Below, one piece after another: positions 1 to 64,000 of a DNA stretch of 64,000 nt. Under the pieces are notes generated by a model. That model worked only from the letters and a program-made list of their open reading frames with translations. It was not told the DNA's origin and did no database searches. The translations under genes were made by a program, and so were the position numbers. Origin of the DNA: Scenedesmus sp. PABB004 (Eukaryota); the NCBI GenBank assembly GCA_014905635.1, contig JABVCE010000023.1, positions 1 to 64,000 on the forward strand. Reading direction: 5' to 3'. How positions within the stretch are numbered: the first letter of the stretch is position 1; every line of letters begins with the position of its first letter.

Positions 1-727
1 GTCCGGGGAGAGCTTGTCGGCGCACGCGTTGAGCAGCTGCTTGAGCTTCGCGTTCTCTGCCAGTAGCTCCTCCAGCTCCGCCTGGCTCAGCTGGCTGCTC
101 GCCGCGCGCGCAGCCACGCCGCGCTGCGCGCGCGGTCGCGGGGCGGCGGCCGGCGGCGGCGGCGGCGCTCGGGTGGGTGCGGTGCGGAGCAGAGCAGCGC
201 GCTGGCCCTCCCCAGCCGCGCCGCGGCCGGCGACGGGCGGCGCGGCACCTGCCGGCCGCGCCGCGGCCGCCGCTGCCGTCGCTGCCGTCGCTGCTGGTCG
301 CGCCGCCGCGCGCCGGCGCGCCGGCGCGCCGCTGCGGCCTGCCCGGTGGCGGCCCCAGCCGGCCCTCCCGCTGCCTGGCGGGCCCGGCGATCGGGCGCGG
401 CGGCGCGGGGGAATGCGGGACGGCCCTACGCCCAGGGGCATCCCCGCACCTGCGTGCGCCCGGGGCTGCGCCGGCGCGGCCGTATGGCACCGGAAGTGCA
501 CGCCGGCAGCACGGGCCCGCCCCTGCCGACCAGGCCGGCGGGCCGCGGGCCTGCGCGGGGCGGGGCGGGCGGGGTGGCGCAGCAATTGGCGGGCCCGGCG
601 CGCGGGGGAGCCCCCGTCGGGCGCAGCTCAATGCCCGTTCCAGCTCCTGCACCGCACCTGACCCGCTCCCGCCGCCGGGGCGCGACTGCGCGCTGGGTCG
701 CGCGCCAGCGCCTGCGAGAGAGCGCAT
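1..727 (-). CDS. Partial hypothetical protein, probably plastid-targeted, with a coiled coil; runs off the window start
   Basis: Exon 123-1 reads RGVAARAASSQLSQAELEELLAENAKLKQLLNACADKLSPD after a CAG acceptor. Candidate upstream exons are 727-658 and 449-249, but the exon2/exon3 phases do not match (likely an indel), so the start is uncertain. Confidence 0.45.
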   Translation of the reverse strand, partial: MRSLAGAGARPSAQSRPGGGSGSGAVQELERALSCARRGLPRAPGPPIAAPPRPPRPAQARGPPAWSAGAGPCCRRALPVPYGRAGAAPGARRCGDAPGRRAVPHSPAPPRPIAGPARQREGRLGPPPGRPQRRAGAPARGGATSSDGSDGSGGRGAAGRCRAARRRPRRGWGGPARCSAPHRTHPSAAAAAGRRPATARAARRGCARGEQPAEPGGAGGATGREREAQAAAQRVRRQALPG

Positions 728-1089
728 GCTGTCTGCTGTCGCGGGCGTGCGCGCTCAGCGCATGCCACGCGGCCGCGGGTGGGGTGGCACGGATCGCCGC
801 GCTCACGAAACCGCGGTGTGCTGGCCCAGGGGGCCTGCGGTGAGGTCGCGGATGGAAATGCTGCGCCGCGGGCGAGGCGTGCAGCCTCGTTCGGCAGCGG
901 GAGAGTGCGTGACGGGCGTGGGCACGCCCCAATTGGCGCCGCGGCGTTTGGGGCGACTGCGCGGGCCCCGCGCCAAACATGACAGGCGGCCGTTCCGCTC
1001 GCACGCGCCGCGGCGCCGCTCCAGGCTTGCGCATTGCGTCCGATCACGCGCGCCGAGCGACGCCGCCCGCCGGCTGGGGCCTCCCTCGC

Positions 1090-4000
1090 ATGCTGCTGCG
1101 GCTGCTGGGGAGCGCAGCAGGGGGCAGCGCGCGGTCGTCCGCGAGCGGCGCCATGGCGCTGGCGCGCCATGGCCAGCGAGCGGCGCGCCTGCCCGGCGGC
1201 GCCGCGGCGGGCGGCGCGGCGGCGCGGCGGCCGCCGCTGCTCGCGCGCGGCGCCGCGGCCGGCGCGGGCGGGCCGCTCGCGGCGCGGCTGCGCACCATCA
1301 CCCACTCCGCCGCGGCGCGGGCGCCGAGCATCAAGCCGCGCTGGGACACGGAGACGGCGCGCAAGGCGCTCGCGAGCCTGCAGGACGAGCCGACCGAGTT
1401 TGCGGCCGCGTGGAGGTGCTCGACTCGATCGTCAAGGTCTACACCGTCTACTCACGGTGCGACGAACGCGCGGCCTGGGCGGACCGGCGGGCGGGCGGGC
1501 GCCAGCGGCGGCGGCGGCGGGCGGGCCGGCGGCGGCGGCTCGCGCGGCGGCGGCGCGCCGCACGCACGCGCCCCGAGCCGCCCCCGCCGCGACCGCCGCC
1601 GCCGCCGCAGGCCTGACTACTTCCTGCCCTGTGAGCGGGCGGGCGGCAGCGCGCAGTGCGGCAGCACGGCGGGCGGCTGCGGCAGCGCGTGCGCGGCCGG
1701 GACGGTCCGCGCTGCCGCCTGGCGGCGGCGGCGCCGGCAGCCTGGCGGCGGCAGACACGCCGGCTCGCGCGACGGCCGCGCTGCCTGGCAGTCCCGCTTC
1801 CGCTGCAGGGCAAGCGGCGGCGCCGCGGCGGCGCGGCGGCGGCCGACGTGGCCGCGCCCCTCCCCCTCTTCCCCCCCGCAGGGCAGAACCACCCCAAGCG
1901 CGAGAGCACGGGGACGGGGTTTGTCATCCGGACCGCCTCATCCTCACCAACGCGCACGTCGTCGCGGACCAGACGTACGTCACCGTCAAGCGTCACGGCA
2001 GCGGCACCAAGTACCGCGCGGGTGCGCGCCCGCCCGCGCTGCCGCCCCGCCCGGGGCGGGCGCGCCGGCCGTCGCCGCTGCGCCGGCCTGGCCCGGCGGT
2101 CGCCGCCGCCCTCCCGCGCGCGCGCGCGCCGCCGCCGCCGCCCGGCGCCGCGCCAACGCCGTGTGCACGCCGCCGCCGCCGCTGCCGGCGGTGCCGCCGC
2201 GGCGCAGACGTGGTGGGCGTGGGGCATGACGTGGACCTCGCGCTGCTCACGGTGGAGGACGACGACTTCTGGTCGGGCGCCGAGGGCGGCGGCAGCGCGA
2301 GCGGCGGCGGCGCAATGAAGCCGCTGCAGCTCGGGGACGTGCCGCAGCTGCAGGTGCGCGCGGCGCCGCGGCCGCGCGGCGGGCCGGGCCCGGTCCCGCC
2401 GCCGCGCCGGCGGCGCCGCCCACGCGCGCGTCCGCGCGCGCGCTGCGCAGGAGCAAGTGCTGGTGGTCGGCTACCCCACGGGCGGGGACAACACCTCCAT
2501 CACGAGCGGCGTGGTGAGCCGCGTGGAGGTCACGCAGTACGTCCACGCGGCGAGCCACCTCATGGCCATCCAAATCGACGCCGCCATCAACCCGGTGTGC
2601 GGCCCCCCGGGGCCGGGGGCGCGCCGGCGCCAGCGCGCCGCCGCGCCACTCAGCGCGCCGCCGCGGCGCCGCCCCGCCGACGCCCCGCCGCCGCCGCCGC
2701 CGCCGCGCGTGCGCGCGCGCAGGCAACAGCGCGGGCCGGCGCTGCGCGGCGACGTCGTCGTGGGCGTGGCGTTTCAGAACCTGCCGCACGCGGACAACAT
2801 CGGCTACATCATTCCCCTGCCCGTCGTGCGCCGCTCCTCAGGTCACTGACGCCGGCGGCGCGACACGCGCGCGGCCGCCGCGCGCGCGCCGCGCGTCTTG
2901 GCTGCGCCTGCCGCCGCCGGGGCCCACGGCCGCCGCCGCCGCCCGCTGCTCGCCCGCCCCGCCCCGCCCGCGCGCGTCCGCGCCTGCTCCTTTGCCCCAA
3001 CAACGCCCGACGCGCAGCGAGGTCATGCGGTACGGCCACTACCGGGGTTTTGCAGCCTGGGCATCGTGTTCCAGACCATGGACAACCCCCACCTCCGCGC
3101 CGCGCTCGGCATGGCGCCGCACCAGAGCGGCGTGCTCATCAACCGAATCCAGCCCACCACCAGCACCGCGCAGGCGCGCGCGCGCGCCGCCGCCCGCCGC
3201 CCGCCCGCCCGCGCGCCGCCGTGCGCGTGCATGCGCCATCACTCCCTCACCCCCTCCCGCCCTCGTCACGCCCTCACCCCCCTCACGCCCTCGTCACGCC
3301 CTCACCGCACCATCCTCACGCCCCCCTCACGCCCCCACGCACGCGCCCTCCGGCCACGCCCCCCCCCCCCAACCCAATCAGGTGCTGGCCAAGGGCGACG
3401 TGCTGATGGAGTTTGACGGCGTGCCCATCGCCAACGACGGCACCGTGCACTTCCGCGCGCGCGAGCGAATCTTCTTCACTTCCCTCATAACGCTCAAACC
3501 CACCGGCTCCACCGCGCGCGTCAAGGCGCGCAGCACGGGCCCGCACCCCGCCCGCGCCCCGCGCCGCGCCGCGCTCGCCGCGCCGCCGCGCTCGCCGCGC
3601 AGCTCGCCGCGCAGCTCGCCGCGCACAAACAACCGCACCGCGGCCCGCGCGCCGCGACGCGCGCCGCGCCGCAGGTGCTGCGGCGCGGGGCGAGCTGGAG
3701 TACGACCTGCAGCTCGACCCGCTGCAGACGCTCGTGCCCGTCCACAAGTACGACCAGCTGCCCTCCTACTTCATCTACGCAGGCACGCGCCTGCGCCCCC
3801 CGCCTGCGCCGCCGCCTCGTCGCCCGGGGAGGCGCCGGCCGCGGCTGCGCGGCTGCGCGGCTGCGCGGCGGCGCGGCCCCCGCGCCGCCGGCCCCGCGCC
3901 GCGGCACCACCCCCCCCCCTTCTTGCGCGCGCGGCGCACACCCTCCGTCCGTCCCCTCTGCGCGCGCCGCGCGCCGCCCCTGCGCGCGCGCGCGCGTGTG

Positions 4001-5007
4001 ACCGCCGACCGCCGCCGCCGCGCGCCGTGCGCTGTACGTGCTGCGCGCGCCGCGCAGGGCTCGTGTTTGTGCCGCTGAGCCAGCCGTACCTTCACGAGTA
4101 CGGCGACGACTGGATGAGCAACAGCCCGCGCCGCCTCGTGGACAAGGCGCTCAACAGCCTCATGGCGCGCCCCGGGCAGCAGATCATCGTGCTCAGCCAG
4201 CGCGCGCGCGGCCGCGCCGGGGCTTAGGGCTCAGGCCGCCGCGGCCGCGTGGCGCAGCCCGGGCGCGGGGCGCCGGGGTCGGGTTTGGGCACCGCCGCGC
4301 GCCGCCCCGCGGGGCCCGCCTCACCGGCGCCCGCCCGCCCGCCGCCGCTCGCGCGGCCCCGCCTCCCTGCCCCGCCTCCCTCCAGGTGCTCGTGGATGAC
4401 ATCAACACCGGGTATCAGCAGTTTCAAAACCTCCAGGTGCGCCTCAACCCCGCGGGAGGCGGGGCGGGAGGGGCAGAGGCAGCACGCGGGAGCTGGCAGG
4501 CTCGAGGGAGGCAGGCGCGAGGCGGGCGGCGGACGGTGGCCGACCGCGCGCGCCGCCCCCGCCGCGCCGCGCGCCGCAGGTGCTGCGGGTGAACGGCACC
4601 GACGTGCTGAACCTGGCGCACCTCAAGCAGCTGATCGCCGGCGGCGGCGAGGGCGGCGGCGGCGCTGACGCAGTCGAGCCCCGGCGACGGCGCCAGCAGC
4701 AAACTGACCGTGACGATCACCGTCGGCGGCGGCGGCGGCGGCGCGCGCGCGCCCGCCGCCAACGGCGACGGCGGCGCGCGGCGCCGGGCGCGGCGACGCC
4801 GCGCCCGCGCCCGCGGGCGGCGGCGAGGCCGCCGCCGCCGCCGGCGCGCTGTCGAGCAGCGCGAGTGGGACGCCAAGTTCATCCGGCTGGAGCTGGGAGG
4901 ACGACCGCGTGATCATCATGGAGCGCGCCGCCGCCGACGCGGCCACGGAGCGGCTGCAGCGGCGCTACCGCGTGCCATACCTCAGCAGCGCCGACCTCGC
5001 CGACTGA
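1090..5007 (+). CDS. DEG10: Deg/HtrA serine protease with PDZ domains, Deg10/Deg2-like; about 13 exons, multiple apparent frameshifts
   Basis: Exons encode [26 protein letters not shown] (His), HDVDLALL (Asp), [14 protein letters not shown] (Ser, broken by an indel), [35 protein letters not shown] and [15 protein letters not shown]. Arg/Ala-rich N-terminal presequence. Confidence 0.85.
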
Positions 5008-5739
5008 CCGACCCCGCCGCCGCCCGCCGCGCGCGCGCCGCGCGGCTGCACGCTGGTCGGTCGGGACGGAGGGCGAGGCCGGCAGCCACGCGGCGCGCGC
5101 GCCCGAGGCCGGCGGCGAGCTAGCTAGCTAGCGGCGGCAGTCAGCCGGCGCGGCGGCGGGCGGCGGCGGCGCTGCGGGCGGCAGCGCCGCGCCGGCGCGT
5201 GTTCCTGTGTGCAGGCAGGCGGCGGCAGCAGCCAGGGATGCTGTGCAGCGTCAGCGCGGCGGCGGGGCATTTCTCTTGTTCCGGGCGGCGGGCGGGGCGC
5301 GTCCGTTCGTGTGTGATTCCTGCTGGCTGCTGGGCTGAGGCGGCGGCGCAGGCGCCGCCCGGCGCTGCGCGCGCGTGCAACACGCTCGTGTGCGGCCAGC
5401 GCGTTACGTACACGCCTGCCGGCAGCCCGGCCTGAGGCCAGAGGGCCGCGCGGCGCTCTCTCGGTCAAGCCGCAGCGCCGCCCCGCCCGCGGTCGTGGGC
5501 TCCGCCGCGCCCCGCCGCCCGGCTACCCTCCTACCCGCCAGAGCACGCGTGTGCCCGCCGCGCCCCGCCGCTGCCCTGCTGCCCCGCCCCGACCAGCCGC
5601 CGCCCTGCTGCCCCGCCCCGACCAGCCGCGCCCGCCCGCCCTGCCCCGCCCGCCCCCGCGCCTGCCCGCCGGCCGCCGGCGCCGCCGCCGGTCGTGACAT
5701 GACTATGACATGACATGACAGCCAGCCATCATCACGTCA

Positions 5740-7517
5740 TCACGCGGCGCGCATCGCCGCGAGCTTTCCGATGAGCTCCCCGCTCGCCTTGAGGAAGTTG
5801 AGCACGGCGATAAAGTCCACGCTGCCGCCGCTGCCGCCGGGCATGAGCTTGCCCATGCTGCGCACGACCGCCATGACCGCCGTCGGCAGGTCGGGCGCGA
5901 CGTCGGACTGCGCGCCGGGGATGGCGGGCAGGACCTTGCCGAGCTGGCCCGCAAACTCCATGACCTTCTTGATGTCAAGGTTGCCGGGGTTGATCGGCTC
6001 GCCCGGCGCGGGCATGAGCTTGCCGAGGCTCTTCAGCAGTATGAGGACCTGCGTCGCGTTGACGTTCTGCTGCAGCTCCTGCAGCTGCGCCAGCGCGTGC
6101 AGCGGGCCGCCGCCCTCGCCGCCGGCGCCGCCGCCGAGCGCGCCGAGCACGCCCTGCAGCGGCAGGCCGGGCAGCCCCGGCTTGGCGGCCGGCGCCGGCG
6201 CGTCGGCGGCGGGCGCCGCGGCCTGCGCCGCGGCCGCGCCGGGCGCGTTCTTGGCGATGGCCTGCTTGAGGATGTTCATCAGGTCCAGGTTGATCACGTT
6301 GGTGGCCGGCGCGGCGGCCTCGGCGGCCGGCGCGGCGGCCTCGACGGCCGGCGCTGCGGCCTCGGCGGCGGGCGCGGCGGCCTCGACCGGCGCGGCGGCC
6401 TGCACCTGCGCGGTGCCGACGCTGCCCGACTCCAGCCTGGCGGGCGCGACGCCTGCGGCCGCGCCGGCGCGCGGCGGCGGGTCCGCGCGGGGAGGGGGCA
6501 CCGGGCCGGCGCGCGCTGCCTGCGGCGCGGCCGCTGCCGCTGCCGCGCGCGGCGCGCGCGCGCACCGGCGCCGGCGCAGGGGGAGGCGGGGCAGTAGGCG
6601 AGGCCGTTGACGGGGAGCGACGTGGTCAGCTGCTTGTACGCCTTGGGCCCGGGGCTGGCGGAGACGATGGACAGCTTCACGGTGCCTGGGCGCGGGCGGG
6701 GCGCGACAGAGCGCGCCGCGGCGGTGGGCGCAGCGCGCCGGGAGCCGCGCGGGCGGCGGGGCGGCCGCGCGCCGCCGCGCCGCGCTCACCCGCGGCGTCG
6801 CACGGCAGCATCAGCTCCAGCTCCGCGGTGGGCGCGGGCGTGCTGCTGACCACGCGGTTCAGGCTGCGGGCGGCGGGAGGGGGGCTCGAGGCCGGGCCGG
6901 GGCGGCGCGCACGGCGGTGCGCACGGCGCGGCGCGCGCGCTGCGCACCACTTGTCGGTCACGCCGACGAAGCTGCCCTGGGTGGAGGTCACCAGGTAGTG
7001 GCGAGCCTCAGGGAAGTTCGCCTGTGTGTGGCAGGCAGGGCGGCGCGAGGGGCGGCGGGTGGGCGAGCGGCCTACGCAGCCGTCGGCGGCCGTGTGCCCA
7101 CGCAGCAGCGCGCGGCACCGCACCAGGATCTTGTGCGGCATGCCGGGGCACATCTTGACGACCGTGGAGCCCAGGCGCTTGATCACCAGGGCCGTCTCGC
7201 TGCGGGGCGGGCGGGGCGGGTGAGAACGGCGTACTGCGAGCCGAGAGGCTGTTGCCGGGGCGCCCCGCGGCCCGACCAGCTGGCCAGAGGCTGGCAGGAG
7301 CCTGATGAAGCTGCGAGAGCCGCTGACAGGGCGTGCGCGCGGGGGAACGCGGCGCGCGAGGCAGCGGTACGCACGCATCGGCCGTGGGCGCGGCGTGGGG
7401 GCCATACTGCTCCGTGGGGGTGGCCACGCAGTCCTCGGTGGCGATGCCCGTCCAGATTAGCGGGTAGCCCTGCACCGCCACCGCGCCCAGGAGCACCGCG
7501 AGCGCGAGGAGGCGCAT
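5740..7517 (-). CDS. Secreted protein of unknown function: signal peptide, Cys-containing N-domain, Pro/Ala/Glu linker, C-terminal helical repeats
   Basis: MRLLALAVLLGAVAVQGYP signal peptide; spliced exons (KMCPGMPHKIL, ANFPEARHYLVTSTQGSF, LELMLPCD, KAYKQLTTSLPVN...CPASPC); long last exon ending at TGA 5740. Confidence 0.7.
6305..6400 (-). repeat. Coding 21-bp tandem repeat (EAAAPAx)n
   Basis: PVEAAAPAAEAAAPAVEAAAPAAEAAAPA in the last exon. Confidence 0.8.
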
Positions 7518-8025
7518 GGCTGCGCGCGTTTGTGGGCGCGCGGCGAATCGCGGGGCCGGGACCGGGCGCGTGCGTTGGAGCAGCTGCTGCGTGAGGCTCG
7601 GAGCTCGCCAGGCCACTGCGCGCGGCCTGGCGAGCGGGAACGGCGCCAGAGAGGGAGCTAAAACCACGGGCGCTGTTTGCGCGGCTGGTCGGCCGCCGGG
7701 CCTTCAACTCCTGGCCGCCGCGGCGAGCGCGGCAGCTCAGAGCCGCGTCCCACGGCGCGTTGCGGAGCTGGCAGCGCGCTCGGGGCCGACGAGCGGGGCG
7801 CGCGGCGCGGCGCATGCCGGCGCGCGCGGGCGGCGGCAGCGAACAGGAACCTCGGCCCCGCCACTCAGGTCCCCTGGTTACCGAGCCCCTGCGCCGACCG
7901 GCAGAGGGAGGGCGGCCGCACAGCAGCGCGCCGCGCCCGGGGGGCCCGCTGCTGGCCGCCGCGCCGCGCGCCGCCAGCGCCCCCCGGGCCCGCGGCGCGC
8001 TGCCGCGCGTAGCGCGCGCCGCGTA

Positions 8026-8752
8026 TCAGTTGTTGGTGTCCTTCTCCGCGGCCGCGGCCTCCGCGGCGCGCTTGGCGCGCACGCCGGCGAGGCGCACGTT
8101 CATGCGCTCCACGCGCAGCTTGGCGTACGCCGGCGCCGCCTGCGCGCGCGCGTGCGGGGGCGCGCGCGCGCGCGTGAGCGCCGCGCCGCGCCGCGCCGGC
8201 GACCACGTGCCGCGCGCCCCCGCCCGGCCCCCGGCCCCCCGGCCCGCCGCCGCCGGGGCCTGTCCTGCAAGGCGCGCACCTTCATCTCGGCGGTGATGGT
8301 GACCTTCTCGAGCTTGGGCGCCGCCTTGGTGATGGGCATGACCGCGCCCTTGAGCTGCGTCGCGGTCTTGCACTCGTCCGCCGACGCGTCCATGGCCTGC
8401 GCGGCGCGGCGGCGGCGGCGGCGGGTGGTGGGCCGGGGGGAGCGGCGCGGAGCCGGCGCGCGGCGCGCGGTGCGGGCGGCGCGGCGCGGGCTGCGGCGCG
8501 GCGTGGTGCGCGCCTTGGGCTTCTTGGCGTTGCGGGGGAAAACCACGAGGTTGCTCTTGTACGCCTTGAGGCGCGCCACGTTCTCCTGCAGGGACTCCAG
8601 GCTCCGGTTGCGGCGGCGGGGGTCCACGCTGATGCCGATCGTCGGCGCCAGCTTGCGGGGGATGCCGGCCTCCTGCAGGCGGCGGGCGCGCGCGCGCGCG
8701 CGCGCAGGCGCGGCGGCGGGGCGTGGGCGGGGCGCCGCGGCGCGCTGCGGCC

Positions 8753-8784
<32 letters not shown>

Positions 8785-9331
8785 CTGCAGCTGCAGCGCT
8801 CCAGCGCTCCAGCTGCAGCGCTCCAGCTGCCGCCCGCGTTTCGCCGCGCGCGCGCGCGCGCGCGCCCCCCGCGCCGCACCTTGAGCTCCTCTAGGGAGAA
8901 GCCGCGGCCGAGCTTCTGCTTCATGTTGTAGCGTGCCGTCTGGCCGCGCACCACGGGGCGCAGCGGGCCCGCCACGGGGCGCGGGAAGGCCTTGCGCGCC
9001 TTCTCCGCGCGCGCTGCGCGGCGGCGCGGCGCGGCGGGGCGTGTCGGCGCGCGCCGCTGCTGCTGCGGCCGCGCGCGCGCGCGCCGCCGGCTGCGCCCGG
9101 CGCCGCTGCGCTAAGCGGCGCCACCGCTCGGTGCGTGCACGTGCGCGCACGCGTCGCGCCGGGCGGCCCCTGCTGCTGCTGCTGCTGCTGCTGCTGCCGC
9201 CGCTGCCGCGCGCCCGCCGCACCGTTGCGGCGGCGCAGCTTGCGCGCGGGCTGGTTGAACCAGGTCTTCACGTTGAACTGCCACTTCTTCTTCCAGTGCC
9301 CGTTAGGGATGACATTGTTGTGCCTCACCAT
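8026..9331 (-). CDS. RPL13: 60S ribosomal protein L13 (eL13), 6 coding exons
   Basis: [98 protein letters not shown]. Confidence 0.98.
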
Positions 9332-10790
9332 CTTGCCTGGCTCCCTGCGGCGGCGCGCGCGGGCGGGGCCGGCGGCGGCGGCGGCGGCAGAGCAGCGGCG
9401 TCGGCGGCCGGCGGCGCGGCGCGGCGCGCATGGCGGCGCGCCCGCGCGGCAGCGCCGGGCGCGGCGTTGCTGGGCCCGTCCGCCGGTGCTGGACGGGCGC
9501 TGCCCGGCCCTGCAGGCGGGTGCCGCCTCTGCTGCCTGCCCGGGCCTTTGCTGCTGCTGCCGGCTGCGCCGCGCCGCGCCGCGTCTGGCCCGCGAGCGCG
9601 TCGCCCGATGGCCGCGGCGGGCCCTGGTGCGCCGGCGGGCGCGGACCGCCCGAGCGGGCGGGCGCTGGCGCCGGGCGGGCGGCCTGATGGGCGCCCCCCG
9701 CCCCCGCCGGCTGCGCAGGGGCCTGGCGGCGCCGGCGCGACGCTGAAAGCGGCTGCGCTGTTGGCTGGGCGCACTGCGCACACCGCACGGCCCAGGGGGC
9801 GCTGGGCGCGATGCGGGGCGGGCCCTGGCGATGGGCCGCCGCAGTCCGGCGCGCTCACCTCTGTCAGGGCCGCCGGCCAGCGCGTGAAAGAGACCGACCG
9901 TGGGAGGCGCCGGGGGCCATGCGCACGCGCCCGCGCGGAGCTGGCGAGGTTTGGGGCGCCGGGAGACCTGCCTGGTGGGCTGGGCGCGAGCTCGCATCGC
10001 TGGCTTGAGCGACGCGCCGCGATCATCCGCGCGTGATCAGCGCGCGGCCGCCGCCGCCTGCGCGGCGCGGGCGGCTGCCGCGTGCTGCAGGCGCGTCGCG
10101 CGCTGCCGCCCCGGGCGGCCGCGGCGAGCGTGCGCTGTGATGGCGTGACGACTCGGCGTGGCGGCGGCGGGCGCGGGCGCAGCGGCTCGCCGGCGGCGGC
10201 GGCAGCTCGGCCGGCGCGGCGCTCGGCGCTCGGTGCTCGGCGCTTGGCGGCCGTGCGAGCTCGGGCCGTCTCTCGCGTGCTTCATCGAGCTGGGGCCAGG
10301 CCAAGCCCGCTGCCGCCCCGCCGTGGCAAGGCCGCCAGGTGCCGCCGGCCGGCGTCGCTGCGCCGAGCGCGCGCCGCCGCCGCCGCCGCCGAGCGCCGCT
10401 CAGCGCCGCCGCGCTGCCGTGTGATCTGGCCTCCGCCATTCTCCACTCTGGCCACCCCGCCACGACCTGGCCGCGCGCTCCCCAGCTCGCGGAGACCTCC
10501 AGCACGGGAGCCCCCACGTTCGCCCGCGCCCGCCGCTCGCGTCCCCCAGCCTCCGCACTCCGAACCCGCGCTCCACACGGCCCGCCCCGCCGCGGCGCCG
10601 TCCCGGCCGCGAGAGCCCGGTGTACTGCCCCCCCCCCCCGCGCGCCTGCGCGCCTATGGCGCCCCGGCGGCCCCTCCACGAGCCCGCCAGCACCACACAC
10701 GCCAGCGCCGCGCCGCGCGCCTGAGCGCCTGGGCGCGGAGGAGGGGCGCGGCGCGCGCCCGCAGCAGCGGACCGCGCCGCCGGCGCCGCG

Positions 10791-13700
10791 ATGCCGCTCT
10801 TCGGCTTCCTGCCGGCGGGCGTGCTGGAGGACATCAACGACCTGAGCAACTGGAAGGTGCGCCGCGCCGCCGGCGCGGCGCGGCGCTCCGCCGGCGGCCG
10901 CGGCGCGCGCGGCGCGGCGAGCGCGAGCCGCACGCCAGCGCCGTGCCCCGGCGCACCGCCGCCGGCCAGCCCGGCTCCAGGCCGCCGCCGTCGCAGACGC
11001 GCTGCGCCGCGGTGGAGGCCGTGCAGCGCGGCCTCGCGGGCCTGCGCGACCCGGGGCCGCTGCTCGCCGAGCTGCCGGGCTTTGTGGCGTTCCTGGCGCA
11101 GCTGCTGGCCGACCACAACTTCAAGGTCGCCATCGCCGGCCTGGGCATGCTCGGCGACCTCGCGGCGAGCCTCCCAGACGGCGTGCTGCAGCCGCACCTC
11201 GGGTGCGCGCGCCGGCCGCCGCCGCCCCGCGCGCGCGCGCGCGCGCGCGCGTGACCGCCGCCGCCTGACCGCCCGGGGCGCGCCCGGGGGCTCACCGCCG
11301 CCGCCGCCGCCCGTCCTGCGCCGCAGCGACCTCGCGCCGGCGGTCGCAGCGCGGCTGCAGGACCAGCGGCCGCGCGTGCGCGCCGCGGCGGTGGCCGCGT
11401 GTGCCGGCCTCATGCAGCACGCGCTGCCGCACAGCCCCGCGCCGCTGCTGGGCCGGCTGCTCGCCAGCCCCGCCGCCGGCGGCGCCGGCGCGGCGACGCC
11501 GGAGCGCAGCGGGCTGCTGGAGCTGCTCGTGCAGGTGCGCGTGGGCACGCCCGCGGCGCGGCGGCTCGCACGGCGGCGGGCGCCGCCCGCTCACCCACAC
11601 GCGCCGTCGCGCACTCCTCGCCCTCGCGCGCCCTCCTGCAGGCACTGCTGCGCTACCCCGCGAGCAAGCTGGACCTGCCCGCCGCTGCCGGCGCGCTGCT
11701 GGGCGGCATGGGCGGCGGGCCGCTGGCGCGCGCGCTGGCGCTGGAGGGCCTGGCACTAGCGACCGACGCGCTCGGCCCCGAGCTGCCGGCGCTGCTGCGC
11801 GGCGCGGGCGCGGGCGAGCTCGACGTCGCGGACGTGCTGCAGGAGACGCGCGCGCTCGAGCGGCCCAGCCTGGGCCCCGGCGGCGCCGTCGCGCACGGCG
11901 CGGCGGTGCTGCGGGCGCGCGACGGAGAGGCGGCGAGCGCGAGCGACGGCGGCGGTGGCGGCTTCAGCATCCGCAGCTTTGGCGGTGCCGGCGCGGCGGG
12001 CGGGCGCAGCCGCACCAGCGCGGGCGGCCTGCAGCCGGAGCTCGGCGATCTCAGCCTGGGCAAGCTCTCCGCGCTCAAGCTGGCAGAGCCCGGTGCGCCG
12101 GCCGGCTCGCTGGGCGGCGCGGCCGCGCCCGGCAGCTCGCCCTGGGCGCCGGGCGCCGGCGCGCTGAGCGCCGGCGGCGCGGCGGGCGCTGCGGCATCCG
12201 TGGGGCGTCAGCTGTGGACGGTGCCGCTCGCAGCGGCGGGCGGGGGTGCGCCGCCGGCGGCGCAGCAGCTGCTGCCGCCGGGCTCGCTCGGCGCGCTCGC
12301 GGCGCGCTCGCGGCTCATCCGGCACGCCAGCAGCGCAGCGGCGGCGGGCGGCGACAGCGCCAGCGCCCACGGCATCGCGGCCGCGGCGCAGCGCACGACG
12401 ACGCTGCCGGGCGGCGACGGCGCACCGCCCAGCGGCGGCGGCGGCAGCAGCCCGCTGACCTCGCTCAGGGCGTCAGCGAGCAGCTGGGACGCGACGGGGC
12501 TGGGCGGCGCGCGCGCCGCCTCCGCCGGCCGCCGCGCCTCGACGGAGGCGCACGACGGTGTGGCTGCGGCTGGCCTCAGCAGCGCGCACACGACGAGCGG
12601 CGGCGGCGGCGGGGGCGGCGGCACGGCCGCCGGCAGCGCCGGCGGCAGCGCCCGCACCACGGGCGGCGGCGCCGACGCCGGCGCTCGGAGCGGCGGCAGC
12701 AGCTGCGCTGGCAGCTGTGGCGGCGCCGGCAGCTGCGGCGGGTCGGCGGACGCGCAGCTGGAGGTGCGGCCGAGGTCCAGGTTTTACGATGGCAGCGCAG
12801 CGGAGCAGCAGACGGAGCAGCAGCTGTGCGAGAGCTCGTGCAGCCCGGCGGACAGCGCGGCGCAGGGGCCGCCGAGCTGCAGCAGCAGCGGGCGCCCGGG
12901 CCTGCCGCCCACCAGCCCGCGCGCGCAGCAGCTCAACCGGTCGCTGCGGCAGGCGCTCGGCGGCTCGACCTCCCAGCTCGGCTCCACCGCGGGCGAGGCC
13001 GTGTCAGGGGCGAGCAGCCCCGACCCCTGCGCGCCGGGCGCTGCCGAGCAGCAGCTCCCCGCCAGCGGCAGCGGCGGCGCCTGGCCGGCGCCCGCGTCCG
13101 TGGTGGGCGGCTGGGCGCAGCTGGAAGCCTTTGCAGACGGCTGCGCCCCCATGTCGGGCCGCGTCGAGACGCTCAGCCCCAGCCGCGGCGAGCGCCTGGC
13201 GCAGCTCAAGCGGCGTCAGAACGAGAAGCGAGGCTCGAGCGCCTCGGGCGGCGCGCGGCCGCTGCTCGGCGGCCAGGGCCAGGACGGCGCGGCGGGCGAG
13301 CAGCCGGCCAGCCCCTGGGCGGCCGACGTGAGCGCCGCGCTCGGCGCGGAGGAGGCGCTGGCGACGGCAGGCGCCGCGCCGCGCGTGCCGTCGCCGCTCA
13401 TCAAGTGGCACCTGCCCACGTCGCCGGACGGCCGCCCCCGGCTGTCTGGCGGCGGCCTCGGTGCGCAGCAGCAGCCGGGCTCCCCGCAGCAGTGCCAGCT
13501 GCTGGCAGCGCAGCAGCACCCCGGCTGGGGCCCGCCGCAGCTGGAGCACGTGCACTCCGCGCCGCCCAGCCACGTGGCCGAGGCGGCGCAGCACTGGGCG
13601 CACCTCGGCGGCGCCTTTGACGCCAGCAGCAGCGGCAGCAGCAGCCCGGCGCTGGGGCGGCGGGCGCCGGGCGGCGCGGGCCGGCTCGGGCTCGGCGGCG

Positions 13701-16700
13701 GCTCCCTGTCGGCCGCGGTGGCCGAGCCGAGCAGCAGCAGCCCCGTGGCCTACCGCACCAACAGCGCGGCCGCGGTGCTCACCACCATCGGCGCCGGCAG
13801 CCCCAGCGCCAGCTGCAGCCCCCAACTGGGACGCCGCTTTGCCGGCGGCGCGGCGGGCATCGCGCCCGCCTCGGCGTCGCCCGACTCCCTCGCCCGCCGC
13901 GCCAGCGGCCAGCACGGGCCGGGCGTGGCGCGCGCGCAGACCGCTGCGGCGGCGGTTGGCGCCGGCGGCGACTGGGGCGGGGGCGCCGACTCGCCCGGCA
14001 GCGGCGCCAGCTCGCCGCTCGCGCTGCGCGCCGGCAGCGGCAGCGCGGGGCGGCGCGGCAGCGGGCTGGACCGCCCGTCAAGCGTGGGAATGGACCTGGA
14101 AGTGGGGGACCTGGGCCCGCTGCCCGACCCGGAGGCCCGGCTGCGGTGCGCGTGGGCGCCCGGGTGGCCGCGCGGGCCGGCCGGCCCGCTGCGCCGCGGC
14201 GGCCGCCCACAGCCGCACCCGGCGGCGGCAGCTGAGCCCGCGCCGCGCCGCGCCGCGCCGCCCCGCGCCGCGCCGCGCCGCTGCGCGCAGGCAAGTCATC
14301 GCCAAGTGCCAGGCGTCCAACACCGCCGCGCGCAAGGAGCTGGACTGGCAGGGCCAGCTGGAGGCGCTGATCGACGCGCGCCGCCTGGCCGCGCACCACC
14401 CGGACGTGCTCGCCGCCGCGGCGCACGAGCTCGTGCTCGCGGCGCTGCCGGCCGTCGAGGAGCTGCGCAGCACGACGGCGCGCGTGGCGCTGCAGCTCTT
14501 CAAGGTGCTGCGCCGCTGCGCGCGTGCCGTGGGGGCGCGGCGCGGCGCAGCGCGCGCGCGCGCGCGCGGCGGCGGCTCACGCGCCGCGCCGTGCCTCGCA
14601 GGAGCTGCCGGGCGTGCTCGGGCGGGGGCTGGAGCGCGAGCTGGAAGACGTGGTGCCGGTGCTGCTGAAGAAGGCGGGGGAGCTGAGCACCGCGGGTGCG
14701 CGGCGCGGCGGGGCCGGGGCGGGCGCACCGCGCCGTGCCGCGCCGTGCGTGCGGCCGCCGCCCGCCGCCGCGGCTGCCGACGGCCGTGCCGCGCCGCGTC
14801 GCGCCGCTCGCCCCGCCAGGCCGCGACAACTTCCTGGCCAGCGAGGCGGACCGCGCCCTGTCCGCGCTGTGGGGCGCGGTGAGCGAGGCGCGCGCGGTTG
14901 CGGCGCTCATGGCCTGCGGGTGCAGCCACAAGTCGCCCCACGTGCGCTGCCGCGCGGCGGCGCACCTCGACGAAGTCGCCGCCGGCGGCGCGGGGCTGGC
15001 GGGCGTTGTGCGCGGCAACTGGGCGGTGCTGGACCGGCTGTTCAAGTGAGGCGCCGCGCGGTGGCCGCGCCGCCGCCGGGCCGTGGCCGCGCCGCCGCCG
15101 GGCCGCGGCCGCGCCGCCGCCGGCCTCACCCCCGCCCCGCGCGGCGGCGTGCTGCGCCCGCGCCCGCGCGCAGGGCGGCGGCCGCGTTCCTGCAGGAGGG
15201 CTCGCTGGACACGCGCACGCACGGCAAGCGCATCCTGTGGGCGGTCAAGCTGGCGCTGCGCGGCAACCGGGCCGACCTCGACCGACTCATCTGTGGTGAG
15301 CGCCGCGTGCGCCGGCGCCGCGGCGCCCGTGCGGAGGGTGCGCGCCCGCACGCGCCCGCGCGCGCTCCGAGGCCGAGCTGCGCTGCCGTGCCCGCACAGG
15401 CGTGGCGCCGGAGGGCCTGCAGCGCCGCGTGGTTGAGGTGCTGGACGGCCTCACCGCGCCGCCGCCGACGCCGGCCGGCAGGAGCGCGCCCGGGCTCGGT
15501 GCGTGGGCGCCGCGCCGCGGCGCCGCGGGGCGCGCCGGAGCGCCGCGCGTGCGCCGCGCTGACGGCGCGCCGCCCGCCCCCTGCGCAGGCTCCCGCGCCG
15601 GCTCCCGCACGCCGGGCTCGCCCCAGACGCTGGCGACGACCTTCAGCGCCAGCGCCAGCCCCGCCACGCCGCCAAGCGGCCAGGGCGGCGCGCCGCAGGC
15701 GCGGCAGTACCACACCGTCGGCAGCGCCAGCGGCTCGCGCGTGCGCCGCGCGCTGCTCAGCGCCTCCGGCAGCGGCGGCAGCGGCGGCGCGGGCGCCGGC
15801 GGTGACGGCAGCCCCTCGCGGCTGCAGGTGCACGGCTCGGCGGCCGCGGCCGGGAGCGCGCCGGGCAACGGCGGCGCCGCCGCGCGCCGCCGCGCGGGCG
15901 CCGCCGCCGCGCAGCAGCCGGAGCCGGGCAGCCGGGACGGCAGCGGCGGCGGCGGGCTGCCCGGCGGCCCGGCCGTCCCCGCCGGCCCGGCGGGGCCGAT
16001 GTCTCCCGAGCTGGCAGACGCGGTGGACCAGGTGGGGACGCACCTCGGGTCCAAGGACTGGCGTGACCGCTGCGACGCGCTGGCCGCGCTGGCCGCGCTC
16101 ATGCCGGCGCTGCCCGAGGTGCCCAACGGCCCGCTCGAGGGCCTGCTGGCCGCGCTGGTCGCGCGGCTGGCGGACGCCAACGCCAAGGTCAACGTGCAGG
16201 CGCTGCAGGTGCGGCGGGGCGCGGCGCGGCGCGGCGCGGCCGCCAGCCGCCGCCGATTGCTCACCGCTGACCGCTGCTGCCGCGCAGGTCACGGCGGACG
16301 TGATCGCCACCGTGCGCGCGCGCGCTCTGCTGGTGCTGCCGGCGCTCGCGCCCGCGCTGGCGGCGAGCCTGGGCAGCAGCAACGAGCGCGTGCGCGCCGG
16401 CGGCGGCGCCGCGCTCGACGCGCTGTGCGCCGCGCTGGAGCCGCCGGCGCTGCTGGGCGCGCTAGGGCTGATGCTCGGCGGCTGCGGCAACGTGCGCAGC
16501 AAGGCGGCGCTGGTGGAGCGGCTCGCGGGCGCGGCGCCGCAGGCGCACCGCTGGGCGCCCGCGCTCGTCGTGCGCGGCGCGCTGCCCGCGGCGCTCGCGC
16601 TGGCGCTCGAGGCGCGCGGCGACCTGCGGCCGCCCGTCGTGCAGCTGCTGGGCGTGATCACGCACCTGCTGGGCGCGCCGGCGCTGCTCGCGCACGCGGC

Positions 16701-16767
16701 GGCAGCGGGCCCGGCCGTGGAGGCGCGCGTGCGCGACCTCGTGCCCGCCTGCAGCCGCCTGTGCTGA
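10791..16767 (+). CDS. TOG-array / CLASP-N HEAT-repeat microtubule-binding protein (crescerin/TOGARAM/FAM179-like)
   Basis: N-terminal HEAT exons (DLSNWKTRCAAVE, LLADHNFKVA), a long Ser/Gly-rich linker, then two HEAT clusters (LDWQGQLEALIDARRLAAHHP, VEELRSTTAR, FLQEGSLDTRTHGKR; LGSKDWRDR, RLADANAKVN). Confidence 0.75.
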
Positions 16768-17173
16768 ACGGGGCGGATTGGCCGGCTGCCGCGCTGAGGG
16801 CGGCCGCGCTGGTGGAGGGGTGGGGGGGGGGCTGTAGAGCGGGGGGGGGGGGGAGGCAGCACCATTCCGGGGGGGGGGGGCAGCGGCGAGCTCGGGCGAT
16901 GTGCGCAGGCAGGAGGCCAGACTTGGATGAGGGGTCGGGAGCGCAGGCGCAGGTCGGCAGGCATGGTTTTCTGTGTTTAGGAGTGCGCAGCGTCGTTTCA
17001 TTCGCGACAGAACCGCCCTCGGATTGATCGACATCAGCGCTGCCAACCCCACCTGCACGTGCGCGCTCGACTGCCGCGACGCACTGCCTGCACGCCTCGC
17101 GCCGCACCGCGCCGCGCTGTGCGCGCCGCCGGCCGGAAGGCCGCGGCGCTGGCGAGAGGGTCTCTCGGTAACT

Positions 17174-17178
17174 TTACA
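17174..17178 (-). promoter_or_regulatory. TGTAA chlorophyte polyadenylation signal of the YEATS gene
   Basis: TTACA on + strand about 100 nt downstream of the stop codon. Confidence 0.6.
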
Positions 17179-17277
17179 CGCGAGCTCCGACGCCGCCCCG
17201 GGCCGGCCCGCGGGGCTGCAGCTGCAGCCGCCGCGCGCCCGTCCCGCGCCGCACGCGTCACATGCGTGGCGCGTGCG

Positions 17278-17662
17278 TCACATGTGATGCATCATCATGT
17301 GCGCGCCCGCCGCGCTCGGCGAGTCGGCCGCGGGCGCCTGCAGCTGCAGGCGCAGCCCCGCGCTGAGCTGCGCGACCTTGCGCCGCGCCGCCTGCACCGT
17401 CGCGAGCTCCTCGCCCTCGCTCGGAGGCGCGAGGTACTCCTCCACGCTCAGCGGCGCGCGCGGGCGCGGGACGTGCGACACGACGCGCTGGTAAAAGCCC
17501 TGCGCCGGGCACACAAACACCAGCTCCTCGACTTGCTCCTGCAAGTTTGCGCGCGCGCGCGGGCGCGGGCGCGCGTGCGGCGGCGTGTGTTATCCATGTC
17601 CCCCACGCGCGCGGCTTGCTGGCAGGCAGACCGGACCCGTCCCGCGGCCCCCGCGGGGCGGC

Positions 17663-17698
<36 letters not shown>

Positions 17699-18467
17699 GC
17701 GCGCGGCCTCACGTGCACGACCGGCTTCTGCTTGGTCCCGGTGGGGTCATCCTCGCCGTAGAGCTTGAGCCGATGGAAAAGCTCCACGTCCTTCTCGCCA
17801 GAGTCGGGCGGGAAGTGGAGCTGGAGGCAGCCGCGGGCGCGCGGGCAGGGGCGCGTGGGCACGCGCGGCGGCGGGCACGGCGGCGGCAGGCGAGCGGTGG
17901 CAGCGGCACGCTGCGGCCCGTGCGCTGTGCGCTGTGCGCGTCCCGCACCACGACGCCGATCTCAAACTCGCCCCACCCCGTCTCCGTGACCTCAAACGGC
18001 GGCGCCTCGACGTGGCGCACGGGCACCTGGAAGCTGGTGTGCAGGTTGAACGTCACCCGGTGCACCACGTGGCTGATGTCCTCGTTGCCCAGGCCGCGCA
18101 CGTAGACCGTCCACCGGTGCGACGCGTACTCGGTCGCCTGCCGATGGCAGCGGCGGCGCACGCGGGCGCGGGCGGCTCGCCGCCGGCGCGGCGCCGGCCG
18201 CCGCCAGGCCGGCTGGCCCCGCAACGCGCTGCACCGACGGATTTACCAGCCTCCGGGGCGGCGCAGCCGGCCGTGGCGGCCGCGCAGCGCCGGCGGCGCG
18301 CACCTTTTTGCCGAGGTGGATGGCCACGGTCCCCACGACCACCGGCACCACCAGCTCCGTGTTCTGCAGCCTCCCCGGCATCTGCGCGCGCGCGGCAGTG
18401 GGCGTCGGCCTTGCGGCGGCCTTGCGCTCGGCGCCGCTCGCCGAACGGCAGCGCTGCTGCTCACCAT
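17278..18467 (-). CDS. YAF9: YEATS-domain protein (YAF9/GAS41-like)
   Basis: SHRWTVYVRG, VHRVTFNLHTSF, PPFEVTETGWGEFEI, VELFHRLKLY, EELVF. Start is either an ATG-only first exon at 18467 or ATG 18381. Confidence 0.93.
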
Positions 18468-18990
18468 CGCGGCGCGCCGCCGCGGCCCGGCGCCTCCAGC
18501 TCACGGCCACACGGGGTGCGCGCCTCGCAAACGCGACTGGCTCTCAGCTGCCACCAACGGCCGATCGATCGGGCCCCCCTCGAGCAGCAGCAGGCGCGGA
18601 GCGGCGGCGAGCAGTGGTCGGCGGCGAAAGCCCTGCTGTGAGTGTCGTTTGATCGTGCGTGCGGTGGAACGTAGCTGAGTGATGGTGGGGCGACGCCGGC
18701 GCAGAGCGGCCGGCCGCGCGTCAGCTCGAGGGGTTCAAGCGCTTGCGCCGCCACACACCGCCCGGCCGCACCGCACTCCCGCGCACACCCGTCACCGCAC
18801 ACCCTGCGCACCGCCTGCTCAAGGGACCAAAACCGCACTGCCTGCCTGTGCGGCGCCCCGCACGTGCACGCACGCTGGGGCGCCGGCTGCCTGCCACGCC
18901 AGCCTGCAGAAGCCTCTGTACATCACACCCGCCCGCCCGCCCGCCCGGCTGCCGCAGCTGCGGCAGCCCCCTCTCGCCGGCCGGCCCCCC

Positions 18991-19938
18991 TCACCAGCCG
19001 CCCGCGCTGCCAGCCAGCACGCGGCCGGCGCGCTGCGCCGCCGGTCCCGCCGCCGCGCCCGCGGCGGCGTCGTGCTGCTGCTGCGCCGCCGCCGCCGCGC
19101 CAGCCGCGCTGCGCTGCGCCGCGGCCGCGAGCGCCGCGGCGGCCGCGAGCAGCGCCTCGGCGGCCGCGGCCGCGCCGTGCAGCGCGGCCGCGAGCACGAG
19201 CGCCGCGTGCGCCGCCGCGGCGCCCGCGTTCCAGAGGGCCACCACCTTGACGCGCCCTGGCTCGTACACGACCACCTCGTCCCCGTCCTCGAGGTGCGTG
19301 AGCAGCACGCTGTCGTAGCGCCCCAGCAGGCGCCGCAGGCGGCCGCCGTGCTGCCCCGCGCGGCCGACGCGGCGCACGCGGCCGAGGTCGACGGCGCACT
19401 CGAGAATGACGCCCTTTCGAAGGGCCTTTGCGTTGGTCGCGAGCGGCGCGCGCGCAAAGTAGATCGCGCCGCCCGCGGTGCCCGAGCGGCCGGCCTTCAT
19501 GCGCCCGGTCGCCAGAATCTCGCGCGCGAGCTCGGGGCTCGTCTGGTGGTAGAGTATGGTCAGAGGGCGCAGGGCGCCGCTCGCGCTGGCGCCGCTCGCG
19601 CTGGCGCCGCTCGCGCTGGCGCCGCTGCCGCTGGCGCTGCTCGCGCTGGTGCCGCTCGCGCTGGCGCCGCTCGCACTGGCGCCGCTGTCGCTGCCCGCGC
19701 TGCTCCAGCTGCTGCCGGCGTCGCTGTCGCCGCTGCTGGGCGCGCAGGGCGCGCAGGGCGCGCTGGCGGCGCCGCGCGCGGCCGAGCCGCGCGCGCGGCG
19801 CCCGCGCGCCAGCGGCCTGCGGGGGCGCGCGGGCGGCAACGTTGGTTTCGTGCGCGCGCTGCGGCCAGCAGCTCGCCCTGGCGCCGGGTCCAGCGTCGCA
19901 GCTCACCCGGACGCCAGGAGCTCGCGCAGGGCGCTCAT
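18991..19938 (-). CDS. PARP-like / Gig2-like ADP-ribosyltransferase (H-Y-E class), 2 exons
   Basis: Exon 1 MSALRELLASG splices in frame to exon 2 at 19816. Catalytic region LYHQTS...GGAIYFA...VILECAVDLGRV...YDSV...GDEVVVYEPGRV, preceded by (SGASA)n repeats. Confidence 0.75.
19574..19690 (-). repeat. Coding 15-bp tandem repeat (SGASA)n
   Basis: gccgctcgcgctggc units on + strand, about 7 copies. Confidence 0.85.
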
Positions 19939-20758
19939 GCTGGCCGGGTGGGCCTGGCGGCGGCGCGCCGCAGCGCGCCGGCGCACGCTAAGCGGCGCCC
20001 GCTGCTGCTGCTCGCGCACACCGCCCGCGACGCTTGCGGGCGGCCGAAGCGACGGAAAATTGAGAGGAGCGCAGCTCAGAGCGCTCGGAGCTCGCGCCGG
20101 GATATGCGAAAGCTCGCGAGCGAAGCTGCCAGCGCGAGCAGCACGCTGATTGGGCGGCGCGACAACTGGGACAACTGAGCGGCGCGGAGCGCTGCCGTGC
20201 GCGCGGGCGGCGGCGGCATTGTTGAGCGGCGGCGCGACGCGGCGGTTGCGTGCTGCACCGCTCCGCCGACCGCCTTGTCACTCACCCCCGCCGTGCCCGC
20301 CGGTGCGCTCGGGAGCTCCCCGGCAGTTCGGTGAGCTACCGAGCGATCTGCCGCCCCGCTGCCGCCGCCGCCCGCCACCCGCGCGCCGACCAGCCAGCCC
20401 CCGCCACCCGCGCCAGGCTTGGCGCGTCAACAGTCAGCACTCCCCCGCCCGCCGCATTTATTCATTCCTCCTCTGTCCAGTATGTCAGTGCGCGGGAGTG
20501 CCCGTTGAATGCAGTGCCGGTTGAATGCAGTGCCGGTTTTGAATGCTCAGCCGCGCGACCAGCCCCGCCCGGCGTGCTGTACACGCGATATCTAGATACA
20601 CGGACAGCAAAAAGCAGGCACCGCCTGTCAGGCTAGCCACCCCCCACGCCGCACGCCCACTGCACACTCGCTACTCTACTCACGGACGGGCTCGATGCAT
20701 GCACAAAAACTCTGGACAGGTGTACACAGCAGCGCCTGGCGCGCGCGTGGCGGCGTGC

Positions 20759-21369
20759 TCACTTGGAGTTGAGCATCGCAAAGCGGCGGTCGGTGCTCGT
20801 CTCCATCCGATTCTCGTTGGGAATGGACGGCCAGCGCAGCATCGCAAACGACCGCGACCTGCGCGGCGGAGACGGCGCGGGCGCGGCGGTGCCGTGAGCG
20901 GGGCGCGGCGCGCGCGCGCGCGCCGCTGGCAGCACGGAGCGCGCAAGCCGCGCACATGCCGCCGTAGTAGCCGTACGGGCCGTAGCCGTAGGAGCGGCCC
21001 CACGACGGGCCGCCGCCAAAGTAGGAGGCGGGACCGTAGCCGTCGACTGCGGTGGGCGGCGGCGGGCGGCGCGCGGGCGGGTCAGCCCGCGCGCAGCAGG
21101 CGGGACGGCGGCGGCGGCGCCCCGCGCGCCCCGCGCCACGCACAGAGCAGGCGGCGGTTGCCCAGCAGGCCGGCGGCGCTAACTGCCTCCTTCTTCTGCT
21201 CCGCGGCCGCAGACGCGACTGCGGCGGCGTCGGCGGCGGCGGGCGTGGGGGCGCGCCGCCTCGCAGCGCACGGGACCAACGCGCGGCGCGCCCCGCCCTG
21301 CGGGCACGCACCCGCCAGCAGCGCGGCGCACGCCACCAGCCCCAGCAGCATGCCCCTGGACAGCCTCAT
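20759..21369 (-). CDS. Small secreted Gly/Tyr-rich prepropeptide, 3 exons
   Basis: Signal peptide MRLSRGMLLGLVACAALLAGAC and pro-region ending RRLL. Phase-consistent splicing gives FDGYGPASYFGGGPSWGRSYGYGPYGYYGGMSRSFAMLRWPSIPNENRMETSTDRRFAMLNSK*. Confidence 0.7.
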
Positions 21370-22139
21370 TGCGAGGAGGAAGCGGAGGAGGGGGGCCTGC
21401 GGCGCGCCGAGCGGGCGGGACGGTCAGCTTGCGCGCGCGCGCGTACGCGCGGCGGCGCTCGGCGCCCCCGCGCGTGCGCGGGTGGTGTGTCAGCGAAAAG
21501 GTCATAGGCGCGCTGCATAGTGCGCCTGCTGGAGCGGCGCGTGGGCTGCCCGCGGCGCCGCCGCGGCGCCGCCGCAACGGCCGACGAGCGGCGGCACCCG
21601 ACCCGGCACCCGCGCGCCTCATCAAGGCCCCGCCCGCCCTGGACGGAGCTACGCGTGCACGTCGTACGCGTGGCGACCGCGCGCGCGGCGCCTCCGCGCG
21701 CTCACCTGGGCGGGGCGCGCCGGGTCGCGTGCTCGACCTTGCTCGACAGCCAAACTGTACAAGGCTGCACAAACAACAGGCTCTATGCACATGCCCACCC
21801 CCGCGGACCGTGCGCCGCTTTGTTCGAACGCGGAGCTGCCCCGAGAAGCGCGGGAGGCGCGCGTTCGCCCCGCAGTTGTGCGTGCACGACGCCAGCCCCG
21901 CTCCAGCGGCGTCCCGCAGCGCTACCAGAGCTCGCCATCCCGCTGGGCAGCTCGCGCGGCGGCGAGCGGCTGCAGTGCCGGGCGGCGGCGCAACCGAAGC
22001 ACGCGCCGCGTCTCGCAGTTTGCCTCGCCTGCTCAGCTCACGCCCAGTCCCGCCAGCAACACCAGACGCGCACGCCGACCGCTTGCGCAGCGGGGGCGGG
22101 CTCAAGGGGCAACGCCGAGCAACGCGTCAACACCGCGCG

Positions 22140-25100
22140 TCACCCCGCGTGCGCGTAGCCGGCCGCGGGCAGCAGGGCCATGCCGCTCACGCTGTCCATG
22201 AGCCAGCGCTGAGTCAGCACGGCCAGGCCCTGCGCGCGCGCGGCCGTGAGCACCGCCTTGGCCGCGCTGCCGGGCCCGCCGCTGGCAGCGCCGCCGCCGG
22301 CGTCGCCGCCGTCGGGCACCACCACGACCGCCGCCGCCTCCCCCGCCGGCGCCGGCGACTCGGGCAGCCGGCCGATCACGGTGCCGCCCGCGGCGCGCAC
22401 GAGGCCGGCGCAGCTCTCGCGCAGCGGGCCGCTGCCTGCGCAGCGGGTGGGCGCGGGCGGCGGGCGTCGCCCCGGGCCAGCGGGCGCGCGCGCCAGCCGG
22501 CGGGCGCCTCGGCCCGCGGCGGCCCGCAGCCCGCGCGCACCTGCCACCAGCACCTTCTGGCCCGCCAGCAGCGGCGGCTGCCCGGCCGCCTTGCGCGCGC
22601 GGCCCGCGGCGGGGCCGCCGGCGAAGCCGGTGCCGTCGCCGGCGATCTCGTGCGGCGCCTCGGGCACCAGCGCGGCGCCGCCGCCGTTGCCTGCCGCCAG
22701 GCACGCGGCCACCCAGCTGCTGCTCACCACCCAGCAGCCCGCGAGCGTGCCCTGCGGCGGCGCGGCGGCGCGCGTGGGCGCGCGGTCGCGGGGTCGCTGG
22801 TCGGTGCCGCAGCCCGGCAGCAGGCCAGCCCGGCGCTCCACCTGCATGTACTTCAGTGTGCGCCGCGCCTCCCTGTTCTCGTTGGCCCTGCACACCACAT
22901 GCGTCGCGCCCTCGACCTGCTCCGACACGCGCCCGCCTGCGTGTGCGGCGCGGCCCGGGGCGGCGCGGCGTGGGACGGCCGTCGGCGCCGCGCGCGAGCC
23001 GCACGCCGCCCTCGCCGCGCCCGCCTGGCATGGCGCCTCACCGAGCGCGGAGGCCAGCTGCTTGAGCGCGGCCTTCTCCTCGTCGCCCAGCCCGCTGCCG
23101 ACCAGCACGACGCCGGCGCCGCTGGCGCCGCCGGGCCCCGCCTGCCCCGCGGCCGCGGCGGCCGGCGTCGGCGGCAGTCGCCCCTCCGCGCCCGCCTGCT
23201 CCGCGCCGGCGCCCGGGCTGCTGAAGCGCAGCTGGCCCTGCTTGGCCCCACGCCGCGCGCGCTTGCCCGAGCCGCTGCCGCCCGCCGCGCCGCTCGGGCC
23301 GCCCGAGTCGAGCGCGACGGCCGCGTCGCCGCCGGCGGGCGTCTCCGCCAGCGCCGGCGAGCGGCGCTTCTGGGCGGTCAGGGCTTTGGCGCCGTGCCGC
23401 ACGCCGCCGGAGCCGCTGCCGCCGGCGCGCGGGGTGGCGCCGGCCGCCGCGTTGAACGCGGGCGTCGCCGGCAGCGCGTCGCCGTTGGCGTCGACGGGCA
23501 GCCGGCTGCCGCCCTGCCGCCGGCCCTTGCTGCCGCCCCCGGCGCTGCTCCTGCCGGGCTTGCCGCCCCCGCTGCCCGTCGCCGGCGCCCTGGGCGGGCC
23601 CGCGCTGCGGGCCGCGGCGCCGCCGCCGGCGGGCGTGGCGGCGGCCGCCGCGGCGGCGCCGGCGCCGGCGCCGTCCGCCGCGTCGGCGGCCGCGCGCGCC
23701 TGCAGCAGCTCCGCCTCCTGCGCCGCCAGCTGCTTGTCGGTGAGCTGCGTGCGGCCCTTGGGCGTGGCGCACACCGCACACTTGCTGACCGCGCCCTGGT
23801 TCTCAAACGTGCAGGCGGAGCAGGGCCAGGGCAGCAGGCGCGACGGGATGCGGCGCCCGCCGCTGCGGCCGCCGGCCTCGCCGCCGCCGCCGCCGGCACT
23901 GCCCGGCGCCGCCGCCGCCGCCGCCGGCGTGGCAGCCTGCTCGGCGCGGCCGGCCTCCGCCGCGCCGCTGCCGCGCGCGCGCGCCGCCTTGGCCGCACCG
24001 CGCGGCTTGGCCGCCTTGCCGGCGGTGCGCGGCGGCGCCGCGGGCGCAGGCGCGGCCGGCGGCGAGCCGCCCGCCTGGCTGCCGGCTGCGGCGTCGGCGT
24101 CCGCGCCGCAGAGCCCCTCGGCCTGCCCGCCGCCGTCTGTCGCGGCGGCGCCCCGCTCCTCGTCGGCCGCGTCGTCCGAGTCGGACGCGGCGACCATGAG
24201 CACGTCGGCCGCGCTGTCGGCGGCCCGCGCCGGCGACGCGCCGCGCGGCCGCGCCGCGTCCTGCTCGGTGGTGCCCATGAGGCCGAGCAGGCTCAGCTGC
24301 CGCGCGTCGCCGGCGCCGACGCCCGCCGCGGCGCCTGCCCGCGCCCGCGCGCCGCGCTTCGCAGGCCCGCCCGCCGCCGCCGCGCCGCCGCCGCCGGCCC
24401 CCTTGCGCTTCTGCGCGCCGCCCGGCGCGCCAGCGGGCTGCTGCTGCTGCTGCTCGCCGCCTGCCGCCGGGCCGCTGGTGACGCCGCCGAGGCTGTCGCG
24501 CCGCGCCGCCGCGGGGCTGCCGCGCAGCGGCGCGCTGTGCAGGCCGGTGCTGCTGCTGCTGAGCGGCTGCAGCTCCTCCCGCAGGTCCTGCAGGTTCAGC
24601 CCCCGCAGCCACGAGCGGTAGCGCGGCCCCCCCTCCTCGTCGCCCGCCGCCGCGTTGGCGGCCGGCGCCTCGTCGGCCGCGCCGCCGCGCGCCGCCCGGC
24701 TGGGCGGCGGCAGCATCGCCGACGCGGCCGCCGGCGACTGCTGCTGCTGCTGCGGCGGCTCCTGCTGCCCGCCCTCGGCGCCGGCGCCCTCCGCCGCCCG
24801 CTTGCCGGCCTTCCTGCCGCGCCCGCTGCAGCCGCCTGGCGCGGCCTTGGCCGCCCTGCCGCCGCCGCCCCTCGCGGCGGCGGGGGCCTTGCCGCCGCCC
24901 GCCGCGGCCGCCGCGGCCGCCGCGGCCGCCGCGCCGGTGCCGCCCTGGTCGGCGCCCCTGTCCGCCGCGGTGTCCTGCTCCGACAGGCAGGGCAGCGCGG
25001 CGCCCGCCTGGGCCTTGATCCAGGACGGGACCGAGCTGTCCGCGCTGTGCTCGCCCTGCTGCCGCTGCCGCGCCGGCTCGCCCTCCGGCTGCCGCGGAGG

Positions 25101-25815
25101 CTCCGCCGCGGCCTCCGCCGCGGCCTCGCCCCCGCCCTCGCGCGCCTGCTGCGCGGCGGCCCTGCCGCGCGGCGCCGCGCGGCCGCGCCGCGCCGCGGGC
25201 GCCGCCGGGGGCGCGTCGCGCGGCGCGAGCAGCGCGGCGAGGTCGGCGCCGCCCGGCGGCAGCTGCGTGCAGAGCAGCGCGGCGGGCGCGAGCAGGGCGC
25301 CCTGGCCGAGCGCGGCCTCCAGCGCGGCGTAGAGGCCGACGATGCGGTCGACCTTGGCGTCCCCAAACACGTCGCGCCGCGCGCTCGGCGCCTTGCAGAC
25401 CGGGCACGCCTGCCGCACGCGCAGCGACTGCGCGATGCACTCCCTGGCCGGGCCCGCCCGCCCGCCGGGGGAGGGAGGGAGGGAGAGGTTGGCGTGTGAG
25501 CGGCGGCGGGTGCGAGGGCGCGGCGCGGGCGCGCGGCGGCGGCGGCGGCGGCGCGCACCGGCAGTAGTAGTGGCAGCACGCCAGCCTGGCGCAGGGCGGG
25601 TGCATGATGCTCAGGCTGCGGCGCGGCGGAAGGCGGAGGGGCGCGATCTCATTCGGGGGCGCGGCCTGGCGCGGCGAGCAGCGTGGCGACGCGCGCCTGG
25701 CGGGCGGGCGCGCGCCGCGAGCAGCAGCGCGAGCGGCTGCGCACCAGATTGAGCAGGTCAGCTCCTTGCCCAGCTGCCTTAGCGCGCCCTCCATGGCGTC
25801 CACGTCGACCGACAT
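22140..25815 (-). CDS. BRCA1: BRCA1/BARD1-like protein: RING, RanBP2/NZF zinc finger, tandem BRCT
   Basis: ELTCSICLSIM...LACCHYYCRECI...CPVCK (RING); WPCSACTFENQGAVSKCAVC; THVVC...RTLKYMQGTLAGCWVVSSSWV and LVRAAGG...TQRWLMDSVS (two BRCT domains). Confidence 0.85.
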
Positions 25816-26000
25816 GGCGTCCACGCGCGCTCAGCGGGGCGCGTCGGCTGCCGGCGCGGCCGTGCTGGGAGGATGCTGCTCAGCGCTGCGCAGGCAGGCA
25901 CCCGCCGCGGCGCGGCGTGCTGCGGAGCGCCGGGTGCTCCCTGAAATGATGGCCAGCCCGCGGTGGTGTGGGCGCGGCAGCTCGGTGGCGCAGGCCGGCA

Positions 26001-26027
26001 TTTGAACAGCGCGGTCTCTGCGCCAAA
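26001..26027. promoter_or_regulatory. E2F-like site (TTTGGCGC on -) plus CHR-like TTTGAA in the BRCA1/YjbQ divergent promoter
   Basis: TTTGAA at 26001-26006 and GCGCCAAA at 26020-26027, about 190-210 nt upstream of the BRCA1-like ATG. Confidence 0.45.
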
Positions 26028-26218
26028 GCCCGGCGCTGTCGGCGAGCGCGTGCCTGGCCGCCCGATTGACCAGCGCAGTGGTAGACTGTCAGTGCATCAG
26101 CCAGCGCAGCCCCGCCGTCTGCCACCGCGCACACTCGCCGCCGCTGCTCGCGCTTCCGCTGCTGCCGCCGCCCCAGCCCCGCCCAGTAGCAGCGCTGCGC
26201 AGCCGGCGGTCCCCGGCC

Positions 26219-27030
26219 ATGCAGCTGGCGCGCGGGGCGCGCCAATGCGCGCCCGGCGCGCCGCGCCGGCCGCGCGGCCGCGCCCCCGTGCCGCCGGTGC
26301 GCGCGGCGCCCGTGTTCCGCTACAGCGAGGTCGAGCTCGACACGCAGCCGGGCATCGCCGTGCTCGACGTGACGCCCGCGATCCGGGACGCCGTGGCGGC
26401 GGCGGGCGTGGTCGAGGGGTGCGTGCACGTGCTCTCGCGCCACACGACGACGGCGGTGGCGATCAACGAGTGCGAGGCGCGGCTGCTGGACGACATCCGC
26501 CAGTTCCTGCGCCGCCTCGCGCCCCCGGGCGACCCGTACCTGCACAACGACCTCCACCTCCGCGAGGCGCCGCCGGGCTGGCCGGGCGGCTGGGCGGCGT
26601 GGTGCGCGGCGCGGCGGGGGCCGCCGCCGCCGCGCGGCGCGCCGCAGCGGCGACGCCGCAGCGACGACGGAGGGCGCCCGCCGCCGCCGCCGCCGCGCCG
26701 CAGGGCGGCGCAGGAGCCGGAGAATGCGCACAGCCACCTGCTGAGCATGGTGCTCGGCAACAGCGAGACGATCCCGGTCACGGAGGGCCGCCTAGCACTC
26801 GGCCAATGGCAGGTGGGCCGCCGCGAGCGGCGCGGCTGCGTCCGCGGCGGCGGCGGCGAGCCGCGCGCCAGCCGGCCCGCGCTGCGGGCTCCCCCGACGC
26901 CCCCGCGGTGCTGGGCGCCGCCGCCGCCGCCGCATCCGCGGGTGCGCAGTCGGTCATGCTGGTCGAGCTGGACGGCCCCCGGAAGCGCAGCGTCGGCATT
27001 CAGGTCGTCGGCGTCACGCAGCAGCAGTGA
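26219..27030 (+). CDS. YjbQ/UPF0047 family protein (secondary thiamine-phosphate synthase-like), 3 exons
   Basis: DVTPAI, VLSRHTTTAVAINECE, YLHND, NAHSHLLS, LALGQWQSVMLVELDGPRKR. Confidence 0.93.
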
Positions 27031-27341
27031 CCGCGCAGCTGTGCGCGACGGGTCGCACGGCTCGCTTGCAACGGCCGCGCATTACCCGTCGGCGCCCCGC
27101 GGCACGCACGCACGCCAGCAACCGGGCTTCTGCTTGCAGCCCAGGAACACGCGACCGCCTTCCCGCAGCCCCACCGCCCGCCCCCGCCCCAGCGCCGCGT
27201 GCCGCGGCGCGTCCGGCCTCTGCTGCTGCGCCGCGCGCCACGCCGCCTGCCCCGCCGCTGCAGCTGCAGCGGGTGGACCAGCGGCGCCTGCTGCGGCGCT
27301 GCCCTGTGTGCGCACCAGCTGCTGCCCGCCCTGCCAGCGGC

Positions 27342-28353
27342 CTATCCGCGGCCGCGGCCTGCGCGCGTCGCGGGGGCGCAGCGGCGTGGTGAGCGGGGGC
27401 GTCGTCGCCGCCGCCGCTGCTGCCGGCCCCGGCCCCGGCCCCGGCCGCGCCGCGCTCACCTCGGTCGCCGCCACGGCCGCCGCCGCGCCCGCCGCCGCGG
27501 CCCCCGCCGCGGCCGCCCTCGCCCGCGTTGTAGCGGCCGCCGCCGCGCCCGCCGCGCATGGGCGCGCGCTCGCCTGCGGGCGGGCGTCGCGGCGTGCGCG
27601 CATGTTGGCCGCCGCGCGCGCTTCGTGCGCTGCGCCGTCGCCGCCGCCGCCGCCGCCTGCCCCCGCCGCCCCCTGCCCTGCCGCCAGCGCACCGCGCTTG
27701 GGCGCCTCCTCCTTGACCTTGTCAACCACCTGCGCCGCGCAGGCGACGCAGCGACAGCAGCGGCGGCGCGCGGCTCTCAGCTGCGCCCCCGCGCTCTGGT
27801 GGCGCCCCGCGCCCGGCGCCGGCGCCGCCAGGCGCGCTCGCCGCCCCCTGCCAGCCCCCGCGTCGGCCGCACCTCCTCGGGCACGCGGATGTACTTGAGC
27901 GTGTTGCCGCGGATGTAGATCTCAGGCATGCGCCAGAAGCGGTCGCCGTCCTGCAAGCAGGGCCAGAGCGCGCGACAGAGGTAGGCGGACGGCGCGCGGC
28001 GGCGGCGGCGGCGGCGGCGCGGGCCGCGGCGCCGCGGCGCTGCCCGCTGGTCGGGGCGGGCCGGACGCGGCAGCAGCGGTTGCCGCCGGCAGCGGCGGCC
28101 GCGCCGCACCTTGGACGTGCAGATCACCTCGCGCAGGTGGATGTTCATCCAGGTGTCGCAGTTGACGAGGTGGCCGTTGTAGGTCTCGCCCGACTTGAGC
28201 TCCACCAGCTGCGCGCGGCGGCAGCACGCGTGGGCGGCGACGCAGGCAGCAGCAGCAGCGCGGAGGCGCGGCGCCGCCCCGCCCCGCGGCGCCCCGTGCG
28301 GCGCTCACCACCGGGTGGGCCTGCGCCGTGCGAAGCAGCGACAGCGGCAGCAT
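27342..28353 (-). CDS. LSM4: U6 snRNA-associated Sm-like protein LSm4
   Basis: [77 protein letters not shown] tail ending at TAG 27342. Confidence 0.97.
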
Positions 28354-28802
28354 GGCGACGCCGCCCCGCCGGGGCCGGGGCTGCGCTGGGGCGCCGGGCA
28401 GTGGCGGGCCGAGAGCAATCACTGCCGCCTGCCCCTGCTTGCGGGTCGCGAGCCTTTGCCCGGGCCCGATCTGCCCGACCGACTGCCGAGCGGGATCGGG
28501 ATCGGGCGCGCGGTCTGCGGCACGCGCGGAGCGGCACGGGAGCGGAGCGGCACGGGAGCGGAGCGGGGCGCGAGAGGATGCTGGTGCTGCTGCTGCTCCC
28601 GGTGGCGAGGGCGTGCGCTGCTGCTGACCGCGGGGGCAAACAGGTGCTGGCCGGTAGCGACGACCGCGGCGCCACCCGGCGAGCCCGTGCAGCAGAACCG
28701 CGGGTTGGTGCTGCTCTTCGCCTCGCCTGCGGGCCCCCGAGGCCCCCAGACCTCCCACCGCGCGGCCCTCACCTCACGCTGCTCACGCCGTCCCTCACCA
28801 CC

Positions 28803-29802
28803 ATGGTGCGCTGCTCCCTGGCGCCCGCGGCGGCGGCGCAGCGCGGCGCGACCGGCAGCGGCGCCGCGCGGCGCGCGGCGTTCGCGCCGGCCTGCCCCCG
28901 CCCGGCCGCCGCCCGGCGCGCGCCCGGCAGCGTCAGCAGCGGCCGGCGCGGCGTGGCGGCGCACGCGGACAACCCCGCCCGCCAGGCGCGTGGGGCTGCG
29001 GCACGTGGGGTGGTGGCCGCGCGCCCAGCGGGGCGCGCCCGCGCGCCCAGCGCGCGCCCGGGCCGACGCGTCCGCGCCGCCGCCGCCGTCCCACCGCCGC
29101 CGCTCCCGCCGCCGCCGCAGGCGCTGTCGGGCCTCGCCAGCACCATCTACAAGGCCACCGCCGGCTTTTCGCAGGTCGACAGCAGCCTGCCGCCGCTGTG
29201 GCAGGCGATCAAGAAGCTCGACCTGGCGGGCGTGCAGGCCGCGCTGCGCGACGGCGCCGACCCCAACACGCCCGACGCGGCGACCGGCGACACGCCGTTG
29301 CTCTACATCGCGCGCCAGGGGTGCGGCGCGGCGTGCTGCACTGCGCTGCACGCGCGCGCACGGCGCACGCCGGTGCCGGCGCCCGACCCTTCCCCCTCCC
29401 GCCTCCTGCCTCCCCGGGCAACCCCGCAGGCACTACAAGTATCCCCCCGCTGAGATCCCCGCGCTGCTGGTCACGTCCGGCGCCGACCTGGAGGCCAAGG
29501 ACAAGCAGGGCCGCACCGCGCTGCAGGTCTCGCTGCTCGCCGGCTGGCAGAACATCGCGGAGGTGCGCCCGCGCGCTCGGCGCCGGCCCAGCGCCGCGCG
29601 GGCTCGGCCCGCGCCGCTGCTCAGCAGCAGCACGCGCGCCTGACGCCGCCCCCGCCGCCGCCGCCGCCCGCCCCGGGCGGGCGCCTCGCTCTGCGCGCAG
29701 CTGCTGATCAAGAACGGCGCGGCGACGGGCGGCGTGGCGGTCATCAAGTCGAGCCTGACCTGCCCCGACTGTAAGCGCCTCGTCGCGCAGTACAACCTCT
29801 GA
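28803..29802 (+). CDS. Plastid-targeted ankyrin-repeat protein with C-terminal CPDC, 4 exons
   Basis: Transit-like N-terminus; GADPN...GDTPLLYIAR, GADLEAKDKQGRTALQ, LLIKNGA; ends LTCPDCKRLVAQYNL*. Confidence 0.88.
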
Positions 29803-30662
29803 TCGCGACGCGCAAGGGCGCGCGAGCCCTTGGACTCGCTGGGCACGGGCGCCTGCCCGGCTGCGCTGGAACTGGCGTGCCTGAGTGTGTTTTGGGTTTG
29901 GCACGGAGAGGAGCAGACGGCTGCGGAGCGGGGCGCATGCGAGAGAGCGCGTGCGCGGCGGCAGCGGCGTACCGCCGACGCGGGTTCGCATTGGGCGCGC
30001 ACCGGCAGCTGCTGCTGGCCGGGGCCTGGTAACGTGCGCTGGTGTGACGGCGCGGAAAAACAGAAGGCGACGCGGCAGCCAGCCCGGCGGGCAGCGACGC
30101 TTCGCCGCGGGGCGGCGGCGGCCAGGCGCAACCGACGGCGGCAGCTGACGAGCCGGCGAAACCTGCCCGCAGGTGCTGCCGCGCCGGCCATCGCGTTCCC
30201 AGCTCATTTTGAGCGTCTGTGAGTGTCTAGAGCAACGCTGCCAGCACCCTGCGGCCAGCGGCGAGCGCGGGCGAGCCGGCAACAGCACCGCGCGTTCAGG
30301 TGGGCGGCGGAGCTCGCAGGGCGAGGTCGATTGCGCGCTCCACGTCATTTGCACGATGACTCGCCATCATGCGGCGCTGGGGGACGACGGGCGCGGCGGG
30401 GGGGCTCGGATAATCGGGCCGACTGCCAGCCCGTCGTGCGGGCGCGGCTGGGAGCGTCGCAGCATGCTGAACGGCTTTAGAATGGCGTATCAGAGCTCTC
30501 GCGGGGCCAGCAGCAGCGTTTGCGGGGCCGGCGCCGCCGCCAGGGCGGGGTCAAGGCGCCGACCGGTGGTTGGCCGCTCCCGCGCAGCCGCCGCCTCACC
30601 CGCCGCCGCCCGCCCCTCTGCCCCCCGCAGCCCCTGCCCCTCTCCCCACCAGCAGGGCAGCC

Positions 30663-33600
30663 ATGCGCGTCGCGCTGGCGGCCGCGCTCGTCGCGGCAGC
30701 CATCGCCGCCGCGGCCGGCGCGGCGCAGAGCGCCGCGTCCACGAGCGCCGCGGCGGCGGCCGCGGCGGGCGCGCAGGCCGCCATCCCCGCCGCGTCGGCC
30801 GCGTCTAAGCCCGCGGCGGAGGGCCAGCCCATGGTGCTGGACTTTCAGCAGCTCGGCGAGTGCACGAGCGACAGGGGCATGACGCCGGCGATCGAGGGCT
30901 GCTCCGGCACCGCCGCGCTGACCAAGCCCGGCCAGGCGCACTGGTACCGCTTCAACGTCCTCGACGGCGACCTCGGCGGCGCGTTCACGCTGCACTTCCT
31001 CGCCGCCGTGCAGAACGGCCGCATCCGCATGTGCGGCGGGCGGGGCGCCACGCCGCGCGGGCCCCGGCGCGGCGGCGCGCCGCGCGCTGGCGTGGCTGAC
31101 CTGGTCCGCTGCACCGCCGCGCCGCCGCGCCGTGCCGCGCCGCCGCGCGCAGGGGGCTGTGGGGCCCCGGGCAGCGCCTGGACGGCGCGCCGACCATCGA
31201 CGCGACGACGCTGCTGTCGAGCTCCTTTGCACAGGAGCAGTACATCACAGTCCCCGGGCCGCAGCTCTTCAAGCACCCCGGCATCTACATGCTGCAGGCG
31301 CGCGGCGCCGCGCGCGGCCCGCCGCGACCGCCGCCGCTGTCGGCGGTTGCACGGCGCGCGGTCGCGGTCGGGCGTGAGTTGACGGTGTTGACCGCGTCGC
31401 GTGACCGTTGACCGCGCCGCGTCGACCGCGTTGACCGCGCGCAGGTCATGAGCGAGTACGGCGCGCCGCGCTACAGCCTGCGCGTCGACATGACCGCCGG
31501 CACGCGGCTGCTCGCGGAGGAGGACCGCGCGGCGGTGGCGCAGATCGCCAAGGACTGCTGCCGCAGCACCAACGGACTCACATGCTACATGTGAGCTGCC
31601 GCGGCGGACGCCGCGGCGGCCCGGCGGCTGCGGCGGCGGCGCGACGGGCAGGCAGGGGCTGTCGGCCGGCCAGCCAGCGTGTGTCACCGCGTCCTGTCCC
31701 CGCTGCTGCGCAGGCTGTCGCAGGCGGTGACCGCCGACTCCATGGACACCGACATCTGCCACCAGGGCGCGGTGCAGTGCGACATGGACGGCCACATCAC
31801 CAACCTGGTGCTGCAGGGCTCCAACTCCGACGCCGACCTCGCCTGCCCGGGGCTGTCGGCCGGCTTTGCGGCGCTGCCCAAGCTGCAGCGCCTCGACCTC
31901 GCGGGCTCGCGCCTGGGTGCGGCGGCGGCGGCGGCCGCGGCGGCGGCCGGACTCAGGGTGCCGCACGCCGGCTGCACGCTGACGGCCGCGTCGCGCCGCG
32001 CCGCGCCGTGCCGCCGCGGGGCAGGCGCGGACCTGCCGACGATCGCCAAGGCGCTCGCGCCGGCGACGCGCCTGCGCTGGCTGGTGCTGCGCTCCGCCGG
32101 CATCAAGGGCGCGCTCTCCTGCGACATCGTCCTCCCCAGCCTGCACCTGCTCTCCCTCACGCGCAACGCGCTCACGGTGCGCCGCGCGCGGCGGCGCGCT
32201 GCGCACGGCGGCACCACACTCTCGAGACGCGCGCGCGCGCACGCTGCGCCCCGCCGTCGGCCGACCCGACCCGACCCACCGCGCCGCGCCGGGGCCGCCG
32301 CCGCCGCGCGGGCGCCGCGCAGGGCCCCATCCCCGAGTGCTTCACGCAGCCGGCGGGGCTGCTGCACCTCTACCTCTCTGACAACGCCCTCAGCGGGCCC
32401 CTGCCCGACTTCAGCCCCCAGAGCAGCCTGCAGCTGCTGTTCGCGCGCGACCAGTTCGTCGACGGCCGGCCCAGCCTCACCGGCGGCCTGCCGCCCTCGC
32501 TCGGCGCCGCGGGCGCGCTGCAGTTCCTGCAGATCTCCAATGCCGGCCTTGGCGGCCCGCTCGGCGCGCTGCCGCCGGGCATCAGGTGCGCGCGCGCGCG
32601 CCTGTCCGCGCCGCCGCGCCGCGGCGCCGCGCGGCGTGCTGCGCCCACCCGCCACCTGCGCGCGCGTCACCCCCTCGCCCTCCGCCCTCTCACCCTCCCT
32701 CCCCGCGCCGCGCCGCCCCCTGCAGATATTTCAACGTCTCGGACAACGCCTTCACCGGCCCCCTGCCCGAGCTGCCCACGTCGCTGGTCAGCCTCGACGT
32801 CAGCCGCAACGCGCTCACCGGGTCCCTGCCCGCCGACATGTCGCGCCACAGCGGCCTGGTCGACGTGCAGGCGTTTGGCAACCAGCTCTCCGGCCCGCTG
32901 CCCGCGAAGCTGCCGCCGGGGCTCATCCAGCTCGCGGCGTCGGCCAACCAGCTCACCGGCGGCGTGCCCGCGCTGCCCCGGGGCATGCGCTACCTCTCGG
33001 TCGCCCTCAACCGCCTCGAGGGGCCCCTCCCCAACGGCCCCGGCGCGGGGAGCCTGTGGTTTGTGCGTCCCGCGCTGCCGCGGGGCGCGGGGCCGGCGGC
33101 TCCGCGCTGCGCTGCGCGCGGCGCCCGCGCGAGCGCCTGCGCCGTCTCCCACTCCCCGCCCCGCCCCCTGGGCGCGCGCGCGCGTGTGTGTGTGTGTACG
33201 CAGGCGGACCTCTCCTCCAACGCCTTCAGCGGGCCCATCCCCGCCGCGCTGAGCCAGAGCGCTGAGCTGGTCTACCTCAATATCAGCGCCAACCGCCTGT
33301 CCGGCATCGAGGCCCCCGAGGCCTGGTCCACGCCGTCGCTCATCACGCTCGACGCCTCGCGCAACGCCATCGCCGGTGCGGCGCCGTAGATAACTGCCGC
33401 CGATCGCCGCCCTGCGCGCGACGCGCCGCGCCGCGCGGCGCCCGCCGCCGCCGCGGGCTCACGCCGCGGTGCCGCGCGCAGGCACGCTGCCGGCGGAGCT
33501 CGCGTCGCAGCCCGGCCTCGCCTTCATCTCCCTCGCCGGCAACCGCCTGACCGGCGGGCTGACGGGCTTTGCCGCGGCGCTGCACCCCGAGACGCGCGTG

Positions 33601-34540
33601 GGCGCCGTGTTTGACGTCAGCGCCAACCAGCTGACCGGGGCGCTGCCGGACGGCCTGGCCTACCTTGCTGCGCTCAACACGCTGCCCGTCGCATTCCCCT
33701 CCTGGAACGAGTGAGCCCTGCTGCGCGGCTCTGCGCGGCTCCGCAGAGGCGCCTCCGCGCCCCGCTCTACAACCGACCGACCGCCGGCCCGCGCCGCGCC
33801 GCCGCCGCCGCGGTCGCAGGCTCGACACCACCGGCGCGCCGGCGAAGGTGGTCAACCTCACCGCCAACCCCCTGGAGGGGCCCTTCCCGCCGTGGCTGTA
33901 CGCTGGCCTGGTCGGCAGCGTGGCGTCGCACTGCGTCAACACCTTTGACGACCCCTCCGCGTGCAACGTGTGGGTGGCGCTCCCGCCGCTGACCTGCCCG
34001 GCCAACCCCGAGGCCGACAACGACGCGCTGCTGCCCGAGGACTACGCACTGCTCGCGCGCCAGGGGCTCGGCTGCGTCGCGTCAGACGGCGAGACGTATG
34101 AGATCTCCAGCGTGCTCCGCGGCAAGCCGGCGCGCCTCGCGGGCGCGCCCGCGCGCGCGCGCCCGGCCGCGGTGCCGCTGCCGGCGGCGCCGGGCGCGAG
34201 CGTGCGCGGCGGCGGCGCGGTGCTCGGCGCGCCGGCGGCGGCGGCGCGCGTGGCCGCGCCGTCCGCGCCCGCGCGGCCGGCGCTGCCCGCCGGCGCGATC
34301 GCCGGCATCGCCGTGGGCGGCGCGGCGGTGCTGGCGCTGCTCGCGGGCCTGGGGTACGTGGTCGTATACCGCCGCTGGTACACGGTGCGCGCGGCGCAGA
34401 GCTTCAAGCGCATGCAGGAGGGCCCGCTCGCGGGCGCCGGCGGCGCGGCGGTCAACAGCAGCGCGCCGCTCGCGGCCGCGCCGAGCCTCGTCGCGCCGGC
34501 GCCGGTGCCGGGGACGCTGGGCGGCGACGACGTGGTGTGA
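30663..34540 (+). CDS. LRR receptor-like membrane protein: signal peptide, LRR ectodomain, one TM helix, short tail, no kinase
   Basis: MRVALAAALVAAA signal; many LxxLxLSxNxLSGPLP repeats; TM segment AIAGIAVGGAAVLALLAGLGYVVVY followed by RRW...SFKRMQE. Confidence 0.88.
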
Positions 34541-35069
34541 GGGGGGCGGCGCGCGGGGAGGGGGCAGCGCTGTAGAGAGCTGTGTCGGGGGCTAGCGGCA
34601 CGCGCAGGGGCTGTGGCGAGCAATTGATCTGTCGGCACCAAGCTTAAGCGCGCGGCTGTCGGGCGGCGGCGGGCTGTGAGCGCCTGCAGCCCGCCTGGCC
34701 GCGCCGCCGCCGCAGCTGTGACCGTTGAACCGCGCCGCGCGCGTGACACGACGACGTCTGCCAGTCACACCCCGCCCGCGCGGGGGCTCCGCGCCCGCCC
34801 CGCCACCGACACGGCGCAGCCCCGCCCGCGCCACGCCCCCCGCGCCCAGCCTGCTCCCGTCTCAGCCCCCCCCCTCCCCCTCCGGCCAGCGTGGCATGCA
34901 GCGCGCGGCCCAGCGCGCCGCGGCAGCCCCGAGCCACAGCCGCCGCGCGGCTCCAGCGCGCTCCCCGGCCGCCGCCGCGCTCCGCGCGCCCGCCGCCGCC
35001 GCGCCGCCCCGCGCCACGCCCGCCACGCGCCACGCGCCACGCGCCACGCGCCGCGCGCCACGCCGCGCC

Positions 35070-39800
<4,731 letters not shown>

Positions 39801-39924
39801 GGCCGCGAGCCGCGCCGCGTTCGCGGGGCCGCACGCCGCGCGCCGCGCCCCGCACCGCCCCCAGCGCCGCGCAGGTGCGGTGCGGGAGGCCTCACCGACA
39901 GCGAGGGCAGGCGGCCAGGCCCGC

Positions 39925-41695
39925 ACCTGCGCCGGCGGGCGCGCGGCGCCGCCGCTGCGCAGCCGCTGCTGCTGCTCCTCGGCGCTCGGTCGCGGGGGCT
40001 GTCGTTGTTGGCGCCGCCGCCGCCGCTCTCCCCTCGCCGTGACGCGGTGTGGGCACCGCGCCGGTGCGATCGCGGCGAAGGGGAAAGCGCAGAAGCCTGG
40101 CGTTACCCCGCGGTTCAGCGAACGCACGGGCGCAGCCCCGTCAAGCCCCGGCCGCCATCCAGCGTGCACGACGACCCGGTCAAGCGCCCGCCGCCGCCGC
40201 GGCCGCGAGGCATCGCGCCGTGTTGGGCTCCACGTGCGGCGCGTAGGTGCCGCCCTCCAGGGCGAGCACGACGCGCTCGAAGCTCTTGGCGTTGTGCGGC
40301 ACGCGGCCCGCGGCCCACTCGCGCTTCCATAGAACCTTGGCGGCTGAAGGCGCGTGCGCGCGGTGCACGATCCACGCGCCGCAGTGCACATGAAAAGAGA
40401 AGCCCCGGTCGCGAAGCAGCAGGGTGTGGGCCATCTTGTTCTTGCTGCGCGGCGGCACGCGGTGAGGGCGACGGGCGTTCGCGGGGCGGCGCGGGGCGTG
40501 TGACGGCGAGCTGGCGGGTGGCGCAGCGCGGCCGGCCGGCGGGCGCGGTGCGGGGCTGGCTCACCCGTAGCCTCGGAACACCTCGTCGTAGGGCGTCGCG
40601 CGCGCGTGCGCAGCGTCAAGCACCACCCAGGGCTAAAGCGGTGTGACGTCGGCGCGACCGTGTACGAGGCGCCGGCGCCGCAAGAGCGCCACGCGCGCGG
40701 GTTGGTGTCGGCGTGGCCGTGGTGGTTGGTGTCGGCGTGGAAGAGCTGGAGCAGTCCGCGGTTGGCCATCTGCGCGAGCGTGGCCTTGTCGGCCGTGCCC
40801 GCCGCAAACGCGGCGACGCGGTCCAGCAGCCCCAGCAGCTCGGGCGTCGCGGTCTCGGCCCGTTTGATCGTCGGCACCGGCTCCCACGCGGGCAGGATGA
40901 CCGCCCGCTTGCGCCCCGCCGCCAGCGCGAGCAGGCTGAGCGACCCGTTGCCGGCAGCGTCGGCACCGACGCCGGCGCTCCACGCGCCGCCCGACGCGCT
41001 GCCCGCCAGCGCGGCGGCCGCCGCCGCCGCCGCGAGGCTGGCGGAGGGCAGCATGTCGACAGCCAGCATCGCCAGCAGCGGCGTCGGGGGTGCGAGCACG
41101 AGCGCGTGGTTGCGCAGGCTGTTGATGGGGATCTGCGTCGCCAGGTCGGGGGCGACGACCTCGTACAACAGTGCAGCCGTGAGCGCGCACGCGTCGGCGT
41201 CGGCCTCCACGCTGTTGTGCAGCTGCTGCACCGCGTCGACCGCCTCGCGGAGCTCCCGCCGCTGCGCCGCGGTCAGCGCGCGCGTGCCGTCGCCGCCGGA
41301 GGGCGACACCAGGGGCAGGTAGACCACCGCCGCGAGCGGCCCCGGCCACGCGCGGCACTGCGCCGCGAGCATGGGGAGGCGCTCGAGCGAGAGCGCGTTG
41401 ACGATCGCCAGCGCGTGCGGCGCCGACTGCTTCGCCGACGCCCACAGCTGCGCGGGCTGCAGTCGCGCCAGCTCGTCGTCCCCCACGTGCGCTGCCAGGC
41501 TCGCCGGCGCCAGCGCCGCGGTCTGCTCGGCCGTCGCATTGAGGCAGGCCAGCGTGGCCGCCAGCCGCGCCGGCAGCGGCGCTGCGGTCGCCTCACGGCT
41601 CGCGAGGACCAGGGCCAGCAATACTAGCGTCAGCTGCCCCGTGAGGGAGGGCGCCTGGCGCCACGGCGTGCCGCCGCGGGCGTGCATTGCGCCAA
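39925..41695. repeat. Tandem segmental duplication, copy 1 (GT49 gene plus PRP4 promoter/5'UTR exon)
   Basis: Near-identical to 42524-44250, with scattered substitutions and indels. Confidence 0.95.
40180..41687 (-). pseudogene. GT49 (LARGE C-terminal/B4GAT1-like) glycosyltransferase copy 1, 1-bp frameshift near 40634 (pseudogene or sequencing error)
   Basis: LERLPMLAAQCRAWPGPLAAVVYL, PINSLRNHAL, VILPAWE, FRGYG/KNK, HCGAWIVHRAH. Reads TTT-AGC-CCT where copy 2 has TTT-GAG-CCC (FEPW). Confidence 0.7.
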
Positions 41696-42523
41696 CTCGC
41701 CTAGCTAGCTGGCACCAGTTTTGGTGGCGATCGGAGTAGCGCGTGGCAACGAACGGCGCGTGACCACATTTCGTTGATGCAGCAGCGCTGCTGCTCCCAC
41801 TCTTCACACAAGCGGCAGCAGTAGCGCCGACCCGCGCGCGTGTGCTTGTGCTGGCGGGCGCGCAGCACTCGATCACACTGCGTGGCAGCCACGCAGACAT
41901 CAAAACACATACTACAAGTGTTCCAGCCGGCATTGCAGCACGTCTCCCCCGTAGCTTTCGACCGGGTTCACGGGGCGGCAGCGAGTCCCGCCACCGGAGG
42001 TACCACGGTGTGGGCGGGGTCTATGCAGCCTGTGTACAGCTGCTCCCTCCCTCGCCGCCGGGCCGCCCGGTCTCGCCGTCGTCTGCGAGCTGCAGTGCTG
42101 TGAACCGCGCGTAGAACATGGCGTCGCGTGTCCGTTGCCGGCGAGTGTCGCCGCAGGTTGGCGGCCCGCAGCACCTGTGGCCGTGCCAGTTGTGCCTTGT
42201 AGTCTGCGAGATCGTCGCGGACTGCGAGCGCGCTGGGCCCCGCGGGCCGAGTCCATTGCGTGAGCAGCTCGATCGGCATGCGCGGCTTGGCCGACGGGTT
42301 GACCGGCCGCCGCTCAACGAGCCGCGCACGGTGGCGTGCAGGGGCTGTGCGCGGCGGGCGGGCCGCCGGCGACGCTGCCCGTCGCTGCTGGTGCGGCGGC
42401 CCCTCGGGCTGCTGCCGCCGCGGCGAGTCGGTGTGCGCATGCGGGACACCGTCCTTAAGGGGCGCGGGACCAATGGGCGCGAGCCCTATGGTGTAACGAT
42501 CTTTGTCTTTGTCTTTGTCTTTG
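41696..42523. mobile_element. Lower-GC insert between the duplicated copies, ending (+) in TGTAA plus a (CTTTGT)n tail; possible retroelement remnant or filler DNA
   Basis: Composition shift; ggtgtaacgat-ctttgtctttgtctttgtctttg directly abuts the duplication breakpoint. No RT or transposase motif seen. Confidence 0.4.
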
Positions 42524-44250
42524 ACCTGCGCCGGCGGGCGCGCGGCGCCGCCGCTGCGCGGCCGCTGCTGCTGCTCCTCGGCGCTCGGGCGCGCGGGGGT
42601 TGTCGTTGTTGGCGCTGCCGCCGCCGCTCTCCCCTCACCTGACGCGGTGTGGGTGGCGCGCCGGCGCGATCGCAGAGGGGCAGGCGCAGAAGCCAGGCGT
42701 TACCCCGTGGTTCAGCGAACGCACGGGCGCAGCCCCGTCAAGCCCCGGCCGCCATCCAGCGTGCACGACGACCCGGTCAAGCGCCCGCCGCCGCCGCGGC
42801 CGCGAGGCATCGCGCCGTGTTGGGCTCCACGTGCGGCGCGTAGGTGCCGCCCTCCAGGGCGAGCACGACGCGCTCGAAGCTCTTGGCGTTGTGCGGCACG
42901 CGGCCCGCGGCCCACTCGCGCTTCCATAGAACCTTGGCGGCTGAAGGCGCGTGCGCGCGGTGCACGATCCACGCGCCGCAGTGCACGTGAAAGGAGAAGC
43001 CCCGGTCGCGAAGCAGCAGGGTGTGGGCAATCTTGTTCTTGCTGCGCGGCGGCGCGGCGCGGGGCGTGTGACGGCGAGCGGGTGACGGGCGCGCAAAGCC
43101 GGCGGGCGCGGGGCTCACCCGTAGCCTCGGAACGCCTCGTCGTAGGGCGTCGCGCGCGCGTGCGCAGCGTCAAGCACCACCCAGGGCTCAAAGCGGTGTG
43201 ACGTCGGCGCGACCGTGTACGAGGCGCCGGCGCCGCAAGAGCGCCACGCGCGCGGGTTGGTGTCGGCGTGGCCGTGGTGGTTGGTGTCGGAGTTGAAAAG
43301 CTGGAGCAGCCCGGCGCCGGCCATCTGCACGAGCGTGGCCTTGTCGGCCGTGCCCGCCGTAAACGCGGCGACGCGATTCAGCAGCCCCAGCAGCTCGGGC
43401 GTCGCGGTCTCGGCCCGTTTGATCGTCGGCACCGGCTCCCACGCGGGCAGGATGACCGCCCGCTTGCGCCCCGCCGCCAGCGCGAGCAAGCTGAGCGACG
43501 CGTTGCCGGCGGCGCCCGCGCCCGCCGGCGCGGCGGCCGCCGCCGCCGCCGCGAGGCTGGCGGAGGGCAGCATGTCGACAGCCAGCATCGCCAGCAGCGG
43601 CGTCGGGGGTGCGAGCACGAGCGCGTGGTTGCGCAGGCTGTTGATGGGGATCTGCGTCGCCAGGTCGGGGGCGACGACCTCGTACAACAGTGCAGCCGTG
43701 AGCGCGCACGCGTCGGCGTCGGCCTCCACGCTGTCGTGCAGCTGCTGCACCGCGTCGACCGCCTCGCGGAGCTCCCGCCGCTGCACAGCGGTCAGCGCGC
43801 GCGTGCCGTTGCCGCCGCCGTCGCCCGCGGGCGACACCAAGGGCAGGTAGACCACCGCCGCGAGCGGCCCCGGCCACGCGCGGCACTGCGCCGCGAGCAT
43901 CGGGAGGCGCTCGAGCGAGAGCGCGTTGACGATCGCCAGCGCGTGCGGCGCCGCCTGCTTCGCCGACGCCCACAGCTGCGCGGGCTGCAGTCGCGCCAGC
44001 TCGCCGTCCCCCACGTGCGCTGCCAGGCTCGCCGGCGCCAGCGCCGCAGTCTGCTCGGCCGTCGCATTGAGGCAGGCCAGCGTGGCCGCCAGCCGCGCCG
44101 GCAGCGGCGCTGCGGTCGCCGCACGGCCGCCGAGGCCCAGGGCCAGCAACATCACCAGCGTCAGCTGCCCCGTGAGGGAGGGGCCCTGGCGCCGCGGCGT
44201 GCCGCCGCCGCCGCCGTCGCAGCCGCCACCGCGGGCGTGCATCGCGCGCC
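42524..44250. repeat. Tandem segmental duplication, copy 2
   Basis: Near-identical to 39925-41695. Confidence 0.95.
42777..44242 (-). CDS. GT49 (LARGE C-terminal/B4GAT1-like) glycosyltransferase copy 2, intact, 2 exons
   Basis: N-terminal anchor GQLTLVMLLALGL; PINSLRN, ILPAWE, HHGHADTN, RFEPWVV, PYDEAFRGYG|KNKIAH, WIVHRAH. Confidence 0.85.
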
Positions 44251-44819
44251 ACGCGGCCGGCGGCGAGCTGCGCCGGCGGCGCCGGCTGCTGCCGGCGGCG
44301 TGCCGCGCGCCCTGGCGGCGCCCAGGGCTGGTCAGGGGCTCGACACCAGCGACTGGGAGGCGGCCACGGGGCCTGGGGCGCGCGGGTGCGAGCTGCTCGC
44401 GGGCTGGGCAGGCGGGCGCCGCTCGCCGGGGCGCACTGGGGCGGCGGCGCTGCGTGAGTTAGGCGTGGACGTACAATTTAAGTAGCCTCAAGCCCAGCGG
44501 GGGAGGCGGGGCGGCGCGAGCGGGCTGTCAGCCCCGAGCGGAGCCCCTAGGCGCCAGCGGAGGCCGCCCCGGCGCGCGCGAGGCGGGCGGCGCGCTCCCA
44601 CAGTGGCCTGGCCGCCAGCTCAGAGCTCACGGCCACCTCGCGCCCAGCGCGAGCCCGCCATGCGCGGCGCGGCGGCCGCCCGCCGCTCGCTGGCCGCGCT
44701 GCTCGCGCTCGCCTGCTGCGCCGCGTGCGCCGGTCAGGCACCCCTGCTGGTTGCGGACGTCCGTCTGCCGCTGGTGGGCACGTAGCGGCGGCCGCGCACC
44801 GCCGCGCGGCGGCCGGCGG
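44127..44819. repeat. Inverted repeat arm A: GT49 anchor segment, divergent promoter, propeller-gene exon 1
   Basis: Reverse complement of 51892-52683; the core 44440-44790 is nearly identical. Confidence 0.92.
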
Positions 44820-45850
44820 TGGCGCGGCTGGCGCGGCCGGCGCTGCTGGCGCGCCGCCGCCGACGCGCCGCCGCCTACGCGCCGAAATCAGCGCCGCCGC
44901 CACCGCGCGGCCGCCGCCGCTCGCAGGGCGCCTCCACCGCCGGCCCGCCGCTGTTCAACCCCTCGCTGGTGGTGCACGGCGGCTTGGTGCTCGCGACGGC
45001 GCGCAGCCTGAGCAAGGCGGTCGTCAACGGCACAGAGTGGTGGACCAGCGTTGGCCACCTCTGCGTCGGCGCCGCTGGCGCCGACGAGCTGCTGGCGACA
45101 CACGCGTGCTCGGTGTTCGACCCCTGGCGCGCGAGGTGCGCGGCCGCGCCGGCGGCACCAGCCGCCGTCGCCCTGCCGCCTTTCGCCCCACCGCACGCTG
45201 CGCGCGCCCACCGCCGCGCCGCACACTCACGCACGCCATGTGCACGCCGCGCCGCGCGCGCCGCAGCCACCTGGCCTACGCCGACTGCCTGAAGCCGCCG
45301 GGCGCGGAGCCGCCGGTCGCGGGGCTGCCCAAGGACGCGCGGGGCGTGGAGGACCCCAAGCTCTTTGTCTGGCCGGGGCGGGGCGTGTTCGCCGTGTTCA
45401 ACCGCAAGCCCCGCGCCGACGACCCCGCCGCGCCCGCCTGCGCGCGCTTCGGATTCACGCAGTTCCTGCAGACGGTGCGGCGCCGGCGCGCCCGGCCGCG
45501 CGGGGATCGGCGAGGCGCGCGCGGCGCGTGGCGCGCGGCGCGCGGCGCACAGCCCACCCCCGCGCCGCCGCCGCCGCCGCCGCCGCCAGGTGCTCTACGA
45601 CGGCCCGAGCCCCGGCGCCGACGCGTGGCACCTGCGCGCGCCCGTGCAGCTGAGCGCGGGCGCGTTTGGCGCCGAGCTCTACGCGCCCCGGCAGGGCGGC
45701 AGCGGTCGGGGCGGCGCGCCGCGCCCCCCGGCGCGGCTGGTCAAGGAGAAGAACTGGATGCCATTCGTCTGGAGCGGCGAGCTGCACCTCACGCACAGCA
45801 TAACGCCGCACCGCGTGTTCAGGCGCGCGGCGCCGCGGCGCAGGGCCGGC

Positions 45851-45908
<58 letters not shown>

Positions 45909-46835
45909 GGAACGCGGCGCGCGCGGCGCGCGGGGGCTGGCGGCGCCGCGCCTGACCGCCGCCGCGGCACCGCCGCACGCAGGGTCAACGCGTCGGGCGC
46001 CGCGGTCGAGCAGTGGGTGAGCAGCGCCAAGGCGCTGCTGCCGGCCGCGTTCCTCGGCAGCGGGGCGCACATGCACATGCACGGCGGGCCGCCGCTCGTG
46101 CACGTCGACGCGGCGGCCAGCGGCCTGGGGCGGCCCTACTTCCTCGGCGTCATGCACTTCTTTGACGTGAGCCAAAGGCCTTGGGGTTTAGGGCCTGGCA
46201 AGGCGGCAACTGTAACTGTCTTTGTCTTTTTTTTTAGGCGGGGCCTTGCCAGGCTGGCGCTTGCCAGGCTGCCGGAGCCGCGCCCGCGCGCGCGCCGACG
46301 GCCCCGCCGCCGCCGCGCAGATGCCGGAGAGGCCCGGGGCGCGGCGGTACAGGCACTACGCGTATGGCATGGAGGCGGGGCCGCCGTTCCGTCTCTGCGC
46401 GGTCGCGGCGGCGCCGCTGCCGCTGCCCGGGCCCGGCGCGGCAAACGCGAGCGCGCCGGGCGCGCAGCCCAACATGTGGACCAAGTGCGCTAGCTGCGGC
46501 GGGGTCGCCCGGCGCTTGCCAGCCGTCCTGCTGGCCGTCCTGCTGGCCAGCAGGGCTGGCCGCCTTGCTGGCTGCGGCTGAGCTGCGCCGCTGCCGCCGC
46601 CGTGCGCAGGGGCATCCACTTTGTGAGCGGCCTGCAGCTCGCGCCGGGCGGCCTCGTGCGCGCGTCGTACGGCGCCTTTGACGCCCAAGCACGGCTGTCC
46701 ACGTTGAGCCTGGCCGCGCTGGAGGCGCAGCTGGGCGCCTGGGACTGCGGCCGCGCAAAGGTGCTGCACGGCGGCGGCGCGCGCGCCGCGTACGCGTACG
46801 ACGTGCGCGCCCCGGCCGCGGCGGGGCGAGGCTGA
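44660..46835 (+). CDS. Secretory-pathway five-bladed beta-propeller glycosyltransferase/phosphorylase (GT91 beta-mannosyltransferase / GH130 / GT108-like), 7 exons
   Basis: Signal peptide; motifs LFNPSL, GVEDPKLF, KEKNWMPF, HGGPPL, YFLGVMH, PPFRL, IHFVSGL, SYGAFD. Confidence 0.75.
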
Positions 46836-47156
46836 GCTGGCAGTCCAAGGGGCAGGGAGGAGGGCCGCCGCAGTCGCTGTGAAGTTAAGGCGCCCGTGCG
46901 TTCGCGCGCGTGTCGTGACGCGGTGCAGCGGCGCGCGCGCGATCAGCGGCGGCCGCCGCGCGCCCCCGCGTCGGTGCCCGCGCGTCGGCGCCACAATCCC
47001 CGCCTCCCTCGCCAGCGCCCGTGCTCGGCGCCAGCAGCACGCGGCCGGTGCTGCTGCACCGCCCGCTCCCGGCGCCCAGCAGCGTCCGCGCCGCGCGCCC
47101 TCGCGCGCCGACGCTCCTCGCAGGGGCCGCGTCGCGCACCGGCCCATGCCAACTCG

Positions 47157-50100
47157 ATGAGCGCGGAGCAGGGCCGGAACAGAGGCACAAAGAGAAAACT
47201 GGCCGACGAGGGCAGCCCCTCCCAGGAGCCTAGCTCCTCGGAGGTGGAGGCGGAGGTGCGGCCCGCACGCGCGCGGGCGTGGCGCGGCGGCGTGGGCGCC
47301 GGGCGGGGGAGACGCCCCGCGCGGGCCGCCTGGGCGCGGCCGCCCGGCGCCTGCGCGGCGCCTGCGGGCCGCCAGGGCGCGGAGAGTGCCCTGGGCAGCG
47401 TCTCCGGGCGGGCAGCGCGGACCTGGGCGCGCTGGTGGGGGCGCTGGGGCGCGGCATCGACGCCCTCTGCTGCTCGAACTGTCCGCAGGTGGGGGCGCTC
47501 ATCGCGGGCATCCGGGCGGCATGCAGTCTCCCCGTGGACAAGGTGGACCGCACCGCCCTGCGCAAGCAGGCGCACCAGCTCGCAGACTTCTGCAAGACAG
47601 GTGCGAACGCGCCGGCGGAGGCGCAGCGGCGGCGCGGCGCGCGGCGCCAGCGGCCGGCCGCGGCGCGGCCCGCGGCACGTGCGCCCGTCGCAGCCGCCCG
47701 GCTGCCGCCGGGGCTCGCGCGGCGGGCGCGGCCCCGCGCCGCGAGTCGCTGCGCCGCCTCGGCCCCGCGCCGCGCGTGGAGCAGCAGCGCCGGCCGCCGC
47801 GCGCCGACCGCGCGCCGCGCGCCGCCCGCCCGCCCCCGCGGCGCCGCAGATGAGCTGGTAGAGATGATCGTGGGCGCGGGGGCCATCGACGCGGTGGTGC
47901 CCCTGCTCACGATCGGCGACAAGGCCGACGCGGCGGTGCAGCAGAGGTGCGCCGCCGCGCGCGCCGCAGCGGGCGGCGGCGCCGCGCGCCCGCGCCCGCG
48001 GCTGCGGCAGGCGCGCGCGCACGCACACGCCGCGCGCCCCCTGGCTCACGCCCACATTTGCTCGCCCCCGTCGCGCGCGCGCGCGCGCGCGTTTGCTTGC
48101 CCCGCCCCGGCGCCGGCGCCGCGCCGCCGCAGCTTCACGGAGGTGCGCAAGGAGGCGTGCTTCATCATCGGCCTGCTCGCCGTCAAGCCGGAGTACCAGC
48201 ACAGCATCGCGAGCGCGCAGGCGCTGCCGGGCCTCGTGCGCCTGCTCGCCGCGCACAACATCAGCGGCCCCGCGCCGCGCCCGCCGTCGGCCGCGGGCGG
48301 CCCCGGCAGCGCCGGCGGCGCGCCCGGCGGCGAGCGCAGCGGCAGCGGCGGCGTCGCGCGGCGCGCGGCCGACGCGATCACCAACCTGGCGCACGAGAAT
48401 CTGGAGATCAAAAACCTGGTCCGCCGCGACGGCGGCATCGCGCCGCTCGTGCGCCTGCTCAGCAGCTGGGACCTCAAGGTTCAGCGCGCGGGCGCGGGCG
48501 CGCTGCGCACGCTCGCGTTCAAAAACGACGACAACAAGCGCCAGATCGTGGAGTGCGGCGCGCTGCCGCTGCTCATCCAGGTGCGGCCGGTCGCGCGCGG
48601 CGGCGGCGCACTCGGCGGGCGAGCGGGACGGGGGCGGCCGCGGGCCGGCGCCGCGCGCGCAGGCACGCGCACCGCGCGCCCTGCCGCCCACGCCCGCCGC
48701 CGCCGCCCACACCCGCCGCGCCGTGCATCTGCAGATGCTGCGCTCCGAGGACAGCGGCGTTCACTACGAGGCGGTCGGCGTGATCGGCAACCTCGTGCAC
48801 AGCAGCACCGAGATCAAGCAGCGCGTGCTCGAGGAGGGCGCGCTGCAGCCGGTCATAAACCTGCTGAGCAGCAGCTGCCACGAGAGCCAGCGCGAGGCGG
48901 CGCTGCTGCTGGGCCAGTTTGCGACGCAGCAGCCCAACGACGACGGCCCCGACTACAAGAGCCGCATCGTGCAGCGCGGCGGCGTGCCGCCGCTCATCCG
49001 CATGCTCGCCTCGCCCGACACCGCGCTCAAGGAGATGGCCGCGTTTGCGCTCGGCCGCCTCGCCCAAAACACGCACAACCAGGCCGGCATCGTGCAGGTG
49101 CGTGGTTGGGTGTTGGGGGGGGGGGGGAGGGGGCGGCGGCGGCGCGCGCGCGCGCGCGCGCGTGCGCGGGCGGCGGCGGGCGGGGACCTGGCCGGCCGCT
49201 GACGCGCGCCCCGCCCCGCGCCCCGCCCCGCCCCGCGCCCCGCCCCGCCCCCGCCCCGCCGCGCCGCCGCGGCCGCGTCCGCGGCGCGCGCCAGTGCGGT
49301 GGGCTGCCGCAGCTGCTGGAGCTGCTTGAGAGCAAGCACTATAACCTGCAGCACAACGCCGCGTTTGCGCTGTACGGCCTCAGCGACAACGAGGACAACG
49401 TCCCCTGCATCGTGCAGGCCGGCGGGCTGCAGCGCCTCTACGACTGCTGCGAGCGCCTGCAGGTGCAGGCGTCCAAGGTGCGTGCGGCGCGCGGTGCGCC
49501 GCGCGGCGCGGCCCGCGGCGCCGGCGCAGGCAGAGCCCCCCGCCCGCGCGCGCGCCGCCGACCCCCCGCCCCTCCCGCCCCTCACCGCGGCGTGTGAATC
49601 GCCGTTGCCGCGTAGGACTGCGTGAACAAGACGATCGCGCGCATCAAGCAGAAGCTCGAGCGCGACGACAAGCGCGTGCTGAGCCACGTCATCTACTCGC
49701 TGCGCTCCAGCGACCGCTCCGTGCAGCAGGCGACGGCGGTCAGCCTCGCGCAGCTCGCGCCGAGCGGGGAGCTGAAGCACATCTTTGTGGACAAGGCGGG
49801 GCTCGACGTGCTGCTCGACCTGCTCACAGACACTGCCGCGACCGCGAGTGCGCGCGCGCGCGCGCCGCGCGGGGGGGCGGGGGCGGCGGCGGGGCAGGCA
49901 GGGCGGCGCACGCGGCGGGCAAGGGGCGGCGCGGCGCGGCGGGGCGCCGGCCGGCCGGCCGCCGACCGGACCGGCGCGGCGCGGCGCGGCGCAGAGCAAC
50001 TGTGCGAGGGCGCGGCGGCGCTGCTGGAGCTGGCGAAGAAGGTCAACGCGACGAGCCCCGTGGAGGCGCAGCCGGCGCAGCCGCAGAAGAGCGTGTACCT

Positions 50101-51224
50101 GGTGCGCGCACACCAGCGGGGGGCGCGCGCCGCGGGGCGCTGGCGCGGCGGGAAAAAGGGGGCGCGCCCGCGCCGGCCGGCCCGGCCCGCCGTCGCACGG
50201 CCACAGCCAGCAGCGCGCCGAGTTTCTCGCGCGCTCGCACCGACCCCGCCGCCGCCGCCGCCGCCGCCTCTGCGCCGTGCGTGTGTCACGCCTGCCCCGC
50301 CTCGCCATGCACCGCCCCCCCCCCCCCCCGCCAAAGGGCGAGGAGTATGTGAACAGCAAGACGCTCGCCGACATCTGCTTCCTCGTCGAGGGCCGCCCCT
50401 TCTACGCGCACCGCATCGCCCTGCTCGCGAGCAGCGAGGCCTTCCGCGCGATGTTCAACCAGGCGCGCCCCGCGTGCATGCACGCCGCCGCGCGGCACGC
50501 CGCTCCCGCGCGCGCCGCGCCGCCGCCGCCTCTGCGCGCCCCGCCCGCTGCGCCTGCGCGCCGCGGCGCGGCGCGCCCACGCCGCCGCGCCGCGCCGCGC
50601 CCGCGGCCGCGCAGGGCTTCCGCGAGAGCGAGGCGGCGAGCATCGACATCCCCAACATCGGGTACGGCACGTTCACGTGCATGATGCGCTACATCTACTG
50701 CGGCAGCGTCCAGGTCGACCAGGACGACGCCATGGACCTGCTCCAGGCGCGCCGCGGCCAGCGCGCGGCGGCGGCGCGGCGCAGGGAGGGCGCGGGGCGC
50801 GGGGGCACGCGGCGTGGAACGCGCGGCGCGTGCAGCGCCCGACGCCCGCTGTCGCCGCTGGCGCGGCCGCCGCGGCGCAGGCGAGCGACCAGTACCTGCT
50901 GGAGGGGCTGAAGCGGCTGTGCGAGGCCGCGCTGGCGCAGGTGGGCGCACGCGCGTGCCGCGGCGCGCTGAGGCGCGGCGCGGCTGTGCGAGGTGCAGCG
51001 GCGCCTGCGCGGCGCGGCCGCGGCCCAACCCGCGCGCCGCGCCGCCGCGCCGCGCGCCGCCGCAGTCGCTGTCGGTCGAGAACCTGCTGGACGTGTGGCA
51101 GGCGAGCGAGGCGTACAGCGCGCCGCAGCTCGCCAAGCGCTGCGTGCTGTTTGCGCTGGAGCACTGCCAGGCCATCATCGGCGCGCCGCCGCCGCCGGCG
51201 CCGGCGGACAGCGCCGACGCGGCG

Positions 51225-51256
<32 letters not shown>

Positions 51257-51487
51257 GCCGCGCCGCCCGCGGAGCCGGGCGTGCTCGGCAGCGCGGCGGC
51301 GTTTGCTGAGCTGATGCAGCGCATGGTCCCGGCGCTGCGCTCGAACCTGGTGGAAGACCTCAACCAGGCGGCGCGGCTCGCGGAGGAGGGCGCGGCGGCG
51401 GCGGGCAGCGCGCTCGGCGGCGTCGCCGCCACGGCCGCCGCGTTTGCCGCCGCCGCGGCGGCCCCGGCCGCGGGCGCGGGCGCGTGA
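47157..51487 (+). CDS. ARIA: ARM-repeat + BTB/POZ protein (ARIA/ABAP1 family)
   Basis: LLAVKPEYQ, ARRAADAITNLAHEN, KVQRAGAGALRTLAFKNDDNKRQIVECGALP, ESQREAALLLGQFA, LQHNAAFALYGL; BTB region DICFLVEGRPFYAHRIALLASS. Confidence 0.95.
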
Positions 51488-51891
51488 GCGCGGGCGCGTG
51501 AGCGCCGGCAAGAGCGTGGGCGGGGCGGGGTAGCAGCAGCGGGGCGCGAGCTCGACGGCGCGACGAGTGAGCGGGCAGTGTGCACAGTGTGTTTTGCGTG
51601 ACGTGTGTGCAGGGGCGCCGCGCGCCGGCCCGTGGCGGCCGCAGCGGCGGGTGGGTAGGCACAGCATCATCGCCACGGCGTCCGGGCGGCGGCCCCCTGC
51701 GTCTTTCAGGTGCACCGCGCGCGCGCGCCGGCGTCGCCCCTCCTCCTCCAGCGCCCCCGGCGCTCCGCACTGCTTTGCGCCCTGCATTGTTTTGAGAGCG
51801 CGTGCAGCTGTTGCAAGCCCGAATCGGGAGCTGGCGGTGTGTGCGCAACCGGCAACGTGCGCTCTCGTCCGCGGCGCCGGCAGCCGCGACG

Positions 51892-52683
51892 CCGCCGGCC
51901 GCCGCGCGGCCGCTACGTGCCCACCAGCGGCAGACGGACGTCCGCGACCACCAGGGGTGCCTGACCGGCGCACGCGGCGCAGCAGGCGAGCGCGAGCAGC
52001 GCGGCCAGCGAGCGGCGGGCGGCCGCCGCGCCGCGCATGGCGGGCTCGCGCTGGGCGCGAGGTGGCCGTGAGCTCTGAGCTGGCGGCCCTCCCACTGTGG
52101 GAGCGCGCCGCCCGCCTCGCGCGCGCCTGGGCGGCCTCCGCTAGCGCCTAGGGGCTCCGCTCGGGGCTGACAGCCCGCTCGCGCCGCCCCGCCTCTCCCG
52201 CTGGGCTTGAGACCGCTTAACTTGTACGTCCACGCCTAACTCACGCAGCGCCGCCGCCCCAGCGCGCCCCGGCGAGCAGCGCCCGCCTGCCCAGCCCGCG
52301 AGCAGCTGGCTCCGCGGGGGCCAGGCCCCGTGGCCGCCGCTCAGTCGCTGGTTTCAAGCCCCTGACCAGCCCTGGGCGCCGTCAGGGCGCGGCACGCCGC
52401 CGGCGAGCAGCCGGCGCCGCCGGCGAGCAGCGCCGCTGAGCTGCTGCCGCGCCGGCGCGCGGCTGCAGCTAGGCGCGTGGTGCGAGGGCCCAGACCCACC
52501 CCACGGTGTTCTAACGCCGTCGCGCCCATGGCTGCGCCCTACAAGCAGCTGGCGGCCAGCTACGGCGCGGGCCTGGCGCGCACCCACAGCGGCGGCGGCG
52601 GCGGCACGCCGCGGCGCCAGGCGCCCTCCCGCGGCGGCGGGCAGCTGCCGCTGGTGGTGGTGCTGTCCCTGGTCCTCGCCGGC
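51892..52683. repeat. Inverted repeat arm B: orphan exon 1, divergent promoter, GT64 anchor segment
   Basis: Reverse complement of 44127-44819. Confidence 0.92.
51925..52038 (-). pseudogene. Orphan copy of propeller-gene exon 1 (38-codon signal-peptide exon) with intact ATG and GT donor
   Basis: [40 protein letters not shown]; no downstream exons; faces the ARIA 3'UTR. Confidence 0.85.
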
Positions 52684-54634
52684 GCGGGCGCCACGGCGCT
52701 CCTCGCGAGCTGCGCGGGCCGCGCGCGCGGAGACCTGGCGCACCTGACGCCCGTGCCCGCGCGCAGCCTCAAGCTGGAGAGTGACTACACGCACAGCGGC
52801 GAGATCACGCGCCCCGCAGCGCCGGCCAAGGCCCCAGCGCCGCTGGCGGCCAGCGCGCCGCGCGCCCCGGCCGACGCGGGGCGGCGCGCCGCGCCCGCTG
52901 CCGCCGCTGCCGACGCCGCCGGCGCGGGTGCGGCGGGCGCCAACGCCTCGGCGCCCGCCGCCGCGCCGCGCGGCCGCGGCCTGGCGCCGGGCGTGCACCA
53001 CCTGGAGCTGCGCTGGCCCAGCCACGACGCCATCGGCGCCGAGCTCGCCGCGCTCGCTGCGCTCGCGGCGCAGCCCGGGCCGCCGTCCGACGCACCGCGC
53101 GGCGGTGCGGCTGGGGGCCCCGCCGGCGCCGCCAAGCCGGTGTCGGTGGTGATCATGAACTGGTCCCGCCCCCAGGTGCGCCGCCTGCCGTGGCGGGCTG
53201 CGCCGAGAACCTGCTGCGATGTGCTGAGCCGCCCCCGCCCGCGCCCGCGCGCCGCAGAACACGCGCGCGATCCTGGATGCCTACACCCAGGCGCGCCGCC
53301 GCCGCCCCCGCCGCCTGCGGCGCCGCCACAGCTGCCACTGCTGCCAGCGGCGCCGCGCGCCGGGCGCGCAACCGACCGCCGCCGCCGGCCGCCGCCGCCG
53401 GTCGCCGCCGCAGGACCCCGCGTACGCTGGGCTGGTGTCGGAGGTCATCGTGCTGCACCTGCGGCGGAGCAGCTACTTTGAATACCCCAGCCCCAAGGCG
53501 AGCCGGCGCGCGCGCATGTGTCAGACTCTAGCGTGGAGGGGGCGGCGGCGCGGGCGCCCGTCGCTGCGGCGCGCCGCAGCCGCCGCGACGCCTGCGCACC
53601 GCCCGCCGCGCTGTGCCAGGTGAAGCACGTGGTCGACTATGCGGCCAACGCAAAGCACGGCCTCAGCGTGCGATTCCTGGGCTGCCTGCTCGCCGCCGAG
53701 GCCGAGGTCCTGCTGCAGGCGCGGCGGGACTGCGCGGCGGTGGCGCCGCGCGCGGCTCGCGCGGCCTAGGCGCGGCGGCTCGGCGGCGGCGCGCCCGCGC
53801 AGCGCGCCGGGGCCGACCCCGCCCCGCCCCGCGCCCCGGCCCCGCCGCCTCGCAGGACGACGACGTGCTGGTGCTGCCCGGCGGCCTGGCCGACCTCGCC
53901 GCCGCGCGCGCCGAGGCGCCGCACCCCGCGCAGCTGGTCGGCTTCCGCGGCCGCGACTGGAACAGAACGCACGAGCCGTCGTGAGCGGCCGGGCCGCGCC
54001 GCCGCCGCCGCCCCCGTCGCCCCTGCCCTGCTCGCCGCCCCGGCCGGGCCGCCTCACCGCACCCTCCCTCTCGCCTCCCCCGCCCGCCCACCAGGTACAA
54101 CCGCGCCGAGCCCCGCCCCGGCTCGCACCCGGTCGCGCTGACCATCGCGCTCGCGGCGCCACGGCCCGTGTGCGCCGCGTTCTTCAAGTACGCCCCCGCA
54201 GTGGAGGACCTGGTCGCCGACGCGCTGCCCCTCTGGAACGGTCAGCCGCAGCGGCGCGGCCGCCACGCGCGCGCTCCCTCGGCTGCTGCCAGCCGGCCGC
54301 GGCCGGCGTCCGCGCGCGCTCGCGCGCCCGCCCACCCGCCCTCTCCCCCCGCGTGCCCGCAGGCGAGGACATCTTCCTGTCCCTGGTCAGCCACAAGCTC
54401 TCCTGCGCCCTGCCCCGCACGCTGCCCGGCGGCTGGCCGGAGAAGGCCGCGACCAGGCTGAAGTACTTCCTCGCGCCGTCCACGTCCGACGTGGGCATGC
54501 ACAAGCGCTTTGCCGCGAGCCACTTTGCGCACCGCCAGCGCTTCCTGCGCCTCGCGGCGCGCCGCCTCGGCGTGTACCAGCCGGGGCGCCGCTTCGCCGA
54601 GGGCTGCGGCGCCGCGCCGGCCGGCGGCGCGTGA
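52528..54634 (+). CDS. GT64 (exostosin C-terminal/EXTL2-like, GT-A fold) glycosyltransferase, type II membrane, 7 exons
   Basis: TM LPLVVVLSLVL; VSVVIMNWSRP, SEVIVLH, LSVRF, VLLQDDDVLV, LVGFRGR, WNGEDIFLSLV, HFAHRQRFL. Confidence 0.8.
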
Positions 54635-55173
54635 GGCGGCGGCGCGCGCTGGGCCGCGCGCGCGCGCCGAGCGAACGGCGGTTGACTCTCGTGCGGCGGT
54701 GCTCCTGGCCGCGGCGGCATTTCACAGCAGTTCCGAGGGGGGGGGGAGCTGAGGGGGGGGGGCGTGGACTGGGCTGACTGACGCACGGGCGATCGGCGGG
54801 CGGGCAGGAGCTCGAGTGACGGCTGTGTGAGCGAGCGCGCGACAAACTGGCGGACCCCCGCGGCGGCTGAGGTGACCGAGTGTTCTCACCCGCGCCGCCG
54901 CCAGACGCCGCGCCACGCTGCTCCTGTGCACCTTGCGCCAAACAGCCCGCCCGCCAGCAGCCCAGAGCGCTCACGCAGCAACGAAAGAGGGACCCGAGCG
55001 GCCGCGCACTGGAATGCACCCCGCCCCGCCCCGCCCGCCCCGCCCCGCCCGCCCGTGCGCGCGCCGCCGGCGGCGGTGCTCGGCGGCGCGCTGCCTGTGG
55101 CCCGACCAAATCCCCCCGCACGCAACGTCCCGGACAAGTGCAGTGAGCCGCCCCGCGCACGCCCCGCCGCCGC

Positions 55174-56110
55174 TCACTTGCCGGCGGCCAGCTGCGCCAT
55201 CGCCTTCGCCACCGCGGCGTCGCTGATCTCGCTGGTCGTCGACACCATGTGCCCCTCCAGCCCCGAGTCGACGGCCCCCGGCGTGGTCGTCAGGCAGCCG
55301 TGCTCCGTCACGTCTGCGGCGGCGGCGGCGGCGAGCACCCACCGGGCGGCCCCCGCCGGCGTCAGCGCTCCCGCACCCCGTCGCGCGCGCTCGCGCACCC
55401 GCGCCTCGCCGCGCGCGCCCCTCCCCGCGCGCCGCGCCGCGCCGTGCCGCGCCCCTCCCCCCGCGCGCCCCTCCCCCTGCGCCGCGCCGCGCGCACCGAG
55501 CTTGACCGCGCGCTGGATGGCCGCGCCCTCCGCGTCGACGGCAAAGATCTTCACGCAGAAGTCGTCGTGGATGCGTTGCACCGCGACGACGTGGGCGTTG
55601 GGCTTGACGATGCCCATGCGGCTCGCCATGACGATCGCCTCGCCCAGCACCGCGTCGCCGTGCGGCTGGGGCGTTGCGAGCATCGGCAGCAGCCCGCGCG
55701 TGAGCAGGCACTGCCGCGCGTTGTGCCTGCGCGGCGGCGGGGCGGGTCGGGCGGCGCGGGTCGGGTCGGCGCGGGCCGGCGGCAGGCGGCGCGGAGGCCG
55801 CGGCGCGCGGGCGGGCGGGGTTTTGGCGGGGTTGAGGGCTCACCGCCCCTCCAGCTTCCACTTGAGCGTGTCGCTGACGAGGCGCGGCACCACGAGCGTG
55901 AGGATGGGCATCGGCGGGCGGTACTTGGCCACCAGCTGCGCGGTGCGGCCTGCGAGGGGAGAGGGGGGGGGGGGGGCAGCATGGCCGCGGGCGCGGCGGC
56001 GGCGGGCCGGTCCGTGGGCGGCGCGCGCTCGCTCGCGGCGGCCCCGCCCCGGGGCAGCGAGGGCCGGCGGCGGCGGCGCAGTCGGCGGGCGGCGGGCGCG
56101 GCGCGGCGGT

Positions 56111-56161
<51 letters not shown>

Positions 56162-57860
56162 GCGCACGCGGCCGCACCGGTGTGTGTGTAGACGACGATG
56201 AGGCTCGCGCCGACCTTGTCCGCGGCGCGCACGGCGCTGCTGCTGATGCTCTCCAGCTTGCTCACGTAGGGCGAGGTGTGGAACAGCCGGTTGCTGCTGT
56301 CCGCCTTGGACATGCCCTGCGCGGCGCGGCGGGGCGGGGCGGGGCGGCGCGGGCGGCGCGGGGGCGGCGCGGGGCGGCGCGGGGGGCGGCGCGGGGGCGC
56401 GGCGCGGGGACGGGGCGCGGGGGCGGGGCAGGAGGGGAGGCCGGGGTGAGGGGAGCGCGCGGCGCGGCACTCAGAGGGCCGCCGGCGCGGCGCGGGCGGT
56501 GCGCGGCGCCGCGGTGCGCGGCGGCGCGCGGCGCGGCGGCGCGCGGCGCGGCGGCGCGCGGCGCGGCGCGCGCCTGGAGGTTGCCGTAGCTGGAGGGGCC
56601 GAAGCGCGTCATCGCCTTGATGGCGAGGCTGAGGCTGCTGAACGACTCGTTGCTCGGGATGCGGCGCGGCGCGCGGCCGCGCCCGGGCTCGTGGTCTGCT
56701 GCGGCGGCGCGCGGCGCGGCGCGGCGCGGGGTGAGGCGGCGGCGCGGGGTGCACGGACCGCGCGGGGCGCGCGCGGCGCGCGGCGCGCGCGGCGGTGCCG
56801 CGCACCCAGCTCTGTGAGGTCGCCCTGGCTGGAGAGCGGGCTGGCCTCGTCCCCGGGCGGCGAGTGCCCGCCGGGCGCCGCGTGCTCCTCCACCTCCCAG
56901 GCCGTGTCCAGCAGGTGGTCAAAGTGGTAGTGGTGGTCAAACACCTGGTGGTCAAAGTGGCAGTGGTGGCGGTCAAACGGCGGCGGTCAAACGGCGGCGG
57001 TCAAACAGCCGGTCAGACGCGTCGCTCAGCGCCGCGCGCGCCGCGGGCGGCCGCGCACGCCGCCAGCGGGCGCGCCACGGCGGCGGCGGCACGCGCGGCG
57101 GCGGCGGCGCGGGCGGGCGGCGCGGTGCGCGCGCCTTCTCTGCCTGGCGCGCGATGGAGACGAGCGTCTGCACGCTCTCAATGGGGAAGAACCCGCGCAG
57201 CGTCTCCTGGCCGAGCAGGATGCCGTCCACGCCGTCCAGCACAGCGTTGGCCACGTCTGTGTCAGGCAGCAACGGCAGGGAGTGTGAGCGTCAGTGTGTG
57301 TGTGTGTGTGGGGGGGGATGTGGAGGGCGCGCGAGGGGCGAGAGGAGGGGCGGCGCTGGCGCGCGGGGCCACGCGCGGGGGCGCCACGGCGCGCGCACCC
57401 GTCGCCTCGGCGCGCGTGGGGCGGGGCGAGACGGCCATCGTGTCGACGACGCGCGTGATGAGCACCGGCTTGCCCACCTGACCGCGCGCGCGCGGCGCGA
57501 CGACCGGGTGGGCGCGCGCGCCGCGCCGCCGGCCGCGCCGCGCCGCGCCCCGCCCGCGCCCCCGCACAGCACGCGGAAGCCCCGCCCGCGCGCGCGTGCG
57601 CCGCGCGAGCGCGCCGCGCGCGCACCAGGTTGCAGGACTGTATGAGTGTCTTTTGGATGAGCGCCATCTTCTCAGGCAGGCAGTCGAGGCCGAGGTTGCC
57701 CCTGCGCCGCGGGCGCGCGGCGAAAACAGGGCGGCGGCGCGCGCGCGGCGTCGGCCGCCGCGCGCCACGCGCGCGCCCACCCACCCACCCGCCCACCCGC
57801 CCACCCGCCCCCGCACCCGCCACCCACACCGACACCCACCCACCCACCCACCCACCCACC

Positions 57861-57923
<63 letters not shown>

Positions 57924-60458
57924 CCACGCCCCCGCCCAGCCCCCATGCAGCACACCCACCTGCTGATGATGATGCCGTCAGCCTCGTTGAGGATGCCCTT
58001 GAAGTTGAGCAGGCTCTGCCGGCTCTCCAGCTTGGCAAAGATCTTGGTCGTGCCGAGGCCCACCGCGTCGAGGAACTCGCGGGCCTCGACCACGTCGTCC
58101 ACGCTGCGCGCGCGCGCGCGGGAGGAGGGCGGGCGGCGGGGCGGGGCGGGGCGGGTCGGAGGGAGGGGCGTCACAACGGACCGGAGGGAGGGGCTTGGAG
58201 GGGCGACCGCGCGCGCGCGCGCGCGGGGCTGCGCGGCGGTGGTGTGCGGGCGGCGCACCTGCGCGTGTAGCTGAGGGAGATGAAGTCGACCTCATAGTCC
58301 TGTTGAGGGCGAGTGAGGGTGAGTGTGAGTGAGGTGATTGGTTGTGTGTGCGAGTGTGAGTGCAAGTGAGGGTGCGTGAGTGTGAGTGAGCGTTAGTGAG
58401 TGTGATTGGTTGCGGGGCAGTGTGAGTGAGTGGTAGTGAGGGTGCGTGAGTGCGTGCGAGTGAGTGTGCGAGTGTGCGTGTGCGATTGTGTGCGAGTGAG
58501 TGCGTGGCGCACGCCGCAGCGACAAACGCACGCGAGCCCGCGCCCCGCCCCGCCGCCCACGCGCGCACGCACAGCCCTAAACCCCCGCCCCCGCCCCCGC
58601 CGCGCCGCGCCGCGCGCCTGCGAGAGGGAGATGAGGCACTCCTTGTCGTAGTCGGAGAGGAGGGGCAGGTCGTTCTGCATGTTGAGCAGCTCGTCGCTGC
58701 TGCGCTCGACGTGGAACACCGTGAGCAGGCCGTCCAGCAGCGCCTCGTTCTTGGCCACGCACACGACGTCGGTGCCGTCGACCACCTCCACCACCTGGTT
58801 AGTGGGCGCGGGCGTGTGGGTGTGCGTGTGGGTGTGGGTGGGAGAGAGAGAGAGAGAGAGAAGGGCGCAGTCGGGCGGGCGCGCCAGCCCACGCGGCGGC
58901 CGGCCGCCCGCCGCCCGCCCACCTTCCCGCGCCCGCCCCGCCCGCCTTCCAACACCCACCCATGCCCCGCCCGCCCACCCCGCCCGCCCACCCCCGCCTG
59001 CACACCCACCTCGAGGTAGAGCGACGCGCTGTCGGCGCCGCTGACGAGGTAGCGGCCCACGTACAGCGTGTCGCCCTGCTCCATCATGCCAGCAAACTTG
59101 GTATACGTCACCGGCAGCACCGTGTCGCTGCACTCGACGTCTGGGAGGGAGGGGGAGGGGGGGGGGGGGGGGGGAGGGAGAGGGAGGGCGGCGGCACGGG
59201 GCGTGCGAGCGGCGGCGCGGGGCGTGAGCGGCAGCGGGTGGTGAGCGAGGGGCGACACGAGGCGCGAGCGAGCGCGATTGAGAGGGCGAGTGAGGGGGTG
59301 CGTTGTAGAGCGTTTGGGGTTTGTCCGGTCCCAAGGGAAGGCCCCCGCCGACGGGGCGCGGCGGGATCCGCCTGTGCAGGGTGCGCGGTGGGGGTCGCTC
59401 TGCCGCCAGGGAAATGCCGCGGCCGCAACGGACGGGTGCGGCGGCAGCGAGTGTCTGGGGCGCGTGCCGCGCAGCGCGCCGCGCGCTGCGCGCGCCGCGC
59501 CGCGCCGCGCCGCGCCGCTGCCCCCGCGGGGCGCGGGGGGGGGGGGGGGGGGCTTGCCGCCGTCCCGCCGCACCGCGCGTCGTGAGCGTGAGCGTCTGGC
59601 CCGCCGCCACGCTGATCTCCTGGCCCGCCTGGTTGGGCCAGCCGTCCGCCTCGATCCGGAAGGGGCGGCGGATCATCACCTGCGCCCGCCGGCACGGCCG
59701 CGTGAGCGCGCCGGCAGCGCCGCGCGACGCCCGTGACCCGCCCAGCCGGCCGGCCGGCGCGGGGGGCTGCCGCCGCGCCGCGCGCCGCGCGCCGCGCGCG
59801 CGTCGCGCGCGCCGCGCTGCGCTGCGCCGCACCTCGCGTCCGAGGGTGTCGAGCATGATTGCGCAGAGCTTGCGGCTCGCCTTCATCGCGCTCTGGAGGT
59901 TGTCCAGCGAGCGCCGGTGGTACTCGATGGGGCCCCAGGTCAGGTCAAAGCTGGGGGCAGAGGGAGAGGGAGAGAGGAGAGAGAGGGAGGGAGAGAGAGC
60001 GGGGTGGAGGGCGCGTGGGCGGGGTGCGGGCGCGTGGGCGCCGCCGCCGCGCGGCGAGGCGGCGCCCTCCCTCCCTCCGCGCGGCGGTGCGTAAGAGGTG
60101 CCCCCTCACCGCGCCGCCGACATGCCCGCCTCCAGCATCGCGACCTGCTTGTCCACCGCCTGGCATGCCGGGCCGATCGTGCCGACGATCTGCGCGGCGG
60201 CCGCGGCCGCGGCAGCAGGAGCGGCGCGTGTCGGCGGCGGCGGCGGCGGCGGCGCGGCCGCGCGGCCCTGCTCCTGCCCCCTCGCCCCCTTGACCACCCG
60301 CGCCGCGCGCCCGCCCCCGAGCGCCTCGCCGGCCTGCCGCCCGGCGCCCCGCGCCGCGCGCGCGCCTTGGTGGCGCAGTAGTTCTTGTCCGTGGGGTCGG
60401 CCGGCTCGAGGATGCTGTTGAGGTTCAGGTCCTGCAGGAAGTGCGTCTTGGACTTCAT
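55174..60458 (-). CDS. PYK: Pyruvate kinase (plant cytosolic-type), about 17 exons
   Basis: [91 protein letters not shown]. Confidence 0.96.
56110..56160. repeat. (GCA)n intronic microsatellite
   Basis: Directly visible; similar tracts at 17664-17697 and 9170-9196, (GGC)n at 45853-45906. Confidence 0.9.
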
Positions 60459-62353
60459 GGCTGCTGACGCTGCTGCTGATGCTGCTGCCGCTGCTGCTTC
60501 GTCTGCTGCTGCGCCTGGCCTGGTGCCTGGCTGGCGCGCCCGGCGCGTGCGGCGCGCTGCTGGCCGGCGATGACGGCGCCCCGCGGCGAGTGCTGGTGTG
60601 CTGACGCTGCGCCGCTGGCTGGCGCCGCGCCGGCTTGTGCGTCAGCGGGCCTGCGGCGCGGCGCGGCGCGGGGTGGGGCGGCGGCGCGCGCCGGGCAGCA
60701 GCAGCGCGCCGGCCGGGCGGCGGCTGCGACGCGCCGGCTCGCCGCGCCGCTGCACGGCGCGGGCTGGCGTTTGGGCCTGCCGCGGCCGGGCACCCGCGAG
60801 GGCGCACCGCCACGGCCGGCCTCGGCTGCGCGCGCTGCGCCAGTGCCTGCTGCCGCTCGCCCTCCCGCGGCGCCCCGGGCGGCCGATTGCGGGCGGGCGC
60901 GGGGCCCCGGATCCGCGTCTGCGCCCAGGGTGCTCCGGGCGAGCGCGGCGGCCTTCGTTCGCGCCAAGCGCTGCCCCATCACTGCAGCGCCGCGGCGCCC
61001 GCCGCGCCGCGATGCCCGCCGCGACGACGCCCGTGCGCGGCGCACCTGGAGCGCGCGATCAGTGTCACCGAGACGCAGCGGCGCGCGCGTTCGGGCCTGC
61101 AGGATGCTGCTACCGGGTGCGGGCGTTGGACGCCGCGACGGCGACGGCGTGCGAGCGCGCTGCTGAGCGCGGGTAGAGAGTGGCGTGAGGGCGGGAAGGC
61201 CGCGGCAACGAGGGCGCGCGACGGCTGCGGCGGCGGCGCAGCAGCAGGGCGCGGCGGCCGAGCGCGCATCGTCTGTCAGTCGTGCGTGGCGGATCGGGCC
61301 ATCACGCGCGTGGGCCCGGTCACCACGCCAGCACCACGTTGTCGTCGGGCTCCCCGCGGCGCAAGCGGCCGCCGCAGAAGAAGCAGAAAGCACGCAGGCA
61401 GCGCTGGGCGGCGCGCGCACGCAGAGAGCGCGGCGCCTGCAGCAACAACAAAAAGGAGGGGGGTGCGCCGCGCGAGCGGCGCACCGCGCTAGGATGACGA
61501 GGGACAAGGTGGAGAGCAGGGGCGGCCGCGCCGCGCCGCGCGAGGCGGCGGCGGGGCTCGTTCTTCGGTGGCGCCAGACGCGATCCAGGCTCTGCCGCAC
61601 GCCCGCCGCAGCGGCCGGGCAGTGCGGGGCAATCGGCGGTCGATCATCATCAACGACGCAGGCGGGGCGACCAGGCAGACAAACAGTCAGAGGCGCTCTC
61701 TTGGGGGGCCGCGCCGCGGGCCCCGCCGGCGCAGACCCCGCCAGGCGCCGGCCCGCGCTGTAAAAACGCGCGCGGGCCGGCGCCCTTGCGCGGCAGGGCG
61801 CGCCGGCGGGCGGCGGCGCGGCGCGCCGGCTAACGCGACGCGGCGCGCGTCGTTCGGTCCGTGCGACAAATGCTCTGCGCGCGCTGGGGCGGCTTTGCGC
61901 GCTGCATCGGCCGCCCCTGCGCGCGCGCGTCTCGACCCTGCACACCCCCAACCGCCCCCGCCCCCAAAAAGCACCACCCACCGCCGCGTGTGTTGTGTCC
62001 AGCGCGCGCCCGCCCGCCGCCCGCGCGGCTGGGCTGGGCCGCGGGCGCCGCCCGCCGCCCGCCCGCTTGCCGCAGCCGGGCGGGCGGGCGTGCGCCGCGG
62101 CAACTCAGCAACGCCAGCACCGCGTGACGAGGCAGCAAGTCTGTGATCCGAGGGTGGCGGGAGATCACAGCGCCGCCACCCCCCGTGCCCCCGTGCACCC
62201 GCCACCTGCAGAGCCCCCGCGCGCGCCCCCAAAACATACGCGCACGCCCCCGCCGCCGGCAGCGGCGTGCCGCGCGCGGGCTGCGCGGTGCGCCTGCAGC
62301 GCCGCCCGCGCGCGCGCGCGCGCGCGCGCCGCAGCGCTCCGCTGGCCTCTCGC

Positions 62354-63441
62354 TCAGGGCGCGGCCTCGATCTGGAACGAGCGCGGGCCGCCGCCCTCGC
62401 AGTGGATGTCCCACATGCGGTGCAGGAGGCGCTCCAGGTCGCGCACCCAGCGCTCGGTGTCAAAGAGCGGGCAGGTGAGGCGCGTGGCCTCGAGGCGCGC
62501 GCGCAGCGCGCCGCGCGCGCCCGCGTCGCTGCCGAGCGCGACCGCGCGCTCCTCGTACTCCGCCTGGCTGCCCACGACCATCTCGGCGCCCAGGCCCGAC
62601 GCGTGCGCGAGGCTCGCGGCGACGCGGCTCGCCATGCGCTCCATCGGCAGCGTGACCATCGGGCAGCCGCCCCAGAGCACGTCGCAGCCGGTCGTGTGCG
62701 CGTTGCAGAGCGGCGTGTCGAGGAAGACGTCGGCCAGGCCGCTGCGCCGGATGTGCAGGTCCTTGTGCGCCACGTCGGTGAAGATGATGCGCTCCGGCGA
62801 CACGCCCGCCGCCGCCGCCGCCGCGCGGATGTTGGCCTCGCCGTACGGCGGGAAGCGCAGCAGCCACAGCACGCTGCAACGACGCGTGCGGCAGGGCCCG
62901 GCGGCGAGCGCGGCGGCGCGTCGGCGGGCGCGCGGCTGCGCGGCTGCTGCGCCGGCGCGGCGCGCGGCGGCGCGCGCCGCGGGGCGCGCACCTGTCTGGC
63001 ACGCGGTGCAGGATGCGGCACCAGGTCGCAAAGGTGTCTGGGTCGTACTTGTACAGCTGGTTGCTGCAGCTGAAGATCACGCGGTCCTCGGGCAGCCCAA
63101 ACTCGGACCGCCGCGGCAGGCGCGACTTGTCGAGCACCTCCCTGCGCGGCGGCAGACGCGGCCGGCCGGCCGCGCGCGCGCGCCGCGTGAGCACAGCGCC
63201 GCCGGCACGCCGCGCCGCGGGGGCCAGCACGCGCCCCCGCCGCCGCCGCCGCCGCCGCGCGCGCGGCGCCGCCCGCCTTGCGCGTGCCTGTGCGCGCGCT
63301 TGTAGTCGTTGACAAAGTAGCAGTGCGGCATGAGCGCGAGCGCCTCGCTGTAGCAGTGCGCCAGCTCGGGCGGCGACACGACCGCGTCGCTGATGAGGTA
63401 CGGCAGGAACGGCGCGCCTGCGTGTGTGCGTGCGTGCGTGC

Positions 63442-63491
<50 letters not shown>

Positions 63492-64000
63492 TGATGGGGG
63501 GGGACGATGTCAGGACGAGGGTCAGGATGAGCGCGGGGCGGCGCACGCCGCGCGGGCGCGGCGCGCCAGCGGGGCGGGCGCGCGCAGCGAGGCGCAGCGC
63601 GGGCGCCGGCGTGGGCGCGGCGGCGGCGGCGCACCCGTGGTCGCGGGGAAGCCCATGTAGGAGGCCTGCACCGGCGCGGGGCGCAGCGCGAAGACCTCGT
63701 TGCGCGCGCCCTTGGTGTAGCCGTTGAGGTTGACCGCGACGTGCAGGCCGTCGGACGACATGCGGCCCGCGATGTCGCCGAGCGGCCAGCCCGACACGTC
63801 GACAAAGTGCTCGGCCTCGGCCTCGATGCGGCGCCGCCACTCGCTGCCGTCGCTCGGGCTGAGCGCGTAGCAGAACACCTCGACGCGCCCGCCCGCCGCG
63901 TGCGCGCCAAACACGCCGCCCATGAGGTGGCTCAGCGGGTGGTTGCCAAAGTCGCTCGACACGTAGCCGACGCGCAGGCGCTGCCCCGGCGCGAGGCGCG
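62354..64000 (-). CDS. SEC: O-GlcNAc transferase SEC-like (GT41), 3' part; runs off the window end
   Basis: [96 protein letters not shown]. Confidence 0.96.
63420..63490. repeat. (TG)n microsatellite in an OGT intron; (CA)n also at 57867-57908
   Basis: Directly visible. Confidence 0.95.

Follow-up and report, generated by a model that had tools for sequence, protein, structure and literature searches.

A probable fixed inverted duplication with 5' gene-end capture among glycan-related genes of Scenedesmus sp. PABB004

The window analysed here is a whole 64,000-nt stretch of contig JABVCE010000023.1 from the green alga Scenedesmus sp. PABB004, in which two inverted repeat arms enclose a segment of about 7 kb (44841-51871) between glycosyltransferase genes. 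The layout raises the question of whether this segment is turned round as a switch, with its genes passing from one promoter to another, or whether the arms are the remains of a single past rearrangement. It is proposed, with a probability of about 0.65, that they derive from a fixed ("fossil") inverted segmental duplication that captured the 5' end of a gene.

Gene content and the inverted repeat

The features of the locus are collected in Table 1. GT49 was identified by Pfam (PF13896, 50.2 bits against a cut-off of 27, E 3.1e-13) and is present as a tandem pair, whose direct repeat (39925-41677 against 42524-44208) is 91% identical over 1768 columns and abuts the inverted repeat at 44208. 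The base missing from copy 1 falls inside a conserved stretch and represents either a frameshift or an assembly indel. Homology of the two copies stops some 5 nt before the ATG, which leaves copy 1 with a different 5' flank. The ARM-BTB gene encodes Armadillo repeats followed by a BTB domain, the ARIA-like arrangement (Pfam Arm, E 3e-22; BTB, E 4.5e-4, 20.8 bits against a cut-off of 20.5), and its 3' untranslated stretch reaches the inner edge of arm B. The last exon of the GT64-like gene shares 60% identity with a protein of Tetradesmus obliquus named in UniRef as a GT64 domain protein; six single exons, searched in place of the spliced whole protein, gave no Pfam match.

Table 1. Coordinates of the genes and repeat features in the window
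Feature	Position	Strand	Details
GT49 copy 1	40180..41687	-	tandem repeat; one base missing near 40634
GT49 copy 2	42777..44242	-	exons 44242-43119 and 43041-42777; assigned by Pfam
Arm A	44126..44840		GT49 codons 1 to ~39, spacer, propeller exon 1, first ~67 nt of intron 1
Perfect 137-nt block	44610..44746 (arm B 51952-52088)	+	50 nt of proximal 5'UTR and first 87 nt of exon 1 (signal peptide)
Propeller gene	44660..46882	+	7-8 exons; stop at 46835 or 46882, 3' end uncertain
ARM-BTB gene (ARIA-like)	47157..51487	+	~13 exons; stop 51485-51487
Arm B	51872..52683		reverse complement of arm A with ~110 nt extra; orphan exon 1 copy
GT64-like gene	52528..54634	+	ATG 52528; residues ~22-56 (tail and membrane anchor) from the arm

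The propeller gene belongs to a chlorophycean family without a Pfam model, and its product is predicted to be a secreted five-bladed beta-propeller of the GH130 fold. Our gene model and NCBI model P0017 agree on the exon 1/2 join, with exon 2 starting at 44927. Pfam gave nothing useful for six single propeller exons and no relevant family for six propeller homologues or for 30 family members, and profile searches against PDB sequences gave nothing significant. The fold is predicted through a structure model of the homologue P0013, which is not the window's own protein (30 sequences; pLDDT 88.7, pTM 0.88). This model matched GH130 enzymes in Foldseek (best E 8e-9, TM 0.47-0.61), the top matches being beta-mannoside phosphorylases and Leishmania mannosyltransferases; it replaced a first model from 10 sequences that had a pLDDT of 55 and weak fold matches. 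The assignment is accordingly to the GH130 fold, with no sequence-level Pfam or PDB match behind membership of the GH130 family proper. The two GT49 copies, the GH130-fold protein and GT64 make the neighbours here all glycan-related.

Self-blastn of the whole 64 kb (E <= 1e-30) returned only two long repeats, namely the inverted arms and the direct GT49 repeat. The inverted repeat consists of a match of 91.0% over 599 columns (44244-44839 against 52452-51872; blastn E = 0) and a second match of 86.2% over 94 columns (44126-44216 against 52683-52590), and a repeat search resolved a core of 408 nt at 96% (44385-44792 / 51906-52313) with further segments of 80 nt at 90% and 73 nt at 77%. The similarity of the arms is far beyond chance. 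The preliminary description had placed reverse-complementary arms at 44127-44819 and 51892-52683; the repeat is real and these limits are nearly right, but about 9% of the aligned sites differ and the differences include three indels. Relative to arm A, arm B is without 13 nt just inside the intron, and its additional sequence (roughly 52453-52589) lies between the anchor-coding part and the core and includes the GT64 ATG. Sensitive blastn of this arm-B-specific insert, of the region upstream of GT49 copy 1 and of the ARM-BTB 3' region against the window found only short GC-rich chance matches, and Rfam at the gathering threshold gave 0 matches across 39000-56000.

One arm might in principle be a mis-join or a fold-back chimera, and a 137-nt identical block could mislead a short-read assembler. 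The arms, however, carry indels and are mismatched at 9% of sites, while both flanks of each arm are unique sequence; moreover, a swap inside the identical block would merely yield the other inversion isomer. The locus lies within a contig of 559,020 nt, according to the record of a 100% protein match, and the assembly comprises 77 contigs with an N50 of 1.3 Mb (PMC12571836). The inner junction of arm B is also crossed by an independent 155-nt metagenome contig from run X1, which represents a relative about 94% alike and covers 51762-51917; 45 nt of it lie in the arm and 110 nt beyond. X1 (share 0.06), the one public run with related DNA, yielded only short contigs from a relative, none of them spanning an arm. 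Many of its apparent joints, whose sides measure just 20-32 nt and fall in GC-rich sequence of low complexity, were disregarded. Among metagenome contigs a 21-nt motif of the arm core had 0 matches, and a GT49 exon used as protein query had 550 pattern matches with 0 confirmed. An assembly artefact is considered extremely unlikely.

Contents and junctions of the two arms

Arm A is situated between GT49 on the minus strand and the gene for the secreted propeller, which stand head to head across a spacer of 418 nt. The GT49 ATG is at 44242, and propeller exon 1 occupies 44660-44773 (ATG at 44660, donor after 44773). The copy of this exon in arm B runs on the minus strand from 52038 to 51925 and faces the 3' end of the ARM-BTB gene. 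The preliminary description had proposed that each arm carries the whole of exon 1 with its GT donor together with the N-terminal segment of an outward-facing glycosyltransferase, and both proposals hold. The ATG, the frame and the donor are intact in the two arms, where exon 1 is identical at 112 of 114 bases and is followed in each case by a GTGGGC donor and an identical in-frame stop; arm B has G at the position matching 44747, where valine replaces leucine, and C at that matching 44752. The outer ends of the arms encode homologous anchors, with 18 of 30 residues common to GT64 (residues 27-56) and GT49 (residues 15-43). The geometry of the genes suggests that the arms contain a divergent, two-way promoter.

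Both junctions of arm A look native. On the GT49 side, copies 1 and 2 are alike from the gene body through the anchor to the ATG, and on the propeller side exon 1 ends in DVRLPL, with a family motif (D..L..G...FNPS) that crosses the exon 1/2 join. Both junctions of arm B look secondary. Exon-chaining on the minus strand below 51925 found no coding partner for the arm B exon 1 (score 6.8 within 1 kb), and a score of 27.5 was reached only by way of antisense ARM-BTB sequence, compared with 103-403 for real genes. The N-terminus of the Tetradesmus GT64 protein is not the same, and alignment with it begins only at residue 157. The GT64 N-terminus is shown to be chimeric.

We propose that about 0.7 kb, in which the 5' ends of GT49 and the propeller gene stand head to head, would have been copied in inverted orientation into the junction between the ARM-BTB 3' end and the GT64 body. 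By this insertion GT64 would have gained a 5' flank, probably with the same two-way promoter, and an in-frame type-II membrane anchor derived from GT49, and an orphan propeller exon 1 would have been left facing the ARM-BTB 3' end with nothing to splice to. The copies would then have diverged by 6-13%, save for patches, among them the 137-nt block, that may have been re-homogenised by gene conversion; the same small burst of local duplication may also have produced the tandem GT49 pair. Copying may have gone from arm A to arm B; the three anchor copies (GT49-1, GT49-2 and GT64) are about equally distant from one another and so favour no particular order of events or direction of copying.

Divergence between the arms and the possibility of inversion

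The 91% overall identity of the arms is unevenly distributed, the outer parts standing at 87% and the core at 94%. By part, identity amounts to 79/91 in the anchor-coding sequence, 121/139 in the outer 5' region, 212/226 in the core upstream region, 48/48 in the proximal 5'UTR, 112/114 in exon 1 and 48/53 at the start of the intron, so that exon 1 and the proximal UTR together differ at 2 of 162 sites against 59 of 536 in the rest (Fisher p = 2e-5). The 137-nt block is the longest perfect stretch between the arms; a run of this length arose in 0 of 5000 permutations of the whole arms and with a frequency of 0.0034 in the core alone. A comparable patch exists in the tandem GT49 pair, where a perfect run of 278 nt starts at 42709 (0/5000 permutations). 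The differences between the GT49 copies fall evenly on the three codon positions (20/368, 18/369 and 18/368). Taken together, the perfect blocks in the arms and in the tandem pair suggest patchy gene conversion, which fits better than selection because the tandem pair has no codon-position bias and copy 1 carries a 1-nt gap. The perfect block points to at least one exchange between the arms after they were duplicated, and conversion between inverted repeats may resolve as a crossover, which inverts the segment. No part of arm B is better preserved than the orphan exon 1, a pattern that selection would also produce if the exon were used after a flip.

An inversion switch is the more far-reaching interpretation given in the preliminary description, and its anatomy and geometry are sound. 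The segment lies between inverted repeats, and a crossover anywhere between the glycosyltransferase start codons and intron 1 would invert it with all four coding bodies whole, as had been reasoned, and would place the propeller body behind the arm B exon 1. The interpretation itself is opposed by the divergence of the arms, by a longest perfect run of only 137 nt, by the lack of a recombinase family among the Pfam-scanned coding pieces of the window and by the native-looking junctions of arm A. In flip/flop systems recurrent recombination is expected to keep the repeats alike along their whole length; here they are 91% identical, 87% in the outer parts, with three indels. Nor does a recombinase or invertase gene, as would accompany a site-specific invertible element, lie near the segment within the window: Pfam found no recombinase or transposase family among 61 coding pieces (22 + 39), a scan by which short exons may be missed. 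We infer that the segment does not flip today.

Two forms of inversion can be considered in the light of these data. Without any programme, occasional homologous recombination could make both orientations of the 7-kb segment coexist in some cells or strains, and either isomer would be viable because no gene is broken. The layout allows such a flip, the 137-nt block and the 408-nt core at 96% indicate past exchange between the arms, and the tandem GT49 neighbours display the same homogenisation. The outer parts have nevertheless drifted to 87%, and a 137-nt run within a 96% core would be a poor substrate beside the repeats of known flip/flop systems; an unprogrammed polymorphism of this kind is regarded as improbable. 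A programmed switch would go further, with a regulated inversion that exchanges the GT49-side promoter of the propeller gene for the GT64-side one, the perfect block serving as crossover site and the diverged outer parts as two different promoters, and surface glycans being varied as a result. Apart from the layout, in which the identical block precisely separates the diverged spacer from the gene body, it could draw on the glycan-related nature of all the neighbours. The absence of a recombinase nearby (61 coding pieces, Pfam) and the divergence of the arms count against it, and a flip would merely turn the ARM-BTB gene round with no evident gain, which leaves a programmed switch very unlikely indeed.

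A broader speculation, itself very unlikely, is that the 137-nt block is a maintained crossover site at which rare or regulated homologous exchange flips the propeller/ARM-BTB cassette, so that either the GT49-side or the GT64-side version of the promoter drives the GH130-fold enzyme. If true, a green alga would possess a eukaryotic "promoter-swap" switch that governs enzymes of cell-surface glycans and needs no recombinase.

Origin of the arms and comparison with known systems

The preliminary description had also offered a simpler alternative, a fossil inverted duplication or a staggered-break inversion, and this is the reading that the evidence favours. The two versions differ in how the arms arose. 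In a staggered-break inversion the ancestor would have had the propeller gene and GT64 head to head, and a staggered cut would have duplicated their shared 5' region at both ends of the inverted segment and given GT49 its start, with the tandem GT49 duplication coming later. Inverted duplications at both ends of a segment are a known signature of such breaks (PMC1885836). Substitution identity, moreover, gives the tandem copies no greater age than the arms (3'UTR 94.4% against 87% in the outer arm), and the tandem homology stops 5 nt beyond the ATG. However, the GT49 anchor would then have to come from GT64, yet the Tetradesmus GT64 N-terminus differs, and one more ordered event is needed. A staggered break is rather unlikely, and a templated (template-switch) inverted insertion is slightly favoured. 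A staggered break would nevertheless fit in one step, from an ancestor with the propeller gene and GT64 head to head, if the tandem GT49 duplication is the later event. Two other origins were rejected: a retro-copy, as the arm includes spacer and intron sequence, and a mobile element, for which the window holds no further copies, no terminal structure and no transposase.

The Drosophila inversion breakpoints attributed to staggered breaks (PMC1885836) resemble the present locus in having short inverted duplicates at the two ends of a unique segment, with chimeric or orphan gene pieces possible. In the one-step model each copy keeps one ancestral junction, whereas arm A appears to keep both, which would fit a templated inverted insertion better. 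In Ogataea polymorpha, whose flip/flop mating-type switching involves a starvation-induced inversion of 19 kb with both orientations observed and MAT genes under centromeric repression (PMC5720833), a segment of several kb between inverted repeats likewise changes a gene's neighbourhood or promoter on flipping and breaks none. In contrast to that system, a single orientation is known here, the arms are 9% diverged and there is no evident silencing context. A third comparison is the 24-kb flip/flop inversion polymorphism on chromosome XIV of Saccharomyces cerevisiae, ascribed to recurrent homogenisation of a gene family (PMC9731477). There, too, the repeats are duplicated gene parts whose patches are re-homogenised by conversion into inversion substrates, but both orientations are documented in populations and species, whereas our locus is seen in one assembly. 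A search of the literature on inversion switches and breakpoints, not directed at algae, found no comparable green-algal case.

The birth of chimeric genes through segmental duplications that capture a 5' gene end, with its promoter and an N-terminal targeting exon, is a known process. The GT64 body fused in frame to a neighbour-derived anchor and 5' flank corresponds to it; unlike the usual case, the donor here would have been a two-way 5' region, which brought with it the first exon of the second donor gene as an orphan. The best reading of the locus is an example of this process, namely inverted duplication with 5' gene-end capture. To our knowledge, inversion switches that depend on homologous repeats occur mainly in yeasts and organelles and are not known from green-algal nuclear genomes, and for that reason both orientations, if found, would matter much more. 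The host genome is reported to contain only about 1.3% repeats (PMC12571836). As it stands, the locus offers a local example of how a small inverted duplication may pass a promoter and a membrane anchor between glycosyltransferases and leave an orphan first exon, and of how gene conversion may work in patches on neighbouring duplicates in a genome of 78.5% GC.

Repeats and genes of the locus

The inverted repeat claimed in the preliminary description is real; its limits are refined here and a tandem GT49 duplication is added as its context. Two repeats only, the inverted arms and the direct GT49 repeat, emerge when the whole window is compared with itself at E <= 1e-30. By blastn, 44244-44839 aligns with 52452-51872 (91% over 599 columns) and the outer arm ends, 44126-44216 and 52683-52590, align at 86%; a repeat search yields a core of 408 nt at 96% plus two pieces flanking it. 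The arm similarity ends inward of the first ~67 nt of intron 1 of the propeller gene, whose exon 1 begins on the inner side of arm A, encodes a signal peptide and DVRLPL; its join to exon 2 at 44927 is identical in the NCBI model. The copy of exon 1 in arm B has its ATG, frame and GTGGGC donor intact and carries two differences, one leucine-to-valine and one silent. Gene models were built by exon chaining (a simple dynamic programme based on codon usage and GT-AG) and are approximate. The chaining gave no coding partner on the minus strand below the arm B exon; the score there is 6.8 within 1 kb, versus 103 to 403 for real genes, and reaches 27.5 only through chained antisense pieces of the ARM-BTB gene.

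Features of the locus, with identity between arms A and B for the segments of the repeat
Feature	Coordinates	Strand	Arm A vs arm B	Remarks
Arm A	44126-44840
Arm B	51872-52683
Outermost arm A, GT49 codons 1 to ~39			79/91	tail and membrane anchor
Stretch around GT49 ATG			unscored	aligns poorly; arm B has ~110 extra nt with GT64's own ATG, 52528
Outer 5' region			121/139
Core upstream region			212/226
Proximal 5'UTR			48/48
Propeller exon 1	44660-44773	plus (arm A)	112/114
Intron 1, first ~67 nt			48/53	13-nt indel
Perfect run in arms	44610-44746		137 nt
GT49 direct repeat, copy 1	39925-41677
GT49 direct repeat, copy 2	42524-44208			right end adjoins arm A
Perfect run in GT49 pair	42709-42986			278 nt
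Propeller gene	44660-46882	plus
(GGC)n microsatellite	45844-45910			long; in propeller intron
ARM + BTB gene	ends 51487			Pfam Arm E 3e-22, BTB E 4.5e-4
Protein model P0017	44660-54634			1683 aa
Pyruvate kinase gene	~55183-58114
GT41 (O-GlcNAc transferase/SPY-like) gene	62519-63983	minus		Pfam E 1e-42 to 7e-47

The GT49 tandem pair lies on the minus strand to the left of arm A, and copy 2 matches Pfam PF13896 (E 3e-13). To the right of arm B, the last exon of the next gene shares 60% identity with a Tetradesmus protein that bears the name GT64 domain protein. The public model P0017, which is NCBI 'hypothetical protein HT031_005532' of Scenedesmus sp. PABB004 on a 559,020-nt contig and gives a 100% protein match to the locus, joins propeller, ARM-BTB and GT64 as one protein across arm B; this fusion of three unrelated genes is surely a prediction artefact. 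G+C is ~80% across the whole window, with short exons of three-base periodicity and third-position G+C of ~0.95-1.0, and the surrounding genes are of ordinary nuclear types (ribosomal protein L13e, YEATS, UPF0047, LRR, kinase, pyruvate kinase and GT41). The assembly statistics quoted from PMC12571836 are 39.8 Mb, 77 contigs, N50 1.3 Mb, 78.5% GC and 1.31% repeats. No Rfam family matches within 39000-56000. GCC/GGC runs are dispersed over the locus and give many spurious short repeat pairs.

Origin of the inverted repeat

We propose, with a probability of roughly 0.65, that the arms are a fossil inverted segmental duplication of a two-way 5' region that acted as donor to GT64 and was later patch-converted. 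The simpler alternative of the preliminary description, a fossil staggered-break inversion or inverted duplication, covers this reading, and we judge it the most likely because the arms have diverged and the junctions of arm B appear non-ancestral. The two-way 5' region would have been duplicated in inverted orientation, the copy handing GT64 a putative promoter and a GT49-derived anchor and leaving an orphan exon 1 of the propeller gene in arm B; patch conversion between the arms would have followed. Residues 27-56 of the GT64 protein match GT49 residues 15-43 (18/30). The N-terminus of the Tetradesmus GT64 protein is unlike this one, and its alignment starts only at residue 157; the GT64 anchor is therefore arm-derived, in the same reading frame as in GT49.

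Resemblance between the GT49 copies extends from the body across the anchor as far as the ATG and breaks off ~5 nt upstream, copy 1 having a different 5' flank from 5 nt upstream of its ATG. Provided that the tandem duplication is not the younger of the two, the anchor-body junction at arm A is thus original to GT49; the exon 1/exon 2 junction is original to the propeller gene, since it lies within the family motif D..L..G...FNPS. The ancestral junctions thus seem to survive at both ends of arm A and at neither end of arm B. A one-step staggered-break inversion would leave one such junction with each copy, so that templated insertion of an inverted copy accounts better for the pattern. The staggered-break origin is somewhat less probable yet still credible, because the three anchor copies are about equally distant from one another and the tandem GT49 copies are no more diverged than the arms. 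Described systems that come nearest are the flip/flop regions of yeasts (PMC5720833, PMC9731477) and the duplications at Drosophila breakpoints (PMC1885836).

Differences between the arms are unevenly spread: the exon and proximal UTR hold 2/162, a lower share than in the adjoining core (14/226, p = 0.018) and than in all other parts of the arms (59/536, Fisher p = 2e-5). Permutation of the whole arms equalled the perfect run in 0/5000 cases; for the core alone the frequency was 0.0034. In the GT49 pair (91% over 1768 columns with gaps, ~95% by substitutions; 3'UTR 94.4%, exon 1 94.9%, intron 87%), the 278-nt perfect run was likewise equalled in 0/5000 permutations, and differences fall equally on the codon positions (20/368, 18/369, 18/368). 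Such homogenised patches without sign of purifying selection suggest gene conversion as a local habit, and by likeness to this pair we read the perfect arm block as probable conversion too, the less favoured alternative being selection on arm B's exon 1. GT49 copy 1 lacks one base relative to copy 2 near 40634, inside the conserved HRFEPWVVLD and beside a TTT run, and is either a frameshifted pseudogene or the site of an assembly indel.

Possible inversion of the intervening segment

The geometry first described for an invertible cassette is correct, since in the gene models an inter-arm crossover leaves all coding bodies whole. A crossover at any point from the GT start codons to the inner edges of the arms would invert 44841-51871, and the predicted inversion would put the propeller body behind the arm B exon 1 and the GT64-side spacer. 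A programmed switch is nevertheless very improbable: the arms are 87-94% alike outside the perfect block and carry indels, unlike repeats held alike by frequent exchange, and a Pfam scan of 61 coding pieces from the window detected no recombinase or transposase family. Occasional, unprogrammed inversion of the 7-kb segment is unlikely, if less so.

Among DNA runs, related sequence occurs in the freshwater metagenome X1 alone (share 0.06), as short contigs of a relative ~94-97% alike. One of 155 nt bridges the inner junction of arm B (51762-51917), a sign that this arm exists in nature and is older than the divergence from that relative; that one arm is an assembly artefact is the least credible explanation of all. 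The same contig is silent on orientation because this junction is identical in both isomers. Another X1 contig (1003 nt) matches 41266-42255 at ~97% (29 other letters, 5 gaps), indicating a close relative of PABB004 in the sample. One low-depth X1 contig was reported to connect 52606 with 51868, the edges of arm B, through 9 other letters; (GCC)n sequence probably produced this match by chance. Scans of JGI metagenome contigs, for the GT49 exon as protein and for a 21-nt motif of the arm core, returned nothing.

The propeller family

Single propeller exons match no Pfam family. One exon retrieved 16 relatives from a library of 1.84 billion proteins, and a full-length relative retrieved 37 (Tetradesmus, Raphidocelis, Monoraphidium, Haematococcus, Chlamydomonas and others), all named 'hypothetical' and none of the 37 with a precomputed Pfam domain; the chlorophycean family is without a Pfam model and named only 'hypothetical'. 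Its members (P0013, P0020-P0045) are secreted proteins of ~400 residues with an invariant EKNWMP motif and several copies per genome. The structure predicted for the homologue P0013 from a 30-sequence alignment is confident (pLDDT 88.7, pTM 0.88) and matches GH130 beta-mannoside phosphorylases/synthases and Leishmania GH130-fold mannosyltransferases (best E 8e-9, TM 0.47-0.61); a language-model look-up again gave GH130 as the lead. On the basis of this model, the earlier label 'beta-propeller' is right at fold level, and the chlorophycean proteins are candidate beta-mannoside-acting enzymes with a predicted GH130-like five-bladed propeller fold.
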